This document shows, piece after piece, positions 1 through 64,000 of a stretch of DNA of 64,000 bases (positions are counted from its first letter, which is position 1; every line of letters starts with the position of its first letter). Source of the stretch: Schmidtea polychroa (lineage: Eukaryota); NCBI GenBank assembly GCA_044892525.1, contig CM097886.1, positions 120,032,001 through 120,096,000 of the forward strand. The letters are read 5' to 3'. The notes beneath the pieces were generated by a model that was given only the letters and a program-made list of their open reading frames with translations, was not told the DNA's origin and searched no databases. The translations under genes were made by a program, and so were the position numbers.

Positions 1-154
1 TAACCAATACCATTGAACTCTTTGAAGGTTATTGAACCTCCATAGACCTTCGATAGTCTCAAATACTCACCATTCAAATACCTTTCGAATGAGCTATTAA
101 ATAATAAAAACCATTGGCGGGAACTCTGAGAATTTAAATTTAAAACGTTTTAGC

Positions 155-270
155 ATGAATGAGTCATATGACCTTGAATGATTCGTCGGATGAGTCACAT
201 GACCTTGAATGAGTCACCGGATAAGTCATGGTCTTTGTTTCAATGACCTTGATGAGTCATATGTCTTTGT
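155..270. repeat. Cluster of short degenerate direct repeats (ATGAGTCAyATGACCTTGA-like), possibly subterminal repeats of a DNA element
   Basis: About four copies of the unit between 155 and 270. CAAATCTGGTCACCT near 379-393 looks like a transposon terminus, but no partner end is in the window. Confidence 0.4.
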
Positions 271-899
271 TTAAAATTTGACCTTGAAAAAAATTTTTTA
301 ATGGTGGGGGTGGGGGGGTAAGGGGTATGTCTTTGTCCCAGAGGGCCGCTGGTTACGTTGTCCCGCTTTGCCCATATACAAATCTGGTCACCTTACTCAT
401 AGCCCACTGGGCATTAGGACAATAAGCTCTTAGTATTCTATTTACAAGATTCATTAACTTTTAATGTAGGTTTTATGTATTCATTGTTTTAGCTATTTCC
501 GCGGAAGTTGGACATACCAGGATGAAGTTCATGAATGAAATTTAAAATTGGATTCCCATTTACGGAGCGACGACTATCAAGTTTAATGAATATAGAAAAA
601 AAGGTTTTAGACTACCCGCCCCCATTTGTTTGTACGTATCAAATTAGAATTGCGATATGATCAACACAAGGAACATCAAAAGTCAAGCCAATATTATTAA
701 CAAAACAATACACCTGCATATATGGAATAAAAAGCATCTATAATACAGATTGATATGTACACCAATTATAGATGATTCGAAAATTTTGTGAAAATAAAAT
801 TAAATTTTAATATTAGCTATTTTAGAAATGGCTCTCAAAATTTGAAATTTTAAAAAAGTTTAAGGCTTGAATTTTGATTCTCTGATGATATGAAATCAT

Positions 900-1560
900 T
901 ATTCAAGCTCTTAAAATTTACATAAAATTCACCACTCATACTCTATTTTTCAATGATCGCTAAGCTCACTCTTAAGCTCACTCTTGAACTTCATCGATAT
1001 ACTTGCACCTATTGGCGGATTAGTTCCACTTCAGTTTCGCTTTCTTTATTCTTCGCGATACCTTATTTCCAAATGTCACTCCTTCAAATTACAATAAATT
1101 CCAAAATTACTGATTTTTCACTCTTTAGTTTTCTATAAATCATTCTACTATTTTTATTCTGTTTACTCTATATGAGCCTCTCCCTTTTCTTGGTTGTTAT
1201 TTGCTGGATTTTAGTGATAACCCAATGTTGTTTTCCTTTCATTTTTTCCCAAACCATCTCCGACATTTCCACTCATTTCTGCTATCTCTAGTAACTGTCG
1301 AGTTGTATAATTTTATTTCATTATTTATTTTTCGGACTTCCTCTGTGATCTATTTGTTATCTCGGCCAAGACATCGAGATAAGGCAATTCCATTTTTCAA
1401 TTTGTTGTTTTTTTGCTCTCTTTTCAATTTTTACTTGTTAATTAATAACGACCTTTTCGTGTTTCATTGTTTGATTAAATCGATTCTTTGTCATTTTCTT
1501 TCATTTTTCCATTTCTTCCCTCTGCTCATGCTTCTCAGATTTCTGGAGTAATACACCCTT
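900..1560 (-). mobile_element. Degenerate LTR-like remnant
   Basis: The reverse complement of ~1355-1390 (GCCTTATCTCGATGTCTTGGCCGAGATAA) resembles 18293-18325 (GGCATATCTCGATATCTTTCAGAGATAA) inside the 17880-18888 LTR. Termini not identifiable. Confidence 0.3.
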
Positions 1561-2759
1561 CATTTTATACCTTTCCCCCATTCATATTTTTAATAATCTA
1601 ACAATTTTTTAATTTTATTATATTGACATCCTCAACATATAGAATAACATTTTTTCGTGATAAAATGATGTTCCAGATCTGAATGGGCGCGTGGCGCCTT
1701 ACTGCTTATAGGTAAATACGAAAATGTTTACATTATTATTATTTATTTATTGCAAATTAATTACAATATGCTGCTATCTTGAAATAATTAATATTTATCA
1801 ATGAGAAATAAAATTGTCTTAAACAACAAATTACAAAATATTTGTTATTTGTTTCAATTAATCAAATAAGACCAAACACAAAATAATTATGAAATCTATA
1901 TTTTGGTGAAAATAAGATAATTAGGCAGCTGACCTCTGGCCTCTTAAGCCTAAACTCGTGTTCAGCTAATTTAATATTGAGAGAAATTGGTCTCATTATT
2001 TTCTCATTATTTATCGCTCGGATTTTCACAAAGCTAATAAATTATTTACTTATTTTTAATTTGTATTTTTTGAATATTTTTTTCTGGCAACTTCCTACTT
2101 GATTTTGTATTATTGTATTTGTATTTATCTCATTTTATGGCATTTGTACCCGATAAAACGTCAATTTTTACTTTTTCAAATTTTTAATAAATTTTTTAAT
2201 TTTGAATATTTAAACGTTTTGACATTTTATCGATTTGCGCATTTAAATTTCTTTTGCACCATTCAAGACGAACATTATTTTAAAAAATTTTTTTAAATTT
2301 TCATGTGCAAAAATCTAAATGTCACCTCAAGCGTCTTGTAGAAATTATGACTCCGAATTTATTATAAAATTATTTAGAATTGTAATTTTCAATAAAATTA
2401 ATTTTGTTTTAATAGGCCAGGAATAATTATTATTCTTATTTTATTTTTTGATATTTTATTTATGGTTTTGATTGAGAATAAATTATTTAAAATCTATAAA
2501 TAAATGGATTTTTCACTTGAATGTAATTTCTAGGTTTTTTCCATCCTACTTCATTAAAACAAAGTAATATTTTATGAACAAGTTAAGAAATATAGTAAAA
2601 TGATTTGATTGGATAATATCGAAAGCAAAATCTACGTACAGCAGCAGTTGTAGAATATCTAGCATCAATGTAATTTCATAAATTTCCCTCGTCCAACAGT
2701 TTATTTTGTGGAATTATGAGAGTCTTTAAATTCGTATTTCCCACCTAACTCTACTTTCA

Positions 2760-3215
2760 ATGGATTCAAACGACAGAAGAAAAACCTGGCATACGAACAA
2801 CAAATTCATTAATGTTGGTCTGGAATGCGAAAGAGCTGAGAATCAACTCCGCCCATCAAATGATCAGCAAACCGAAACCCATTGCCAATCGTCTCGCAAC
2901 GAGAATGTTTTCCCGGCTGATTCTGGCGCTAATCAAAAGCTTGACTCTAATGAAAATTATCTCGGAGCAAACTATCTAGTTGCGATGCCTGACTCGAAAA
3001 CTTATGAAGACATTCTCGCGTTTTCCCATCAGTCCAGTCGCCATTTGTGGAGTTTGAAAAGGCAAGATACTCTGAATTTGCGAGATAAGAGAACAACAAA
3101 AGTAGTGGTCGTTGTTGGAACAATGCTCCTCATTATGTCCCTAGTGCTAATTGCGGTTTCCTTATCTTTATCAGAACATATCGATCGAATGGGTACGTTT
3201 CTTTGGGATTTTTAA
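2760..3215 (+). CDS. Probable coding exon of an uncharacterised single-pass membrane protein
   Basis: 151-codon ORF with ATG start and natural composition. One hydrophobic helix (VVVVVGTMLLIMSLVLIAVSLSL) is preceded by basic residues. Candidate splice donor G|GTACGT at 3192/3193, so the true C-terminus probably lies in another exon. Confidence 0.6.
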   Translation: MDSNDRRKTWHTNNKFINVGLECERAENQLRPSNDQQTETHCQSSRNENVFPADSGANQKLDSNENYLGANYLVAMPDSKTYEDILAFSHQSSRHLWSLKRQDTLNLRDKRTTKVVVVVGTMLLIMSLVLIAVSLSLSEHIDRMGTFLWDF

Positions 3216-4983
3216 CCGTTAATAAATATTATCAAACTCCTAAATGCACATTTCTATTTGTCCACCTTTGTCCATTTATCGACCAACTATCATCTTATTT
3301 ATGTTTTCATTTCGTACGATTTCTAAATGATAAATAGGAACTCTCTCCTTGACTCTTTGTTCGAGCCTTCTTTCAGAGTTCCACTTTGGTTTTTAATAAT
3401 TATTATAGGACCCACCTTCTGCAAGGTATATTTAATTTCACTACTTCCATTTCTTCTCAAATTCTTAACCTTTTCGCGCCGAAGACTGTATATTCCCGTG
3501 AAAAGAAATCGTGACAAATGGTCGAAGACCATATTTAAGTGACGCTACCATTTTATATGTTAGATATGTTTATTTGTGTTTATAGGCAAGTTTAAACTTG
3601 TTTGTTATTTTATGTGTCATGTATAAATCTGACAGAACGTTTGCATAGAAGTTTATAGAAAACTGTCCGTCTTGTGAGCATATTTAATAGGAAAATAGCA
3701 CGATGCGAAAGGTTAAGCGTGCAATTACGTAAAGGAACTCGTACTGAGAACTCACTGGTCATTTTAGAAAAGAATTTTTTCAAAAGATTTCCACTAGATG
3801 AAGAAATGATATCTCTTAAAGCTCATTAAAATCTACAATTTAGAAAGGTTTATCATCAAAAGATAAAGACACTTAGTTTCATATAGAAAAGAAAAGGTCA
3901 CCCATAACCATTTGGTTGTCTGACTTTTTAAAATTTCATCTTCTTTCGGTGATCTACGTTCTATGTGAGTGATTAAATTTTACAGAATAGAAGAGCATAG
4001 AAAAAATAAATATGTAACTGCGTGAATCATTGATGTCTGATGTACATATAAAATACAATAGAGATTAGGTGTAACTAGGATCAGAAACAAGGATTATACA
4101 TTAAGAGACTGTAAATATAGAATTCTGTATCACAATACTCATAACATAATTTACTATAAGGCTTTAATGGTTTTTACCTACCCCATAAAAATCAGAAGAC
4201 CAACTCTTTATATATTCCATCATATTTTTATTTATCTCGATGAATAGACAACTTTGTGATAATTATTTTAATAATCGTGAAGACCTAAAAAGAGCTGTGA
4301 AAATTTCTTTGCTTCCAAAGAAAAGGTTTAACATTATAATGACATAAAAAGGTGTCGCATCATTTCGATTAACCCTCTCACCATGTATTTCACAATTTTC
4401 ACAATCTCGCAATTATATACGTTTCTTTCCTTTTCTATAGTACGATTTCACCTTTCCATTTAGTCGTCAAAAAAAAAGAAAATACTTATTACGAAATTTG
4501 AGAAAAGAAATTACGCGGTCAGGGGAAAGTAAATATTAAGGTTTTGCAGTACAAAAAGCAACAGTTTTTTTGTATATGATAATAAATATAAAATCCCCAA
4601 ATGACATACCATAGGAAAGAAATGATATGATAAATTTTATTTAGAAAATTAAAACAAAATAATATTCATTTTATTTTCTAAATTCTGGCGATACTCTTGA
4701 AAATTCCCAAAGTAAATAAAATAATATTGATATCCTCAGAGATATTACCGATTCTCTTTGACCCGATTCGAGATTTTTGTTTTGCCAACTGTCGATATAA
4801 TTAAAGTTACTAGTAAAACAAAAATAAAATTATCATTAAATTTTTTCAAACTGATTGAAACTTTTAAAAATGAAAACATATTTCTCATTCAATGAATTGA
4901 ATGCGGCAACATTTCAATGGTGTAGCCCCTCCCCATAATGGGGTTCAAGATATTTAATGAGTTTTATTAAACTAGACCACATA

Positions 4984-5943
4984 CCGTATCTCCCCGAAAA
5001 TATGACACTGACTTATTTCAAATTTAGAACAAAGAATCAAATTAGGTCTTATTTTAAGGTCCATATTTTCTAAATAAATATAATTTCATTCCAAGTTGTC
5101 ACTTATCATTATTTCATATCCGGCTCGCCATTTGCGAACCAGTCGAAGATCTAGCTTCTTGTCCGTGCAGAAAAAAGTAAGATTCTTTCCATGTGATTCC
5201 TCCACGATTGCTTTCTTATATTCGATTGAATAGCTCTTTCGATTTGCGCTCATTATATGGGCAATTAAAATTGCAGTAAGATTTATAAATCTAATACATA
5301 ATGAATCAAGCTTTAAACAAAATTGAATACTTTTATTTATCTCGTATTTATCTGGAAAATATATTTAACCCTTTGAGGGCGCCGTGCGACTACAGTCGCA
5401 CAACTTTATTTTGGTCTTGAGGGCGAAATTCGACTCTAGTCCACTAAATGCCAATATATTCTACAGCTTGTAATAGTTATCAAAATAGCCATATTTTTAA
5501 TTATCCGTCTTCAATACTCTTCATATAATCGGCAGTAAGGTGGAGTGTTGAAAATCAATTTAGGAAAACTTCATTTTTTATGGCAAAATTGCACCTTTGG
5601 GGGAATAAAACATTTTGAGCCCGTCGCCCTCAAAGGGTTAAGTCATATTTTACTATAAAAATCAAGTTTTTTTTAAATATTTAATTTTATTCCAAAAAAA
5701 TAATAATTTTTTTAAATGATAATTATGACATGTTTTTTGGAATTGTATTTAGATGTCAATTCTTTCAAGCTACGAATTATTTTAAAAATTTTTAAATAAT
5801 AGAAGTGTTAATCCATATGAGCAAGTATTTTTTGGTATTGTTTTTGAATGCCATATTGTACTTATTTCTGCATTTTAATTTATATTAGAGATGTTTATGG
5901 TAGGTCTTATTTCGGGGTAGGTCCTATTATGGGGGATATACGG
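4984..5943. mobile_element. Non-autonomous Tc2/pogo-like (Tc1/mariner superfamily) element
   Basis: TA|CCGTATCTCCCCGAAAATATGACAC at the left end and GGTCCTATTATGGGGGATATACGG|TA at the right end: imperfect CCGTA-type TIRs flanked by TA. Confidence 0.6.
5369..5637. mobile_element. piggyBac-type MITE nested in the Tc2-like element
   Basis: TTAA|CCCTTTGAGGGCG ... CGCCCTCAAAGGG|TTAA: perfect 13-bp TIR with TTAA target duplication. Confidence 0.85.
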
Positions 5944-6818
5944 TATATAATATCAAATCATGATTATATGTATGAATTTTGTATGATTACTGATGGGAGA
6001 ACTCGTCACAAGGGTGAGAATAATGTTACCCAAATGGATATTTTTTTTATTTTATTTTTTGCAAAGAAATAACAAAATAAACATAATATATGCATTTTAT
6101 TGTATTTTTATTTCGTTACCCTTACTTCTTAAAGTGAAACATTTTTACGAAATGTTATATTGAAAATATTTCTTTGCCTACAAATTATATAACAGGCATG
6201 ACACCAAAATTTGGGGATAACTTTTTATTACAGTCAAAAAGAAATCGTTGTCCATCAAAAATATGTTTCCTTATAAAAATAGGAGTAACTTTCAGGATTT
6301 TTACTTGACTGTATCTTTATGTGTTTTGATGTACTGTGAAGCCTTCATTTTCTTTCTAAACTTCAACTCAAGTTCTTTAACAAGAATCATTTCATATATA
6401 CACCTTGCATATTTGCATCTCTTGCCGAAGGAGTACACCTCTATTATTGGTTAACCATTGTTTTTTTGCTTTTTAATAATCTCATACATTGTAGATCTGA
6501 GAATTCATCATTGAGAAAAGATAAAGTGTTAAATTTTCCTTTGCCGAGTAATTTTTCTATTATCTTTATATATGAAAAGAAATGTTGAAATTACGTTTCA
6601 AAACTCTTATAAATGAAAACTTGAATATGAATTTTATGAATTTTATTTTGTCCACATTTTGGTGTCACACCCGTTATTATATGCTGATACATTTGAAAAA
6701 TACATCACTAAATTTCTGTTATATTTCAATGTCAAATTAATAAACAACATATTCAATATATTTATTACGTGTACATTCATTTGCCAATCAGAACTTTTTA
6801 TGCTTCACAACAGGAATA

Positions 6819-7034
6819 CCGTATTTTAGCGCATATAACGCGCACGTTATACGCATTTTTACAAACCGTGCACCCCCCATGCGCGGTATCTGTGGGTGCG
6901 CGCTTTATGATTTATATTTTACACGTGGCGGCATTGCCAGTGGAAATATTTTTATGATGTGACAGTAACCCTACCATCGGTTTTATTGTTTATTGTAATC
7001 AGATACCGTGCGCGTTATATGCGCTAAAATACGG
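6819..7034. mobile_element. Tc2/pogo-like MITE (216 bp)
   Basis: TA|CCGTATTTTAGCGCATATAACGCGCACG ... CGTGCGCGTTATATGCGCTAAAATACGG|TA: perfect 28-bp TIR with TA TSD. Confidence 0.85.
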
Positions 7035-7961
7035 TAATTTGTATTAGAGAAACTTTCCAATTAAATGATTGTAATTATATCTTAATCACCAATATTATGA
7101 AAATATTTTGGGCATTTTACATGCTGGAGTCAAAATCAAACTTTCCCTTAAGTTTGTCCAAAAGTTCAATTACTAAAAAAATTAAATCATTTTTTCATGT
7201 TACTTTAATGATAAAAGTGGGGGGGATGTATCTAAGAAGTCATATTTCCAACATTATTTTTCCACAACAAACTTTTTTTTGTAAAAGCTCATATTTTACC
7301 ATGAACCGAAAATATATCAGTTTCATTTGTTCCTTGTAATTGTAAATAGTTGATTTAACTTTTTTAAGTTTGAGATCCGAAATTTCAAAATTTTACAAAA
7401 TAAGTAGTAAATAAAAAAACCCTTTTTATTACCTAGGACTATCAATCATTTTAGCCTTCCTGGTCTAGTGGATCACCTTTTTATTTTAATTGATATTGAC
7501 TCTTGTAAAATAGTTTAATACAGTGGTGAGCTATTGGAGTCTTGTTGGGGCTCACTCCATTTTCGCCAGTATGCTAGTACACACATATCGTTATAGAAGT
7601 GACGTTATAGGGATGACACATTACTAGGGTACTAGTTCATGTGATTCTCGAGAGAAAAAAAGAGCAAGACCCTTGTTAAAAATTTCATAGCTTACCTCTG
7701 GTTTAATATGATAAGTTAAGATAATAAAAGCTGTTTAACGGATTTATTCGATTTACATTAGATTTTTTAAATTATTTTTATAATAATATATTCAGTCAAT
7801 GGAATGTTATTTTATTTTATTCAAAATAAATAAAAAAAATCATGCAATTAAGGGTTAATAAAATTAACAAAGTATTTCTCAAAACAGATTGTTGCAACAT
7901 TCTGTTAATATAAGTTTTCCAATATAACAAAATGATAAATATAATCCGTAAAAATTGATTA

Positions 7962-8134
7962 CAATATTTTCGCGCATAAACCGCGCTGGTGAATATAACG
8001 AACTCTCTCAATAAAAGAGAATTGATTTAAGGTAAGTTAAATTCAGTAGAAAGTTATGAAATACATATGGCATATAGGTGGTAGACGGGAAAATATATGA
8101 GTATAGCCCGTGCGCTATATGCGCGAAAATACGG
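7962..8134. mobile_element. Degenerate copy of the same MITE family
   Basis: Right end CGTGCGCTATATGCGCGAAAATACGG; decayed left end CAATATTTTCGCGCATAAACCGCGC. Confidence 0.45.
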
Positions 8135-8139
8135 CATAT

Positions 8140-8977
8140 TGTTGGGTTAATATTTAATAATTCGGATAGTTTCTGACTCCTCGTATCCCTTTCCAATCAA
8201 ATAACAGAAGCCCAACACAGAACAACTTTATTCGAACTGTATCACAATTGCAAAATAGTCACTCGGTTTGCACCTTTCTTTCTTAGATACTTGTTATCGA
8301 AAGGTAGGTTACCATAGGGTTATTCACCTTTCTGGTACGATAAGTTATAATTTGGCTCTAGATTTTTTTGAGTTAGTTTCTTTAGGAATCTCTTGATTTG
8401 TAATTTCTCGCTAACTTTCTTTCTTCGACCAACTGGCAACTCGTCTAAGCTTTCCCTTTTTTTAGTTTTATAAACGACATTAATTTCTCAGGAGATTACC
8501 AACATTTATACCACCGTTATTTTAATCCTTGTGGAAATCACTGGCATTCTTCTTACGCGTTGGTTATTCGTTATTTCAATCTTATTGGATGGATTATTTG
8601 TTATCTCGCTAATTTTTTTTCCTTCCACTCGATCAATTTGTTTCACTTGCCAATTAGTCGGGTCTTAGTTCGATCCGGGTTTTCCTCATTGCTCGAGTTC
8701 TCCATTGTCTCAGGTTTTCCATTAGCAATTAATTAATTTTAAATTAGTTTGTTATTTTATTATAACTTTCCATAGGGGCCTCCACTAAATTTTTATTATT
8801 GTTTCTGAATTGTTCTCATGATTTCGCGTTCAAGCATACCCATTTCCCCTGTTTGATAATGCATTTTACCTTTTATTAATTTTTCTAATTAATTTTTGCA
8901 CTTCAGTTATTCCGGTGTTTTTATTGATTTTTATTCTACTTTCCTTTTATTTCGTGCCTTTTTACATTACTCCAACA
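8140..8977 (-). mobile_element. Solo LTR (Gypsy-like), 838 bp
   Basis: TGTTGG...CCAACA inverted termini, 4-bp ATAT on both flanks, and the CTGACTCC motif shared with the other LTRs in the window. Confidence 0.75.
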
Positions 8978-9420
8978 ATATTATAATCTATTGTAATATT
9001 TTAATATTGTAATTTTCAAAAAATATTTTATTTTTTACATTTTATTACTATTTTAAAATGAATTTTTTCCTCCCAAAAAATAATATCAGATTTTTTTCTT
9101 TTTTTTCTGAATCAATGGAAATTGAAATAATGATGAAACGATATTTATTTCTCCCTGAGAAAGAATATTAGATTTTCTTTCAATAAATGGAATAATAAAT
9201 TATTCATCATTTTTACCCGGTAAATATTTTTTCAAGCATTTATAATTTCTGCTTTAGGAAATTTTATTTACTTTCCTGGTATTATATTTTAAAAGGGGGC
9301 AGAAATGAGGGGTAATAGGAAATGTTTGCGGTATTATTCGATTATTTTTGAATTTGAACCAAAGTGAGAGACATAAATCGTTACTTGTTCTAAGAATAAG
9401 TAAGTAGTATTAATTAAGGT

Positions 9421-10524
9421 AGGGGGGGGGGGTGTTGGATCACTGTAGAATCGATAATAAATTGAGATTAAGTTATAGAATAATTTATATATTTGTTGAG
9501 GTCTGTAAATTAAATTTAAATGAAATTCATGTTGAAAATTTAAATAAAAGTAAATGAAGAAAAAGACAAATAAAAGCGTGATCATGAACAGAATTGATAG
9601 TAAAGGAAAGTGTGATGGAAGCAGTATTAGAAAATGCCAAAAGCAATTGCAAAAGGCAAGAATCCGGAAATCCGAGAAAAATCAAATTGTAAAATCATCG
9701 AAATCGAATTGGTAAAACGGGACAGGTATAGATTAGCTAATGGTCAACAAGATGATAATTATGGATTTATCAGAAAATGGTTAGGAAGGGTCGAAAAGCA
9801 TTCAAATGTGTAAAAACAGAAAACTTTAATTAAATAATTAATTGGCTAATAGAAAACCCGAGCCAATGGAGAACCCAAGAGATGAAGGAAACCCGAGCTG
9901 GGTAAACAAGAAGAAAAGTAAACAGAAGGAAGATTTGGGCCCATTAGCTTGACACAATGATTAATTGGAAAAGAGCAAGGAGAAGATAGTGCGTGTAGAA
10001 AGGCCGTGTAGAAACAAATTATCTTTGTTCGTTGGACCATTGTGGTGACAGCCGAAGCAATTATGTGGAAGCGAATGTCAAGTGAGAGATTGACTCGGCA
10101 ATAACCATTTGTCATCCTGATTTCGAAGAGTATATAAGGAAGGGGAAAATCAGAGCAAATCGGCATTTTGCATCAGCTAGGGTAAAAAGAAATCGAGCTT
10201 AGGAAAAGGCAAAAACGAATTTAGGAGATTAAGGAAAAAAAGAGATAGAATAAGAATAAAAAGAGTGAAAAAGGATCAAATCAAAGAAACAAAAGGAAAA
10301 ATTTGATCAAGAGAACCTAAGCGAATAAAAGGTGAATATTATCTTTATCAAAGCATCAACACCGAGCGGAGAATCGGTCAAACGTAACTTTGATTATTGA
10401 TTGTAAAGTGTTGAGAGAAGATTGTGAATTTTGTTAGTTCAATATACGTTGGGTCGTTATTGTTTTGATTTAGAGGACACGAGGAGTCAGAGGGAACCGA
10501 CTTAAATTAACCAAAAACCCAACA
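9421..10524 (+). mobile_element. Polypurine tract plus 3' LTR (9433-10524) of a truncated LTR element
   Basis: An A(G)11 PPT directly precedes TGTTGGATC. The LTR ends in CCCAACA, with GGAGTCAG 34 nt before the end. Its 1092 bp nearly equal the 1093-bp LTR at 33177. Confidence 0.75.
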
Positions 10525-10696
10525 TATTAAATACTTCTACACAATATATGAAGTTAGAAATGTTCAAGGCCCTTTAAATGGCAATATAGTTTTTTTAATA
10601 ATGAAGAAGTAAGATTTAGGGAAAATTTATTTATCTAAATTCAAATTTTAGCACGGTGCATCAAAAACAGACCACAAAATAAGCCATGCATGTCGA

Positions 10697-10697
<1 letters not shown>

Positions 10698-10726
<29 letters not shown>
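10698..10726. repeat. (TA)n microsatellite
   Basis: Direct reading. Confidence 0.95.
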
Positions 10727-10731
<5 letters not shown>

Positions 10732-11134
10732 AAGAACATTCCGTAAAATGTATAATAGATAAATTTAAAAATAGAAGATGAGTTGAAAGAATTACTAAAA
10801 ATGATAATAAAACAACTGAGAGATAAAAAACATGTCAAAAACAGATCCATTTTTGAAGAAGCACATTAGTAATCAAGGTGATCTTGGAGTGATTCTCTAA
10901 GATAAATCCTTCACCGACGATGAACTGATTGCAAAATCAAATGTATCCGAATGCTAATAGCGTTTATCCTTCACTTTTGGAGGTAGTTTAGAAGGAGGTT
11001 GTTTTAATTTTAAGTAATAAAATTTTTTTTAAATTATTCAGAAGAAATAGTTCTCTTCCTTTAACGTGTATTTATAGTGAAAATAATGTTTTATATTAGT
11101 TAACCCAACTGATAGCTGTGCTTTGGAAACGTAA

Positions 11135-11360
11135 ATAATTTATAATGTAAAATAAATGTAAAATAAATAATATAAAATAAATAATGTAAAATAAATGTAA
11201 AATAAATGCAAAATAAATAATATAAAATAAATAGTGTAAAATAAATAAAGTAAAATAAACAATATAAAATAAATAATGTAAAATAAAAGTAAAATTAATA
11301 ATGTAAAATAAATGTAAAATAAATGCAAAATAAATAATATAAAATAAATAATGTAAAATA
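11135..11360. repeat. AT-rich degenerate minisatellite (AAAATAAATAATGT / AAAATAAATGT units)
   Basis: Tandem 11-14 bp units. They explain the F/Y/I/L-rich spurious ORFs on the minus strand. Confidence 0.85.
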
Positions 11361-12494
11361 AGCTTTCGATACAAATTTCCCAAATAAAAATTAAGTGTAA
11401 ATACGAAAAAGAGAATTATTTTATATATGTAATGTAAAAAGTATATAAAGATAAAGTTTCGCATTAAAATTTAAAATGGAAAGGAAATAATAAAGATTAA
11501 TTTTAAAATGAAAATGAAAAATTCTTTCAAAGACTTGAATATTTAAATGATGTTCAAATTGTTTAATATGTCGAGGAAGGGGGAGGGAGGAAGGGGAGGG
11601 GAGTTTGTATGATACAAGAATGATTTTTGGAGATAATTAAAATTTAAAAATATATTTTAGAGTTTTCACATAAAAAGTAATATCAAAATTTAATATATCT
11701 TCATTTGTTTTAATTACTGTACAGTAAATTCTTGATAAGTGTCACAAAGAGTGAAACAATTTTTCTAAAACAATAACGACTATTTTTAAACATTAAGAAT
11801 GACAGCTAGCGAAATTTGAATTCATTATTCTAAGGGCTTTATCTATCCAGCCCAAAATCACTGAGTGGCACTTATCGAGAATTTACTCTAATTACAAATT
11901 CTAATTAAATCATTTCAATTAAAATTAGATATTATTTTTTTGTCCGGGAGTTTCTTTACCAGGGCTTCGAAGACTGAAATATTTATTTTCTCCACAGTTA
12001 ATTAAATTTTGGTTTTGCCGCCCAGAAAAATTTATATATTCTGTCTAGATGGTTCAATCATTTTGATAATAGTCATTCAAGATGAACTAACTAATTGTCA
12101 ACCAAGATAATTCAAGAGTCTCTTCGTCAAAATTGACAATTATGATAAAAGAGAGAGAGAGGGAGAGGGGTAGCAATGTTTAATATGGAATAACAAAAGT
12201 GAATAAAGAATATTGAAGAAATAATATTAAATAAGTCATAAACATACAGATTGGAAATTTCATGATAAATAATAAAAATTCAAAAAATTCTCAATTTCAG
12301 TAGTGACCAGCCCGAACCACCCTATGGCTTTAACACAAATATAAATGTTTATTGTGGGTGGCATAGTTAATTTGGAAAAATAAACCCTATCAATATAAAC
12401 TAAGGGTCATGAAAACTATTAAAGACAAATAACTCTGTTGGAATTGCGTAACTTATCAAGAAATAATGCACGAAAATTGTGTACGAAAACATTT

Positions 12495-12870
12495 NNNNNN
12501 NNNNNNNNNNNNNNNNNNNNNNNNNNNNNNNNNNNNNNNNNNNNNNNNNNNNNNNNNNNNNNNNNNNNNNNNNNNNNNNNNNNNNNNNNNNNNNNNNNNN
12601 NNNNNNNNNNNNNNNNNNNNNNNNNNNNNNNNNNNNNNNNNNNNNNNNNNNNNNNNNNNNNNNNNNNNNNNNNNNNNNNNNNNNNNNNNNNNNNNNNNNN
12701 NNNNNNNNNNNNNNNNNNNNNNNNNNNNNNNNNNNNNNNNNNNNNNNNNNNNNNNNNNNNNNNNNNNNNNNNNNNNNNNNNNNNNNNNNNNNNNNNNNNN
12801 NNNNNNNNNNNNNNNNNNNNNNNNNNNNNNNNNNNNNNNNNNNNNNNNNNNNNNNNNNNNNNNNNNNNNN
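12495..12870. other. Assembly gap (other gaps: 14083-14267, 19472-19833, 24226-24376)
   Basis: Runs of N. Confidence 1.
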
Positions 12871-13479
12871 ACGTCATTCTTATTAATATCCAATCATAAG
12901 CTGTCTAGCTTTAAAAATAACTTTCAATAAGAATTTCTTGGTTTTCTTTCGTTTATTCCTCCATCCATTAACTGAGATATTTTCCTAAAATTCTCTTTAT
13001 CATGTTGTTATTCTCGATTTATTTCGATTTTGCCGTTGACTAATTTCTAATGGCTACCCTTGGCAAGTTCGCCCTTTTGCAAAGATCCTTTGCCAAGCCA
13101 GCTGCTAGAATATTTGGCATTGAAATATCTATTATATTTCTTTGTTTTAAATTTTCAAACATTTTCAAAATTTCATATAAAACTGCTTAAAATCAACCAT
13201 GGCAAATAAATACACCTCAACTTTATGTCAACACTTTGAAGATGGGAGATGTGATTTCCTGTCTTTTATTTTTCAACTGTTCGTGATGGATGACTGAAAT
13301 CCACACCATTTTGAATTTCATGCAATATCGTATAATAATTTATAACTATAAGTAAATAAAACATGAAGACATGAAAAAATATGAAAAATCATCTAATTTA
13401 GAATAGAAATTTTGCAGACGCGCTTTCAGGCGTAGAAAATGGAAAGGTTGAAATGGCATAAATGACATAAGTGATGATT

Positions 13480-14010
13480 TTTTCTATTATCTGTGAAAGT
13501 AAAAAACATACTTGTCCCTTATCGAGCGATTCAGATTCCAGTGATAGCGCTAGAAATATTCCAATAACTAATGAAACCATGAATCTATGGTCTAAGAAAG
13601 AAAATATTCCTATCATGGAAATTTTTATTGGAAATTGGAGTAAAGCAAATTCATGGTAATCATTCAAGCATTAATGAAGTCATCAGTTTGTCTTTTGGAA
13701 ATGATATTTTTGAAATGCATTCTCGTGAAACTATCTTATATAGACCTCAAAATGAAAGTAAGTGAAGGAACACGCTAGAACTGTAAATTGGAAGGTTTAG
13801 GTAAAAAAAAGGAAATCAAAAAATTATAGGCTAATTTTATCCTTATGGCACATGTATTGAAAAGATCATATTTAAGATTATTGCCCTTTAATCCATTCTT
13901 AGAAACTCCGATGTTATCAAAACGTATAAGCCGGAAGAGATTTGAGCAAATTTTACAATCGTTTCATTTCAATAATAATGCATTGAAAATAATTCCGAAG
14001 ATACCTACAT
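13480..14010 (+). pseudogene. piggyBac transposase relic
   Basis: Reads LETPMLSKRISRKRFEQILQSFHFNNN at ~13900-13980, matching the piggyBac S-R-x-RF-x-x-I-L-x-x-x-HF-x-D/N-N motif. An acidic SDSDSSD stretch lies upstream. Stops and frameshifts present. Confidence 0.75.
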
Positions 14011-16825
14011 AGTTTTTAATATTTAAATTAATAATTTGTTGATTTTAGATATTACAATTATTCAGTGATAATTGATTTAATANNNNNNNNNNNNNNNNNN
14101 NNNNNNNNNNNNNNNNNNNNNNNNNNNNNNNNNNNNNNNNNNNNNNNNNNNNNNNNNNNNNNNNNNNNNNNNNNNNNNNNNNNNNNNNNNNNNNNNNNNN
14201 NNNNNNNNNNNNNNNNNNNNNNNNNNNNNNNNNNNNNNNNNNNNNNNNNNNNNNNNNNNNNNNNNNNTTATTAAACAATAAATAATTTTGCTGCGAATAA
14301 TTTTTTCATTAAATACATTATTCGCTGCGAAAGGCTCAAATGATCACTTTATTGTATTAAATAATAAATGCTGCTACCAAGAAATCATTACTTTATATTA
14401 TTATTATTATAAGTAAAATTTTTTAAAATATAAAATTTAATAATTTAAGCAAATTTTTTAATATTTTCGTCGATAGACAAATCTGATAATCTCAGCCTTT
14501 TTTAATGCTTTTATTCTAATACAATTTTTTTTAATGTTGAAATTGAATTAATTTCCAATTAAAACAAAAATGAGAATAAAGCATTTGTCAAGATGATTAA
14601 AATTTCTAATTTTTCTTTTTGCAGAGTTTATCAATTAATTTGTTGAAATTTCAAAATTATTGAAGAACTGTAATGAATTAAAATTAATTAAGTTTCTCAT
14701 TTTATTGATTTTTGGATATAATTTGTGTTGTTTCTATTTCCCCCTTTGCGTTTCAGATCTATTTATATAATATTTCAATTATCTAAGAATATTTCAATTA
14801 CCAAATTAACCTCGGGTATTTTAATCCCCATGAAATAATTTACCGTCAACAGTTTAAAATTATTCTTGTTGGTTTTTATACCATAATCGAATTTATTTAG
14901 TGGGTTGCAGGTAATTCACATTTTACCTTTTCATGCCGTTTTTTGCGCATCCCATGATAGGATTTGATTTTACCACTCGGCACCCGCTGCGTGAACAACG
15001 TTGGTAATGTACAAAATAGGGGAATATCCGTGAAAAATGACCCCATTCTCGTGCAAAATAATCATAAGATATTCAAACGGGTCCGCGGACGAGCGATAGA
15101 AAGCATACGTCCGTTTTTACATTAGGTCCCAATTAATAACTTCTCTCAATCAATAATTCAAAAATCTATGAATTCAAGTATGATTACGATATATTTTATT
15201 TTACATTAAAAGAAATTTGAATTCTAAGGTCGCCTCATTCTGCTGCCTCAAATTGTCTAATTCTACTCCTTAATGCTCTTACTTCCAACTGGAGTTTCCC
15301 TACTTGTCTGGATATTGTATGTAACGGCTCGTTTCTTCTTCTCAGGTTCGCAGTATTCCTTATTTTGTGCTGGCATACCATTTCTTAACTCCTTGCTAGT
15401 TCTATCGGTTTGTAGGGAAATTCTCCACATTATACATGGATTGAGTCAAGGATAGCGGCTTACCAGTGGTTATCTCCAATTGCCGAATCATTTTCTTCAG
15501 AGCCCGAATTTTTACATGATCTTGAGTTGACTGTACTTGGAGCTGGGCCACCAATTATAACTGCCTCTTCATTACCGCGGGTTGGAACCACGTGACTTTC
15601 ATATTCCGGTATCTGTCCTTATTCTATTTCGATTTGTTGCATTGTGGCTTTTATATTCATCCTGAAACCTAGTATTTTTTCCATTGAATTGAAACAGACT
15701 AAATATATTATTTAATTGAAAATAATAGATCAAATCCGATGAGTTCCGAATTATTTCATATTTTATAATAATAATAATACAATAAAATGATAATTTAAGC
15801 CTTTTGCTGCAAATAATGTATTTAATGAAAAAATTTTCGACTATAAGATAGTCCTTGTCAATCTCCTGGAATTTAGCAATTTTCTTCCCAAAAATACCTT
15901 TCAATCTTTCTTTTATTTCCTTTCTCTTAATTATCATTGGTTGTAAATATAATATATACTTTCGTTTTATGAATTTCTTTATTAAATACTTTAAAATTTT
16001 ACTGAAAATTAAAATTAAAAATAAAATAAAATAAATACCATTTAAAACTCCAAAATGATACAAACTAAAAATTTTTCAATTTTTTTATACAGCTTCTATA
16101 ATTAGCTTCTAGAAGCCTAATAAAATATTTCAAAATATTCTAAATAAAGCCTCCAATAACTACTGAATGGGTATTTGAATTCTCTACCCATGGGTAAATT
16201 TGGTGGTCCCATAGTGATATTGTTAGATTGTAGAAAAACATTCAAATCTTGAATGACTAAAATGTTTAGTTCCAAATACAATATTAAATAACAATATTTC
16301 AGTAAATATCATCATAGTTGACATGGATAAATTATAAGAAGATTCAGAACAATTAAAGACTAAATGTGCTTCATTGAAAGACCTGTTGATGAAAGATTGG
16401 GTGGGAGATATTACCAGAAATTGAATTTACAATGAACACAGTCATTCAGAGTATTATTGACAGAGTATTCTATTTATAACACATATACGTGAATTATTGG
16501 TGTTATTAGATTATTTAGATTAATTATTCTTTTATATTACAATTATTTTCATAATTGAATATTTATCTAACAAAATTTATATGACATACTTTTGTAATTA
16601 AATAAATATTCTTATACAATGCTTTTGTATTTAATAATAATAATAATAATAATAATATTGAAATTTTTGAATTATGTAAAAATAATAAACGGAAAAATAT
16701 ATTTAAAAATTTAATAAATATATTTTTCATTTAATCGGCTATGAAAATCTTCTGAATAAGTTTCGGACATTTCAAAGCGCTGGATATTCTCAAAAATTCC
16801 TAATGTGAATAATTTTCTCCATTTA

Positions 16826-17110
16826 TTTTCCGGGAGATTTGAGAAGATTTATAAATAGCCTGAAAAAATCACCAATTTGATCAGTTGATTGAGAAAATTA
16901 ATTAATTGTAATTTTGTCTTATAAAAATACTTAATATTAAATTAATGAAATATAAATAAATTTGTTATTTTCCGGGAGATTTGAGAAGATTTATAAATAG
17001 CCTGAAAAAATCACCAATTTGATCAGTTGATTAAGAAAATTAATTAATTGTAATTTTGTCTTATAAAAATACTTAATATTAAATTAATGAAATATAAATA
17101 AATTTGTTAT
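16826..17110. repeat. Two-copy tandem duplication, 142-bp period
   Basis: CCGGGAGATTTGAGAAGATTTATAAATAGCC...AATTTGTTAT occurs twice (CGGG at 16831 and 16973), nearly identical. Confidence 0.9.
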
Positions 17111-17879
17111 TTTTAATAAAAACTAAATAAAATAAATATTTAAAATTATGTTGGTAATTTATAATTTAATTTAGACTTTTTATCAAATTTGTGTTTATGT
17201 TAATTCAGTCATGTTAAAGAAAATACCTTAATTCGTCAAAATAAAAGTTGTTTAAATATTCATTTTTACAACTATCAGATCTTGAAATTAAATAAACTTT
17301 ATAATGATATTTTTAACATTTATATTATAAAGGCTCATGTCACTCACTCACTCACTGATTCTGTAACGCTCAATGCTTATTATGAATATTATCAACATCA
17401 TCAGCAATCAATATTAATTATTCTTTTATCGGTTACAATTATCAATCTGTAAGTATTTGTGATTTAAATTTATCTACCCACTGATTCGAACGCATGCAAT
17501 AAAATTCACGTGAAGGACTTGGGATTTTGAAAGTAAAGTTTTACATGTTTATTATTTGCTTCGTTTATGTAGTCATTTGAAATTTCAAAAATCGGCCATG
17601 AAATCCAATGGGAAAAAACTAAAAAAAGCAAAACTTTTTAAACATTATGCATCCGGACTACTGAGGATTCACTGACCATTTAGGGTGGACCATAACACAG
17701 GATTTGGATTTGCGTATTTCTTCTAGTTCCTTGTTTTGAATATCCTGTTGTTTTTGTGTAATAATTTTCAAAAGTCGCATTTATGAATTAGTTAAAATAC
17801 TTTTAAATACAAACAAACTGTAGAAAATTATGCATTGGTGTTGGTTTATTGAAACTATTATTAGTCGTCCATTATTCCA

Positions 17880-18888
17880 TGTTGGGGTCACCTTTTTTTA
17901 TTTGTTATATTTCGTCATTTTATCTGTTATAGATTCTATACAAGATTTCTCTTTCGTAAACTTTAACTATAAGATCCTACTTTATTGTTGAGGATACCTA
18001 AATAATAATTTATTAATAAATAAATAAAATTACTTGGAAGAAAATCGTCAAGACAAACAGGACAATCTATGGGAACACGGAGAAGGAAACGGAAGTAAAA
18101 AGAAGCAAGAGATGAGAAAGATTAATCAAACAAGAAATTAAAACAATGATCATCATTAATTAACAAGTACAAAAGGGGAAAAAGGAATTTCAAATTCCAA
18201 AAACAAATCGGGAAAAAAATTTATATCTTGACAGTTTGTCACAGATATCGAAATTCCAAGAAAAATTGGCCTAACAGAAAAAAGGGAAAAGCAAGGCATA
18301 TCTCGATATCTTTCAGAGATAAGGTAGGGACAGTGAAAAATGCGGGAAGGAGAAAAATTGAAAACAAAACTATCTCAAGTAGTCCAAATGTAACGAACTA
18401 TAAAAAGTGGAAGACACAGAAACCAGACAGAGTTAGAATAGAGTCAGAAAAGAATTAAAAGGGGATAAATAAGAGTTAAAAGGAGTTAAAAGGATAAAAA
18501 GTTGAATAAAAAGAGTTTAGAATTAAGAAGAGATATTTGATTGAGAGGATAACGAGAATCTTTGTAAACCTAAGATAAAAGTGAAAAAGAAGTGAATAAT
18601 TGTGGTCAAACCAATAGAGCAATCGAGTAACGTATTTCTGTGATTAAATTGATTGGCGATTAGTGATTATTATTGTTGTTGGCGAATTGTACACGGAGAC
18701 CTATTCTTCGCGTAGTAACGAAATAAGCTCTGAATTAGAGTTGATTGGCTGTAATTACAACTTTTACAATCTATTGTGATTATTAATAAAGGTTCGAATT
18801 TGTAAATTTATGAATTGATAAAACACGCTTGGAGTCAGAGACGTAATTGTTGAATTTATAACTCATCACCGATCCAATAAACCCAACA
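17880..18888 (+). mobile_element. LTR (solo or orphaned), ~1.0 kb
   Basis: Starts TGTTGGGGTC, like the minus-strand start of the 33177-34269 LTR (TGTTGGGGTTC), and ends CCCAACA. GGAGTCAG lies 50 nt from the end. No matching TSD (TCCA vs ATAT). Confidence 0.65.
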
Positions 18889-21800
18889 ATATAATAAAAA
18901 GAAGTTTTGTCTTCAATCTTTACTTAGAAACCGCTGGAAAAATTGATGATTGCTTCATTGACGTCTTTGATAGATTTTGTAAGATTGCTTTATTCATTAA
19001 ACACTTTTATTTATATGCTTTATTGTGTCGTTGATAATTTTGTCGCTAACATATTATCTTCCTCTTTCATAAACTTGAATTTCAAAAACAAATATAACAT
19101 TTTTTCTGGTATTTGAGGAACATAATAACTGGATTCAAATCCATTGTTTAATTACAGTTTTTTATTATAGACAATTAAAATTAACTTATCTGTAAAAAAA
19201 ATAAAAATAAATTACAATTTATTAGTATCAATTATAAGATACCGATTGAAAAATTATGTTATAAATTTCCTTATACTTTTAAACTTTCATATTTTAAAAA
19301 TGTAATAATTTTAAATATTTTAAACTTATTTTTAAATAAATAATTAAACATACATGGCAATGAATTGAATTTAGTCTTATAATGTAATAATGCACCGAAT
19401 TCTATAAAAATCTTGGAAATAACATGAAATTAAAATGAAAATTTTACTCTGGTCTCTGTTTTTCTTAGTTTNNNNNNNNNNNNNNNNNNNNNNNNNNNNN
19501 NNNNNNNNNNNNNNNNNNNNNNNNNNNNNNNNNNNNNNNNNNNNNNNNNNNNNNNNNNNNNNNNNNNNNNNNNNNNNNNNNNNNNNNNNNNNNNNNNNNN
19601 NNNNNNNNNNNNNNNNNNNNNNNNNNNNNNNNNNNNNNNNNNNNNNNNNNNNNNNNNNNNNNNNNNNNNNNNNNNNNNNNNNNNNNNNNNNNNNNNNNNN
19701 NNNNNNNNNNNNNNNNNNNNNNNNNNNNNNNNNNNNNNNNNNNNNNNNNNNNNNNNNNNNNNNNNNNNNNNNNNNNNNNNNNNNNNNNNNNNNNNNNNNN
19801 NNNNNNNNNNNNNNNNNNNNNNNNNNNNNNNNNCAGTAAGAGAACACCATTTCAAGCTGCACCCGACAAAAGTTTCAGAATTCACTAACAGTTCCACGAG
19901 TTCGAAAGACAATTCAACATGGTGGCTTCCATAAAACTGGAAAATGTGAAATTAACGAGAGATTTTCGTTAGATTAAATTATATCAACTGCTGCTTCCTC
20001 CTTGATTGTTGAGATATGAGAGTAATACAGAAATTCATTTGATTTCAATAAACGAATAATTAGATTTACTGTCGCGCTTTCCTTTTTGTTTGAATATGGC
20101 GAGATTCGGCCTAGAGTTGGATTGGAGGGGGTGACAAAAGTGAAAGACTTTTCGATATTTATTTAGATTTTTTTAGATTTTGTTTAAATACTTTTTTGAC
20201 TTGTTAGAAATTGTGTCGGACTTCAGATGTTCTAATTTATTGGAGTGTGAAATATTTTTATACTTGTATTTATTTATTTTCAAACCAATGAGCAACCAAG
20301 AGGTCGTAAAGGAGGAATTTATTTTGAGCTAAACCAAAGATATTCACTTCAAAAGATGTAGAAGATATAATTTGTATTGGGGGATACGTGGTACGTTTAA
20401 GAAATCCCTGACCTGAGATGGAAAGACAAATAGAAGAACTTTTATTTTTTATATACGTGAAGGTAAACATTACTTTTTCATGTTATACCTATTCTGTTCC
20501 ACACATTTCTGTCAGTGCTGTTGAAGTTTTAGAAATGAATTTTTGAGGAAATCTGGAGTACATTTCACGAAGAACGTCTAGATCGCGCGCTCTAAATCCT
20601 CGCCGCTTGTGAATGATTTCCATTTTAATTGTTTCTTTAAATTTGGAAGAGATACTAGTCCCTGGGTACAAGATTAGAACTATAAGGAAGGTGATCAAGA
20701 ATCGCTAAGCTTGCTCAATTTTGACCTAGGAAATGTCTAATTTATGAAAAGGCGCATTGCGATGTTTTCTTCATTCATTTTAGGTATAAGAAAAAGTTTG
20801 CACTAGTACTTGAAAATAATTTTAACTGACTTTTCAACGAATTCCTTTTACACAAGGCTTTTGGTATTTCGCAAAATGGAAGACATGAGGATAAATTAGT
20901 AAAAAGTCCCTAATTTTGTCTTGACTGACGACTTCTCAGTCATATATATTTGCTAAATTGGATCTCATCCTATGTGAAAATATTCAACAAAAACTTTCTT
21001 TATACTGCTTCATGTTCGATGTTGTTTTCTCAGAAGATACGATAGTTTTCAATGATTTCAAAAGAGGATAAACAAGATACCATGTCACCGCTGGACGAAC
21101 AATAATATAGAAAATGTGATATATTATGGGGTAACCTATATTTTAATTTAGAAACTTTGAAGCTCATTTCTATGGAAACTAATAATTTTTGTATTACACA
21201 CCATATATATTCGTGACCTACATAAAACTTTGAGTCAACGTAGATATTTCCCAGGGGAGGTTGGTTCAGCGGTGACACTTCCATCTACTAGCTAAGAATC
21301 ATGAATTCAATTTTAGCATACAGAAGGCCTTCAATCGCAAATCCACACTTCCCAAGCGGAGTTTGAAAGCATTGGGTAACTTGCAATACTTCATTAATAC
21401 TTTGACCACATTGTCAGAAATTTCCTGTGGTTGAACTTCTCTATCAAAATCAAAATCACCTCTGAATATATTTTCCTAGTTATCACAGTTGTTAAGATGG
21501 ATCACCATTCTGATAGACTAAAACTACTAGGGAATTTCACTAGTGTTACACTGATAAATAAAAACATAAAATTAAACAAACTTCATTTTCTAAACCTATA
21601 CCTACTTCACTATTACTACCAAACTAATAATATTGCAAAAACATAAGTTTAACTTAACGCATTATATTTAGAGTATCATTCCTAATACTTAATGTAATAG
21701 TTACAAACTTAGTTTTGCCGTTTCTGAATTTTGTCAAATTTAACCAAATTGATATTTTGCTTTCCACCATTTCTAAATTCAATCTACTGTAAGCAGAAAA

Positions 21801-22969
21801 ACGTGGACACCGCCCGATGTATCTACAAATATTTATTACTGGCATCTAGTTCGATTTATTGGATTGATCTATTCCAATCTATTCACACTCATTCACTCAT
21901 CAAAATTGCAAACAAAATTACACACGACATTAAGTTATTTGCGCGTTAGTAAATTGTAAACCTCTAAAAATCACAAAGGCTTCATCTAAGTGTGACGTGC
22001 AAATTATATATCTAAAGCCCGTTCAATTTGAATATGGTGTATTAGCTAAATGCTATTGTTCTTTTATTCTTTTATTCTTTTATTTACGATTTATTTATTT
22101 TTTTACGAATATGTGAATTCAGCTGATTCAGTCAGTAATTTAACTCTTGAAAAAGGAAGTATGAGAACTAAATGCAAATAAATTAAATCATCAATTAAAA
22201 CAAATGAAAGGTGAAGATGGAAATAAAGATAAATAACTTTAGTGATAGTAATCATAGGCGTAACCCAAGGACTAAGGCGTTTAAATACGTTGAATCAGTT
22301 TAATACTTCGAAACGTTAACATAATGTAAAACTTCTAGAAACTAGAAACCACAAAAGATCTCAGTTTTTGTCCGGAATAACAGCTGCCTACAAATAGATT
22401 GTTCCGATTCTTTACAAGTTTGATCTCCTTTCCAATTTACGACCACAAACAAAGAAATGTGGATGTTTAGCCATTGAAACAATTGTTTGAAATAAATATA
22501 TAATGAGGGTTAATGAACGCACTTGAACCCATCTCATTAGTTGATATCGGGTATGAGACTATGGTATTAGCACTACCAGATTACATCATTCAACCCGAGG
22601 CCAGCATTTCTTTCTCTCGGAAGATTTACTGAAAATCTATCAACAGACTTCATGTATTGTCCTGAATGGTTGGCATCATTTCTTTCAGTGACACCAATGA
22701 AACATATGCTTATAATGATATCTTATTTTCGCTCAATATATTTCATTCCTGCAAGGAATTCTTTAATCAACCAAATGGGAAACGCTTAACACCTCCCCTT
22801 TATAAATTGTCATTTGAAAATGCTAATTAAAACAAAATATTTAATAATTATACAATATTGAAATTATAAAAGTATCGTTCTGATTGGTTGAGTATTTCTT
22901 CAAATCAACTCTTAATTACTTCGAGCTTCTTTGTTAGTTCTTGGGTAATCTCGAATCTTGAAAACGAAA

Positions 22970-23944
22970 ATGTATTTCATCAGTTCGTTGAACTTGACCC
23001 TTCTTGGGTTTGGATTTGTCCTCGATTTGGTCATGTTGAAACTCTATCGGACAACAAAACTCCATCTAACGGATTGTATAAGTTTGATTGGATTTTTGAT
23101 AGTGTTGTCGGATCTATTTCAGTGTGGTTCTTTGATGATTCTCAATCAGATCAATTCGATCTTGAGTTGTAAGTTATTGGTTTATATCCAGTATTCCTGT
23201 AGTTCCGGTTGCATTGTCTCGGTGATAACGTTGATGGGGATGCTCACTTATGACACCAATTCTGGCGGGTCAGCCGCCAGTAGTGTATTTCTTACTCCAG
23301 CATTAATATGGTTTGGGATTCTGGCAGGGAATGTTTGGTTAGCAATAGCGTACAAGTGCATGAATTATATCCCATTAATTCTGATATCTGAGAAAGTCTA
23401 TGATGAGTATTTCATAATAGCTCACACGTGTATCATGATTGTTTTACCGCACTTGGTTTGGACATATCTTTTGTATAAGCAATGGAAACAGTTTATATTC
23501 CTCAACATTTCGAGAGTCAAACAATTGATAATACTTTATTTTATTTACACGATTTTGGTCATTCCAAACTTTCTGTGGGTGATTTTGTTTCATATTTTTC
23601 ACAATCAAATCTACATTTCAGTAGTAAAACAAATCGTCAATTCTCTCTATTATTTCCAATTGTTTATCAAGCCGGCTGTGTTCATTCTAATGAACAAAAG
23701 AATCCGACAACGGTTCAGGAAGTTTCGGCAATCCGTGGAGCACATTGATGTCCCGAATATTCTTATAGATCAGTCATCAATTGACTCGATTTCTTCAATC
23801 AAACCCAGAGAAAGATTGGAGAGTAACATATCAATGGATTCAAGAAATTATTTCCTTACTCTACCTTCGTGGAGATATGAGATGAATAAAATAGATAACA
23901 GTAATGTTAATAGTAATGACAATTATAGTAACAGGATGAAATGA
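22970..23944 (+). CDS. Intronless orphan rhodopsin-like (class A-like) 7TM receptor
   Basis: 324 aa from ATG 22970 with seven hydrophobic helices. Motifs: TM2 LSDLF, Cys at the top of TM3 (SCKLL), TM4 Trp, TM5 VLP..Y, TM6 Pro (LVIP), TM7 KPAVF plus a helix-8-like NKRIRQRF, and a Ser-rich tail. Confidence 0.8.
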   Translation: MYFISSLNLTLLGFGFVLDLVMLKLYRTTKLHLTDCISLIGFLIVLSDLFQCGSLMILNQINSILSCKLLVYIQYSCSSGCIVSVITLMGMLTYDTNSGGSAASSVFLTPALIWFGILAGNVWLAIAYKCMNYIPLILISEKVYDEYFIIAHTCIMIVLPHLVWTYLLYKQWKQFIFLNISRVKQLIILYFIYTILVIPNFLWVILFHIFHNQIYISVVKQIVNSLYYFQLFIKPAVFILMNKRIRQRFRKFRQSVEHIDVPNILIDQSSIDSISSIKPRERLESNISMDSRNYFLTLPSWRYEMNKIDNSNVNSNDNYSNRMK

Positions 23945-24399
23945 TTTTTTTTACTATTTTCCCTGCTGTTATATTGGGTGGTCTGTCTAGATAAAGTAGA
24001 GGAAACCAAATGATTTTGATCAGGCAAATGAATTTTTCTTTTGTGAAAAAAATCTCATTTAGTTAAAATAAAATTCGACTGTCCATCATTTCTTTCTTCT
24101 TGCACTTATTTCATATATTAATTATGACAGTAGATTAAATGCATTTTAGAGTGCATCTTGAAGGGAAAATTAATTCATTTAAAAAAAATATTTCCTTAAA
24201 CTTCATGCATAACAATAAATTAATTNNNNNNNNNNNNNNNNNNNNNNNNNNNNNNNNNNNNNNNNNNNNNNNNNNNNNNNNNNNNNNNNNNNNNNNNNNN
24301 NNNNNNNNNNNNNNNNNNNNNNNNNNNNNNNNNNNNNNNNNNNNNNNNNNNNNNNNNNNNNNNNNNNNNNNNNNNNTAATTTATTCAAATAAATATCAG

Positions 24400-25320
24400 A
24401 ATAACATATATATATTTTACAATACATTTCTACAGCTAGACTGTCATAACCAGACACTAAACAATTTCAATATAAACGATTATACTTATAGATTTACCAG
24501 TAATTACATAATTATTTATGCGGAATTCAATAAAATATATAATTAATATTAAAATTCATTAAACACTCTGAAAATACATGTGGTTAATACATTTTGAATG
24601 TTGATTTTTGGGTTGAATGGTTTCGTCACCAAGGCTTCACAAGTAATACGTTCAAAATAATTTTTGAAATCCTCAGATAATATTTTAAAATTGAAAATGT
24701 CTATTCTAAACTTCCAAGTCTTATTATGTTCAATAATATTCCTATTTCCGCTCAATAGGGCATACTTTCGAACTCATATACAGAGATAACGGGCAGATGG
24801 AAAAGGTATATGGCATTACACAATATACAAAATCTGAACATAAACAAAAATGTGTCACAGATTTATAACTTAATATATCACTAACTTTACAAGACTTTGA
24901 AATAATTTTAACACTCACACTTCCAATATTAAAAAAAAATTTAAACCCTCAGAAATCGGTAAAACTATAATGGAACCAACTGCAGACAAATCACTTTCAC
25001 TCATTTTATCAGTTTATCATTATTTATTTCGGTATTAATCAAAAGCATGCGCGTAGTGGAATTTAATGGATCAATGCCAAGTAAAATTATATCATCAATT
25101 TCATTCAACTTATCAAAACTTTTCACATACCATTCGCTGTACTAAAGACTTGGAATATCCATTATTGTGATATAACTTAATAAATTTATCTATACTATTA
25201 ATATATCTACAATAAATTGTCGGTAATATCCAAAAACGATACACCAAGCCTCTTATTATATTTCTTTTATATTTAAATTGAAATTTTATATTAATATTCA
25301 AAACCAAGAAATCATCATTT
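24400..25320 (-). mobile_element. Penelope-like element relic (RT C-terminus, GIY-YIG end, pLTR)
   Basis: KRNIIRGLVYR...IDKFIKLYHNNGYSKSLV matches the PLE RT thumb region. FKIL...RITCEALVTKPFNPKINIQ matches the PLE GIY-YIG C-terminus. Frames are broken. Confidence 0.75.
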
Positions 25321-25621
25321 TATACATTTATCAAAATATTTCAATATATAAAACATATTTATTTAAAAATTTTTCATTAATAAAACTTCTTTTTTAAAAA
25401 GCTATTTTAATTTTTCAAAAATTTCAACTTAAAAAATCCATTTTAAAAATTATTTAAAAGTTATTTTAATAGTCAAATATTTACAATTTAAAATTATTTT
25501 GATAAATCATTGAAATATTTAACTCTCAGCTGAAAACACCTCACACTCTATTGAGTGGAAATAATAATATTATTCGGCATAATTAACCTTGCAAGTTAAA
25601 AATAGACTTTTTCAATTTAAA

Positions 25622-25860
25622 AAAAAATTATTGGGAACGTATTACTTGTAAAGCGTTGGTGATAAAATCATTCAACCCAAAAATCAACATTCAAAATGTA
25701 TTAACTACATGTATTTTCAGAGTGTTTAATTGATTTTATTATTATGAAAATTTTTATTGGATTCCACAATATAATTAAATCTATAAATATAATAGTTTTT
25801 ATTGAAATTGTTTAGTCCCTGACAGTCGAGCTGTCGGAATATATTGCAAAAATATATTTT
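25622..25860 (+). mobile_element. Inverted copy of the Penelope 3' end (inverted pLTR)
   Basis: Reverse complement of ~24400-24666, roughly 85-90% identical by eye. Confidence 0.75.
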
Positions 25861-25880
25861 AAAATATGGAGTTCTCTAAT

Positions 25881-25944
<64 letters not shown>

Positions 25945-25965
25945 TACTATTATTATTATTATTGT
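25881..25965. repeat. (ATT)n microsatellite (another at ~55627-55668)
   Basis: Direct reading. Confidence 0.95.
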
Positions 25966-27599
25966 CATTATTAGAGTTAATCATAATTGAAAAAACAAAA
26001 TGAAAAATTCAGATTTATTGAAGGGATGAAAGATTTCAGTTTGCATCAATTTGCCTCCGGCATCTCGTTTTCCTGTTTTAGAACACAAATTTTAACGATA
26101 TTTCAATATAAATAAATATTTAAAAAATAAATTTTGACTTATAATTCTAAAAACTTTTGACCAGGCATTTAATTTGACTGGTAGGTACCCAAAACTGATA
26201 CAGCTGGAGTCAAGTAATACAAACATGAAAATTGTAATTGCATAAAAAGTAAAGTCTGATTTTGGTCTAAATCTCTAAGAATATTTTTACGCAAGAAACT
26301 GACAATACTTTACCGTCCTTTACCAAGATTCGATGAAAGAAGTCAAGACTTAAGTAATTATTCAAACATAAGTTTTTGCTCTTCATACTGCACAAAGTTA
26401 AAATATATTTTATTGAACATGTCAAATTGTAAAGTTGATAATTTTAAACAGTTATGAAAAGTAATGCATAACCTTCTATGTACCAAGGACCCTTATAATT
26501 AGTGACTTTGTATTAAAAAATCCTTGAACCAGATTTGTTAATGTAAATACATCAGAGCGAATGGGTCCACCAAGTGGCACTTTTGGTCTTTCATTGTGAA
26601 TTTCATTCTGTTATGGAACTAGATTATTTATTCAAATTTTTTTCCGCATTTAATTGAAATTTTGTGACAATAATTTATTAATTTGAAAACGTTCCTATTT
26701 TCTATCAATTAATGTGAGGCGAAACAAATCACAAATTAATTTGTAAAATCAGAAAATAATCTGATTATTCTAATTTTTCATTCTTGTTTTTTTTCGGAAT
26801 TAAATGGATTTTGTTTGAATTAATAAAATATTAATTTTTGTGAGAATTTAAATTAATATCGTCAAAAAAATAAAAAATCGATATGAATGATTTTTGTTAC
26901 TTATAGCACTGGATTCATTAAGTTTTGTCATGCTTATCACCATATCGACTGTCATGCTTCACTGGTTTCCGCAAAGAATAATTGACTATTCACATTTGTT
27001 GATAGAAATTTATAAAGTGCTTTTTTGATGGAAAATAATTCTAGAATTTCAGTAGTGATGAAGTATCTGATGAAAATGATTTAACAGGTTGAGTGACAAT
27101 CAAGAATGAGCTGAAATTGCCCAGGCTAGAATAACATATATGTCCAATACAATGTGCATGATTTGATGCAAATATAAAAAGATAAATAAAGATTATGCCC
27201 AAATTAGAAATATAATATACATTACATAGGTGGTAAGTCCAACGTTTTATCATTAATATTAACGTTCAGATTAGTGTAATTTCTAATTCAGCGCTATAGA
27301 AAGTAAAAAAATATGTTGGATTTATTACTTCAAAGGTTCGATTTAAATTATTTATTATCCAAATATTTTAGTTCTTAGGAACTCTACTTTTTTCATATTG
27401 AACCAACGAATTACGGTAACACGGAAAGGTTTTATGCACAAAAGTAAAATCCATGCGAGCCACTTATTCACCATTCAAATAAATAAGACTTTGAAATTGA
27501 ACATTAAATTTACTATCTTCATTATCAAGAAAAATTAGAGGACTATTACTAGGTAAAATCATATAAAAACTAGTTTTCTTTCATAATATCTATTTAATC

Positions 27600-28300
27600 A
27601 ATTGATTTTCAGATATCCAAGTTGGAGTTTCATAAACATCCCATTTAACGTAGTATTGTTTATATTTCCCATCTTTTTTGGTTTTTAAAATATTTTTGAA
27701 TTCTGAATACATTGCGGGCTGGAATGACTAAGAGTTCTTGTTCGTAGAATTTACCACTGATTAGTTTGTTTTCATGATCAGATATCACATACGGGACAGA
27801 TTTTCAAAATATGATATATACTTCATCACTCTAATTACTATCGAAATTCTTCATGAATGTAGAAGAACTGCTTTTACTAATTCATACATGATCACCCGCC
27901 TTGTATTTCGGTTTATCGATTTTTTCTACCTTGTTTAATGGTTTGTGGTAAAAAAAACAAGTCTAAGCCCTTTTAATTCTCTATGCGGCAAATGATTGTA
28001 ACTGAACATAATTTTTGCCAAAACATTTATCCAAAACATTAAAAATATCAAAACAAGTCAAAATATATTTGTAATTTTTGCTGATTTTTGAATAAGGAAA
28101 CGTTTCCATCAAATCCATTTGCCATAAATCATTGATTCCAAATGTTTTGTATGGTCTTGTTAGGAATCGCTTCAACATTAATTTATTTAAACTGTAAGCT
28201 AATTGATTAGATAACCATTAGTTTCCTTCTTTGAATTAATCACTCGTGTTGTTAATTTTTCTACACCACCAAACCATCTAAATCTTTAGGATTTGTCCTT
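27600..28300 (-). pseudogene. Maverick/Polinton-type integrase relic
   Basis: RPYKTFGINDLWQMDLMETFPYSKISKNYKYILTCFDIF matches the Polinton/Ginger rve pattern DDLWQADL.D...S..N.GYKYILT.ID.FS. A FGGV motif lies upstream. Disrupted. Confidence 0.7.
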
Positions 28301-29935
28301 ATCATTTTAAGCTTTTTCTCCTTTGTTTTGAAAAAAGGTTTCTTCATTATTACAACACGCTGTCAGCATATTTAAATTTAAAATATGTTTATTGATTATT
28401 GAACTCTTGGCGCTTCTTAAGAACTTAACGATGAAATTGCACTAATTACTGATAAGACTATTGAAAATAATGCACTCAAGAATCCACCTTTTTGTCAATA
28501 TATTATCTTTCTCATTAGATGTCGATTTTTAGTGTTGACTAAAAATAAAAGTGATCTTTTATGTCTTTGCAATACTAATATATTAGTTTTAGTAATATTT
28601 ACGTTACCGTGAACAACAGTAACTTCAAGTAAATCATCAATAACAAATGAAAATCTTGTAAAAAGGACATTCGTTTACATTAAAATATGGTCAACTGCGT
28701 TCAAATTTTATTATTACTAACATTATTTAAGTGGTTGTATTGTTTATAATTTAATCCATTTCTCAGTTTGTTTCTTCACAATAGGCTTCTTACTACGTCT
28801 AGTTCCTAAGGCATAAACTGTATCAGTACAACAATTGTGAGCGCTTGTAACAGAATAATCAGATATGCGGTTTGATTGCAAAGTTACTGGGCTCAATCAA
28901 GTTTATTAATTGATAAAAATTCAAGGACAATAATCCCAAAATTAGTTTGCTTCAAATATTTTATTTAAAACAAGAATTCATCCGAAAACTAAAACTGCTT
29001 CATATTAAAAGTCCCAAAAATAAGTGAAACTGACATTTCAAATCATATGTAGGGAAAACTTTTTTTTTGTTACTTGTTTAAATATTTGGTAAAAATTTCA
29101 TTAAAAAATCTGTTCATTTTCTGTACTGATTTTCAAAGCAAACTAATTGATGTGGAATAATTCAATATGAGAAGAAATCATTGAAGTGAAAAAGATTTTA
29201 AGAAAATTTCAGTATCAGTAATTAATTAGGAAAATTTTTACACTTTGAATTTGTAATGGGATAAATCTTTTGTATTCCTTTGAACATCCTTGATTTTCAA
29301 ATTCTTGAATAAGTATGATGGAACTTTGATAATTTACCCTTTTGAGCCGCATATCTTTATTGTCATTTACCCCCCAACATCTCTTGTTGCAAAGGGAGCT
29401 TTTAGTATCAGAATAATTTAATTTGATATAGATTAAGCGCTAAACATAAATTAAAATCATAAAATTTTACCTATAAAATTTGATTCTGAAACACGAGGTA
29501 CAAAAATTCATGGTAAAAAATTGTAAATGATTTGAGAGGGAAGACTCCATTGAAGAACCCCTCCCCGTGTCGTTAAATGTCTAGTTGGAGTTATTATTTT
29601 CAAATTGACGCATATTAATGAAAAATACTTGATTAAGAAAATAACAGCAAAAGTTTTACTTGAAAATTAGGACAAAATTTTGACTTTCAAAAAGATTTTA
29701 CCCTTCACATTTGCATTATTAGACAATAGAAATCCCTATTTAAACAAAAACCATTTTGAAAATAAAGGGTAAGTAATTTAAAAAAAGTGTTGGATGATCT
29801 GATCTAAAATTATTACATCTTTTTCATAATTATTCATTTTTATTTCTGATCAATTGATAATTTGTACAATTAATTTATTAATATAAATATACAACTCTTT
29901 AAATACATATGCCAATAGGAATCATTAATATTTTC

Positions 29936-31173
29936 GGTAAATAGTAGATTTACTATGTTAATGGTAATTTACTATGTTAAAAAATAAAGTAATAAATTAA
30001 ATTAATAAATCAATATAAATTAATTATAAATTTACAAAAATTAGCACATCCATGCCAAAACAAACACAATTCTTTATAATTCCGAAGCAGTCAATTCTTT
30101 CAGACGACGAAGTACGTGCCATAAATATTAACGAAAACTATCTCGACAATGTGTTTCTTGATCATACCAATACAAATGAATTTTTAGCCTGCTTTGGTCT
30201 GATACAGAATTTTAAACTGTGTAAACGATGCGAAAACCGGCATTTACGGTATGTTAAAAATATGAATTATGTGGATGGTTATCACTGGTTATCAGACATG
30301 TCGATATCAGGAATCTATTCGTGCAAACTCTTTCATTGTGAAAAGTAAGATGAACACAAAAAACTTTTTATCGTTATATGAAAGGGGAAGAATTACAAGA
30401 CATTAGTTATGAATTGAATATTGAAAGACATACCGTTTCGAGTTAGGTTTCGTTGCTTCGTGAGGCAATGATATATTATTTATCAGCAAATTTTAGTATT
30501 CTGGGCGGAGTTGGTAATAATGGACAATCAAAAATTGTTGAGGTTGACGAGACTTTATTCTTCCGGTGAAAATATAATCGAGGACAGATGTTGAATCAGC
30601 GATGGTATATCGGGGGTATTGAACGTGGGACAAGAAGCATTTTTATCCTGCCAGTACCGAACCGTAAAGCCGAAACCATTGCGGCCATATTTATTGGAAA
30701 TATACACCCTGGATCAATTGTCATTACAGATCAGTGGCGTTCTTATGGAAGAGTATGTCGAGAATTAAATGTATTCATGCACCAAACCGTTAACCATTCT
30801 GTCAACTTCGTTGATCCATGCGACCCAACAATCCATACTCAAAACATTGAGGGACTATGGTCACGTTCAAAATACTTTATTCGAAAAAAAGAGGCGTTTC
30901 AAGTGAGATTCAATCGGAATATTTAGTACAATTTATTTGGGAATACAACATTGCAAAAAATAAGAGATTTAATGATTTGTTGATCTTATTAAACCATTCT
31001 TGATTCACGGATAAAAAATTATGGATTTTATTTAATTTTTGTATAAGCAAATATTTTTTTAATTGCAGTGTTTTTAATTTTATAATTAAGTTATATTGAT
31101 TTATTAATTTAATTTATTACTTTATTTTTTAACATAGTAAATTACCATTAACATAGTGAAACTACCATCTACC
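29936..31173 (+). mobile_element. Merlin (IS1595/ISXO2-like) DNA transposon with broken transposase
   Basis: ~95-bp TIRs starting GGTA, and an exact 8-bp TSD ATATTTTC (29928-29935 and 31174-31181). Transposase fragments include IVEVDET, GGIERGT, PNRKAETI, IVITDQWRSY, HQTVNHSVNFVDP and HTQNIEGLWS. Frameshifts and a TGA are present. Confidence 0.92.
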
Positions 31174-31445
31174 ATATTTTCTTATCAATTCCTTAAATCC
31201 TTTACTGTAAACTCCCCATAAACACTAAATTCCTGTATTGTTGTGCAAATCCATTAAGAAATTAATTCGAATCTGAAATATAAACTCCAAATCTTTTAAA
31301 CCAATTTATTAGCATAAAATATTTTCCTGAAAACCCATTAATAAAACAAAGATTCACAAAATTTCAAAAGAAAATCAATTGAAGGCAAAACATATAATAC
31401 CCTGCAACACAGAAGTAAAAAAATTATTTAGGCACATAATAAAAG

Positions 31446-31860
31446 TGTTAGGTTTGCAAGTTGGTTAGAGTACTAACACACTCACTCGATCTGACTCCAA
31501 GGATATATGTAAGATAAATCAGAACAACAACTCGACTTTTATATAAAACTATTTATTGATATGAAAGATAAATACAAAATATGGATTTGATTAGAAAGTT
31601 TAAAATAACAATAAAACGTGTTGCCCAAAAAAGTTGTTGCAAATAAGCAGAAAATAGATTTAGGTTAAACAAACCTTCCTAAGATATTTCTAAGGCGACG
31701 AATACAGGATTCTAATTAATAGACAACACCGCTCAACAATATAAGAGGGTTGCCCGAAATTTACTGCGATCGATTAGTAATCAGAAATTGGTAGTAAAGT
31801 TATCCTAGATTCCTTACCCTATTCCCTACATCAGATCAGAACCATGATTAAATTTAATAA
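31446..31860 (-). mobile_element. 3' part of a second, related LTR (copies at 47044-47394 and 49880-~50294)
   Basis: Plus-strand TGTTAGG terminus and CTGACTCC motif as in 33177. Minus-strand TAGAAATATCTTAGGAAGGTTTGTTTAACC aligns with TAGAAATATTCTTCAGGGCGGTTTGATTAACC in the large element's LTR. AATAAA on the minus strand at ~31552-31557. The inner boundary is approximate. Confidence 0.75.
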
Positions 31861-32437
31861 AGATCACAACAAAGATCACAACAAGATCACAATCAGTTTT
31901 GAATAATAACGGTTTGTCCATTTCAACATCATACGATAATGCTATCATTGAACAACCTAATGGTCGCATCTCAGCCGATTGGGTATAGAGCTGATTAATA
32001 TCCGCAATACAACGACATATTATATCACAAGGCATTTCATATCCAATTTTAGATTTAAATCGAGCTGCTTCCACTTGTGCACGACATACTTGAGATCGAC
32101 AATCAGGGATCATAGCAGTCATAACACCTCCAGTACTTTCAGTAATATTAAACGAGTCTTGATCGGTAACATCATACACAACAATAATTCCATGAGCTCC
32201 TCTGTAATAAGACGAGGTTATAGTTCTAAATCTTTCTTGACCTGCTGTATCCCATATTTGCAATTTTATAGTTTTACCATCTAATTCAATAGTTCTGATT
32301 TTAAAGTCAACCCAATTGTGCTTATATGAGTGTTCAGTATGAGTATCATCTGCAAATCTGAGTAATAAACAAGATTTTCCAACACCAGAATCTCCAATTA
32401 ATAGAAACTTGAATAAATAGTCATACTCTATATCCAT
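31826..32437 (-). CDS. RAB1/PSMA6: Chimeric ORF: Rab1 N-terminal half fused in frame to an internal segment of proteasome subunit alpha type-6, ending in LTR sequence
   Basis: aa 1-97 are Rab1 ([76 protein letters not shown]). aa ~96-182 are PSMA6 ([44 protein letters not shown]). No introns in the CDS. Confidence 0.9.
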
Positions 32438-33176
32438 TTAATTATTGTCAACGTTCCGGTTTCGATAAACAGATAAACAATTATAATCGTACAAAAAATA
32501 ACAAATCGCAAATTCCAAACTTCAAAATTTCACAATTCCAGAACAAAATTCCAATTTCTTGCCTCAGACAAACAACTCTAAATTTCCACAAAATTAATAT
32601 AATAATCACAATTTAAAAATAAAAACCTACTTCTTGCGTCTGTGTGCGCACACCAACAATATTCGATCAAATCATACCGCGCACACAGACGCGAAACAAA
32701 AGGAAACGTCAAACAAACTGCCAGTCAGAGGTGAGTGACATTCCCCCTCTGACTGGTCGAAACAGATGCTTTTCAAGGTATTAATATGAGTCTTATTAGA
32801 ACTGTCACAACTGGGGTATCAAAATTATATGATGACCAGTTTCTATTTTTCGCACATGGCTGTTGTAGGGTACTTGCATTTACATAGGCAAAGTAACGAT
32901 CAAAACGCTAATTACCTTTACTACAACTTTATTATCGTTCATCCTCAAATTTATAAATAACTATTCACTTAACTACTATCAAATTTGTTTGATGTATTAT
33001 AACTATAACTATTATAACTATATAGGCAATAGCTTCCTGTTTGTAATCAGCACAATAAATAATTATTTTTACGTTTGACTAGTTTTCGTTTAATTTTTGT
33101 TCTATTTCGTTTCCAATAATATTAATGTAAATTATCGTCCTACTACTATTTGAAATATGAATTTTTATACTAAATG

Positions 33177-34269
33177 TGTTAGGTTCGATGGGTAGGTAGT
33201 CGAACTAACACAAAAAATGTTCTATCTGACTCCAATAAATAATTTAGGCGTATAGGTAATAAATAAGAAATATGATTTACAATATTTATTAATGATAAAA
33301 ATTACACGATTGTTTATTTGTACAAATTATTCACGCTGCTCTCTGAAGAAAAGAAAACGGTTAATCAAACCGCCCTGAAGAATATTTCTACGAATCAAGG
33401 CTGGCCCTAAATGCGCCAACAGCCCGATATAAGTGAAAGGAAAAAGATAGGGAAACTCACCAAATTTTACGCGATAGAGTCAACCCAGAAATTGGTTAAC
33501 TCTTTAAATTATATTTGACACGAAACAGCTACAAAAAATATGTGCTGACGTTGCAATCCCCTTTTATATTAATTTAAATAAATGAAAATATTTATATGTA
33601 TATATATTTCAAATCAAAAATACTAACTAATTGATTATTCCAACAAGGGTAAGATAAACCACAGATTGGTTGTCGAACTGGCTACTAATATTTCTTCCTT
33701 TTACTTTAATTAATACTCCAATAGGTATTGGAGTTACGATATTATATAGATGATGCGAAAAATCCTGATAAAAATATCCTTTGGTTCCGAAGAATTTCGT
33801 GATAAATATAATTCCAGTAATTAATTTCTTGATCGATATTCCTATGGAAATTTCTTGATCCAATAGACAAAATGAAATTTCCCAAAATTTTAGGTTAAAT
33901 TCTAAATGTCAAGAATGCCGAATTAAAATGATCTGATCGTATCTATTTATAACTATGGGGATTCTCTTCTGATTTTTCTTGTCTCTAATTTCTTATCCTC
34001 CTGTAATCTAATTTTTAACTAGTATTTATATAAATTTTATTTCCATAATTCTATTAATAGTAATTGTTTAATTACTATTTTTATTATATTTTTTAAATAA
34101 TTTCTATAGTTCTATTTTTAGTAATTATTTATTACTAATTATATTTTAGTTTTAATTTTAGTATTTAATTTCTATTTTCGGTAATTTTTTATTACTATTT
34201 TTGTTATACTTCTAATTAATTATTATTTAATTTCGAATCTTCAATTCCGGTTCCTACTGAACCCCAACA
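33177..34269 (-). mobile_element. 3' LTR of the large Gypsy-like element (1093 bp)
   Basis: TGTT...AACA termini, AATG on the outer flank, and an adjacent PPT. Near-identical to 51611-52703. Confidence 0.9.
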
Positions 34270-34281
34270 AGTCTTCCCCCT
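34270..34281 (-). promoter_or_regulatory. Polypurine tract
   Basis: Minus strand reads AGGGGGAAGACT immediately before the LTR's TG. Confidence 0.8.
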
Positions 34282-34571
34282 AACAAGATTTTCGTCCCGA
34301 AAATTAAAGCGGTAAAGATAAGACAATTGCAGCCAATACATAAAATTAAAAAAAATATAAAAATAAAATAAAACAACTGAATAAAATGTATATACATAAA
34401 GTAATCAAAGTCAAACTCAGAGATGGTTAAACAAAATTAAAAATCAGATTTATCAAATGTTGTTCATAATGTCTATCAATTTGAATATCTGGATTGGATT
34501 GAGTTGTCGAAGGTGTTGGGATTGAGGACGTATAGCAAATTGCTAGGTCCATTGAACACATAGCCGAATTG

Positions 34572-36209
34572 CTAGTATTTTCTCCTTTTCATGACCTTGG
34601 CACTTTCGTTACGGATCCTTTGTTCTACAATGTCAGGTCTGTAACTGACCACCAAAGTCTCCCGTGTACTTACCTCTTTGTACACAATTGAGGAGATAAT
34701 GTACGAGCCCTCATTAGCCTCCAATACTCCGTAGTCGGGGAAATTGGATACGGCTACTTCATGGATTGGGCCTCCGTCGTATTCCGTGATACGCGGTTTC
34801 CATTTGCTGTCGGGTCTCTGCCACCAACTAGGATCTTCCCTGTCGAGGTCTTCCCGTATTTTGATTGAATTGCCCCTTCCGACGAACTCGCCTTCCTTTA
34901 CGATAATAGGTTCTCCTGAAATCGTGGGTTCACTCTTTGTTGCCAATATCTTGGTCAACGCAGGATCTGGTGGCTGATAGTGGGTTTCTAGGAGATCGTC
35001 ATCCTCATCTTGGATGGATATCCTAGGCATCTTCTTTTTCGTGCTCTTAGGAATCTCCGTTTTCCTCTTTGTAGAGGTAGGAACATTTTTCTCCTTGTCC
35101 TCTTTCTGGGGGGGTTTCTCCGTTGGTTTCTTTTTAAACTTCAAGTCTTGTAGCTTGAGTAATGGTGCCACAGCTTGGGGTAATGTTCCCCCTTCAGCTC
35201 CTTGTTTGGGTTCACCCAACGGGGCCAATGCTTTCAGGATCTTGGTGACCCGTTCAACTAACTTTTCTGCTGGCTGGGGTTTTTCTACTTCCATTTTAGC
35301 CGAATTCACCACTCTACCGTCATTGGTAAGGGTGACTTGGCGGCAGTTATCGTCTGCACTCTCACAAGTGGCATAGTCGTCTTCATCAGCAATTGAAATG
35401 GCTGGCGGCGACAAGGAATCTTCTTCCACTATTTTCAACAACTTCGTCCTGGGGATATCTTCTTTCACATAGCTCTCCATAGCTAGTGGTTTTTGCCTGC
35501 TTGAGGTACCGGGTTCCATCTGCTTGATTTGTGAAGACACCACCTCTTTCCGGGTGTCCGGTGAAATGTCGTCGACCCAGATGTCTCGTAGGTTATCGTA
35601 AATCTCCTTGATGGTAGTTACATCATTCTCCGTTTGAAGATCCGAGAAATGATGTGCTTCTTTACCGGTGACTGCCTTTGCCAAATATGCCAAACGATAA
35701 TACCCGTTGCATTTCTTTAGGTCCCTACTTTCGAGACATTTAGCTGCGCCTAGCTCACGGATTCCGAGAGCGCGCTGCATTGGGAATCTAATAACTTCTA
35801 GTAGGTCCTTTACTAGCAATCCCACGATGATTTTCCCATCGCAGATTTTCCTGATTCGTTCGGCACAGTCTTCTCCGTCGAACTGTCCTATTATTTCTTT
35901 CTCGGTCATACCATGCGCATGCGATTGGTAATGTTTGACCTGTGCTCTGGGGGTGACTCTCGTGTTGAGTATCAGATCGCCATTGAAATGTGAGATTGAA
36001 ATGGCCACGATTGCCGGTTTCAGGAATTGTCGTAGTGTAGCGTAGTGAGCTGCTACGAAAATGGTGAGGTTATCCTCTTGTCTAGGGTCCAGACGCTGTC
36101 TGACGAAAGACTTAAATGTTTTGATGTCGTTATCGTTGACATTATATGTCCAGTTTGGGTCATTAACCCATCTTGTTTGTGCTTCTCTGTGAGGTTCCAG
36201 GATTTCCAT
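34572..36209 (-). CDS. Accessory ORF (545 aa): DEDDh/REX4-like exonuclease-fold domain with degenerate active site, long charged linker, C-terminal domain ending KRRKY
   Basis: AISISHFNGDLILNTRVTP..QVKHYQSHAHGMT, GKIIVGLLVKDL, RLAYLAKAVTGKE and ENDVTTIKEIY parallel REX4/ISG20 motifs (ARVSIVN.G..LYD.YVKP..VTDYRT..SGI; GRILVGH..NDL; SL..LA...LG; EDA.A.M.LY). The ExoI position reads FVAAHY rather than DxE. Confidence 0.65.
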   Translation of the reverse strand: MEILEPHREAQTRWVNDPNWTYNVNDNDIKTFKSFVRQRLDPRQEDNLTIFVAAHYATLRQFLKPAIVAISISHFNGDLILNTRVTPRAQVKHYQSHAHGMTEKEIIGQFDGEDCAERIRKICDGKIIVGLLVKDLLEVIRFPMQRALGIRELGAAKCLESRDLKKCNGYYRLAYLAKAVTGKEAHHFSDLQTENDVTTIKEIYDNLRDIWVDDISPDTRKEVVSSQIKQMEPGTSSRQKPLAMESYVKEDIPRTKLLKIVEEDSLSPPAISIADEDDYATCESADDNCRQVTLTNDGRVVNSAKMEVEKPQPAEKLVERVTKILKALAPLGEPKQGAEGGTLPQAVAPLLKLQDLKFKKKPTEKPPQKEDKEKNVPTSTKRKTEIPKSTKKKMPRISIQDEDDDLLETHYQPPDPALTKILATKSEPTISGEPIIVKEGEFVGRGNSIKIREDLDREDPSWWQRPDSKWKPRITEYDGGPIHEVAVSNFPDYGVLEANEGSYIISSIVYKEVSTRETLVVSYRPDIVEQRIRNESAKVMKRRKY

Positions 36210-36278
36210 TGCTATGATGGTATCTATACCTTCACATAACAGTGATATGTTCTTTTCCCTTCCGTCCCGGTTTTCTAT

Positions 36279-36734
36279 TTAGAGGGTAGTGTGCTTTTGT
36301 AGCAAAATAGGGTTCGTGGCGCCAGGAACATAAACCGTAATTGGTTTGTTAATGGCGTGTATCCACAGGTGGTTGGTCAGACTATGTCTACCAAACTCAG
36401 GCATGACCTCGGTAAGCCTAATACTACCGTTATGCTTACCCGGGATTCTGGAGATAATCATTTGACGCTTTGGAGCCTCGTCAAATTTGAAATTATTGGG
36501 TATACCTGAACAATGACCGTAAAACCAGTGCCTTTGTCCTTTTCTACCTAGCTCCATAACCTGCTTCTCCAGGTTCTTGTAAATGAGTTTTTCTTTTAGT
36601 AAGGTTGTAGCACGTATAATGCTATGCCTTCCTTGGTATTGGGATATTGGATGGCTCTGCATTCCTGAAATAAAAATCATTAACCATAATATCAGATATA
36701 CTGATATGCCATAATAGGCTAAAAAGATATGCAT
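36279..36734 (-). CDS. Accessory ORF (151 aa), probably secreted
   Basis: ATG start, hydrophobic N-terminus (IFLAYYGISVYLILWLMIFISG), intact frame, same strand as the element. Confidence 0.6.
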   Translation of the reverse strand: MHIFLAYYGISVYLILWLMIFISGMQSHPISQYQGRHSIIRATTLLKEKLIYKNLEKQVMELGRKGQRHWFYGHCSGIPNNFKFDEAPKRQMIISRIPGKHNGSIRLTEVMPEFGRHSLTNHLWIHAINKPITVYVPGATNPILLQKHTTL

Positions 36735-36860
36735 AAGTCTTATAATAAAAGATCTACATATGCTGAATTTTAATGCTACCTGGAGCTCTACGTAAATATA
36801 GATTTTAAGATATATATAAATATTTATATATGATTTTTCCCTCGGGGGAGTCTGTAATTG

Positions 36861-37490
36861 TCATAATTGCGACATCAGTACTCCATCGTAAGCTCTTATG
36901 GCTTGTCTAAAATATAGCTTGGTCCAAATACCCATAGCTATCAGTGTAGTTACCAGCGATAGTACGGCCGATACCGTAATCCATACCCCTACGGGTATTT
37001 TCAGGATATATCCTGCATTAAAGTTTGTGATGGCATTACAATCACAACAGTTTGTCATGTTTGGGGGCGTTTGACAAGATATTTGTTTAATGGGTGACAA
37101 CTGTTTAAGATGTTGCCACATTGCGGGATGTATCACCATGTTCTCCCTGACTACTTTTGGTGGTTTTTCCGTTACAACTGGCTGTTTCAGAGGTAATATC
37201 TCCTCAAATACCTCGAACCACCTATCGTCTTCCCGTTTCCTCGGACTATAGTATATAACTAGAACCGAATATTCTACTGACTGATTTAGATACGTTTCTT
37301 GGGAGGGAGAGTTCTGGTCTAACCATAATGTTCTTCTCGTGGTTGATCCGTTTAGAATGCTGATTTTCACTTTTTCCTCCCTGTTAATTTGCTGGCAAAT
37401 TTTACTTTCTCCTTCTCGTAGGATATCGATATGCGGTTTGTGAAATCTGCCGTCCGTAGGATCCAATTTGATACGTGATAGGTATACCAA
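36861..37490 (-). CDS. ORF overlapping the pol end in the -1 frame: beta-rich ectodomain plus C-terminal TM
   Basis: TM VGVWITVSAVLSLVTTLIAMGIW near the C-terminus, with N-x-S/T sequons (NGS, NQS, NMT). It has no ATG start of its own at the overlap. Confidence 0.7.
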   Translation of the reverse strand: MVYLSRIKLDPTDGRFHKPHIDILREGESKICQQINREEKVKISILNGSTTRRTLWLDQNSPSQETYLNQSVEYSVLVIYYSPRKREDDRWFEVFEEILPLKQPVVTEKPPKVVRENMVIHPAMWQHLKQLSPIKQISCQTPPNMTNCCDCNAITNFNAGYILKIPVGVWITVSAVLSLVTTLIAMGIWTKLYFRQAIRAYDGVLMSQL

Positions 37491-40400
37491 CCATTCCGAT
37501 ATAACCTTGATGCTGCGACATGCAGTTTATAATCCGTCTCGGCTTTTAAGTCATATAAATCCCACTCTTTTTCTTCTGAATCGGGTTGGCGGATCCGCAA
37601 GTACTTGTTGTAGAAATGTAAATTGAATTTTGTGGCATTATCGCATGTTGTGAGTATGCTAATTCCGTGATACGTTCTTATAAAATGTAAGTGTTCCACT
37701 TGCATAGCCATAGGCTGAAAATATGCCTTTCTATCCCTTTTTGCCATTGCTAAAGTCATCATACAGCTTATTATCAGCAAAAAGGTTACCGATTTTGGAA
37801 CACCCCGTGATCTCAATGGGTATCGGTGTTCTTGTGGTTCTTCGGTAGTGTTTGGTTTCACTTGTTTCTCTGGTGCTTTTAGATTTCCAGAGGTTCCCTT
37901 TGTTGAGATTTCGCACTTTTTACACCGATTAGCATGCACCATTATTGGTTCTGCTTTTCTGTTGGCTACAAGTTGTAATATGAGATTTGTGTCTGTGGTT
38001 CTCAATACCTCGTATGGCCCTTTGAAATTTCGCATGAGTTTTGGTGATAAGCCTTTCTTGTTATAATGACTTTCCAACATCACCTGGTCTCCAACCAATA
38101 TGCCATGATCCTTGGCTTTTCGGTCATGATAATCTTTGGATGCCTCCTGATTATATTTTATACTGAGACCTGCTCTAGCCCATGCTTCCTGCATTCTTTC
38201 CCTCATTTCCATTAGATAATCTTCCTGATCTAAATACTGTGTTGCTTTAGGGAAAAACAACAGATCTACTGGCATTTTACTTTGCCTTAGGTACATTAGG
38301 TAAAATGGCGTTTCACCTGTTCCTTCGTGTACTGCATTCCTGTATGCAAATAAACAGGATGGAATGTGGATGTCCCAATCCGTTTGCCCTGAATTTACAT
38401 ATGATGCTAACATATTAGCTAATGTTCCATTAAATCGCTCTACTAGCCCATCCGTCTGTGGGTGATATGGGGAAGTGTTCAACTTTAGAACTCCGAAATA
38501 ATCATTTATTCCTTTGAGCAAATTACTCATGAAATCAGCTCCTCGATCTGTTAATAGCTTCGTAGGTACTCCATACCTAAAGACAATTTGTTCAACGAAA
38601 ATTCTAGCTATTGTATCAGCTTTGTGATTAGGCATCGGGTAGGCTTCTGGCCACTTAGTCAAGTAATCGCAGAACACTAATATGTACTTGTTTCCGCTAT
38701 TAGATTCTTTGAATGGCCCCAACACGTCCATTGCCGTCATTTCCATTGGTGTAGATGGTACTGGCATCGGCTTCATCGGTACGTGTGGTTTCTTTCCGGT
38801 ATTTCTTCTGGTGATACAGATCTTACATGTCTGACACCAGGTTTTAACATCTTGTTTCATACCGGGCCAAAAATATTTTTGTTTTAACCTCGACAATGTT
38901 TTTCTAGATGACAGGTGGCCTCCTAAGGCTCCATCGTGATACTGCAACATGAGTGCTTCACGGTATTTCTTAGGAACCATTATAACGTTATCTCGTATAT
39001 CTGAATATTTAACTAATCCCTCTTCCAGCACAAATTTATCTTTATTCTTTTCCCAGTATTTCGTGAATTCTGTGGGCACGTATTTCGCTTCTAAGGCTTG
39101 TCGGATGGCATTGATTTCTTCATCAGCTTTTTGTGCCTCCATTAAATCAGCTAGCCGGTTGGCTTCTCGAGTCAGTGTGAAGATAGTCCCTTCGAGACGT
39201 CCTTCCTTCACATCTTCTGCTTCCTCCTCCTGGTCCATTCTCGATAAAGCATCTGCATTACCATTATGATCTCCCTTTCTATAATGGATTTCTATGTCAT
39301 ATGGCTGTAAAATTAATGCCCATCTGACCAGTTTTGATGTATCCATTGTGTGTTTCGTCAGCCACTGTAATTGTCTATGATCGGTATACACTATGATCTT
39401 TCGACCCCATAGATAGGTCCTAAACTGGGTTATAGCATATACAATTGCTAAAGCCTCTAGTTCTATCACTGCGTAGTTTCTCTCGTGTGGTTTTAACCCT
39501 CTGCTAGCGTATGCAATTGCATACTCGTCTCCTAGGTCATCTCTCTGACCTAACACAGCACCTATGCCCCGAGTGCTGGCATCTGTCATAACCAAAAATT
39601 GTCTCTCAAAATCTGGGAATCGCAATATAGGTGGCTTGATGAGTCTTTCCTTGAGCCTATCAAATGCTTCTTGCTGTTCTGTTCCCCACACAAATTTGAC
39701 ATTTTTGCCTTCTAACTGCGTGAGTGGGAAAGCTATAACCGAAAAGTTTCTAATGAATTTTCTGTAGTATCCAACTAGACCTAAAAACCCTTTGATATGT
39801 TTAACGGTTTTAGGCTCCGGAAAATTCTTAACCTTTTCAACATTAGCTGGATCGGGTTTAACCCCGTCTCGTGATATGATATGGCCAACATATACCACTT
39901 CTGGTTCAGCCCATTTACATTTGGTTGGTTTAACTTTCATGTTGGCATTGATCAACCTCTTGAACACATCTTCCAAATGTTCCAAGTGTTTTTCCAAATT
40001 TGGCGAGAATACTATGACGTCGTCAATGTATACCATCGCATGATGTACATCCATGAGCATCAAATTCATTGCTCTTTGAAATGTGGCTGGAGCTCCGGTG
40101 AGTCCAAATGGCATTACGTTATATTCGTAATGGCCCATACTCGTAGAAAATGCTGTTATTGGTATAGTCTCATCTTTTAGCTTAATTTGATAAAATCTCT
40201 TTCGGGCGTCCATTACTGAGAAGAACCTAGTGTTTCTCATGCGTCCATAGATATAATCTAACAATGGCAATGGATGGCTATCTTTGCATGTTGCTTCGTT
40301 AACCATGCGATAGTCGTTACATAATCGTACTGATCCATCCTTCTTGGCCACCACTATCATTGGTGATTGATATGGTGATTTACTATGTCTGATTATGCCA

Positions 40401-43400
40401 TGTTTTAACATCAATTTCACCTGTTTATCAACTGATTCCTCCAGACTGAAAGGAATACGGTATGGTCTCAACTTTATAGGTTTTGTATTGGTGAGAACAA
40501 TCTCATGTTCTAACAGGTTTGTTTTTCCCAGATCGTATTCATGTTTCGCGAATACCTGGTCATATTTCCTCAACAGCATATTTACTTGAATGTTTTCCTT
40601 TCTGGTTAGCACTTTGCTATTTGCTGTAGGAGCATCATAGTACTCAATGTCTGGATCTCTTTCTTCTGCCTTTACGGTGAGTATCGACCCTTCTCTCGTG
40701 GCTTGTGGTTCGTTTTGTTTCCAGATTCTGCCCACTCTGGTATCTGGATATAAGTACAGTGGTTTAATGTCCAAATTGGCTACCTTGATTGGTATTCTGC
40801 CATTGACTATTAAACCTACGCTATGCGTAACTGGTATATTGTATTTCTCCGAAAATCTTTCGTCTGGTTCAAATACAACTTCCCCTTCCCAATTATTGCT
40901 TGTAGCTACAAAGCATACTGTTTCTGCTCTGGGTGGTATGATAGTTGTATGATCTATATAAGCTGTATCATCGTTGTAAATTTTTCTCTTTTTACCTCGT
41001 GCTCGGATTAACAATCCAGATGCACAATCGAATACTACTCCTCGTAGTCTTTTTAGAACGTCCATACCCAATAGACATTCGGCTGGGAGGCTTCTCATCA
41101 CTATGATGTCGTGATGGAGCTCCTGGTCACATAGCTTAATCTGGCAGGATAATGACCCTATTACGTTTAATGATGATCCGTTTGCTCCTGTTAATTTTAC
41201 TCCTGCCGGTTTTAGCGACTGCAGTTCATGATGGTTTAACAATTTAGCTTCTATTATGGTACCATCTGCTCCTGAGTCTATCACCGCATTAACTGTATGT
41301 CGGTTCACTCTTATTTTTATCATTGGCTTTTTATCCAAATTCACTGGGTTATTGACCATCAAGATAGAATCGTGCGAGATACCGATTGTATTGGCTCTCG
41401 TTTGTTCTGCTTCCAGTAATTCAGGATCACTCAGTTGAGGATTATACTCTTTAAATTTAGCTTTAATTGATTCTAACGCTTCCTTTGGATAGTGCACTTT
41501 AGGTAATTCTGGCAATGTTGAACATGTCAGATTATTAAATATGGTATCTTCACCGATTTTCCATTGGTGTCGTCCTGTTCTGAGTGTTGTTTCCTTTGAG
41601 TGTTCCCGCCTCTCGTTTGGTGCGGATGGTAAACTCCTCAAAGTTGGCAATTGTACATATCTTGGACTTTTCTTGAATCTGGGTGACCTTATGTCGAATT
41701 TTTGGTCGGAACTGTTATATTCTCCTTCTGGGGACTGTTTTCTCACATAGATTTCCTTTGATTGGTCATACGGAGGAAGATATTCCTTAAATCTCGATTT
41801 TCTTTGTTGCTGATTCGGTTTTTTGTTGTAGTTCTGTTTTCGTGATTGATTTGATCTTGAAGATGTTTCACGAGAGCCTCCATTACCTCCTTCCTTTGAA
41901 TTGTTATCGTCTTGATAACTAGAATACTCCTCCATTTCTGTTCCAATTACTTCATGTTTGACCAAATGTTTCTGTCTAATTTCTTTAATTTCCTTTCTGT
42001 GATGTTTGAATAATGCAAACTCTGCACACATGGGACATAGTCCTAATAGCAGTTTCCATGACCATCCCCCAATTTTGAATATGCTATAAGTTGACATCAG
42101 TTGTGTAATTATCAGCTTTAAAATTACAAATATTGCGTAAATTCCTGAACATCCCGCGACGAAAATACCAAAATTGGTGAATCGTCCCCATATTTTCATC
42201 ATTACGTTCTTTGCTGCTTCTTTATAGTGTTCCGGTCCAAATAATAGATTGTAATCTGGTCGTATTAAGCTATCATGATAAATTGTTCTTATAATTTCCG
42301 TGATACCTCTATCTCTGATTTGTGGGAATAGCAATGTCCTTCTTGCTTCCTCGATATCGTCGGGAGTATAGATCCCTCCTTTTGCTAATTCGTCTAATGA
42401 CTTGAATTCCATATTATCTTTTAATTTAGTTACCTCCAAGGTCTCTACTTGTCGTGTAGATGGTTTTCTTTCTGGAAGAGATATCCACATGTCATTTATT
42501 TTGTATAATGGTGATATTGCCGGGTTGCATATAGCTGGTTGAGGTTTAGCGTTTTCCTCAAGTAACTTTCTGGTTACTGGCATAACAAATCTCAAATTTC
42601 CTTGGTAAGATACTGGCAGTTCTAGAGTGCATTGATTAAATCTGGCTAATTGTACTTCAACTGGTTTACACTCATAGCTATATATAGCTTCTCCCAAGAT
42701 CCTACCAAACATTCCATCTTCCAATAACATTGGAGTAACCAACTCTGTGTTAACAATAGATATTGCTAATCTATTTCGGACTATTTCACGATTTAGCTTG
42801 CAATCATTTAGTATCACCTCTTGATACATATCTTGCATTTGTCCTTGCAGATCATGGTATAGATAATCTACTTTATTATTTATATAATTCGTGATTTTGA
42901 TATCCTTTACATGTAGGACCTTGGAATTCCGAATATATTCTCTTGACAGAAAGATTCCTTTGTAGTTCGTCTCGTATACTCTTTTCCCACATTTAGTCTT
43001 TTTATCTTTTCGGACGAATCGAATTGCTTCCGTCTTGTCTTCCGATATCAATAATAGAGGTGTGTTTTCCTCTCCAATATCTTCCTTCTCTTGTTTGTTG
43101 ATTTTCTTCAACGTTTTTGCTTTATCCCAAACCTTTTCTGGATTCTGAGAATCCCGATATTTAGTTCCATTTAGTTTTCTAAAAGGAATCTTCTTGAGAA
43201 AAGCCAACTCACAATGATCTCTCATTTGTTCGTAAATTAATGTAGTGGTTCCCGTTTTACAACTACCGAACTTGGCATTGCATTGCGGATGTGCCATCAA
43301 TTTTCCTGTGGCCACATCGAATGTTCCCTCGTATTCTCGTAGCTCTACTGAGTAATCTTCTATGTCTACCACATAGGAAACTAAATTGCTACCGCGAATT

Positions 43401-43513
43401 TTCTTTCTTCCTTCGCAGGTTCCATCTGAGGCAATTGTTCCTCCTCGAGTGATTGTTATTCCCAATGTTTTCCCAATTTCTGCTGAGATTGATACCTCGT
43501 TGTCTATCCTCAC
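37367..43513 (-). CDS. 2048-codon polyprotein frame: chuvirus-like glycoprotein, protease, RT, RNase H, integrase, then a signal-like helix and FN3-like extension
   Basis: PR IDSGAD...LLGMD; RT PYRIP, DYR..N, MPFGL, YIDD; RNaseH TDAS, ELE..AI, TDH, ADALSR; IN H-x6-H...CxxC, MDVLGP, LTDRG, VERFN, GPY. Glycoprotein motifs include GEAIY..CKPVEV, C..ELPV and GGIYT. Confidence 0.95.
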   Translation of the reverse strand: MRIDNEVSISAEIGKTLGITITRGGTIASDGTCEGRKKIRGSNLVSYVVDIEDYSVELREYEGTFDVATGKLMAHPQCNAKFGSCKTGTTTLIYEQMRDHCELAFLKKIPFRKLNGTKYRDSQNPEKVWDKAKTLKKINKQEKEDIGEENTPLLLISEDKTEAIRFVRKDKKTKCGKRVYETNYKGIFLSREYIRNSKVLHVKDIKITNYINNKVDYLYHDLQGQMQDMYQEVILNDCKLNREIVRNRLAISIVNTELVTPMLLEDGMFGRILGEAIYSYECKPVEVQLARFNQCTLELPVSYQGNLRFVMPVTRKLLEENAKPQPAICNPAISPLYKINDMWISLPERKPSTRQVETLEVTKLKDNMEFKSLDELAKGGIYTPDDIEEARRTLLFPQIRDRGITEIIRTIYHDSLIRPDYNLLFGPEHYKEAAKNVMMKIWGRFTNFGIFVAGCSGIYAIFVILKLIITQLMSTYSIFKIGGWSWKLLLGLCPMCAEFALFKHHRKEIKEIRQKHLVKHEVIGTEMEEYSSYQDDNNSKEGGNGGSRETSSRSNQSRKQNYNKKPNQQQRKSRFKEYLPPYDQSKEIYVRKQSPEGEYNSSDQKFDIRSPRFKKSPRYVQLPTLRSLPSAPNERREHSKETTLRTGRHQWKIGEDTIFNNLTCSTLPELPKVHYPKEALESIKAKFKEYNPQLSDPELLEAEQTRANTIGISHDSILMVNNPVNLDKKPMIKIRVNRHTVNAVIDSGADGTIIEAKLLNHHELQSLKPAGVKLTGANGSSLNVIGSLSCQIKLCDQELHHDIIVMRSLPAECLLGMDVLKRLRGVVFDCASGLLIRARGKKRKIYNDDTAYIDHTTIIPPRAETVCFVATSNNWEGEVVFEPDERFSEKYNIPVTHSVGLIVNGRIPIKVANLDIKPLYLYPDTRVGRIWKQNEPQATREGSILTVKAEERDPDIEYYDAPTANSKVLTRKENIQVNMLLRKYDQVFAKHEYDLGKTNLLEHEIVLTNTKPIKLRPYRIPFSLEESVDKQVKLMLKHGIIRHSKSPYQSPMIVVAKKDGSVRLCNDYRMVNEATCKDSHPLPLLDYIYGRMRNTRFFSVMDARKRFYQIKLKDETIPITAFSTSMGHYEYNVMPFGLTGAPATFQRAMNLMLMDVHHAMVYIDDVIVFSPNLEKHLEHLEDVFKRLINANMKVKPTKCKWAEPEVVYVGHIISRDGVKPDPANVEKVKNFPEPKTVKHIKGFLGLVGYYRKFIRNFSVIAFPLTQLEGKNVKFVWGTEQQEAFDRLKERLIKPPILRFPDFERQFLVMTDASTRGIGAVLGQRDDLGDEYAIAYASRGLKPHERNYAVIELEALAIVYAITQFRTYLWGRKIIVYTDHRQLQWLTKHTMDTSKLVRWALILQPYDIEIHYRKGDHNGNADALSRMDQEEEAEDVKEGRLEGTIFTLTREANRLADLMEAQKADEEINAIRQALEAKYVPTEFTKYWEKNKDKFVLEEGLVKYSDIRDNVIMVPKKYREALMLQYHDGALGGHLSSRKTLSRLKQKYFWPGMKQDVKTWCQTCKICITRRNTGKKPHVPMKPMPVPSTPMEMTAMDVLGPFKESNSGNKYILVFCDYLTKWPEAYPMPNHKADTIARIFVEQIVFRYGVPTKLLTDRGADFMSNLLKGINDYFGVLKLNTSPYHPQTDGLVERFNGTLANMLASYVNSGQTDWDIHIPSCLFAYRNAVHEGTGETPFYLMYLRQSKMPVDLLFFPKATQYLDQEDYLMEMRERMQEAWARAGLSIKYNQEASKDYHDRKAKDHGILVGDQVMLESHYNKKGLSPKLMRNFKGPYEVLRTTDTNLILQLVANRKAEPIMVHANRCKKCEISTKGTSGNLKAPEKQVKPNTTEEPQEHRYPLRSRGVPKSVTFLLIISCMMTLAMAKRDRKAYFQPMAMQVEHLHFIRTYHGISILTTCDNATKFNLHFYNKYLRIRQPDSEEKEWDLYDLKAETDYKLHVAASRLYRNGWYTYHVSNWILRTADFTNRISISYEKEKVKFASKLTGRKK

Positions 43514-43533
43514 ACTTCCTTTTCGAAATGCAT

Positions 43534-45720
43534 CTAAGCAATCTTTATGTTTACCGGCCTTGGTATTAATGTCGCGGATAGAAAAGCAGAATAGCTATTA
43601 CTACCGCAATAATATTCGAATGTAGCTCTCTGAACTCTACATTCCTTTATCGTAGTTCTATAGAATTCACTTTCTTGGTAGACATAATATTCTACCTTTT
43701 CCCCTTGCTGGACCTTCTCGGGATACGCCTCTTTGCACTCAATTGCATCTACTAGCGAATATACCCGAGATAGTTTAGGGTTTCCACAATCAAATACCGT
43801 TAATGAGTTTGTTTGTTTTAATATGCCCATCATTACTAGGAACATCAGGATCATGCTTGTCATGTTTCCTGTGCCTGAACTAACATTATTTATGGCTTCT
43901 TCCACGACTTCATATCGTGGTTTTGGAATCGTTTCCTTTTCCCAAAATTTGTTTACGGTCATCCATACCTCCAGGTAATAATCTATCATTTCGACTATTT
44001 GATCGATTTCTCGTTCTATAAGCCTTTTATCATCCCCTACTCGGGCTAAGGCATTTTGAATTAACAATGATAGTGATGTTAACACTTTCCCTCTTGTTAA
44101 TCCTTGCTGTACGAATGCTTCTATGGTATCCTGAATATCTCCTGTTGATACATCTTTGGATATTCTATCCATTGTCTTTTTGACTTCCTTTGTTATCTTC
44201 TTAACTTCGATCCCCTTGATTTTTGGAATTCTCCATTCGGGCCTGATAATCCCGATCATTTGTTGTATACGTTGCCACAATAACGACCTTTCTGACGTTG
44301 TCTCGTCTCCCGCCTGGTCGTCCATTTCTTGGGCTATCCCTGCTAATGTTTTTAACTGAATTTTCCGAATCGTTTCCGGATTTAACTGCTCCTTGGGTGG
44401 AGGTTTCATTTGATCCTTTCTAGGACGTCCTCGTCCATCTTTTTTCACTTTCTCCGGAGGTTTTCCAGTCTCCGGGTTTGTTATAGCTTGTGACGTAGTA
44501 GCTCCTACGTTTGTTTCTCCTGGATTTAACCTGACGTACTCTGAGAAGTAATCTTCCTCGTCAATGTCCACCATTTGACAGGGATTAATTTCCTCTAGCC
44601 TTATTTCCTCAATCTCTTCCACAATTTCGTTTGCCATATCTGGCAGTCTCATTAATGACCACTGGGACTCCGGTGGAGTTACTGGGATGATCATTACCGT
44701 GGTTGTTACCAACGGTAGACAACCCACATCCACTAGATACTCATCATCATCAACTTGCCTACCATGAACCATTATCAGGAATATACCTGTAGTTTGATCG
44801 GTGGCAATCTCATCTCTCCTCAATATTTTGACCTTAATATAACAATTATAAATCATTGTTAATGGTTCTTTTCCCATCATTCGCACGTCTAGATTAATGT
44901 TGCCTTGTCTATCAGGCTGACTTCGGATAGCTTTCCCATTTTTCCTCATCAGCGCTTCGATTTGCGTCTGGAATGGGCTTGTTTCCTTTACCACTGGTAG
45001 TATAAGTGGAATTATTGCTTCCAACAAATCTACTGGTATTCGTAATACTAACATCCAGTCCAGTATTTCCTTTATAGTTTCCCCATCTCGTGGAGATTTC
45101 TGCAATTCCAACCCTAGTCGCTGGGTTAATTGTTGAGTTTCTTCCAAACTCTCTATTTCCATTTGAGTAATCAAGAATACGCTATCTTGATCCATTACTG
45201 CTACTGGCTTTTGTGCTCTCTTTGCTGTGAGCTTCGTCACTCTACCTGGGAGTATCCCGTTCTGTAGAAGTGTTTGGTTTGCTTCTAATTTTATTCCACA
45301 TAAGTATAAGTCATATCCTTGATGCTTAATACTTGTCAACGTTTCCGTTAATTTATCGGCTCGACTTCTTACATTTATATCGAGATTATACTCTCTATCC
45401 TGTGGGAGTTTTATATTGAGCTGGGCATCTTGGAGATCCCACTCATGTTCCATGAGTTTTCCTAATTTCCTTAGGATTTTGTACGTGTCGTTATGATATT
45501 TTGGATCATCTTCGACCTGCGATATCAGTTTTACTACTGTATCGATTTCATGAATTTTAATTTCTGTTTCTCCCAATTTTCCCAATTGTCTGGCCAGCTT
45601 CTGCTGGTACTCATATCTGGAATCCACCAGTTTTAAACATTTTGTTAGGGTATCTGACCCTTCTTTTACCTTTGCTTTCCCTGGCAAGGTTCTATCGAAC
45701 TCGCTTAGTATGGTGGCCAT
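43534..45720 (-). CDS. 728-aa ORF: accessory domains (death-fold-like, ubiquitin-like, AT-hook, Bcl-2-like), internal signal peptide and glycoprotein N-terminus
   Basis: ATG start and intact frame. MILMFLVMMGILKQTNS|LTVFDC followed by a Cys-rich ECRVQR..YYCGSNSYS that continues into the next ORF's glycoprotein via a -1 shift. Confidence 0.85.
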   Translation of the reverse strand: MATILSEFDRTLPGKAKVKEGSDTLTKCLKLVDSRYEYQQKLARQLGKLGETEIKIHEIDTVVKLISQVEDDPKYHNDTYKILRKLGKLMEHEWDLQDAQLNIKLPQDREYNLDINVRSRADKLTETLTSIKHQGYDLYLCGIKLEANQTLLQNGILPGRVTKLTAKRAQKPVAVMDQDSVFLITQMEIESLEETQQLTQRLGLELQKSPRDGETIKEILDWMLVLRIPVDLLEAIIPLILPVVKETSPFQTQIEALMRKNGKAIRSQPDRQGNINLDVRMMGKEPLTMIYNCYIKVKILRRDEIATDQTTGIFLIMVHGRQVDDDEYLVDVGCLPLVTTTVMIIPVTPPESQWSLMRLPDMANEIVEEIEEIRLEEINPCQMVDIDEEDYFSEYVRLNPGETNVGATTSQAITNPETGKPPEKVKKDGRGRPRKDQMKPPPKEQLNPETIRKIQLKTLAGIAQEMDDQAGDETTSERSLLWQRIQQMIGIIRPEWRIPKIKGIEVKKITKEVKKTMDRISKDVSTGDIQDTIEAFVQQGLTRGKVLTSLSLLIQNALARVGDDKRLIEREIDQIVEMIDYYLEVWMTVNKFWEKETIPKPRYEVVEEAINNVSSGTGNMTSMILMFLVMMGILKQTNSLTVFDCGNPKLSRVYSLVDAIECKEAYPEKVQQGEKVEYYVYQESEFYRTTIKECRVQRATFEYYCGSNSYSAFLSATLIPRPVNIKIA

Positions 45721-45917
45721 ACTAGGTTCATCATCGGAACTCTCTCTGATTCCGTTTCCTGAAGGTCCTCTCTAACGGAGTCCTTTTTTCTGAGAAATTC
45801 ATCTCTTCCAACTTCTACCATAAAAATGGTGCCTTCTTGGTCGGTTAATCTAGCCAACCTATTCTTTTCCTCCTGGATTTCCATTTCCAGTTGTTGCAGA
45901 TAAGTTAACCCTTGATC

Positions 45918-46234
45918 CTAGTTAACCATAAAAGTTGTCTTAGGCTTGTTCACATTACCCTTATCGGTATTTTTATTGAACTGACCCGTATTTCCACTCT
46001 GATTCTGAGGACATGACCTCATCATATGTCCGAATTTCCCACATCCGTGACATTTTATCTTTCCTGATGAATTTACATCATCTCTTTTAATTGTACTAAA
46101 ATTATTGCTGTTCTGAGGGCTTCTAGTCTTGCAGACTGCAGCCACATGTCCCTTACGTTTACATTTTTCGCATTGCAAATTCTGCACTCTACAATTTTCC
46201 GCACCGTGGTTATTCCGTCCACATTTGGTACATT
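45918..46234 (-). CDS. gag: C-terminal fragment of Gag with three CCHC zinc knuckles
   Basis: CTKCGRNNHGAENC, CEKCKRKGHVAAVC and CHGCGKFGHMMRSC (each Cx2Cx4Hx4C), with TAG at 45918-45920. Sequence beyond 46234 is Merlin-derived. Confidence 0.9.
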
Positions 46235-47394
46235 GCATTTTTATCCTGCCAGTACCGAACCGTAAAGCCGAAACCATTGCGGCCATATTTATTGGAAATA
46301 TACACCCTGGATCAATTGTCATTACAGATCAGTGGCATTCTTATGGAAGAGTATGTCGAGAATTAAATGTATTCATGCACCAAACCGTTAACCATTCTGT
46401 CAACTTCGTTGATCCATGCGACCCAACAATCCATACTCAAAACATTGAGGGACTATGGTCACGTTCAAAATACTTTATTCGAAAAAAAGAGGCGTTTCAA
46501 GTGAGATTCAATCGGAATATTTAGTACAATTTATTTGGGAATACAACATTGCAAAAAATAAGAGATTTAATGATTTGTTGATCTTATTAAACCATTCTTG
46601 ATTCACGGATAAAAAATTATGGATTTTATTTAATTTTTGTATAAGCAAATATTTTTTTAATTGCAGTGTTTTTAATTTTATAATTAAGTTATATTGATTT
46701 ATTAATTTAATTTATTACTTTATTTTTTAACATAGTAAATTACCATTAACATAGTGAAACTACCATCTACCATATTTTCTTATCAATTCCTTAAATCCTT
46801 TACTGTAAACTCCCCATAAACACTAAATTCCTGTATTGTTGTGCAAATCCATTAAGAAATTAATTCGAATCTGAAATATAAACTCCAAATCTTTTAAACC
46901 AATTTATTAGCATAAAATATTTTCCTGAAAACCCATTAATAAAACAAAGATTCACAAAATTTCAAAAGAAAATCAATTGAAGGCAAAACATATAATACCC
47001 TTCAACACAGAAGTAAAAAAATTATTTAGGCACATAATGAAAGTGTTAGGTTTGCAAGTTGGTTAGAGTACTAACACACTCACTCGATCTGACTCCAAGG
47101 ATATATGTAAGATAAATCAGAACAACAACTCGACTTTTATATAAAACTATTTATTGATATGAAAGATAAATACAAAATATGGATTTAATTAGAAAGTTTA
47201 AAATAACAATAAAACGTGTTGCCCAAAAAAGTTGTTGCAAATAAGCAGAAAATAGATTTAGGTTAAACAAACCTTCCTAAGATATTTCTAAGGCGACGAA
47301 TACAGGATTCTAATTAATAGACAACACCGCTCAACAATATAAGAGGGTTGCCCGAAATTTACTGCGATCGATTAGTAATCAGAAATTGGTAGTA
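46235..47394 (+). repeat. Third, partial copy of 30637-31796 (Merlin 3' half ending at 46771, flank, LTR fragment)
   Basis: Near-identical at offset 15598, with a few private substitutions (e.g. TGGCATTC vs TGGCGTTC). Confidence 0.95.
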
Positions 47395-48369
47395 GTATTT
47401 AAAACAAGAATTCATCCGAAAACTAAAACTGCTTCATATTAAAAGTCCCAAAAATAAGTGAAACTGACATTTCAAATCATATGTAGGGAAAACTTTTTTT
47501 TTGTTACTTGTTTAAATATTTGGTAAAAATTTCATTAAAAAATCTGTTCATTTTCTGTACTGATTTTCAAAGCAAACTAATTGATGTGGAATAATTCAAT
47601 ATGAGAAGAAATCATTGAAGTGAAAAAGATTTTAAGAAAATTTCAGTATCAGTAATTAATTAGGAAAATTTTTACACTTTGAATTTGTAATGGGATAAAT
47701 CTTTTGTATTCCTTTGAACATCCTTGATTTTCAAATTCTTGAATAAGTATGATGGAACTTTGATAATTTACCCTTTTGAGCCGCATATCTTTATTGTCAT
47801 TTACCCCCCAACATCTCTTGTTGCAAAGGGAGCTTTTAGTATCAGAATAATTTAATTTGATATAGATTAAGCGCTAAACATAAATTAAAATCATAAAATT
47901 TTACCTATAAAATTTGATTCTGAAACACGAGGTACAAAAATTCATGGTAAAAAATTGTAAATGATTTGAGAGGGAAGACTCCATTGAAGAACCCCTCCCC
48001 GTGTCGTTAAATGTCTAGTTGGAGTTATTATTTTCAAATTGACGCATATTAATGAAAAATACTTGATTAAGAAAATAACAGCAAAAGTTTTACTTGAAAA
48101 TTAGGACAAAATTTTGACTTTCAAAAAGATTTTACCCTTCAAATTTGCATTATTAGACAATAGAAATCCCTATTTAAACAAAAACCATTTTGAAAATAAA
48201 GGGTAAGTAATTTAAAAAAAGTGTTGGATGATCTGATCTAAAATTATTACATCTTTTTCATAATTATTCATTTTTATTTCTGATCAATTGATAATTTGTA
48301 CAATTAATTTATTAATATAAATATACAACTCTTTAAATACATATGCCAATAGGAATCATTAATATTTTC

Positions 48370-49607
48370 GGTAAATAGTAGATTTACTATGTTAATGGTA
48401 ATTTACTATGTTAAAAAATAAAGTAATAAATTAAATTAATAAATCAATATAAATTAATTATAAATTTACAAAAATTAGCACATCCATGCCAAAACAAACA
48501 CAATTCTTTATAATTCCGAAGCAGTCAATTCTTTCAGACGACGAAGTACGTGCCATAAATATTAACGAAAACTATCTCGACAATGTGTTTCTTGATCATA
48601 CCAATACAAATGAATTTTTAGCCTGCTTTGGTCTGATACAGAATTTTAAACTGTGTAAACGATGCGAAAACCGGCATTTACGGTATGTTAAAAATATGAA
48701 TTATGTGGATGGTTATCACTGGTTATCAGACATGTCGATATCAGGAATCTATTCGTGCAAACTCTTTCATTGTGAAAAGTAAGATGAACACAAAAAACTT
48801 TTTATCGTTATATGAAAGGGGAAGAATTACAAGACATTAGTTATGAATTGAATATTGAAAGACATACCGTTTCGAGTTAGGTTTCGTTGCTTCGTGAGGC
48901 AATGATATATTATTTATCAGCAAATTTTAGTATTCTGGGCGGAGTTGGTAATAATGGACAATCAAAAATTGTTGAGGTTGACGAGACTTTATTCTTCCGG
49001 TGAAAATATAATCGAGGACAGATGTTGAATCAGCGATGGTATATCGGGGGTATTGAACGTGGGACAAGAAGCATTTTTATCCTGCCAGTACCGAACCGTA
49101 AAGCCGAAACCATTGCGGCCATATTTATTGGAAATATACACCCTGGATCAATTGTCATTACAGATCAGTGGCGTTCTTATGGAAGAGTATGTCGAGAATT
49201 AAATGTATTCATGCACCAAACCGTTAACCATTCTGTCAACTTCGTTGATCCATGCGACCCAACAATCCATACTCAAAACATTGAGGGACTATGGTCACGT
49301 TCAAAATACTTTATTCGAAAAAAAGAGGCGTTTCAAGTGAGATTCAATCGGAATATTTAGTACAATTTATTTGGGAATACAACATTGCAAAAAATAAGAG
49401 ATTTAATGATTTGTTGATCTTATTAAACCATTCTTGATTCACGGATAAAAAATTATGGATTTTATTTAATTTTTGTATAAGCAAATATTTTTTTAATTGC
49501 AGTGTTTTTAATTTTATAATTAAGTTATATTGATTTATTAATTTAATTTATTACTTTATTTTTTAACATAGTAAATTACCATTAACATAGTGAAACTACC
49601 ATCTACC
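48370..49607 (+). mobile_element. Merlin transposon, duplicate copy
   Basis: Same TIRs, ATATTTTC TSD and broken transposase as 29936-31173. Confidence 0.92.
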
Positions 49608-50259
49608 ATATTTTCTTATCAATTCCTTAAATCCTTTACTGTAAACTCCCCATAAACACTAAATTCCTGTATTGTTGTGCAAATCCATTAAGAAATTAAT
49701 TCGAATCTGAAATATAAACTCCAAATCTTTTAAACCAATTTATTAGCATAAAATATTTTCCTGAAAACCCATTAATAAAACAAAGATTCACAAAATTTCA
49801 AAAGAAAATCAATTGAAGGCAAAACATATAATACCCTGCAACACAGAAGTAAAAAAATTATTTAGGCACATAATGAAAGTGTTAGGTTTGCAAGTTGGTT
49901 AGAGTACTAACACACTCACTCGATCTGACTCCAAGGATATATGTAAGATAAATCAGAACAACAACTCGACTTTTATATAAAACTATTTATTGATATGAAA
50001 GATAAATACAAAATATGGATTTGATTAGAAAGTTTAAAATAACAATAAAACGTGTTGCCCAAAAAAGTTGTTGCAAATAAGCAGAAAATAGATTTAGGTT
50101 AAACAAACCTTCCTAAGATATTTCTAAGGCGACGAATACAGGATTCTAATTAATAGACAACACCGCTCAACAATATAAGAGGGTTGCCCGAAATTTACTG
50201 CGATCGATTAGTAATCAGAAATTGGTAGTAAAGTTATCCTAGATTCCTTACCCTATTCC

Positions 50260-50871
50260 CTACATCAGATCAGAACCATGATTAAATTTAATAAAGATCA
50301 CAACAAAGATCACAACAAGATCACAATCAGTTTTGAATAATAACGGTTTGTCCATTTCAACATCATACGATAATGCTATCATTGAACAACCTAATGGTCG
50401 CATCTCAGCCGATTGGGTATAGAGCTGATTAATATCCGCAATACAACGACATATTATATCACAAGGCATTTCATATCCAATTTTAGATTTAAATCGAGCT
50501 GCTTCCACTTGTGCACGACATACTTGAGATCGACAATCAGGGATCATAGCAGTCATAACACCTCCAGTACTTTCAGTAATATTAAACGAGTCTTGATCGG
50601 TAACATCATACACAACAATAATTCCATGAGCTCCTCTGTAATAAGACGAGGTTATAGTTCTAAATCTTTCTTGACCTGCTGTATCCCATATTTGCAATTT
50701 TATAGTTTTACCATCTAATTCAATAGTTCTGATTTTAAAGTCAACCCAATTGTGCTTATATGAGTGTTCAGTATGAGTATCATCTGCAAATCTGAGTAAT
50801 AAACAAGATTTTCCAACACCAGAATCTCCAATTAATAGAAACTTGAATAAATAGTCATACTCTATATCCAT
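50260..50871 (-). CDS. RAB1/PSMA6: Second copy of the Rab1::PSMA6 chimeric ORF
   Basis: Translation identical to 31826-32437. Confidence 0.9.
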
Positions 50872-51610
50872 TTAATTATTGTCAACGTTCCGGTTTCGAT
50901 AAACAGATAAACAATTATAATCGTACAAAAAATAACAAATCGCAAATTCCAAACTTCAAAATTTCACAATTCCAGAACAAAATTCCAATTTCTTGCCTCA
51001 GACAAACAACTCTAAATTTCCACAAAATTAATATAATAATCACAATTTAAAAATAAAAACCTACTTCTTGCGTCTGTGTGCGCACACCAACAATATTCGA
51101 TCAAATCATACCGCGCACACAGACGCGAAACAAAAGGAAACGTCAAACAAACTGCCAGTCAGAGGTGAGTGACATTCCCCCTCTGACTGGTCGAAACAGA
51201 TGCTTTTCAAGGTATTAATATGAGTCTTACTAGAACTGTCACAACTGGAGTATCAAAATTATATGATGACCAGTTTCTATTTTTCGCACATGGCTGTTGT
51301 AGGGTACTTGCATTTACATAGGCAAAGTAACGATCAAAACGCTAATTACCTTTACTACAACTTTATTATCGTTCATCCTCAAATTTATAAATAACTATTC
51401 ACTTAACTACTATCAAATTTGTTTGATGTATTATAACTATAACTATTATAACTATATAGGCAATAGCTTCCTGTTTGTAATCAGCACAATAAATAATTAT
51501 TTTTACGTTTGACTAGTTTTCGTTTAATTTTTGTTCTATTTCGTTTCCAATAATATTAATGTAAATTATCGTCCTACTACTGTTTGAAATATGAATTTTT
51601 ATACTAAATG

Positions 51611-52703
51611 TGTTAGGTTCGATGGGTAGGTAGTCGAACTAACACAAAAAATGTTCTATCTGACTCCAATAAATAATTTAGGCGTATAGGTAATAAATAA
51701 GAAATATGATTTACAATATTTATTAATGATAAAAATTACACGATTGTTTATTTGTACAAATTATTCACGCTGCTCTCTGAAGAAAAGAAAACGGTTATTC
51801 AAACCGCCCTGAAGAATATTTCTACGAATCAAGGCTGGCCCTAAATGCGCCAACAGCCCGATATAAGTGAAAGGAAAAAGATAGGGAAACTCACCAAATT
51901 TTACGCGATAGAGTCAACCCAGAAATTGGTTAACTCTTTAAATTATATTTGACACGAAACAGCTACAAAAAATATGTGCTGACGTTGCAATCCCCTTTTA
52001 TATTAATTTAAATAAATGAAAATATTTATATGTATATATATTTCAAATCAAAAATACTAACTAATTGATTATTCCAACAAGGGCAAGATAAACCACAGAT
52101 TGGTTGTCGAACTGGCTACTAATATTTCTTCCTTTTACTTTAATTAATACTCCAATAGGTATTGGAGTTACGATATTATATAGATGATGCGAAAAATCCT
52201 GATAAAACTATCCTTTGGTTCCGAAGAATTTCGTGATAAATATAATTCCAGTAATTAATTTCTTGATCGATATTCCTATGGAAATTTCTTGATCCAATAG
52301 ACAAAATGAAATTTCCCAAAATTTTAGGTTAAATTCTAAATGTCAAGAATGCCGAATTAAAATGATCTGATCGTATCTATTTATAACTATGGGGATTCTC
52401 TTCTGATTTTTCTTGTCTCTAATTTCTTATCCTCCTGTAATCTAATTTTTAACTAGTATTTATATAAATTTTATTTCCATAATTCTATTAATAGTAATTG
52501 TTTAATTACTATTTTTATTATATTTTTTAAATAATTTCTATAGTTCTATTTTTAATAATTATTTATTACTAATTATATTTTAGTTTTAATTTTAGTATTT
52601 AATTTCTATTTTCGGTAATTTTTTATTACTATTTTTGTTATACTTCTAATTAATTATTATTTAATTTCGAACCTTCAATTCCGGTTCCTACTGAACCCCA
52701 ACA
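51611..52703 (-). mobile_element. Solo LTR with 4-bp TSD
   Basis: AATG|TGTT...AACA|AATG, with neither a PPT nor a PBS adjacent. Confidence 0.88.
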
Positions 52704-55626
52704 AATGTATAAATTGAAATTTAGTATTTTTAATAATTATTATTTATTAATTACTATTTATAATTATTGCTTATTTTCAGCAATATTTAATTGCTAAATA
52801 TGGGTTCATTTATTTCTTTTTCTATATAAAGTAATTGTTATAATATACATTTTATCTATAGTATTTTTTATAATATGTACACCTAGTCAAGCATCCAGCG
52901 AGCCCAGACTCAACCCTAACAAAAGGATCATAAAAGCGAACACAACACATAATTATAATGTTGGACAAAACCACATAAAGGTGATAAAATATTAGCAGAC
53001 CTCTTAAATGAGATCAAAATAAAATTTCAAGGCTAGTATTGAAAGATTTTTTACCATTTACCAGATTCTTTACAGATATTGAGTCAACGAAATTAATTTC
53101 GTTGAAATTGAAGTTTGAAAGATTGTTAAATATTGGCTGGAACATTTGCTTTTCATTAGGATCACATATGATACGGTTACTATTTCCAGGACGGGTTATT
53201 TTGAATATATCTTTGCTTCAGGAGTTTGAAACATCAAGATATTCAATTATATGTGTTTTATCGATATTTTCGTAAACACATAAGCTTTGAAATATTTCTA
53301 AATCCTCTTTACAATTAGAATAATTAGTTCTTTTAATTATTAATTTATCGAAATGTTGTGTTATAAATTCCAAGGTTAGCTGTTTCTTTGTGGCGGTATT
53401 AATGTTAATCATTTTTTCAAACGTTTTTGGTAAAACTGTCAAGCGGCTCGTTACAATTACAATATCCATTATCCAGATAAATCAATTTAGCAATTTCACC
53501 CTGCTGATTCTACATGCATGTGATTATTTTAAAATTTATTAATTAAAAATATAAATTTTGCTTTTTAATTATTCTAATTAATTTATTTTAATAATATAAG
53601 ATATATAAAATTGTTTTAATAAATATTTAAAAATGTTTATTTAAAAGATTTATTCACAAATTATGTATTTATATTTAATTGAATGATTTGCTTGTCCAAT
53701 TCATGAACTTCTAGAAAGATATATGGTATTCAACATTGCTACATGTGTTCATTCTTATTTTTTTATATTAAGATTTATATAGTAATTAGGTTGTTTGTCA
53801 TTGCCAGTCGACATATTGGTAAATGTCTTAAATTGGATCAAACAATCTTGGAAATATTGTTAAGTTTTCAATATAATTGCAATAATTTTAACCAATTTAA
53901 ATTAATTGTGTTAATTTCAAAAAAGCCTACTTTAAATGGCTGATGTTAACATTCATACCTGACATTTGTTGCCAATATGATTTCAAATTATGAAGATATA
54001 AAAGTAAGTTTTCCAAATTATTTGATTAATTCGTTCAATAATAATTTAAAATATGTTATTAGAAATTTAAGTTATTTCTTATTGTTAATATTTACAAACT
54101 GGTTTAATTTTAAATCGATTGTTCAGGCTGGGAAGTTATTTAGCAATTTGATAATATTCATATCATGTTATAAATAAGAGATTTAATTAATACTTTTACT
54201 TGCCATACCTCAAACAACTAGGGTAACAAATTACTGCTACTGGGAATATCTAACTGGCTCCAAGGAATTTGCCCTATTAACTTATTTCGAAAGATTCAAT
54301 AACTTGCTATAGCAAGAAGACTCTATGACTAACTTTTTATGCAGTAAATTGTATTTCATTTTTTTACTATACCTTAACTGCAATCGGTAATACTTTTCCA
54401 TTTCTGTAATCAACCTTTACAATAAAATCTAGTGAACTAGTCAAAGTTGGGAATTCCGCGCATTTTTATATTGGTCAAACACATATGCTCTTCGCCACAT
54501 CGATTTTATGGTAAGTTATTACTTTTAGAGGGTGACGGTATTAATTTGTCGATGGCATCATTAAAACATACTATGTCTCGTGTTTTACGCGTCGATCCTA
54601 TAATTTCCATTGTTGGGTATTGTTATGAAGTTCCTAGTTTCGGTTATGTGACATTGTGGTTACGATCGCGAGATTATGATGTGTGGATAAGATTGTAGAT
54701 TCCAACAGAGTCTCGACAAAAGGATTGTTCGGGACAGTTGGAATGTGTGTGTGCTTTAAAGGTTGTGTGTATACCAATAATATTAAGTACAAAATAATAA
54801 AATGTAAAATCAAACAACCTCAATAACTATAACTTTATTAAAGATAAAAAATTTTAAGACCTGATTCAATTTCAAATAGTCCCTCGTAAGTTACTCTGAT
54901 TCTTAATATCGAATTATTCTTTTCTAATATCTGTTATACTGTTTTCGATCGTATAAACTATATTCAACGTTGGTTGTTCAATTACTGCAGGAATTGGTGC
55001 CGAATATTTAGTTCTAATTGATGTTATCAATGAGTATTTAATTCTGTCTGATATTATCACTGAATATTTGATCCTGATAGACGCTATCGGGAAATGTTAG
55101 TTGAAAGTTTAATCCTTGTGAAAGTTTGTGTGGAATATTTGATATTCTTAGATATTTGATTTAGTATTCCTATACCCTTTATTTATAATTCCCAATTTTT
55201 ACGAGTGTTTTTTCTTGTTTTATTCTTGTAATTACCTTTATTTCTAATTATTAAATTTATCGGCTTTTGAATATCTCCTTTGGTTTTTCTTTTGATTCTT
55301 TGTATTGTTTTTAATGATTTATTTTTCATTTAATTTCAATTTTTATTATTTAACTTATCATTTAAAAATCTAAATTGTAAAATTTTTTATATTGGACCCC
55401 CTCAAATCCAATAGCCATTAATCATTATCTAAATGTACTAAATTAGATGATCTTAATATATGCTTAACTTAGATTATGTTTAAAAACATAAAGTGAAAAA
55501 TTTTTTTTGACCCCCTCGAACAGCCATTAAACCAAATCCCCTAAACGAAAAATTTAAGTAGGATCTTTTTGTCGCCCTAGAATTATAAAGGATATTATTA
55601 TTCATAATATTTATTATTTTAATTGC

Positions 55627-55667
<41 letters not shown>

Positions 55668-57199
55668 GCATTATTAGCCCTCTTATTATGATTTTATTGA
55701 TATTGAATTTTATTTTACAAACCCTATGTCTATTAATTTGTCATATTCAGTACCGAATTTTTTTTTCAATGTGTTCCTAATCCTATAATTGTAATTTTGT
55801 TAATTTGATTATATTCTATTTTCCATTGAAATTTTTTAAACAAATTTATTTGATTTGAGAATCCACCTTAGTTCTACCAATAACATTATCGTAGATAACG
55901 GAAATCTATTTTTAGTAACATCTCCCTCTGTTTTTTCTCTTCTTTAACCACCCACCATTAAAAAAGTAAACTGCCAAGTCCCTTACACACCTATCACAGT
56001 AGCTTTATCAATAACTATACGAGAGCCCTTATTTAGAAAGAAAAAATTATCACCAGGATAACTCATTCACGTTCCAACTAAAGTAGATAAAGCCCTCAAC
56101 CCTAGAGTCTACTTACCTTTGGGTGCGCTAAAATGTTACAACCATGACTGGTGGAACAACCCAACCAATTGTGATACTCAATGATGTTGAAACGAGTATA
56201 CGGATAAAATAAAACTTCTGATAACAAGACAAAATGAAATCGAAAATACAAAATTTTATTAGCAACCCATAAAGATAGCTCTTAAAAGTAAATCATCGAC
56301 GATCATAAATCACCCTTCACCCCGAGAGCTTGGATTCATAACATGTAAATTCGCCTCATCAACGAGCTCGATTTCCTAGTGCTATATCCAATCCAATAAC
56401 GATCTAATAACAGTGTTTGTCGGCTGAAAATGGATACATAAAAATAAAGTTAAAATTTCATATCTTCTGGGGTCACAGTTGAGTACACCACCTACTACAT
56501 AAGTAGGTAGAAGAAGGTAAGAGGTTCGGGCGGAGCTCCAAACGTTACGCTTCAACCCCGTACGATTGATTTCGGTGGTAAAATAAATATGTCGAATAAA
56601 TAAAATAGATATTAAAGGATAAAATTTAAATATGCCGGGTTGTTAAAGTGTCATTAAATGTAATAGGCAATTAAAATAATGGAACAGATTAGCAAATTTA
56701 ATTTTTTGTAATTTTTAATCAATAATGGTTGAGATAGTATTATAATTTAACTAAATTAAATGAATTATTCTTCATCATTTACTACTCTAAATAATTCAAA
56801 GATCTCTGTAATTTTCTTAAAAGTTTTGTTATATATTTAGTTGTAGTTATGGTTTAAATATTAATCAATAAAAATATAATTCTTTTAATTTTAAAAATCG
56901 GGTGACCTATACTAGAGCATCGTCGATTTGATTTACATTTGATTCATCTACTTTAAAATTCCAAAATAAATTCGAGAATCACAAAATTATATTCCAAAAT
57001 TTATATTACAATTTGAGTTACAAAATTTGAATGAATCACAAATACAAAGTTCGATTCCAATGAACTATTGAAATTCGATTATTTAAGATCAATTGAAAAA
57101 ACAGGCCTAAATTCTGTATTTAAAAATATCTAACTTCCTCAAAAGCTCATTTTAAACAAAATCTCAATTGAACAAATTTAGTTAAAAAAACCAATTCCA

Positions 57200-58150
57200 A
57201 AACAATTAGACACTAACCAATCAAATTCAATCATTTCAATAGTTCGACGAACAGCAAACACACTCCAAACTCTAAAATAAAATGTAAAATGCACACCAAT
57301 CAGGAAACACAAAAAATTCGATAACAATGGATCGCCCGAAACATGTCCCCTTTTTTGATCCCTTCTAATCAATCAAATACATTGTTTAACTCCGGTAGAT
57401 AAACTCTGGTTATTGGCCTTAACAATTCTCTCACCTTGCACAAAAAATCACCCTCACGTCCATACCTTCCAATATTCTACCAAGTTTCGACCGTTTCCTT
57501 CCAAATTCGTCTTGATATAACCATACCAGATTTCCTGCTTTCACATCTTTTCACTCTTAAAACAACTTTTTCCTTTTTCTCCAAACGAAAACAATTTATT
57601 TTCTCCATCGCTGCCAAGCTCGTATCTTTAATTCTTTGTCATTAACACTCTTATGCCTGGTCTCAATAAAGTGATTTAGCGTCAAGATTTCTTCCTGCTC
57701 CGGATCATTGCCAATCATATTAAACGGCCTTATTTTTAAAATATTCTCTGCTTCCACTATTACAGTTTGCAGTTTTTCATCTGTTAACTCTGCATTTCCT
57801 GTAGTAGCCAATAACGCATTTTTTTGCTTCTTTTAGCATTACCTTATAAACCACTCTAAAATTTTACATTCACTCGACATCAAATATTCAACTTCTCTAA
57901 AGTTTCTATGATTTTTTATTGCCACCACTATCAATCTCGTAACCCAACTACATCCAGATAAGATTATTGGAAATTTCGTCATTGGTGAGGCCATTCCGCA
58001 TTCACTAAGCGACTTTCGCTTCGCAGTATTCTATCATCGAAAAACATTTGGATTTAGATGCTTCAGTAAGCTCCTGGTTGAATTGTTTCAATCGATTGTT
58101 ATATTTTGGTTCAATTTTCGTTAAATTGTTTTGGAGCATGATTATGCTCG
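57200..58150 (-). pseudogene. BEL/Pao retrotransposon integrase and C-terminal relic
   Basis: LTDEKLQTVIVEAENILKIRPF...ILTLNHFI matches the BEL IN C-terminus (L.T.L.E.E.ILNSRPL...LTP.HFL). AGNLVWLYQD...KLGRI matches the BEL post-IN WPLGRI domain. Many stops. Confidence 0.75.
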
Positions 58151-59119
58151 CTCCTCTTTCTTAGGGTATGTTGACCATTGTGTATACAGTTTGTTAAAGA
58201 TGTTATAATGTTAACTTCCTATACTTTTATATTACTATAGTGTAATGTAGTTTATATATACGGGTAATAAGAAATAATGCTAGAACCCAGCGAAGTCTCT
58301 TGTAAAAATACTGTCTCGGGACAGCTGGGTTGAATGTATGTTATTTAAAAAATATTTTTATGTGTTTAAAAATATCCAATAAAAAACACTAATAATAAAT
58401 AACGGTAATTAACGATAACTTTTATTAACTAGAAAAGGAAAAATACTTTATAACACTATCTTCTTTTCAAATATTTAGATTCGAACCAATGTTTGGGATG
58501 TAGATTTCTTTGAATACTTTAACTTCCCTTACGAACGATTTTTAATAATGTTCGACTTCCTTCTAGTAATTCTTTAAAATTGTTTATTTTTCTGCGGATA
58601 ATTATTCAGTTAGTTTTTCAAAGTTGTAAAATTCATTCCATATAGTTTTTATGTTGTAATCTTATTTTAAATTCTATTTCATTTTTTTAATTCTTCAATC
58701 GATCTTTTTGTTGATTCCTCTATTTTCGTAATTTCTCTATAGTAAATTATTACTATAGAGAACTACTATATATATTCTTTTTTTGTTGGTTTACAGGGGA
58801 TATTGCGCAAATCAACATTATGTAACAATTACTAATATAATCCGCAAAGTTTAAATATTTATTTTTACAAAAATTCATTGTATTATGTCCATATTGGTTA
58901 GTAGCTACCCTAGTATGAGAAATGTTTTCTACATTAATATCAAAATAATTATTAGTTTTATATTACTTACCAGTTAAAAAATAACTGCAACACTGTAACT
59001 AAAGACATAAAAAATGCAAAAAAAATATACATTTTCATTTTAAACATCAAATGGTCAACCAATAATGACAATATATAAGTATTAATTTAATAAGTATTAT
59101 TATGTACAAACAAATAACG

Positions 59120-59652
59120 TTACATTACACAGTTGATGCCCGTGCTTTTCAAAACATGTTTTCCTCCTGCTGAATGGTTTCGGTGTTTACACTTCCAATA
59201 AAATAAATCATCTCTGCATTTATTTTTGACCATTAAGTAATCATTAATAAAAATCATATTCTTTCTTTTTTGCGATTCAATGATTTTGCATACTTCACCT
59301 TCCATTTCACCTATAATAAAATAATTTATAATTATAAACTTATATAACATAAGTATAATTTGTATAATAATAGTATAAGTATAATAATAATATTAAGTGT
59401 AATAATAGTCCAAAATATATATTCCAATAAATAAGTATTATTGAAGCAATTTAAAATTATATTAATTTAAAATTCTTTACAATAAAAACTTTTAAATTAT
59501 AATATATGAATTAAATATTAAATATTAAATTAAGAATTAAATTAAATATTCATATAACAATTTATTTTATAGTTATTAAAATAAAACAAGTTCTTTTTGT
59601 ATGCTTTTGTTCATGTCGGCTTTTTGTCTCTGTCGGCCTTTGTCCGTATCCC
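59120..59652 (-). mobile_element. MULE-like element end with FLYWCH zinc-finger fragment
   Basis: IFINDYLMVKNKCRDDLFYWKCKH is FLYWCH-type. A minus-strand terminus GGGGATACGGACAAAGGCCGACAGAGACAAAAAGCCGAC with internal repeats lies at ~59596-59652. Confidence 0.6.
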
Positions 59653-59986
59653 CAATAAATTACAACAAAATTGTGAAATCGTTCATTATTTCAGAACAAT
59701 GTTTTTCATTAGTTGTAATAAATTAATATATTATTACAGTGAATTGCAACAAATCACAAAATATTTCAGTAAATTTCAACGAAGTTATGAATTATTTATC
59801 AAATTGTAATAAAATAATAAAAATATTGCAACAAAGTAATAAAATTTTTAAGCAAATTACATCAAAATAATGAATGATTTCACCAAAGTTATAAAATAAT
59901 GCAGTGAATTGCATCAAATTAATACATTTTTTATCAAACTGCAACAAATTAATAAATTATTAAAACCATTTTCAATTGCCGATAAA

Positions 59987-60052
59987 ATCAATTTATAGAG
60001 AATTAAATTATATATATATATATATATATAATTTAATTCTCTATAAATTGAT
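59987..60052. repeat. Perfect 66-bp palindrome with (TA)n core
   Basis: ATCAATTTATAGAGAATTAAAT-(TA)11-ATTTAATTCTCTATAAATTGAT. Confidence 0.9.
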
Positions 60053-61139
60053 ATATATATATATATACAATGTTATATTAAAAACTCAATAACATTAATT
60101 TCACAATGTGAAAAATGTAAACCTTACAGTATATATAATAAATATATAAAATATAGAGAATGAAATGTTATTTATACTTTATTACAGTGAAAATTACAAT
60201 GAAAATATTAATAATTTATAAAAATTCATCTTGTAGAGAATTAAATCTTTTCTATATTTTATTAAAGTGAAAACTCAACAAAAATATTTTTACTATATCG
60301 AAAATGCCAAATTCAAAACTAAACATGTGTGTAACACACACAACGCACCAATGTCACACTAATTTATAGAAAATTAAATTTCATCTAAATTTTTATTATT
60401 ATAGGGAAAATTGAAATATATACAAGAAAACTTGTGAGTAACCAATTGCGGATTTAACGTTAAAGGGGCCCGAGGCGCTAAAGAATTCTAGAGTCCCATT
60501 AACTCATCTGGGTAGAAAATTTGAAAAAATAGGTTACGCATTTAAATATGTAAAAAAAATTAATGTATACAAAACTTAACTAATTTTATTTTAATTTTAG
60601 AAGTGCAATCATTATTCGCCCAATATACTTAATATATTTATACAATAGATATAATAATACAAATAATAACAATAATAATACAAACATATTGCAAACACCA
60701 AAAAATAATGTAGCTAATACACGATTTCATATTAAGTATAATAATGAAAAGTATGGCAATATTTATTTACAATTACTTTGACCAACCCAAATTGCACCAA
60801 GGGTCACATTGGCTACCTAATATTTTCCAAGGGCTGCACACAAATAAGAATAATTGGAAAAATTTGTTATCATTTTTCTGGATTTACAAATAATTTTGTT
60901 TTTATCAATATTTTTTAATGATAATTTTGAGGGGAAAATCTATATATAAAAAGAAAATATGTAATGAACGAACAACAAAATGTATTTGTTTGGTTGTAAA
61001 CAAAAAATACATCAAATGCAATTTTTTCAGTGTGGTATTCGTGTCTTTTCACTTACTTAATTTTTCTATATCTATTTCAATATTCGACGTTGCACAATTT
61101 AACTGATTTCCCAGATTTGACGCTCTATTTAAATTTTTA

Positions 61140-61770
61140 TTGTTTTTCACTTTAGAAAATAAAAGCTTCACAGACATGTAGATCCAAAGGCACTAACAAC
61201 TTTTTGGGCAAAATGTCTGATGCTAGGGAATTTTTTGCTGTTATGTATTTACTGCAAAGTTCAATTTTTAGAATCGCGGGGTATATATTTTTCAATTCAG
61301 TATTGCATTGTAGGTCACGTAATTCCATTTCTAAGGTTTCTGACGACAGACTTATACTTGCAAATAATTTACTTTTATCGAGCAAAACATCTTACGATGG
61401 CTTGAATACAGTCTTAATTCCCGATCCGAAAATCGTTTCAATTTTTTAGAAATTAACTGAAAAATTTACTTTGACGATATTGGATGATTGATGTAACGAT
61501 GAATTGAACATACTTTGTTGAGCTTTTAATTGAGATTTAAAACTGATAAGCTTATATTTTCTCACTTCTACGTCAAATTTCAGATAGTCACTATGTTTCG
61601 TTTCATGATGTCTTTTAACATTGGATTTTTTAAAAGCAGCAACTGTTTCTTTACAAATTAAACATTTATTTGGAGTTCTGCTTTATGAAGAAATAATCTT
61701 CCTTCCAGCGGTCATTGTATTTCCTTTATCATCCGCAAGTTTTCTTTGAATTCATTCTTAACAGCAAAAA
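61140..61770 (-). pseudogene. Internally deleted hAT (SPIN/Buster, GTF2IRD2-like) transposase relic
   Basis: N-terminal RWKEDYFF...KCLICKETVAAFK.NVKRHHETKH...LKAQQSMF and C-terminal ELRDLQCNTELK...CEAFIF, with the core missing. Confidence 0.75.
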
Positions 61771-61999
61771 AAATTAATGCAGCTATACCACTTACATTGT
61801 GATTAAAATATTTTGTCAGAAACACGTCTTATTTAAATATTTATTGTAGAACACTACACCTACATGTCGAAACGAACCAAAAAGCAATGAAACACGAGTT
61901 TAACCTCGCATCACTACTACACTGTAACGAAACGCTGCGTCGCTACAACAGTTGACATGCAGTGACCCGTAGCGGTGTTGCAAGTTTAAATCTTTTTCA

Positions 62000-63750
62000 C
62001 ATATCTTGACTTAACCACAAACAATTCTCTCCTCACCAGATGTACATCATTTGTACTTGATTCATCAAACTATTTTTGGTGTCTAACGTCTTTCTTTATA
62101 ATTTTTTATCAGTTAATAACGCTGTCTCATGTTCTATACTTTCAAAATCTCTTATATCCATTATAAATTGAGACAAAGAATTTAAGGGATTCACGCATTG
62201 AAATAAATTTGTTTGAACTTGTGCAGCTCATTCTCTGCAACAATTTATCCCTGAGAACGGTTAGCAATGCATTTTCTTACGTGTCTAAACAATTAAATAA
62301 TTTTGATTCTAATTTTATCATTAGTTTTTCGTTAAAATTTTCGCTAATACTATTAAGAAATGCTTTAACATTTTTATAATTTAATCTTAAAGCAGAAAAT
62401 GCACCAGCCCTTGCTGACCATCTCGTGTGATTAACTCTTTTTATAAGTTTTGAATAAGCAATCAACAAGTAGATTCCATTTGCACATAGACGAAGAAAAA
62501 TATACATAAATGTTTTATATTAAATCGAAATAATAAACAGCTGCCGAATAAGTCTCCGCATTGCTATTTCCAATTAAATTTAAGGAGTGACTTGAAAATG
62601 GAATAAAAGTGGCAGATTGGTTCAAATTCTTAATTCTAGTTTGTAAACCATTATACTAGCCAGCCATATTAGCGGCATTGAGATAACTTTGCCAACGGCA
62701 ATTTTTAGATCCAATGACAAGTTCGTTAAAATTTTAATAATAGATACTTCAAAATATTTGCATTCCAAATTCCAAACATCCAAAAAATTGTTCTTTTGCA
62801 CATCCCTCTTTTTGAATGTATCTTCAATGATTAAATATTTGGTTGGAAAAATAATGTACTGTTTGTCCACGACCATACTAATCTGGATTCACCAGATCTC
62901 GGAAGTTAGGCAGGTTAAGGCTTCGTTAGTACTTGGATGGATGACCGCCTGGGAATACGAGGCGTTGTGGACTTTTATTTGAATATTTAATTGATTTTTA
63001 TGCTTTACGTCTGTTGTAGAATCAACAATTATTGAATAGTACATAACTTCCTGAACTTCTGAAATTATTTTCTCTTTTACATCAGTTCCCATTAAATTAA
63101 TAAATTCATTACAAGTCGTGTGAGAAAGATAATTAACCCTGCCACTTCTAATATTACCATATCTCTAAGTGATATTTGAGAAAATCGTCAAACTGAGCCA
63201 AATATTCTATGAATTTTATAAAATTTCCTTTTCTATGTGAGTCAACACCTTATCGGTGTCCTCGAAATGATATACCCAAACTAGCTTATAATTTGATTGT
63301 TGCCACAATTCTCTTTAAAATTTCTCGCCAATATTTCTGTTCAGTTTCAATTTGTTGAACTAATAGGGAATCAACGCGTCCAGTTGTTAATAATCTTTTT
63401 CTAAACTTTAACTTTGATGAAAAAATGAACATATTTACTTGTTTCTGAAAAACTAACCACTCGCGAAATTCTTTTCTGCCGTTTGTGAGCTTGGCCTCCG
63501 ATGTTGACTCCAAATATTGGCGAAATTTGTTGCTCACCTCCTGAATCACTGAAGTTTTTTCCAAGTCGATAGCACTCATATTTCCTGAAAATAAAGCGAT
63601 CCACTAGGTTTGTGTCGTGTGAGCAGGCCGGATGATTTAATAGAGACACTCGATGTTCTTCAAGCCAAAGTCGAATCAACTGTGCTACACCAACATTAAA
63701 TATAATACATAAATTTATTAAAATATTAAATAAAATATAAAACATAAATT
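62000..63750 (-). pseudogene. hAT transposase relic, ZMYM1-like (DUF4371-type)
   Basis: YWREILKRIVATIK, YLSHTTCNEFINLMG..VKEKIISEV...YYSIIVDSTTDV and TRWSAR..A motifs. Multiple frameshifts. Candidate terminus CAGTGACCCGTAGCG at ~61960. Confidence 0.8.
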
Positions 63751-64000
63751 CATTAAATAAACAAAATATAAAATTTATTGCACAGAAACCGTTTGTAACT
63801 TTCTTTTTTTTAATTCTAATTCGATGAACTTGACGATTCCAAATCGATTACGTTTCTGTAAACTGGTCCTGGTTTGGTTCTCGTAATGTTACAGTAAAAA
63901 ACTTGCTTAAAGTGTGTTGAACTTGTGCAGCTTTTTTCCATATAAATTTCTTTATAGCAATTGATAGCGCTATCAATAGTTCGCGTAACCGTTATGCATC

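Follow-up and report, generated by a model that had tools for sequence, protein, structure and literature searches.

In the current analysis of a window of 64,000 nucleotides from the genome of Schmidtea polychroa (contig CM097886.1, positions 120,032,001 to 120,096,000 of the forward strand), an open reading frame that joins parts of Rab1 and of the proteasome subunit alpha-6 (PSMA6) has been recognised as cargo within a truncated solo LTR that belongs to a BEL/Pao retrotransposon family. The LTRs of this family hold pieces of spliced host mRNAs in frame with a ubiquitin-Gag protein, likely as a translated leader that is likely cut off by host deubiquitinases. We place the probability of this reading at about 0.78; for translation from the LTR and for deubiquitinase cleavage it draws on features of the sequence.

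The open reading frame and its parental genes

The intronless frame of 203 codons reported in the initial annotation is found at 31826-32437 on the reverse strand, and its stop codon spans the junction between the LTR and the flanking repeat. Pfam assigns a Ras domain to residues 10-99 and a Proteasome domain to residues 95-183, and the homologues of the frame in other organisms are Rab1 and proteasome alpha-6. The host parents have been located in genome searches that used as queries the C-terminal parts missing from the chimera, and are referred to as L065 (Rab1) and L063 (PSMA6). Alignment to these parents bears out the proposed joining of residues 1-97 of Rab1 to an internal segment of PSMA6. 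The Rab1 mRNA piece (32148..32496, reverse strand) comprises 59 nt of 5' UTR and codons 1-97, the PSMA6 mRNA piece (31892..32153, reverse strand) comprises codons 69-155, and the exon pieces share 94-99% identity with the parents.

Introns 1-4 of Rab1 (102, 56, 46 and 42 bp) and intron 2 of PSMA6 (43 bp) are cleanly absent from the window copy. Parents without introns had been named as a finding that would speak against a retrocopy; here all five parental introns inside the captured spans are gone exactly, which shows that Rab1 and PSMA6 were captured via RNA, from spliced mRNA. No poly(A) tail is seen at the ends of the copies, which are TG..CA with a 5-bp target site duplication (TSD).

Switch I of Rab1 is scrambled in the window frame by compensating +1/-1 indels, a pair present in no sister copy, and the frame stays open. 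The later GTP-binding motifs of the parent, its C-terminal cysteines and the C-terminal half of Rab1 are also lacking. With switch I scrambled and the C-terminal half gone, a working GTPase is not expected. A decayed PSMA6 copy elsewhere in the genome (L064, G000:C3:79.62 Mb) appears to keep the start of the last intron and is therefore probably a DNA-level duplicate.

Anatomy of the window LTR

The chimera resides in a BEL/Pao solo LTR at 31828..32764 (reverse strand), recognised by the TSDs and the sharp common ends of dispersed copies. The unit thus starts at 32764 and not at 32698 as had been supposed. A genome search with the chimera unit returned 70 matches from the best 40 scored of 2586 candidates, with common limits at 31828 and 32764. 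The sister copies have TG..CA ends, unrelated flanks and TSDs of their own, and an exact 5-bp TSD is present in 14 of the 21 Rab1-bearing copies with a recognised end. The first 21 nt of the LTR occur in 839 exact copies in the genome, against 0 for the reversed control. The 5' end of the window LTR is that of paired LTRs accompanied by a primer site (PBS) and a PPT, and is shared with relatives that bear PSMA6 only. Relative to the sister copies the window LTR (32764-31828) has lost its final 16 bp.

The 5' part of the LTR (32636..32764, reverse strand), conserved in the alignment of copies and containing the abundant 21-mer, has hairpins at 32756-32721 and 32693-32636 and is the probable U3/promoter. 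It is followed by a T-rich leader (32497..32635, reverse strand) that differs among copies and that, in the window copy, has no ATG upstream of the Rab1 ATG. The 3' part (31828..31891, reverse strand), defined by alignment to the long copy L024, consists of a triple TGTGATCTT, an ATTAAA at 31858 and the truncated end. The three copies of TGTGATCTT, which had been correctly noted before, start at 31891, 31880 and 31868 and lie at the second of two deletion junctions. This 3' part had been taken for a Gypsy LTR fragment, but 31891-31828 is present in the dispersed sister copies and is the 3' part of the carrier LTR itself. Within it, 31843-31857 (reverse strand), which reads K-F-N-H-G-S and is comparable to the end of copy L125, resembles an older LTR end to which the start of a primer site is joined; this suggests a past switch at the LTR/PBS border.

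Neither PBS nor PPT is present at the window copy, as expected of a solo LTR, and no PBS comes after any of the 26 Rab1-bearing copies. Since the genome search gave no exact match for a full-length element with the exact LTR end of the window copy, its link to Gag rests on the frame and on the shared 5' end. All nine sister loci of the window type end in the Gag frame, and seven of the nine are free of stops up to the LTR end. The window locus is a truncated solo LTR and most likely not a host gene.

Insertion target and surroundings

The window LTR interrupts an older TG..CA solo LTR, the left part of which lies at 31446..31827 and the right part at 32765..33140 (both forward strand). Relatives carry 31446-31827 and 32765 onward as one unbroken unit; as the repeat resumes at 32765, the repeat from 31446 is the insertion target. 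It is weakly similar to the nearby Gypsy LTR (score 121 against a shuffled maximum of 88), and its relatives L216 and L222 have a 4-bp TSD. That a Gypsy LTR donated the 3' end of the chimera is rejected, the Gypsy-like repeat being the split target. Of the 5-bp target duplication presumably one copy survives, at 32765-32769. About 40 bp of the target have been lost at the junction together with the last 16 bp of the LTR, and this post-insertion deletion is read as the event that made the stop of the frame. The stop had been ascribed to the Gypsy LTR; the neighbouring repeat from 31827 gives just two bases of the stop codon.

A second copy of the chimeric solo LTR, with an identical frame at 50260-50871, is located at 50262..51198 (reverse strand) within a 5309-bp local duplication. 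It is not an independent insertion, since its truncation and target are the same as those of the window copy. The 5.3-kb duplication has also been considered as a giant LTR and rejected, because the Gypsy LTR measures only about 1.09 kb (33177-34269 and 51611-52703) and has a 4-bp TSD outside.

The intervening region 33177-52703 (reverse strand) is occupied by an element of Gypsy type that encodes Pol and, divided between two frames, a fusion glycoprotein domain of Monjiviricetes-like type; several relatives of 94-98% identity have LTRs about 13-14 kb apart. At 46235-51610, copies of the far flank (28962-33176 and 30637-31796), joined at short overlaps, stand in place of the usual primer site and gag start behind the 5' LTR. 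This arrangement resembles the outcome of template switching at the DNA level between both LTRs, or it may be an assembly error. The window further contains an element at 29936-31173 with inverted ends of about 104 bp and a broken transposase of ISXO2/IS1595 type, and a frame of 331 codons at 22949-23944 (forward strand) that encodes several hydrophobic stretches and matches no Pfam family at E 0.01.

The carrier family

The full-length relatives of the carrier are same-strand LTR pairs about 4.4 kb apart and 99.1-99.8% alike. LTR pairs of the family differ by 0-5 substitutions, and six of the eight measured have an exact 5-bp TSD. Between the paired LTRs are found a PBS, a T-rich stretch, two ubiquitin domains, a DUF1759 Gag with zinc knuckles, a protease and a PPT. 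The PBS shows complementarity of 18 nt, CCA included, to the 3' end of tRNA-Met(cat) genes; from its features we take this tRNA to be the initiator. A tandem array of tRNA-Met(cat) with a period of 454 bp is located at G000:C1:79.32-79.39 Mb (L209), and the tRNA-Met(cat) motif has 1226 exact matches genome-wide.

The junction of LTR end and PBS occurs 222 times in the genome. Among 60 loci, each with 7.5 kb downstream, four remain open for over 1800 codons downstream of the PBS. The two that were scanned, L177 and L169, encode ubiquitin, DUF1759, RVT_1, Peptidase_A17, Integrase_H2C2 (below cut-off) and DUF5641 in one frame that starts inside the LTR, and represent autonomous members; the element length is 7.5-8.0 kb. 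The subfamily with the 5' end of the window LTR has Gag and protease only and is a non-autonomous lineage. With Pao domains in the carrier elements, and the Gypsy-like repeat being the split target, the carrier of the chimera is BEL/Pao and not Gypsy. A full-length element headed by a different Rab1::PSMA6 mosaic is also encoded (L119/L193).

The Gag proteins of the non-autonomous (L097-L100) and autonomous (L153, L169, L177) lineages are only about 33% identical, and the PBS, a hairpin and some cargo are nevertheless common to both, which suggests that the two lineages are co-packaged. Ubiquitin precedes Gag in three of the best 150 Gag relatives from outside this genome; in two of these it ends in Gly-Gly, which is lost in P0373. 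The N-terminal part of P0456, another such outside relative, contains G-S-R-A, the in-frame reading of the primer site here, ahead of ubiquitin, Gly-Gly and Gag. A homologue search with ubiquitin plus Gag found Pao domains in none of the best 120 of 392 matches, an uninformative result since polyubiquitins dominate them.

Host mRNA cargo and the Gag frame

Pfam domains identified in different LTRs of the family include DSPc, Cpn60_TCP1, Ras, Proteasome, EAP30, SelR and Adaptin_N, and the cargo genes are PSMA6, Rab1, DUSP, CCT, Vps36/EAP30, MsrB and adaptin; the comparison for intron loss covers Rab1 and PSMA6. The cargo sits within both LTRs, ubiquitin alone being internal, and all identified cargo is in sense orientation. 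Pieces of PSMA6 recur in many subfamilies (151 matches from the best 150 scored of 1549 candidates). LTRs with three genes in the order Rab1::PSMA6::MsrB have been identified in L012, L016, L017 and L026, with SelR recognised in L016, and are in frame apart from private lesions.

The frame was counted at 78 of the 222 PBS loci, all on contig C1 and from the first 100 listed; the copies are related, and the counts therefore overstate independence. The longest open frame upstream of the PBS is the Gag frame in 75 of 78 loci, or in 54 of 57 distinct LTR ends. An upstream open frame of at least 100 codons is present in the Gag frame at 58/78 loci (it is shorter at the other 20), against 1/156 for the other frames and 2.2% for random points. 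An A(A/T)TAAA lies 20-60 nt ahead of the LTR end in 71 of the 78, by which the cargo probably occupies a long R region.

In 53 of 54 long leaders the in-frame ATG is preceded, after the hairpin, by at least one other ATG, a feature that a simple model of scanning would need to account for. Met codons are found between the PBS and ubiquitin and could provide a leader-independent start of Gag. Contigs from three runs whose RNA status is a guess cover 18, 30 and 25 of the 30 bins of L193, a comparison without a silent control stretch, and include joins of PSMA6 to ends of the element type; they are not counted here as evidence of expression. No RNA run is listed for the chimera's own stretch of the window, which is uninformative on its expression. 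Among 15 of the 21 joints in these presumed RNA runs, no canonical splice joint is seen at the donor-like site after the PBS.

Selection on cargo, ubiquitin and Gag

Changes in the cargo have been scored against the parental coding sequence and regarded as shared when present in at least three copies. Shared changes number 107 nonsynonymous, 39 synonymous and no stops (0/146), private changes 228 nonsynonymous, 65 synonymous and 15 stops (15/308), and the neutral share of stops is 6.6-6.8%. The deficit of stops among shared relative to private changes has a Fisher p of 0.004, which becomes 0.06 when variants common to just two copies are added. The shared and private ratios of nonsynonymous to synonymous changes (107:39 and 228:65) do not differ (p=0.34); no purifying selection on the cargo protein is seen in this comparison, and the cargo changes look neutral. 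Shared frameshifts of the cargo are mostly alignment artefacts at mosaic junctions, which inflate the counts of shared indels, or compensating sets.

The ratios for ubiquitin (25:26) and Gag (62:100) differ from that of the cargo (p=0.003 and 8e-10), and both proteins are under purifying selection. Gly-Gly stands immediately ahead of Gag in 58 of the 62 loci in which the junction was found (78 examined), and is kept in both lineages despite the low Gag identity of about 33%. The stop deficit, the neutral ratio of the cargo, the constraint on ubiquitin and Gag and the retained Gly-Gly together indicate that the frame and ubiquitin matter and the cargo protein does not. In the simplest reading ubiquitin is likely a linker cleaved by the host. 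Ubiquitin insertions of pestiviruses are known to serve as a cut site for a host protease. The canonical end of ubiquitin is LRLRGG; the ubiquitin adjacent to Gag ends in LRLCGG or LGLAGG, which may slow cleavage.

History of the Rab1::PSMA6 junction

Rab1 and PSMA6 had been described as meeting at a Phe-Asn that both share. Both parents do read Phe-Asn at this point, but the shared bases are GTTTAA (32148..32153, reverse strand) and not TTTAAT, the Rab1 parent having TTT AAC. A 31-mer across the junction has 12 exact copies in the genome. In a long form, represented by 10 sampled copies, residue 110 of Rab1 is joined in frame to residue 53 of PSMA6, with about one A of overlap in an A run. 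Long and window forms coincide at the Rab1 5' junction and differ by 96 nt, which are missing from the window form and lie between near-repeats around GTTTAA. The Phe-Asn junction is thus most likely a later deletion of 96 nt from the longer in-frame join, and not a template switch at a microhomology as first supposed; its 6-nt overlap would belong to that deletion.

On a Rab1 tree of 12 short forms, 10 long forms and the parent, made without the duplicates L002, L007, L025 and L014, the nine window-type copies form one clade (98/97). A single clade, and with it a single origin, of all short junctions is rejected (p-AU 2.8e-5), a result that recombination could also cause; either the 96-nt loss recurred or recombination shuffled it. 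The triple TGTGATCTT is read as the product of a second in-frame deletion with slippage.

The window copy then likely arose by capture of PSMA6, followed by replacement of the N-terminal part of PSMA6 by the 5' end of Rab1 (the 110/53 join). Two in-frame deletions, of 96 nt at the junction and of 32 codons net on the 3' side, would have come next. The copy would then have inserted into the older LTR and been reduced to a solo LTR, before the small deletion created the stop and the locus was duplicated locally.

Mechanism and alternative explanations

Template switching by the reverse transcriptase of an LTR retrotransposon, as the initial annotation had proposed, is the best-supported route of capture of Rab1 and PSMA6, since the pieces derive from spliced mRNA and are located in such an element; the element is BEL/Pao, however, and the Gypsy-like repeat is its target. 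Transcription would start upstream of the cargo and place it in the long R region. While copying this region, the reverse transcriptase would sometimes jump to a co-packaged host mRNA, run to the 5' end of that mRNA and return to the element, and the newly captured piece would be copied into both LTRs. Continued replication would be open only to products with an open Gag frame, and ubiquitin would be the cut site that frees Gag from its cargo leader. With the same LTR origin, the frame might instead be kept only against nonsense-mediated decay or inhibition by upstream frames, Gag being obtained from an internal ATG or released by the element's own protease and ubiquitin serving solubility, stability or recruitment. 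The ATGs upstream in 53 of 54 leaders, the Met codons after the PBS, the non-canonical residues before Gly-Gly and the loss of Gly-Gly in P0373 are in its favour, but it would still need a translation start in the LTR, and the Gly-Gly kept in 58/62 loci, in two lineages of about 33% Gag identity and in two outside relatives makes it unlikely. It is quite unlikely, too, that the captured pieces are selected for a benefit at the RNA level, such as resemblance to host mRNA in the face of small-RNA silencing, and are not just tolerated passengers, although this could coexist with the leader reading. The recurrence of PSMA6 in many subfamilies (151 matches from the best 150 scored of 1549) and the uniform sense orientation agree with it, but the orientation follows from template switching itself and the cargo is freely replaced, deleted and mutated.

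The initial annotation had viewed the locus as a one-off young retrogene and potential host gene, made by a Gypsy reverse transcriptase that passed from the LTR at 31446 to PSMA6 mRNA and then to Rab1 mRNA. This account would cover the intron loss, the 6-nt overlap and the Gypsy-like nature of the 31446 repeat, and the window copy, which has a stop and an ATG with no other ahead of it, could be expressed. It is very improbable in view of the insertion that splits the Gypsy-like repeat, the sisters in unrelated flanks with their own TSDs, the long-junction forms, the neutral changes of the cargo, and a Rab1 part with scrambled switch I that lacks the later GTP-binding motifs and C-terminal cysteines; the window copy is one of hundreds of LTR copies, with its identical frame at 50260-50871 and 12 exact junction 31-mers. 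Barely credible is an origin by DNA-level capture in a Pack-type DNA transposon or Helitron, or as an L1-type retrocopy. The solo copies do resemble short elements with 5-bp inverted ends and hairpins, but introns are exactly absent, no poly(A) tail is present and the ends recur in LTR pairs that enclose a PBS, a PPT and BEL/Pao domains; a Helentron or TIR reading of the hairpin ends is ruled out by the paired LTRs.

Relation to known systems and implications

LTR-mediated retroposition in animals is described as giving spliced partial mRNAs, short junction overlaps, chimeras of several parents and re-mobilisation, and a BEL element flanks one of the cases, in mosquito (Tan et al. 2016, PMC5131818). 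Spliced partial mRNAs, chimeras of several parents and re-mobilisation recur in the present family; the overlap at its Rab1::PSMA6 join is 6 nt in the window copy, probably through a later deletion, and about one A in the long form. In the cases set out in the available part of that paper, however, host sequence replaces part of the internal frames between the LTRs (PMC5131818); here both LTRs contain the cargo, which persists in solo LTRs, occurs in autonomous members as well and keeps the frame of Gag.

The BEL/Pao group includes Flow, with two planarian families and an average length of 7.5 kb (PMC3118150). DUF1759, RVT_1, Peptidase_A17 and integrase in one frame and LTRs with TG..CA ends are features shared with the family described here, whose likeness to Flow is one of length (7.5-8.0 kb) and not of a Pol tree. 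The word ubiquitin does not occur in the main text of PMC3118150, and the available part of it mentions no host sequence in LTRs, unlike the elements described here. Maize Bs1 similarly carries several host genes in one LTR element, as internal cargo in 1-5 copies (PMC5131818). BARE-2 similarly has foreign sequence inside the LTR, which entered by template switching from Wis-2 and is retrotransposon DNA (PMC13317346). The accessible accounts of Bs1 and BARE describe neither a translated LTR leader nor a ubiquitin linker (PMC5131818, PMC13317346). In cytopathic pestiviruses cellular ubiquitin has been inserted by recombination before NS3 (PMC2850149), so that, as here, a captured ubiquitin stands directly ahead of a polyprotein product. 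The pestiviruses are RNA viruses and these are sporadic recombinants (PMC2850149), whereas in this retrotransposon lineage ubiquitin is fixed and selected. The literature searched describes no LTR-resident host mosaics in the Gag frame and no ubiquitin-Gag BEL elements; supplements and Repbase, including the 2008 planarian BEL entry cited in PMC3118150, were outside its scope and may hold a prior description. The part of PMC11410931 available contains no match for retrocopy, pseudogene or ubiquitin.

Taken further, the LTR of this BEL/Pao lineage could be a self-renewing exon-shuffling cassette, in which the captured ubiquitin would make in-frame host pieces of the R region free to carry, so that promoter-bearing chimeras are built, amplified, scattered and released as free proteins. 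We regard the odds as even for this generalisation, which would extend beyond the present genome (P0332, P0456).

If the proposed reading is true, it constitutes a route of gene capture directly into the LTR, with two copies of the cargo made per cycle and the element's own need for Gag filtering the cargo for open frames. New genes could be drawn from the hundreds of promoter-bearing, in-frame host chimeras, from which small RNAs that target Rab1, proteasome subunits or other essential genes might also derive. In the nested series of junctions a natural record is kept of the mRNAs that entered the particle and of the points of template switching. Copies of the cargo swamp searches for the real genes, as with PSMA6 (1549 candidates, of which the best 150 were scored), and gene annotation, the mapping of RNA-seq reads and the design of RNAi in S. 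polychroa can be led astray by them.

What the first reader, a model, noticed from the sequence alone, without database searches (positions are those of the whole stretch)
33177..46234. Gypsy-type retroelement organised like a complex enveloped virus, with env before pol and several accessory genes
Seen: one minus-strand unit running gag(3xCCHC), 600-aa accessory region, signal peptide, glycoprotein, PR-RT-RH-IN, second signal peptide/ectodomain/TM, 151-aa secreted ORF, 545-aa ORF, PPT, 1.09-kb LTR. More than 10 kb of coding sequence has no premature stops. Known: errantiviruses and other env-bearing Ty3/Gypsy elements carry env downstream of pol, and chuviral glycoprotein capture is best known from BEL/Pao elements. 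Inference: this is an infectious-retrovirus-like lineage with two membrane proteins and apoptosis/innate-immunity modulators. I know of no described element with this layout.
Basis: partly seen in the sequence, partly recalled or inferred. Interest (0 to 1): 0.92.

Follow-up and report, generated by a model that had tools for sequence, protein, structure and literature searches.

The report
Defective env-before-pol Gypsy retroelement copy
This is a broken copy of an enveloped-virus-like Gypsy retroelement whose glycoprotein gene lies between gag and pol; that layout is already published for planarian Burro elements and related flatworm elements, so it is a new member of a known kind, not a new kind.

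Summary
The minus-strand unit is real. It is a Ty3/Gypsy LTR element (RT-RNase H closest to Ty3, E 5e-80). A Monjiviricetes/chuvirus-type fusion glycoprotein (Pfam PF24664, E 4e-67) sits between gag and PR-RT-RH-IN.

This copy is dead:
- gag is cut off at 46234 by a rearrangement.
- The glycoprotein and the post-integrase membrane module each carry one frame change.
- The '151-aa' and '545-aa' ORFs are two halves of one ISG20-like exonuclease gene. One stop splits it, and 4 of 5 catalytic residues are lost.

At least 14 protein clusters from other assemblies show G and pol in one protein. Where checked, the order is collinear: gag, X, G, PR-RT-RH-IN, membrane module, often as one 2,700-3,200-aa ORF. 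Three of four relatives with readable DNA also carry the exonuclease-like gene. So the layout is a family trait, not a nested insertion.

The layout is not new. Planarian Burro/GYPSM1 (2019) and GAG-ENV-POL elements of flatworms, bryozoans and nematodes (2023/2026) are published. No apoptosis or immunity domain was detected. The exonuclease-like gene and the second membrane module look undescribed.

The parts
33177..34269 (-). 3' LTR, 1,093 bp, TG..CA termini
   Evidence: Self-BLAST and boundary reading. It differs from the LTR copy at 51611-52703 at 5 positions.
34270..34281 (-). Polypurine tract directly upstream of the 3' LTR
   Evidence: Read from the sequence.
34572..36662 (-). Exonuclease-like accessory gene (exoL), ~695 codons. 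Broken by one in-frame stop. It has an ISG20-type DEDDh fold with 4 of 5 catalytic residues replaced, then a disordered lysine/glutamate-rich tail.
   Evidence: HMMER found 72 homologues, several of which hit Pfam RNase_T. The family profile matches ISG20L2 (E 6e-26) and ISG20. The AF2 model has pLDDT >90 for aa 20-220, and Foldseek's top hits are ISG20L2 and ISG20 at TM 0.81-0.82. Catalytic columns were counted. The upstream open stretch matches profile positions 9-108 and the downstream one continues at position 110.
36861..45720 (-). Giant polyprotein gene X-G-PR-RT-RH-IN-M2. Broken by two frame changes, one in G and one in M2.
   Evidence: ORF lists and frame map. It is collinear with the single 3,181-aa ORF of P0001 and with loci L001, L002, L004 and L005.
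43864..45720 (-). Region X, ~620 aa between gag and the glycoprotein, fold unknown
   Evidence: No Pfam or PDB match. About 24-25% identity to the same position in P0001, P0004 and P0013. The AF2 model is poor at pLDDT 39. There are only weak ubiquitin-like hints.
41927..43863 (-). Envelope glycoprotein G: leader, ectodomain, membrane anchor. Monjiviricetes/chuvirus-type fusion glycoprotein. Contains one frame change.
   Evidence: PF24664 model positions 4-98 and 256-624 are matched by two pieces (E 1.6e-09 and 4.4e-67). 33-39% identity to G of relatives, where it is continuous. Hydrophobic anchor found.
41039..41335 (-). Retropepsin (PR)
   Evidence: PF13975 and PF00077.
39875..40348 (-). Reverse transcriptase
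   Evidence: PF00078. The best solved relative is Ty3 RT/RNase H, 4ol8, E 4.7e-80.
39299..39688 (-). RNase H
   Evidence: PF17917 and PF17919.
38411..38977 (-). Integrase (H2C2 zinc domain plus catalytic core)
   Evidence: PF17921 and PF00665.
36861..37801 (-). M2: second membrane module fused to the end of integrase (leader-like segment, ~250-aa ectodomain, anchor, ~29-aa tail). Contains one frame change.
   Evidence: Hydropathy and the same topology in P0001. Two post-integrase hydrophobic segments in 6 of 9 relatives. Weak similarity to the leader and start of the Ig domain of P0026 (E 6e-05). Ig domains at this place in P0024 and P0026.
45918..46234 (-). gag remnant: nucleocapsid part with three CCHC knuckles. 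The capsid part, leader and primer-binding site are missing.
   Evidence: It aligns to P0001 residues 237-316 only, and no other gag fragment lies in the window.
46235..51610 (.). Foreign block between the gag break and the upstream LTR. It holds a 1,160-bp partial copy of host flank (46235-47394), one base, then a 4,215-bp copy of the flank that lies outside the 3' LTR (47396-51610 = 28962-33176).
   Evidence: Self-BLAST: a 5,309-bp duplicate at 99.8% identity and three copies of the 1,160-bp piece.
51611..52703 (-). Second (upstream) LTR copy
   Evidence: AATG lies immediately before 33177 and immediately after 52703, a candidate 4-bp target-site duplication.

Best explanation
**What it is.** This is a defective, 5'-truncated genomic copy of an endogenous-retrovirus-like Ty3/Gypsy element. 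It is of the GAG-ENV-POL (Burro-like) kind and sits in an AT-rich animal genome.

**Intact layout, as read from relatives.**
- gag (capsid plus three zinc knuckles).
- One giant ORF that encodes, in order: a fast-evolving ~600-aa region X; a leader, class-III-type RNA-virus glycoprotein and membrane anchor; PR-RT-RNase H-IN; and a second leader, ectodomain and anchor (M2).
- A separate ISG20-type exonuclease-like gene, then the polypurine tract and LTR.

**How it most likely works (inferred).**
- The giant ORF is made as a membrane-threaded polyprotein. Gag/X stay in the cytosol. The first internal leader puts the G ectodomain into the ER lumen. The G anchor returns the chain to the cytosol for PR-RT-RH-IN. 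The second leader and anchor do the same for M2.
- Signal peptidase and the retropepsin(s) then separate the parts. Enzymes and envelope proteins are thus delivered to the same membrane.
- The exonuclease-like protein acts as an auxiliary nucleic-acid-binding or processing factor.

**What is shown.** Domain identities, their order, conservation of that order in relatives, and the defects of this copy.

**State of this copy.** It cannot do any of this. It lacks the capsid part of gag and the primer-binding site, G and M2 are each frame-broken once, and exoL has one premature stop and a dead active site.
For: - Domain calls.
- Ty3 is the closest solved RT-RH.
- LTRs, purine tract and AATG duplication.
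- P0001 carries gag knuckles, X, G, PR, RT, RH, IN and M2 collinearly in one 3,181-aa ORF.
- 14 clusters have PF24664 and pol in one protein.
- Collinearity in L001, L002, L004 and L005.
- LTR-like repeats 15-16 kb apart in L002 and L004.
- An exonuclease-like ORF downstream of pol in L002, L004 and L005.
- The exonuclease fold and the lost catalytic residues.
- The 151-aa and 545-aa ORFs are one gene.
- Post-integrase leader plus anchor in most relatives, with Ig domains in two.
- Published precedent for env in frame between gag and pol: PMC6431247. For GAG-ENV-POL elements: PMC13524379.
Against: - The polyprotein-threading step is inference from ORF continuity and hydropathy. No RNA or protein data exist, and spliced subgenomic mRNAs could serve G, M2 or exoL instead.
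- No 2A-like peptide was found, and cleavage sites are not defined.
- X and the M2 ectodomain have no assigned fold.
- Direct sequence comparison with Burro/GYPSM1 or with the published flatworm elements was not possible with these tools.
- The host is unidentified.
- The block between gag and the upstream LTR could be an assembly artefact. In that case the 5' truncation may not exist in the animal.
Confidence: 0.8

Rival explanations
1. The envelope, M2 and exoL proteins come from spliced subgenomic mRNAs, as in retroviruses and as for the CERV protein of Cer1. Gag-Pol is then made from a message that skips X-G. The shared reading frame would be incidental.
For: Cer1, a Gypsy element reported as sister to a flatworm env-carrying element, makes an accessory protein from a five-exon spliced mRNA (PMC10309623; PMC13524379). 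G and M2 each start with their own methionine-led hydrophobic leader. In L001, L002 and the window gag is a separate ORF.
Against: In nine or more relatives X-G-PR-RT-RH-IN-M2 stays open in one frame over 2,600-3,200 codons. Selection need not preserve that if the parts were read from separate messages. No transcript data were available.
Confidence: 0.35
2. The copy is functional after all. The three frame changes, all in the -1 direction, are programmed ribosomal frameshifts or one-base assembly errors, and the stops are read through.
For: All three frame changes go the same way. L002 also has a -1 overlap between gag and the giant ORF, so the gag/X offset may be natural.
Against: G and M2 are continuous in every relative examined. 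The overlap zones hold no long homopolymer of the kind that long-read assemblies miscount. The capsid part of gag, the leader and the primer-binding site are absent from the whole window. exoL is interrupted inside a region that aligns without interruption in its homologues.
Confidence: 0.07
3. One-off nested event: a chuvirus-derived endogenous viral element, or other foreign DNA, landed inside an ordinary Gypsy element at this locus.
For: Chuvirus-type glycoprotein fragments are common endogenous viral elements (PMC7642597, PMC10084718).
Against: The same order, with G in the same ORF as pol, recurs in 14 protein clusters only 41-57% identical in pol. It is collinear residue by residue with P0001. 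No repeat or target duplication flanks the G block.
Confidence: 0.02
4. It is a BEL/Pao element with a captured chuviral glycoprotein, like the mosquito elements.
For: Same glycoprotein family and the same PR-RT-RH-IN order (PMC7642597).
Against: RT-RH is closest to Ty3 (E 5e-80), far ahead of any other solved RT. The Pfam hits are the Ty3/Gypsy-typical RT_RNaseH and Integrase_H2C2, with no BEL/Pao peptidase A17. Named database relatives are Gypsy-type. In the mosquito elements the glycoprotein follows pol.
Confidence: 0.02

Closest known systems
Burro / GYPSM1 giant Gypsy-like LTR retrotransposons of planarians (Jurka 2007; Grohme et al. 2018; Arkhipova & Yushenova 2019, PMC6431247)
   Same: Gypsy-type PR-RT-RH-IN. 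Gag with three CCHC knuckles. A long extra region between gag and env. An env that hits mononegavirus-type fusion glycoproteins and lies between gag and pol within the polyprotein. Further accessory ORFs or domains. An AT-rich host.
   Different: Burro exceeds 30 kb with a ~4,900-aa ORF1. This family is ~15-16 kb. Pfam found no MATH, SUMO-like, BCL2-like, BIR or dUTPase domain here; ankyrin repeats occur only in some relatives. The ISG20-like gene and the post-integrase membrane module are not mentioned for Burro. Sequence relatedness could not be tested.
GAG-ENV-POL Ty3/gypsy 'errantiviruses' of Platyhelminthes, Bryozoa and Nematoda (Chary & Hayashi, eLife 2026, PMC13524379; preprint 2023)
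   Same: The order gag, env, pol in a Ty3/gypsy backbone. Env of the class III (herpes gB-like) kind; that paper states chuvirus-like glycoproteins are structurally gB-like and also occur next to gypsy pol. Multicopy elements with LTRs.
   Different: That survey scored only GAG, ENV and POL and says it did not search for other ORF arrangements. It reports no second membrane protein and no exonuclease gene. Whether this family is in their set is unknown, because the supplements were not available.
Mosquito BEL/Pao elements with Chuviridae-like glycoprotein (Dezordi et al. 2020, PMC7642597)
   Same: Capture of the same glycoprotein family by an LTR retroelement.
   Different: A different retroelement superfamily, with the glycoprotein downstream of pol.
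Bdelloid rotifer Vesta/Juno LTR elements with a DEDDy exonuclease ORF3 (Rodriguez et al. 2017, PMC5408684)
   Same: A DnaQ-like 3'-5' exonuclease-fold gene placed after pol as an accessory ORF of a Gypsy-like element. Its role is likewise unknown.
   Different: The rotifer genes are RNase D-like DEDDy type. Here the gene is ISG20/RNase T-like DEDDh type. In this copy, and in about a third of homologues, the catalytic residues are lost.
Cer1 of Caenorhabditis elegans (PMC10309623)
   Same: A Gypsy element with gag and pol in one uninterrupted polyprotein, as in P0001, and an accessory coding region after integrase.
   Different: Cer1 has no glycoprotein. Its accessory protein CERV is made by splicing and has no exonuclease fold reported.

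Membership tests
Ty3/Gypsy (Metaviridae) LTR retroelements | pol domain order PR-RT-RNase H-IN | tested here: met
   Pfam positions 727-825, 1056-1213, 1276-1405 and 1513-1701 in one ORF.
Ty3/Gypsy (Metaviridae) LTR retroelements | RT/RNase H closer to Ty3/Gypsy than to other reverse-transcribing groups | tested here: met
   Ty3 4ol8 and 7q5b at E ~5e-80, against caulimovirus 1e-48 and retroviruses 1e-26 or weaker. No formal phylogeny was built.
Ty3/Gypsy (Metaviridae) LTR retroelements | Direct LTRs with TG..CA ends, a 4-6 bp target duplication and a polypurine tract | tested here: met
   Two 1,093-bp LTRs differing at 5 positions, AATG on both outer sides, and a purine tract before the 3' LTR. 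The interior next to the upstream LTR is rearranged.
Ty3/Gypsy (Metaviridae) LTR retroelements | tRNA primer-binding site after the 5' LTR and a gag with a capsid domain | tested here: not met
   Both are absent from this copy because of the truncation. Relatives L001, L002 and P0011 have Retrotrans_gag capsid domains.
GAG-ENV-POL env-carrying Ty3/gypsy elements | An envelope fusion glycoprotein gene located between gag and pol | tested here: met
   PF24664 lies between the CCHC knuckles and PR. The same holds in P0001 and L001-L005.
GAG-ENV-POL env-carrying Ty3/gypsy elements | Env with the class III (gB-like) fold | not tested
   Membership of PF24664 rests on sequence alone. No solved structure matches by sequence, and no model of G was made. 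The gB-likeness of this glycoprotein family is taken from PMC13524379.
Burro / GYPSM1 | Env inside the polyprotein between gag and pol, and three CCHC knuckles | tested here: met
   Three knuckles. In P0001 and P0011 gag, env and pol share one ORF. In the window gag and the giant ORF are in different frames.
Burro / GYPSM1 | Giant size (>30 kb) and MATH, SUMO-like, BCL2-like, BIR, ankyrin and dUTPase domains | tested here: not met
   The family is ~15-16 kb. None of these Pfam domains occurs in the window's proteins. There are only weak ubiquitin-like hints.
Burro / GYPSM1 | Sequence similarity to the Repbase entries | not testable with these tools
   No access to Repbase or Dfam or to planarian genomes.
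Monjiviricetes (mononega/chuvirus-type) fusion glycoproteins, PF24664 | Score above the Pfam gathering threshold over most of the model, with leader and membrane anchor | tested here: met
   226.9 and 36.7 bits against a cut-off of 27. Model positions 4-98 and 256-624 of 653 are covered by the two pieces. Leader and anchor are seen. The gene is frame-broken once.
DEDDh 3'-5' exonucleases (ISG20 / RNase T, PF00929) | DnaQ-like fold | tested here: met
   The family profile matches ISG20L2 at E 5.7e-26. Foldseek TM is 0.81-0.82 to ISG20L2 and ISG20.
DEDDh 3'-5' exonucleases (ISG20 / RNase T, PF00929) | The five catalytic residues D, E, D, H, D | tested here: not met
   The window protein keeps only the last D. 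14-16 of 24 homologues keep each residue. It has the fold of the family but is not an active member.
BEL/Pao | BEL/Pao-type RT and peptidase A17 | tested here: not met
   No such Pfam hit. Ty3 is the nearest RT.

The most novel reading that the evidence does not exclude
This compact Burro-like family may be a widespread lineage of invertebrate enveloped retroelements whose expression strategy has not been described. One membrane-threaded polyprotein would carry Gag-side domains, an RNA-virus fusion glycoprotein, the replication enzymes and a second, Ig-like surface protein. A captured ISG20-type exonuclease gene drifts between active-looking and catalytically dead forms. That would be a retroelement analogue of the exonucleases that some RNA viruses use against host sensing, or a decoy for host DEDDh restriction factors.
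Probability: 0.25. Interest if true: 0.6.

Novelty: new member of a known kind. Interest (0 to 1): 0.4.

Why it matters
The element adds a compact, well-delimited example to the recently recognised class of Gypsy elements that carry an RNA-virus glycoprotein ahead of pol.

Comparison with its relatives brings out two family features that the papers I could read do not mention:
- A second membrane-protein module fused to integrase.
- An ISG20-type exonuclease-like gene after pol.

Both are directly testable by descriptive work (transcripts, peptides, distribution). They bear on how retroelements assemble virus-like gene sets from host and viral parts.

For genome annotation, the result shows that the '151-aa' and '545-aa' ORFs should be annotated as one pseudogene. 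It also shows that the locus contains a 5.3-kb duplication that needs checking against raw reads.

Tried and rejected
Searches that gave nothing or too little:
- The exact-sequence look-up of the 545-aa ORF found nothing. Its word-based homologue search also found nothing. Only the full HMMER scan found relatives.
- The G-alignment scan of metagenome contigs gave no confirmed locus.
- The contigs of P0001, P0024 and P0122 had no DNA available. P0121 sits on a 2-kb contig with no context.
- The AlphaFold model of region X was too poor (pLDDT 39) to send to Foldseek.
- Pfam on four sub-pieces of X at E up to 10 gave nothing usable. A ubiquitin-like reading of X therefore stays a weak lead.
- No solved structure matches G or X by sequence.
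- The supplements of the eLife survey are not held, and Grohme et al. 2018 is not held.

Readings considered and rejected:
- A 5.3-kb 'giant LTR' reading of the duplicate. Its outer flanks share no target duplication, while the 1,093-bp LTRs do.
- Read-through between pol and exoL. Relatives have 10-21 in-frame stops there.
- Homopolymer assembly error as the cause of the frame changes. This is not supported.
- 2A-like peptides. None were found.

The host species could not be identified. The best database identity is 57% in pol.

Full report
**Observation**

The region stands out by composition: ~40% GC between 34 and 46 kb, in a window that is otherwise 21-33% GC. On the minus strand the ORF list gives a 134-aa ORF, then ORFs of 728, 2,048, 209, 151 and 545 aa.

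Pfam assigns the following:
- Zinc knuckles to the first ORF. A pattern scan finds exactly three CCHC motifs.
- PF24664, the Monjiviricetes fusion glycoprotein, to the end of the 728-aa ORF (model positions 4-98) and the start of the 2,048-aa ORF (positions 256-624, E 4e-67).
- Retropepsin, RT, RNase H and integrase further along the 2,048-aa ORF.

The unit ends in a purine tract and a 1,093-bp LTR with TG..CA termini.

**State of this copy**

A frame map shows that gag, the 728-aa ORF, the 2,048-aa ORF and the 209-aa ORF lie in successive frames, each shifted in the same direction.

Counted against relatives in which the same stretch is continuous:
- The glycoprotein gene has one frame change.
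- The post-integrase membrane module has one frame change.
- The exonuclease-like gene has one in-frame stop.
- gag is truncated at its 5' side. It also ends in a stop that may or may not be its natural terminator.

The gag-to-X frame offset may be natural, since locus L002 has the same kind of overlap. The overlap zones hold no long homopolymers, so a simple long-read miscount is not indicated.

The statement 'more than 10 kb without premature stops' is true only piece by piece.

**Ends and context**

Self-comparison gives the following picture:
- 28962-34270 is repeated at 47396-52704 (5,309 bp, 10 differences).
- A 1,160-bp piece of that block also lies at 46235-47394, directly against the gag break.
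- The repeat consists of the LTR plus 4.2 kb of host flank. A second LTR therefore lies at 51611-52703.
- AATG precedes 33177 and follows 52703, a candidate 4-bp target duplication for one insertion spanning 33177-52703.

The outer ends of the 5.3-kb repeat share no such duplication, so I reject a 'giant LTR' reading.

Between gag and the upstream LTR, the leader, primer-binding site and capsid half of gag are replaced by copies of the neighbouring flank. No other fragment of the element lies in the window. Either a replication-type rearrangement or an assembly or haplotype artefact would fit. I cannot tell which.

The copied flank holds two things:
- A decayed IS1595/Merlin-type transposase (PF12762).
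- An ORF that joins a Ras/Rab N-terminal half to a proteasome-subunit fragment.

**Relatives**

A search restricted to long proteins containing the glycoprotein part found P0001. It is a 3,181-aa single ORF on a 12-kb contig, followed by a 585-aa ORF.

P0001 is collinear with the window's pieces: knuckles, X, G, PR-RT-RH-IN and the first part of the post-integrase region. It ends with a leader-like segment, ~265 aa, an anchor and a short tail. This is the same topology as the window's post-integrase pieces.

A search with the pol part returned 14 clusters with PF24664 and pol in one protein. They are 41-57% identical in pol and come from environmental or unbinned assemblies.

Four contigs with DNA were examined (L001, L002, L004, L005):
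- All are collinear with the window.
- L002 and L004 have LTR-like repeats 15-16 kb apart.
- Three of the four carry, after pol, an ORF homologous to the window's 545-aa ORF. The fourth carries an ankyrin-repeat ORF.

The order is thus a lineage trait, and the one-off nested-insertion reading is refuted.

**The exonuclease-like gene**

- A full HMMER scan with the 545-aa ORF found 72 homologues, matching its residues ~18-232.
- Several of them reach Pfam RNase_T.
- A profile of 25 members matches ISG20L2 (E 6e-26), ISG20 and SDN1 among solved structures.
- An AlphaFold model is confident for residues 20-220 and disordered beyond. Foldseek ranks ISG20L2 and ISG20 first, at TM 0.81-0.82.
- Column counts show that 14-16 of 24 homologues keep each of the DEDDh residues. 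The window protein keeps only the last aspartate.
- Homologues carry ~150 residues before the domain, which the 545-aa ORF lacks. The open stretch just upstream, which contains the 151-aa ORF and lies in the same frame after a single stop, matches exactly that N-terminal part (profile positions 9-108, E 5e-17; BLASTP down to 9e-14). The downstream stretch continues at profile position 110.
- The homologues' first residues align with the 25th codon of the 151-aa ORF, so its hydrophobic start is probably untranslated.

The two ORFs are therefore one ~695-codon pseudogene. This is comparable with the 684- and 691-aa genes of L002 and L005.

**The second membrane module and region X**

- Six of nine G-pol relatives have two hydrophobic segments after integrase, 130-290 residues apart.
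- P0024 and P0026 have an Ig domain there.
- The window's leader and the first part of its ectodomain resemble that part of P0026 weakly (E 6e-05).
- Some relatives also carry extra retropepsin-like domains after G and after integrase. The window does not.
- Region X is conserved only at ~24% identity. It has no Pfam or PDB match and modelled poorly.
- A ubiquitin-like element is hinted at: UBX at E 0.006 in P0001 and ubiquitin at E 0.33 with the X profile. This is not established.
- No apoptosis- or immunity-related domain was found anywhere in the element.

**Mechanism**

Shown: the identities and order of the parts, and their conservation.

Inferred: because the whole stretch from X (in P0001 and P0011 from gag) to M2 is one ORF in many relatives, I favour translation as one polyprotein that crosses the ER membrane four times by way of two internal leaders and two anchors. 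Signal peptidase and the retropepsin(s) would cut it.

The rival is splicing to subgenomic messages, as in retroviruses and Cer1 (PMC10309623). I give it about one chance in three.

The role of the exonuclease-like protein is unknown. Loss of catalytic residues in a third of the family points to a binding role rather than a cutting role in those members.

**Comparison with what is known**

- The RT-RH is closest to Ty3, and the domain order and LTR features fit Ty3/Gypsy.
- Arkhipova & Yushenova 2019 (PMC6431247) describe planarian Burro/GYPSM1. It has a Gag with three knuckles, extra domains, and an env that hits mononegavirus fusion glycoproteins. [quoted passage not shown]
- Chary & Hayashi (PMC13524379) report GAG-ENV-POL Ty3/gypsy elements in Platyhelminthes, Bryozoa and Nematoda. 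They also report chuvirus-like glycoproteins next to gypsy pol.
- Rodriguez et al. 2017 (PMC5408684) report DEDDy exonuclease ORFs after pol in rotifer elements.

The layout that earned the high first-stage score is therefore published.

This family differs from Burro in three ways: its size (~15-16 kb), the absence of Burro's named accessory domains, and the presence of the DEDDh-type gene and the M2 module. A literature search found no description of those two features.

I file the element as a new member of a known kind, with moderate interest.

Before I had understood that the ORF ends coincide with the frame changes, I recorded ORF and open-frame bounds.

Every query ended at the end of its own frame.

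Noticed in passing
window 28962-34270 and 47396-52704; also 30637-31796, 46235-47394, 49071-50230: A 5,309-bp block (LTR plus host flank) is present twice at 99.8% identity, and a 1,160-bp sub-piece three times. Differences are denser in the LTR part (5 in 1,094) than in the flank part (5 in 4,215). It is either a real template-switch rearrangement or an assembly/haplotype artefact.
   Followed up: partly
window 30019-30923 (+), with copies in the duplicates: A decayed IS1595/Merlin-type DDE transposase (PF12762, E 3e-10), split over at least two frames. The 1,160-bp repeat starts in the middle of it, so that repeat is not a mobile unit of its own.
   Followed up: partly
window 31829-32437 (-), copy at 50263-50871: A 203-aa ORF whose first half is a Ras/Rab GTPase (PF00071, E 2e-34) and whose second half is a proteasome-subunit fragment (PF00227, E 3e-15). 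It is a chimeric pseudogene or captured gene fragments.
   Followed up: no
L001 17000-24948 and L002 1-3000: The metagenome contigs that carry relatives switch abruptly from 24-40% GC (element and AT-rich flank) to 55-77% GC with bacterial-type genes (luciferase-like, MnhB, MacB/ABC, TetR). They look like chimeric assemblies from one ENA sample (ERZ25039515).
   Followed up: partly
L001 9177-9446, 14082-14375, 15298-15564; L002 13358-13630 and 17660-18000; L005 3306-3578 and 7623-7950: Relatives carry additional retropepsin-like domains after the glycoprotein anchor, after integrase and, in L001, inside the downstream ankyrin ORF. These are up to four protease-like domains per element. The window element has one.
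   Followed up: partly
P0005, P0018 and L001 14902-17118: Close pol relatives carry ankyrin repeats, in the polyprotein or in the ORF after pol, where others carry the exonuclease-like gene. Accessory modules seem to be exchanged within the family.
   Followed up: no
L004 16872-18689: A protein-primed type B DNA polymerase ORF (PF03175), typical of Maverick/Polinton elements, lies just outside the LTR-like repeat of the relative.
   Followed up: no
P0021: A 2,627-aa G-pol protein of this eukaryotic family is deposited at NCBI under a Flavobacteriaceae metagenome bin. This is presumably a binning error.
   Followed up: no
window 24408-24665 and 25623-25857; 11142-11361: An inverted repeat pair (~80% identity) next to an N gap, and a short tandem array. 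No ORF with a Pfam match lies in the rest of the window (22958-23941, 2760-3212, 15602-16063 and 24139-24543 were tested).
   Followed up: no

Follow-up and report, generated by a model that had tools for sequence, protein, structure and literature searches.

The element and its copies

A window of 64,000 nucleotides from the genome of Schmidtea polychroa carries a chuvirus-like fusion glycoprotein ahead of a retroelement Pol, which raises the question of whether the two are encoded as one protein and what kind of element is built in this way. What lies at the locus is one copy, now decayed, from a multicopy family of compact Ty3/gypsy elements that resemble Burro. The copy is truncated at its 5' end (46235), without capsid, leader and 5' LTR, and retains the 3' LTR; its alignment with a full sibling begins at base 1863 of the element. 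Its apparent breaks, one of them within the glycoprotein, are private to it. It is placed in a locally duplicated and rearranged block. The features that can be recognized are collected in Table 1.

Table 1. Features of the element copy in the window.
Feature	Position (strand)	Basis and remarks
Gag, 3' part, with three CCHC zinc knuckles (nucleocapsid)	45918..46235 (-)	Pfam zf-CCHC; private stop at end (1/30 copies)
Two putative ubiquitin-like segments in cargo region X	44680..45390 (-)	Aligned to family B; about 45390-45220 and 44898-44680
Putative helical domain of Bcl-2 type, immediately ahead of the glycoprotein signal	43942..44310 (-)	Sister-family Pfam and profile matches
Internal signal sequence of glycoprotein, ending just before LTVFDC	43804..43863 (-)	Sequence; predicted cleavage
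Monjiviricetes/gB-type glycoprotein ectodomain	42173..43803 (-)	PF24664; frame broken near 43540
Glycoprotein membrane anchor and GWSW-containing juxtamembrane segment	42008..42172 (-)	Hydropathy 2.28 in sibling
Linker, open in frame	41330..42007 (-)	Candidate protease site at end, just before PR
Aspartic protease (DSGA)	41015..41329 (-)	Pfam gag-asp_proteas, E 1e-12
Segment at the Burro dUTPase-like position	40721..40969 (-)	Position only (PMC6431247); no match to Pfam dUTPase
RT (YIDD), RNase H, integrase	37913..40480 (-)	Pfam RVT_1, RT_RNaseH, Integrase_H2C2, rve
Post-integrase module: second internal signal (37789-37742), beta-rich ectodomain, anchor (36998-36924), stop (36861-36863)	36861..37789 (-)	Private frame break near 37400
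ORF2: hydrophobic segment, then ISG20-like DEDD exonuclease domain	34572..36860 (-)	Private stop near 36279
Polypurine tract and 3' LTR (about 1.09 kb)	33177..34290 (-)	

Unbroken siblings, which account for 4 of the 69 family copies scored, contain a single ORF of 3,366-3,369 aa. This ORF encodes, in order, Gag, a cargo with putative ubiquitin-like and Bcl-2-like domains, an internal signal, the glycoprotein, PR, RT, RNase H and integrase, followed by a second signal, an ectodomain and an anchor. The sibling element measures 14.9 kb, with LTRs of about 1.1 kb that are 97-99.7% identical within the pair in 6/6 siblings and show clean termini and 4-bp target duplications in four of the six copies examined. 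The family has LTRs with TG..CA ends, a PBS and a PPT, and the Pfam matches of the window copy follow the Ty3/gypsy order of Pol (PR-RT-RNase H-IN).

The glycoprotein and its fusion to Pol

All the motifs that the original prediction had listed for the glycoprotein were found, on the minus strand, and its assignment to the chuvirus type (Monjiviricetes, gB-like) was borne out by the profile check: PF24664 (Monjiviricetes_fusion) matches an unbroken sibling with E 3e-88 and pieces of the window copy with E 1.7e-9 and 1.4e-69. Frame 45771-43534 of the window copy holds the signal, LTVFDC and YYCGSNSYS, apart from the rest of the glycoprotein. The frame break near 43540 occurs in this copy alone among the 30 compared, which rules out a programmed frameshift inside the glycoprotein. 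The signal-like sequence is present as well, but not at an N-terminus, since the ORF starts with Gag and reaches the signal only after about 1,030 residues. A hydrophobic segment followed by [AGVT][YF]DC was seen in 13 of the 15 relatives scanned, the other two being without this end.

A profile search of the PDB returned herpesvirus gB in 33 of 34 matches, which are weak (best E 0.009) and cover the central part only; the single glycoprotein sequence gave no meaningful match in the same database. In a tree of 128 of the 157 sequences, the long glycoprotein-bearing sequences (18/18) fall in one clade of 21 tips with support 0.90, and stand-alone homologues of ~650 aa, about 22-28% identical, lie outside this polyprotein clade. 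Rather than occupying an ORF of its own, as in an exogenous chuvirus or a chuvirus-derived insertion, the glycoprotein forms part of a retroelement ORF and groups with glycoproteins that are likewise carried in polyproteins.

The passage from glycoprotein to Pol without a stop was confirmed: frame 43594-37367 is open through the anchor (42172-42101), the linker, the DSGA protease (41278), RT, RNase H and integrase. It is this frame that PF24664 matches with E 1.4e-69, far beyond chance. The linker between anchor and PR is ~230-275 aa long. Among 30 family copies the frame from the glycoprotein anchor to the protease is open in 29, the Gag-cargo junction is open in 24 with no shared break, and no lesion is common to more than three copies. 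Shared variants have pN/pS values of 0.02 in the glycoprotein, 0.01 in RT, 0.09 in the linker and 0.11 in the cargo, compared with 0.31-0.59 for singletons. The in-frame fusion of glycoprotein and Pol is supported as a family feature under purifying selection. The genome has four further compact families and a Burro-type element of 4,791 aa with the same layout, at glycoprotein identities of 34-44%, and it is also seen in database polyproteins.

The cargo region, the post-integrase module and ORF2

In the window family the cargo region has no Pfam match for ubiquitin or Bcl-2, and we assign both domains, with low confidence, from matches in sister families and alignment to them. Region X of family B has two stretches matching Pfam ubiquitin (E 5e-5, below the cut-off), and sister families match Pfam Bcl-2 (E 1e-6 and 7e-6, also below the cut-off). 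A five-sequence profile that includes the window family retrieves Bcl-2 proteins from the PDB with E 4e-4 to 4e-3, its top match being the unrelated ribosomal S8, and hhalign against host-type Bcl-2 ORFs gives a probability of 80. The fold model of the region is of low confidence (pLDDT 34.5). A captured viral matrix or nucleoprotein was considered for this region and dropped once the ubiquitin and Bcl-2 signals emerged.

The module that follows integrase is kept in 10/10 relatives extending that far, and its product is likely membrane-anchored. Its shared-variant pN/pS is 0.14. Its ectodomain likely adopts an FN3/Ig-like fold, a reading for which the evidence is weak: Atlas scores are 0.91 and 0.94 and 10/10 named matches are FN3-related, with shared-feature counts under 170, and Pfam fn3 is reached at E 0.05 in one family. 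The model has a pLDDT of 43.8 and a best Foldseek E of 0.006; at this low confidence, VIA places it at Z 7.3 and rmsd 2.8 over 79 residues from fibronectin, tied with other Ig-like sandwiches. A sequence search for homologues of this second ectodomain yielded 0 of 1,568 candidates, and a comparison with the PDB gave no relevant match.

The ORF1 stop, TGA-CAATTA, is invariant in 30/30 copies and ORF2 follows directly behind it in frame, its first 70 codons being open in all 30. In the first 45 codons the shared variants are four non-synonymous and two synonymous. A profile of the ORF2 product matches ISG20L2 (E 5e-12) and ISG20 (E 5e-10), and the alignment shows that the acidic residues of the first exonuclease motif are not conserved in the window family. 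From its sequence, UGA-CAAUUA is likely a stop of the readthrough type, and ORF2 would be reached either by readthrough or from a start codon of its own. The parts of the literature searched contain no such stop before an ISG20-like ORF.

Relation to known elements

Glycoproteins of the Pfam family found here, PF24664, also occur in Anakin elements and in exogenous Chuviridae; Anakin belongs to BEL/Pao, whereas here Pol is Ty3/gypsy-like and the glycoprotein lies within the polyprotein. Both are said to have been treated by Dezordi and colleagues in 2020. The nematode endogenous retroviruses studied by Sacco and colleagues in 2022 reportedly have a single-frame layout. Like the window family they have env before pol in a Metaviridae element (Sacco et al. 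2022, as cited in PMC13524379), but the host group differs.

Closer relatives are found in planarians. Burro/GYPSM1 are giant gypsy-like LTR retrotransposons of these animals (Arkhipova & Yushenova 2019, citing Grohme et al. 2018 and Jurka 2007; PMC6431247), and the section on Burro in that paper lists, in a single ORF, Gag, CCHC knuckles, Ubi2/SUMO-like, BCL-2-like, mononegavirus-type env, PR, dUTPase-like, RT, RNase H and IN domains. The window family follows this order, with its ubiquitin-like, Bcl-2-like and dUTPase-like segments as putative counterparts, and likewise has env in a single ORF with gag ahead of it and pol behind it, all in frame. The arrangement of env ahead of pol, whose novelty was implied when the locus was first described, is real but already in print for Burro (PMC6431247); the compact family is new, its kind is not. 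The Burro-type element of the same genome is 34% identical to the window family over 2,312 columns and 47% identical in RT-RH, and has MATH and ankyrin domains, none of which were detected in the window family; Pfam gave no match for MATH, BIR or ankyrin cargo in the regions scanned of the compact family. Burro measures 35 kb, with 5-kb LTRs and 4,791 aa, against about 15 kb, 1.1-kb LTRs and ~3,350 aa here. Because of its compact size and the absence of giant-Burro cargo from the regions scanned, we file the window family as a compact relative and not as Burro itself.

GAG-ENV-POL sister elements have been catalogued, among them Smed_errantivirus_4, and the gB-type Env of a sister element has been modelled (Chary & Hayashi 2026, PMC13524379). 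Smed_errantivirus_4 and other HSV/gB-type errantiviruses resemble the window family in being multicopy flatworm elements that have a Ty3/gypsy Pol and, lying between it and Gag, a gB-type Env. In a comparison of Env by eye, 67 of the first 100 residues agree with Smed_errantivirus_4, and none of the six Smed elements listed is identical to the window family. The main text of that paper does not contain 'polyprotein', 'Bcl', 'fibronectin' or 'accessory'; its supplements were searched only for host names. In the literature searched, which took in this main text through those terms and the Burro section of PMC6431247, the post-integrase membrane module was not found.

A probable four-pass membrane polyprotein

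The original prediction had taken Pol to be the cytosolic tail of a type I membrane protein, coupled to Env one to one. The fusion stands, but the picture of a free Pol tail is incomplete, as the same frame goes on after integrase to encode another signal, ectodomain and anchor. Since Gag and the cargo lie upstream in that frame too, translation would tie Gag to Env and Pol just as it ties these two to each other. We consider it probable that the whole layout (Gag, cargo, glycoprotein, Pol and second module in a single frame) is that of one polyprotein crossing the ER membrane four times. The internal signal would tie Gag and cargo to the cytosolic face of the membrane and direct the glycoprotein into the lumen, and the glycoprotein anchor would bring the chain back to the cytosol for PR-RT-RNase H-IN. 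With a second internal signal after it, Pol would loop into the cytosol and stay fixed to the membrane on either side until it is cleaved, and this signal and the last anchor would give rise to another, smaller protein at the surface. The two luminal N-termini would be released by signal peptidase, and the cytosolic parts would be separated by the protease that the element itself encodes. Tethering to the membrane might replace a matrix or myristoyl signal and gather capsid, enzymes and fusogen at an enveloped budding site. The elements apparently make capsid, enzymes and envelope out of a single chain threaded through the membrane, and in this they would be more like an alpha- or flavivirus than a textbook retrovirus.

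This topology is predicted from hydropathy, and the first internal signal of the window family scores below the threshold used. A border motif chosen after the fact, T-[IT]-[FL]-[MT]-[VL], occurs at four places (just after NC, ~35 residues beyond that, ahead of PR and where RNase H meets IN), and its recurrence at domain borders suggests that the element's protease may release Pol. In families D and E and in Burro the motif is not found in this form.

That the fusion arose by accident, in this copy or in the assembly, might be suspected in a locally duplicated, rearranged block, but the copy survey rules it out: the fusion recurs in dozens of dispersed copies and in several diverged families, and we give this explanation practically no chance. 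It is very improbable that Env and Pol form a fusion of their own, with the signal peptide at its N-terminus and Pol as a free tail, and that Gag is made separately. This reading could appeal to the methionine that precedes the signal and to the stop and frame break that cut Gag off in the window copy, but these lesions are private (1/30 copies), Gag shares the frame in every family examined and integrase is followed by a second signal, which contradicts the reading at the DNA level. It is somewhat unlikely, though a good deal less so, that the single frame is only a genomic layout and that spliced or early-polyadenylated RNAs give most Gag and Env, with no strict coupling to Pol. Particles normally require Gag in excess; equimolar Gag and Pol would be atypical, so that an unseen regulatory step may exist. 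The transcript comparison covers three presumed-RNA runs, whose kind is guessed, and one of uncertain kind, no run recorded as RNA being among those listed, all as contigs of a stretch from which the 5' leader is absent. In one run a loose poly(T) end falls at 41994, shortly after the glycoprotein anchor, but the coding strand is rich in A there and ends of this sort are also seen in the cargo (44204, 45586), which fits internal priming. Another point against it is a presumed-RNA run that covers 30/30 bins; no splice-type joint was seen among the matches listed, which, being contigs, cannot show absence.

If the four-pass polyprotein is accepted, it is conceivable, though we would not favour it, that it makes a two-part entry machine and that the Burro clade are invertebrate retroviruses. 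A gB-type fusogen would then act with the FN3/Ig-like protein from behind integrase, which would evolve fast and serve for attachment or as a decoy. The signal of the fusogen would stay with the Bcl-2-like domain as the tail anchor of the latter, and readthrough at UGA-CAAUUA would supply a nuclease homologue of the ISG20 type. Planarians, in which regeneration is readily studied and whose genomes are rich in young copies of such elements, offer a test case, and if the post-integrase protein were an attachment factor it would offer a route to ask about passage between cells, including stem cells, and between species. It is doubtful, on the other side, that the element moves only within the cell and that its two membrane proteins are assembly scaffolds or manipulators of the host cell. 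Its putative apoptosis- and ubiquitin-related cargo would point toward host manipulation. The furin site R-X-[KR]-R is absent from the glycoprotein, but a published survey reports that this site is not always conserved in gB-type Env (Chary & Hayashi 2026, PMC13524379). Against a purely intracellular life, the ectodomain is full-length, retains the conserved cysteines of the family and is under purifying selection at the level of RT.

The glycoprotein-Pol frame in the window copy and in its family

The original prediction placed a chuvirus-like glycoprotein in frame with, and upstream of, Pol. Every motif of the series on which it relied was found in the window sequence, and both pieces of the glycoprotein match a chuvirus-type profile. 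For this copy the fusion stands in part: the frame is open from the glycoprotein body to the integrase (IN), but the signal and the first ~100 residues lie in another frame, and the glycoprotein is therefore broken here. The copy, located inside a locally duplicated block, is missing 1,862 bases from the start of the element and carries five private breaks; the glycoprotein break is private with respect to the 30 copies fetched for comparison.

Positions of the element and of neighbouring features in the window
Feature	Position	Strand	Basis or similarity
Element, window copy	46235 to 33177	-	sequence
Stop-free frame: glycoprotein body, anchor, linker, protease (PR), RT, RNase H, integrase	43594-37367 (2,075 aa)	-	PF24664 (Monjiviricetes type), E 1.4e-69
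Preceding frame: signal and first ~100 glycoprotein residues	45771-43534	-	PF24664, E 1.7e-9
5.3-kb duplicated block (host flank and 3' LTR)	28962-34270 and 47396-52704		99.8% identity
1.16-kb piece, three occurrences (two given)	30637-31796 and 46235-47394		
Inverted-repeat-bounded element with broken transposase	29936-31173 and 48370-49607		
Intronless chimeric ORF: Rab1-like GTPase N-half and proteasome-subunit fragment	31826-32437 and 50260-50871	-	Pfam Ras E 2e-34; proteasome subunit E 3e-15
331-codon open frame	22949-23944	+	no Pfam match

A DNA search of the same genome returned, as the best 40 scored of 640 candidates, the window and 39 others at 96-97% identity. Of 30 fetched copies, 29 have an open linker between anchor and protease, and 15 have an intact glycoprotein. 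In the 30 copies retrieved to read the 5' end, the junction between Gag and the cargo (the region preceding the glycoprotein signal) is open 24 times, with no shared breaks. The full frame, 3,366-3,369 aa long, is open in four of the 69 scored family copies. In one copy, this unbroken frame encodes a Gag capsid, four CCHC knuckles, ~685 aa of cargo, an internal signal, the glycoprotein and its anchor, a linker, PR, RT, RNase H, IN, a second signal, an ectodomain, an anchor and the stop. Six siblings were read with their flanks; their LTR pairs are 97-99.7% identical, and PBS, PPT and 4-bp target duplications are clear in four of them. The window copy is a dead member of a recently active family, its glycoprotein-Pol frame is a real feature, and the element is a compact relative of an already known kind.

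We compared pN/pS, from simple site counts without transition correction, between variants common to at least three copies, which represent replicating lineages, and singletons. Among shared variants the ratio was 0.02 in the glycoprotein, 0.01 in RT, 0.09 in the linker and 0.11 in the cargo, against 0.31-0.59 among singletons. In the post-integrase ectodomain and the exonuclease region, shared variants gave 0.14 and 0.04. Therefore, the family retained both the glycoprotein and the glycoprotein-Pol fusion as it spread.

Relatives in this genome and in published accounts

The same layout is present in four further compact families of this genome and in a 35-kb, 4,791-aa Burro-type element that carries MATH and ankyrin domains (glycoprotein identity 34-44%). 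Three of these compact families were seen unbroken (frames of 3,053-3,437 aa), the fourth only as broken copies. The Burro-type element has 5-kb LTRs and 94 scored Env matches, many with a common 4,791-aa open frame; judged from sequence, the near-identical scores and common frames imply a very recent burst.

Database searches found more glycoprotein-Pol polyproteins; in three related ones, between two and four protease-like motifs follow the glycoprotein. A midpoint-rooted FastTree was built from the C-terminal half of the glycoprotein, using the 128 of 157 sequences that contain it. It groups all 18 long sequences within one 21-tip clade (support 0.90), with stand-alone homologues of ~650 aa outside. 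With a profile built from 87 glycoproteins, 33 of the 34 PDB matches were to herpesvirus gB (best E 0.009).

Elements with the order GAG-ENV-POL and an Env of HSV/gB type are described from nematodes, bryozoans and flatworms by Chary & Hayashi 2026 (PMC13524379); six of them come from Schmidtea mediterranea. Among the elements listed there, Smed_errantivirus_4 is the nearest, its Env matching that of the window family at 67 of 100 residues by eye. The Env of Smed_errantivirus_2 matches another compact family, B, at ~245 of 251 residues (~98%, by eye). These matches make a freshwater planarian the likely host. Should the host be a species other than S. mediterranea, the contrast between the two families would point to a recent passage from one planarian species to another.

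A predicted membrane module behind the integrase

Every lineage whose frame extends that far (10 of 10: five compact families, the Burro-type element and four database proteins) has a second signal-ectodomain-anchor module after the integrase; one database protein ending inside the integrase was excluded. This module appears to be new relative to the published accounts searched and, together with the testable polyprotein topology, carries most of the interest of the element. For the Burro-type element, inspection by eye places the signal behind the ankyrin repeats, and the ectodomain looks different from that of the compact families.

The ectodomain diverges fast among lineages. Two diverged queries both returned FN3 in Atlas (0.91, 0.94). 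A low-confidence, all-beta model had FN3 tandems as top Foldseek matches (best E 0.006); its top VIA match was fibronectin at Z 7.3, a score that other Ig-like folds equalled. The FN3 fold is, on these predictions, a lead and not proof. Two natural internal-deletion copies were also seen, one fusing the post-integrase ectodomain to the exonuclease of ORF2, the other joining the protease straight to the post-integrase module, with RT missing.

Proposed polyprotein topology, cargo and ORF2

A single reading frame, hydrophobic segments around both ectodomains and purifying selection form the observed basis of the mechanism that we propose. The polyprotein would cross the membrane four times, signal peptidase would cut at both internal signals, and the element protease would release the cytosolic domains at border motifs (four matches in the window family), and enveloped particles would bud. 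Since Gag and Pol would both be membrane-tethered precursors, the original idea of a membrane-tethered Pol would hold in a wider form. One run of presumed RNA gives weak evidence, with 30 of 30 bins covered and no splice-type joint among the contig rows listed; another shows poly(T) ends, probably from internal priming.

In sister families the cargo matches Pfam ubiquitin (E 5e-5) and Bcl-2 (E 1e-6 and 7e-6), below curated cut-offs. Neither profile scored in the window family cargo, which aligns with the sister families across the same motifs. Cellular Bcl-2 proteins possess a tail anchor. The Bcl-2-like domain ends shortly upstream of the glycoprotein signal and, once cleaved, might by analogy retain that segment as its own tail anchor. 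Elsewhere, many dispersed Bcl-2 matches lie in frames of 150-186 aa, often with a single TAG within the match; they are probably cargo of another repeat family.

Directly behind the TGA-CAATTA stop of ORF1, ORF2 is in frame in 30 of 30 window-family copies, with its first 70 codons open in all of them. This arrangement, too, appears to be new. For CARYYA, readthrough with UGA as the stop has been documented (PMC4132726). Since a methionine stands near codon 43 of ORF2, and since in the other families examined ORF2 does not continue in frame from the ORF1 stop, a start of its own is an equal option to readthrough. ORF2 holds an ISG20-like exonuclease domain by profile match; in the alignment, the acidic residues of its first motif are kept in family C, another compact family, but not in the window family.

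Neighbouring features

At 46235 the 5' end of the element is replaced by part of the 1.16-kb repeat, through either local rearrangement or an assembly artefact. The broken transposase in the duplicated block is presumably Merlin/IS1595-like, and the Rab1-like/proteasome-subunit ORF looks, from its sequence, like a retrocopy chimera.
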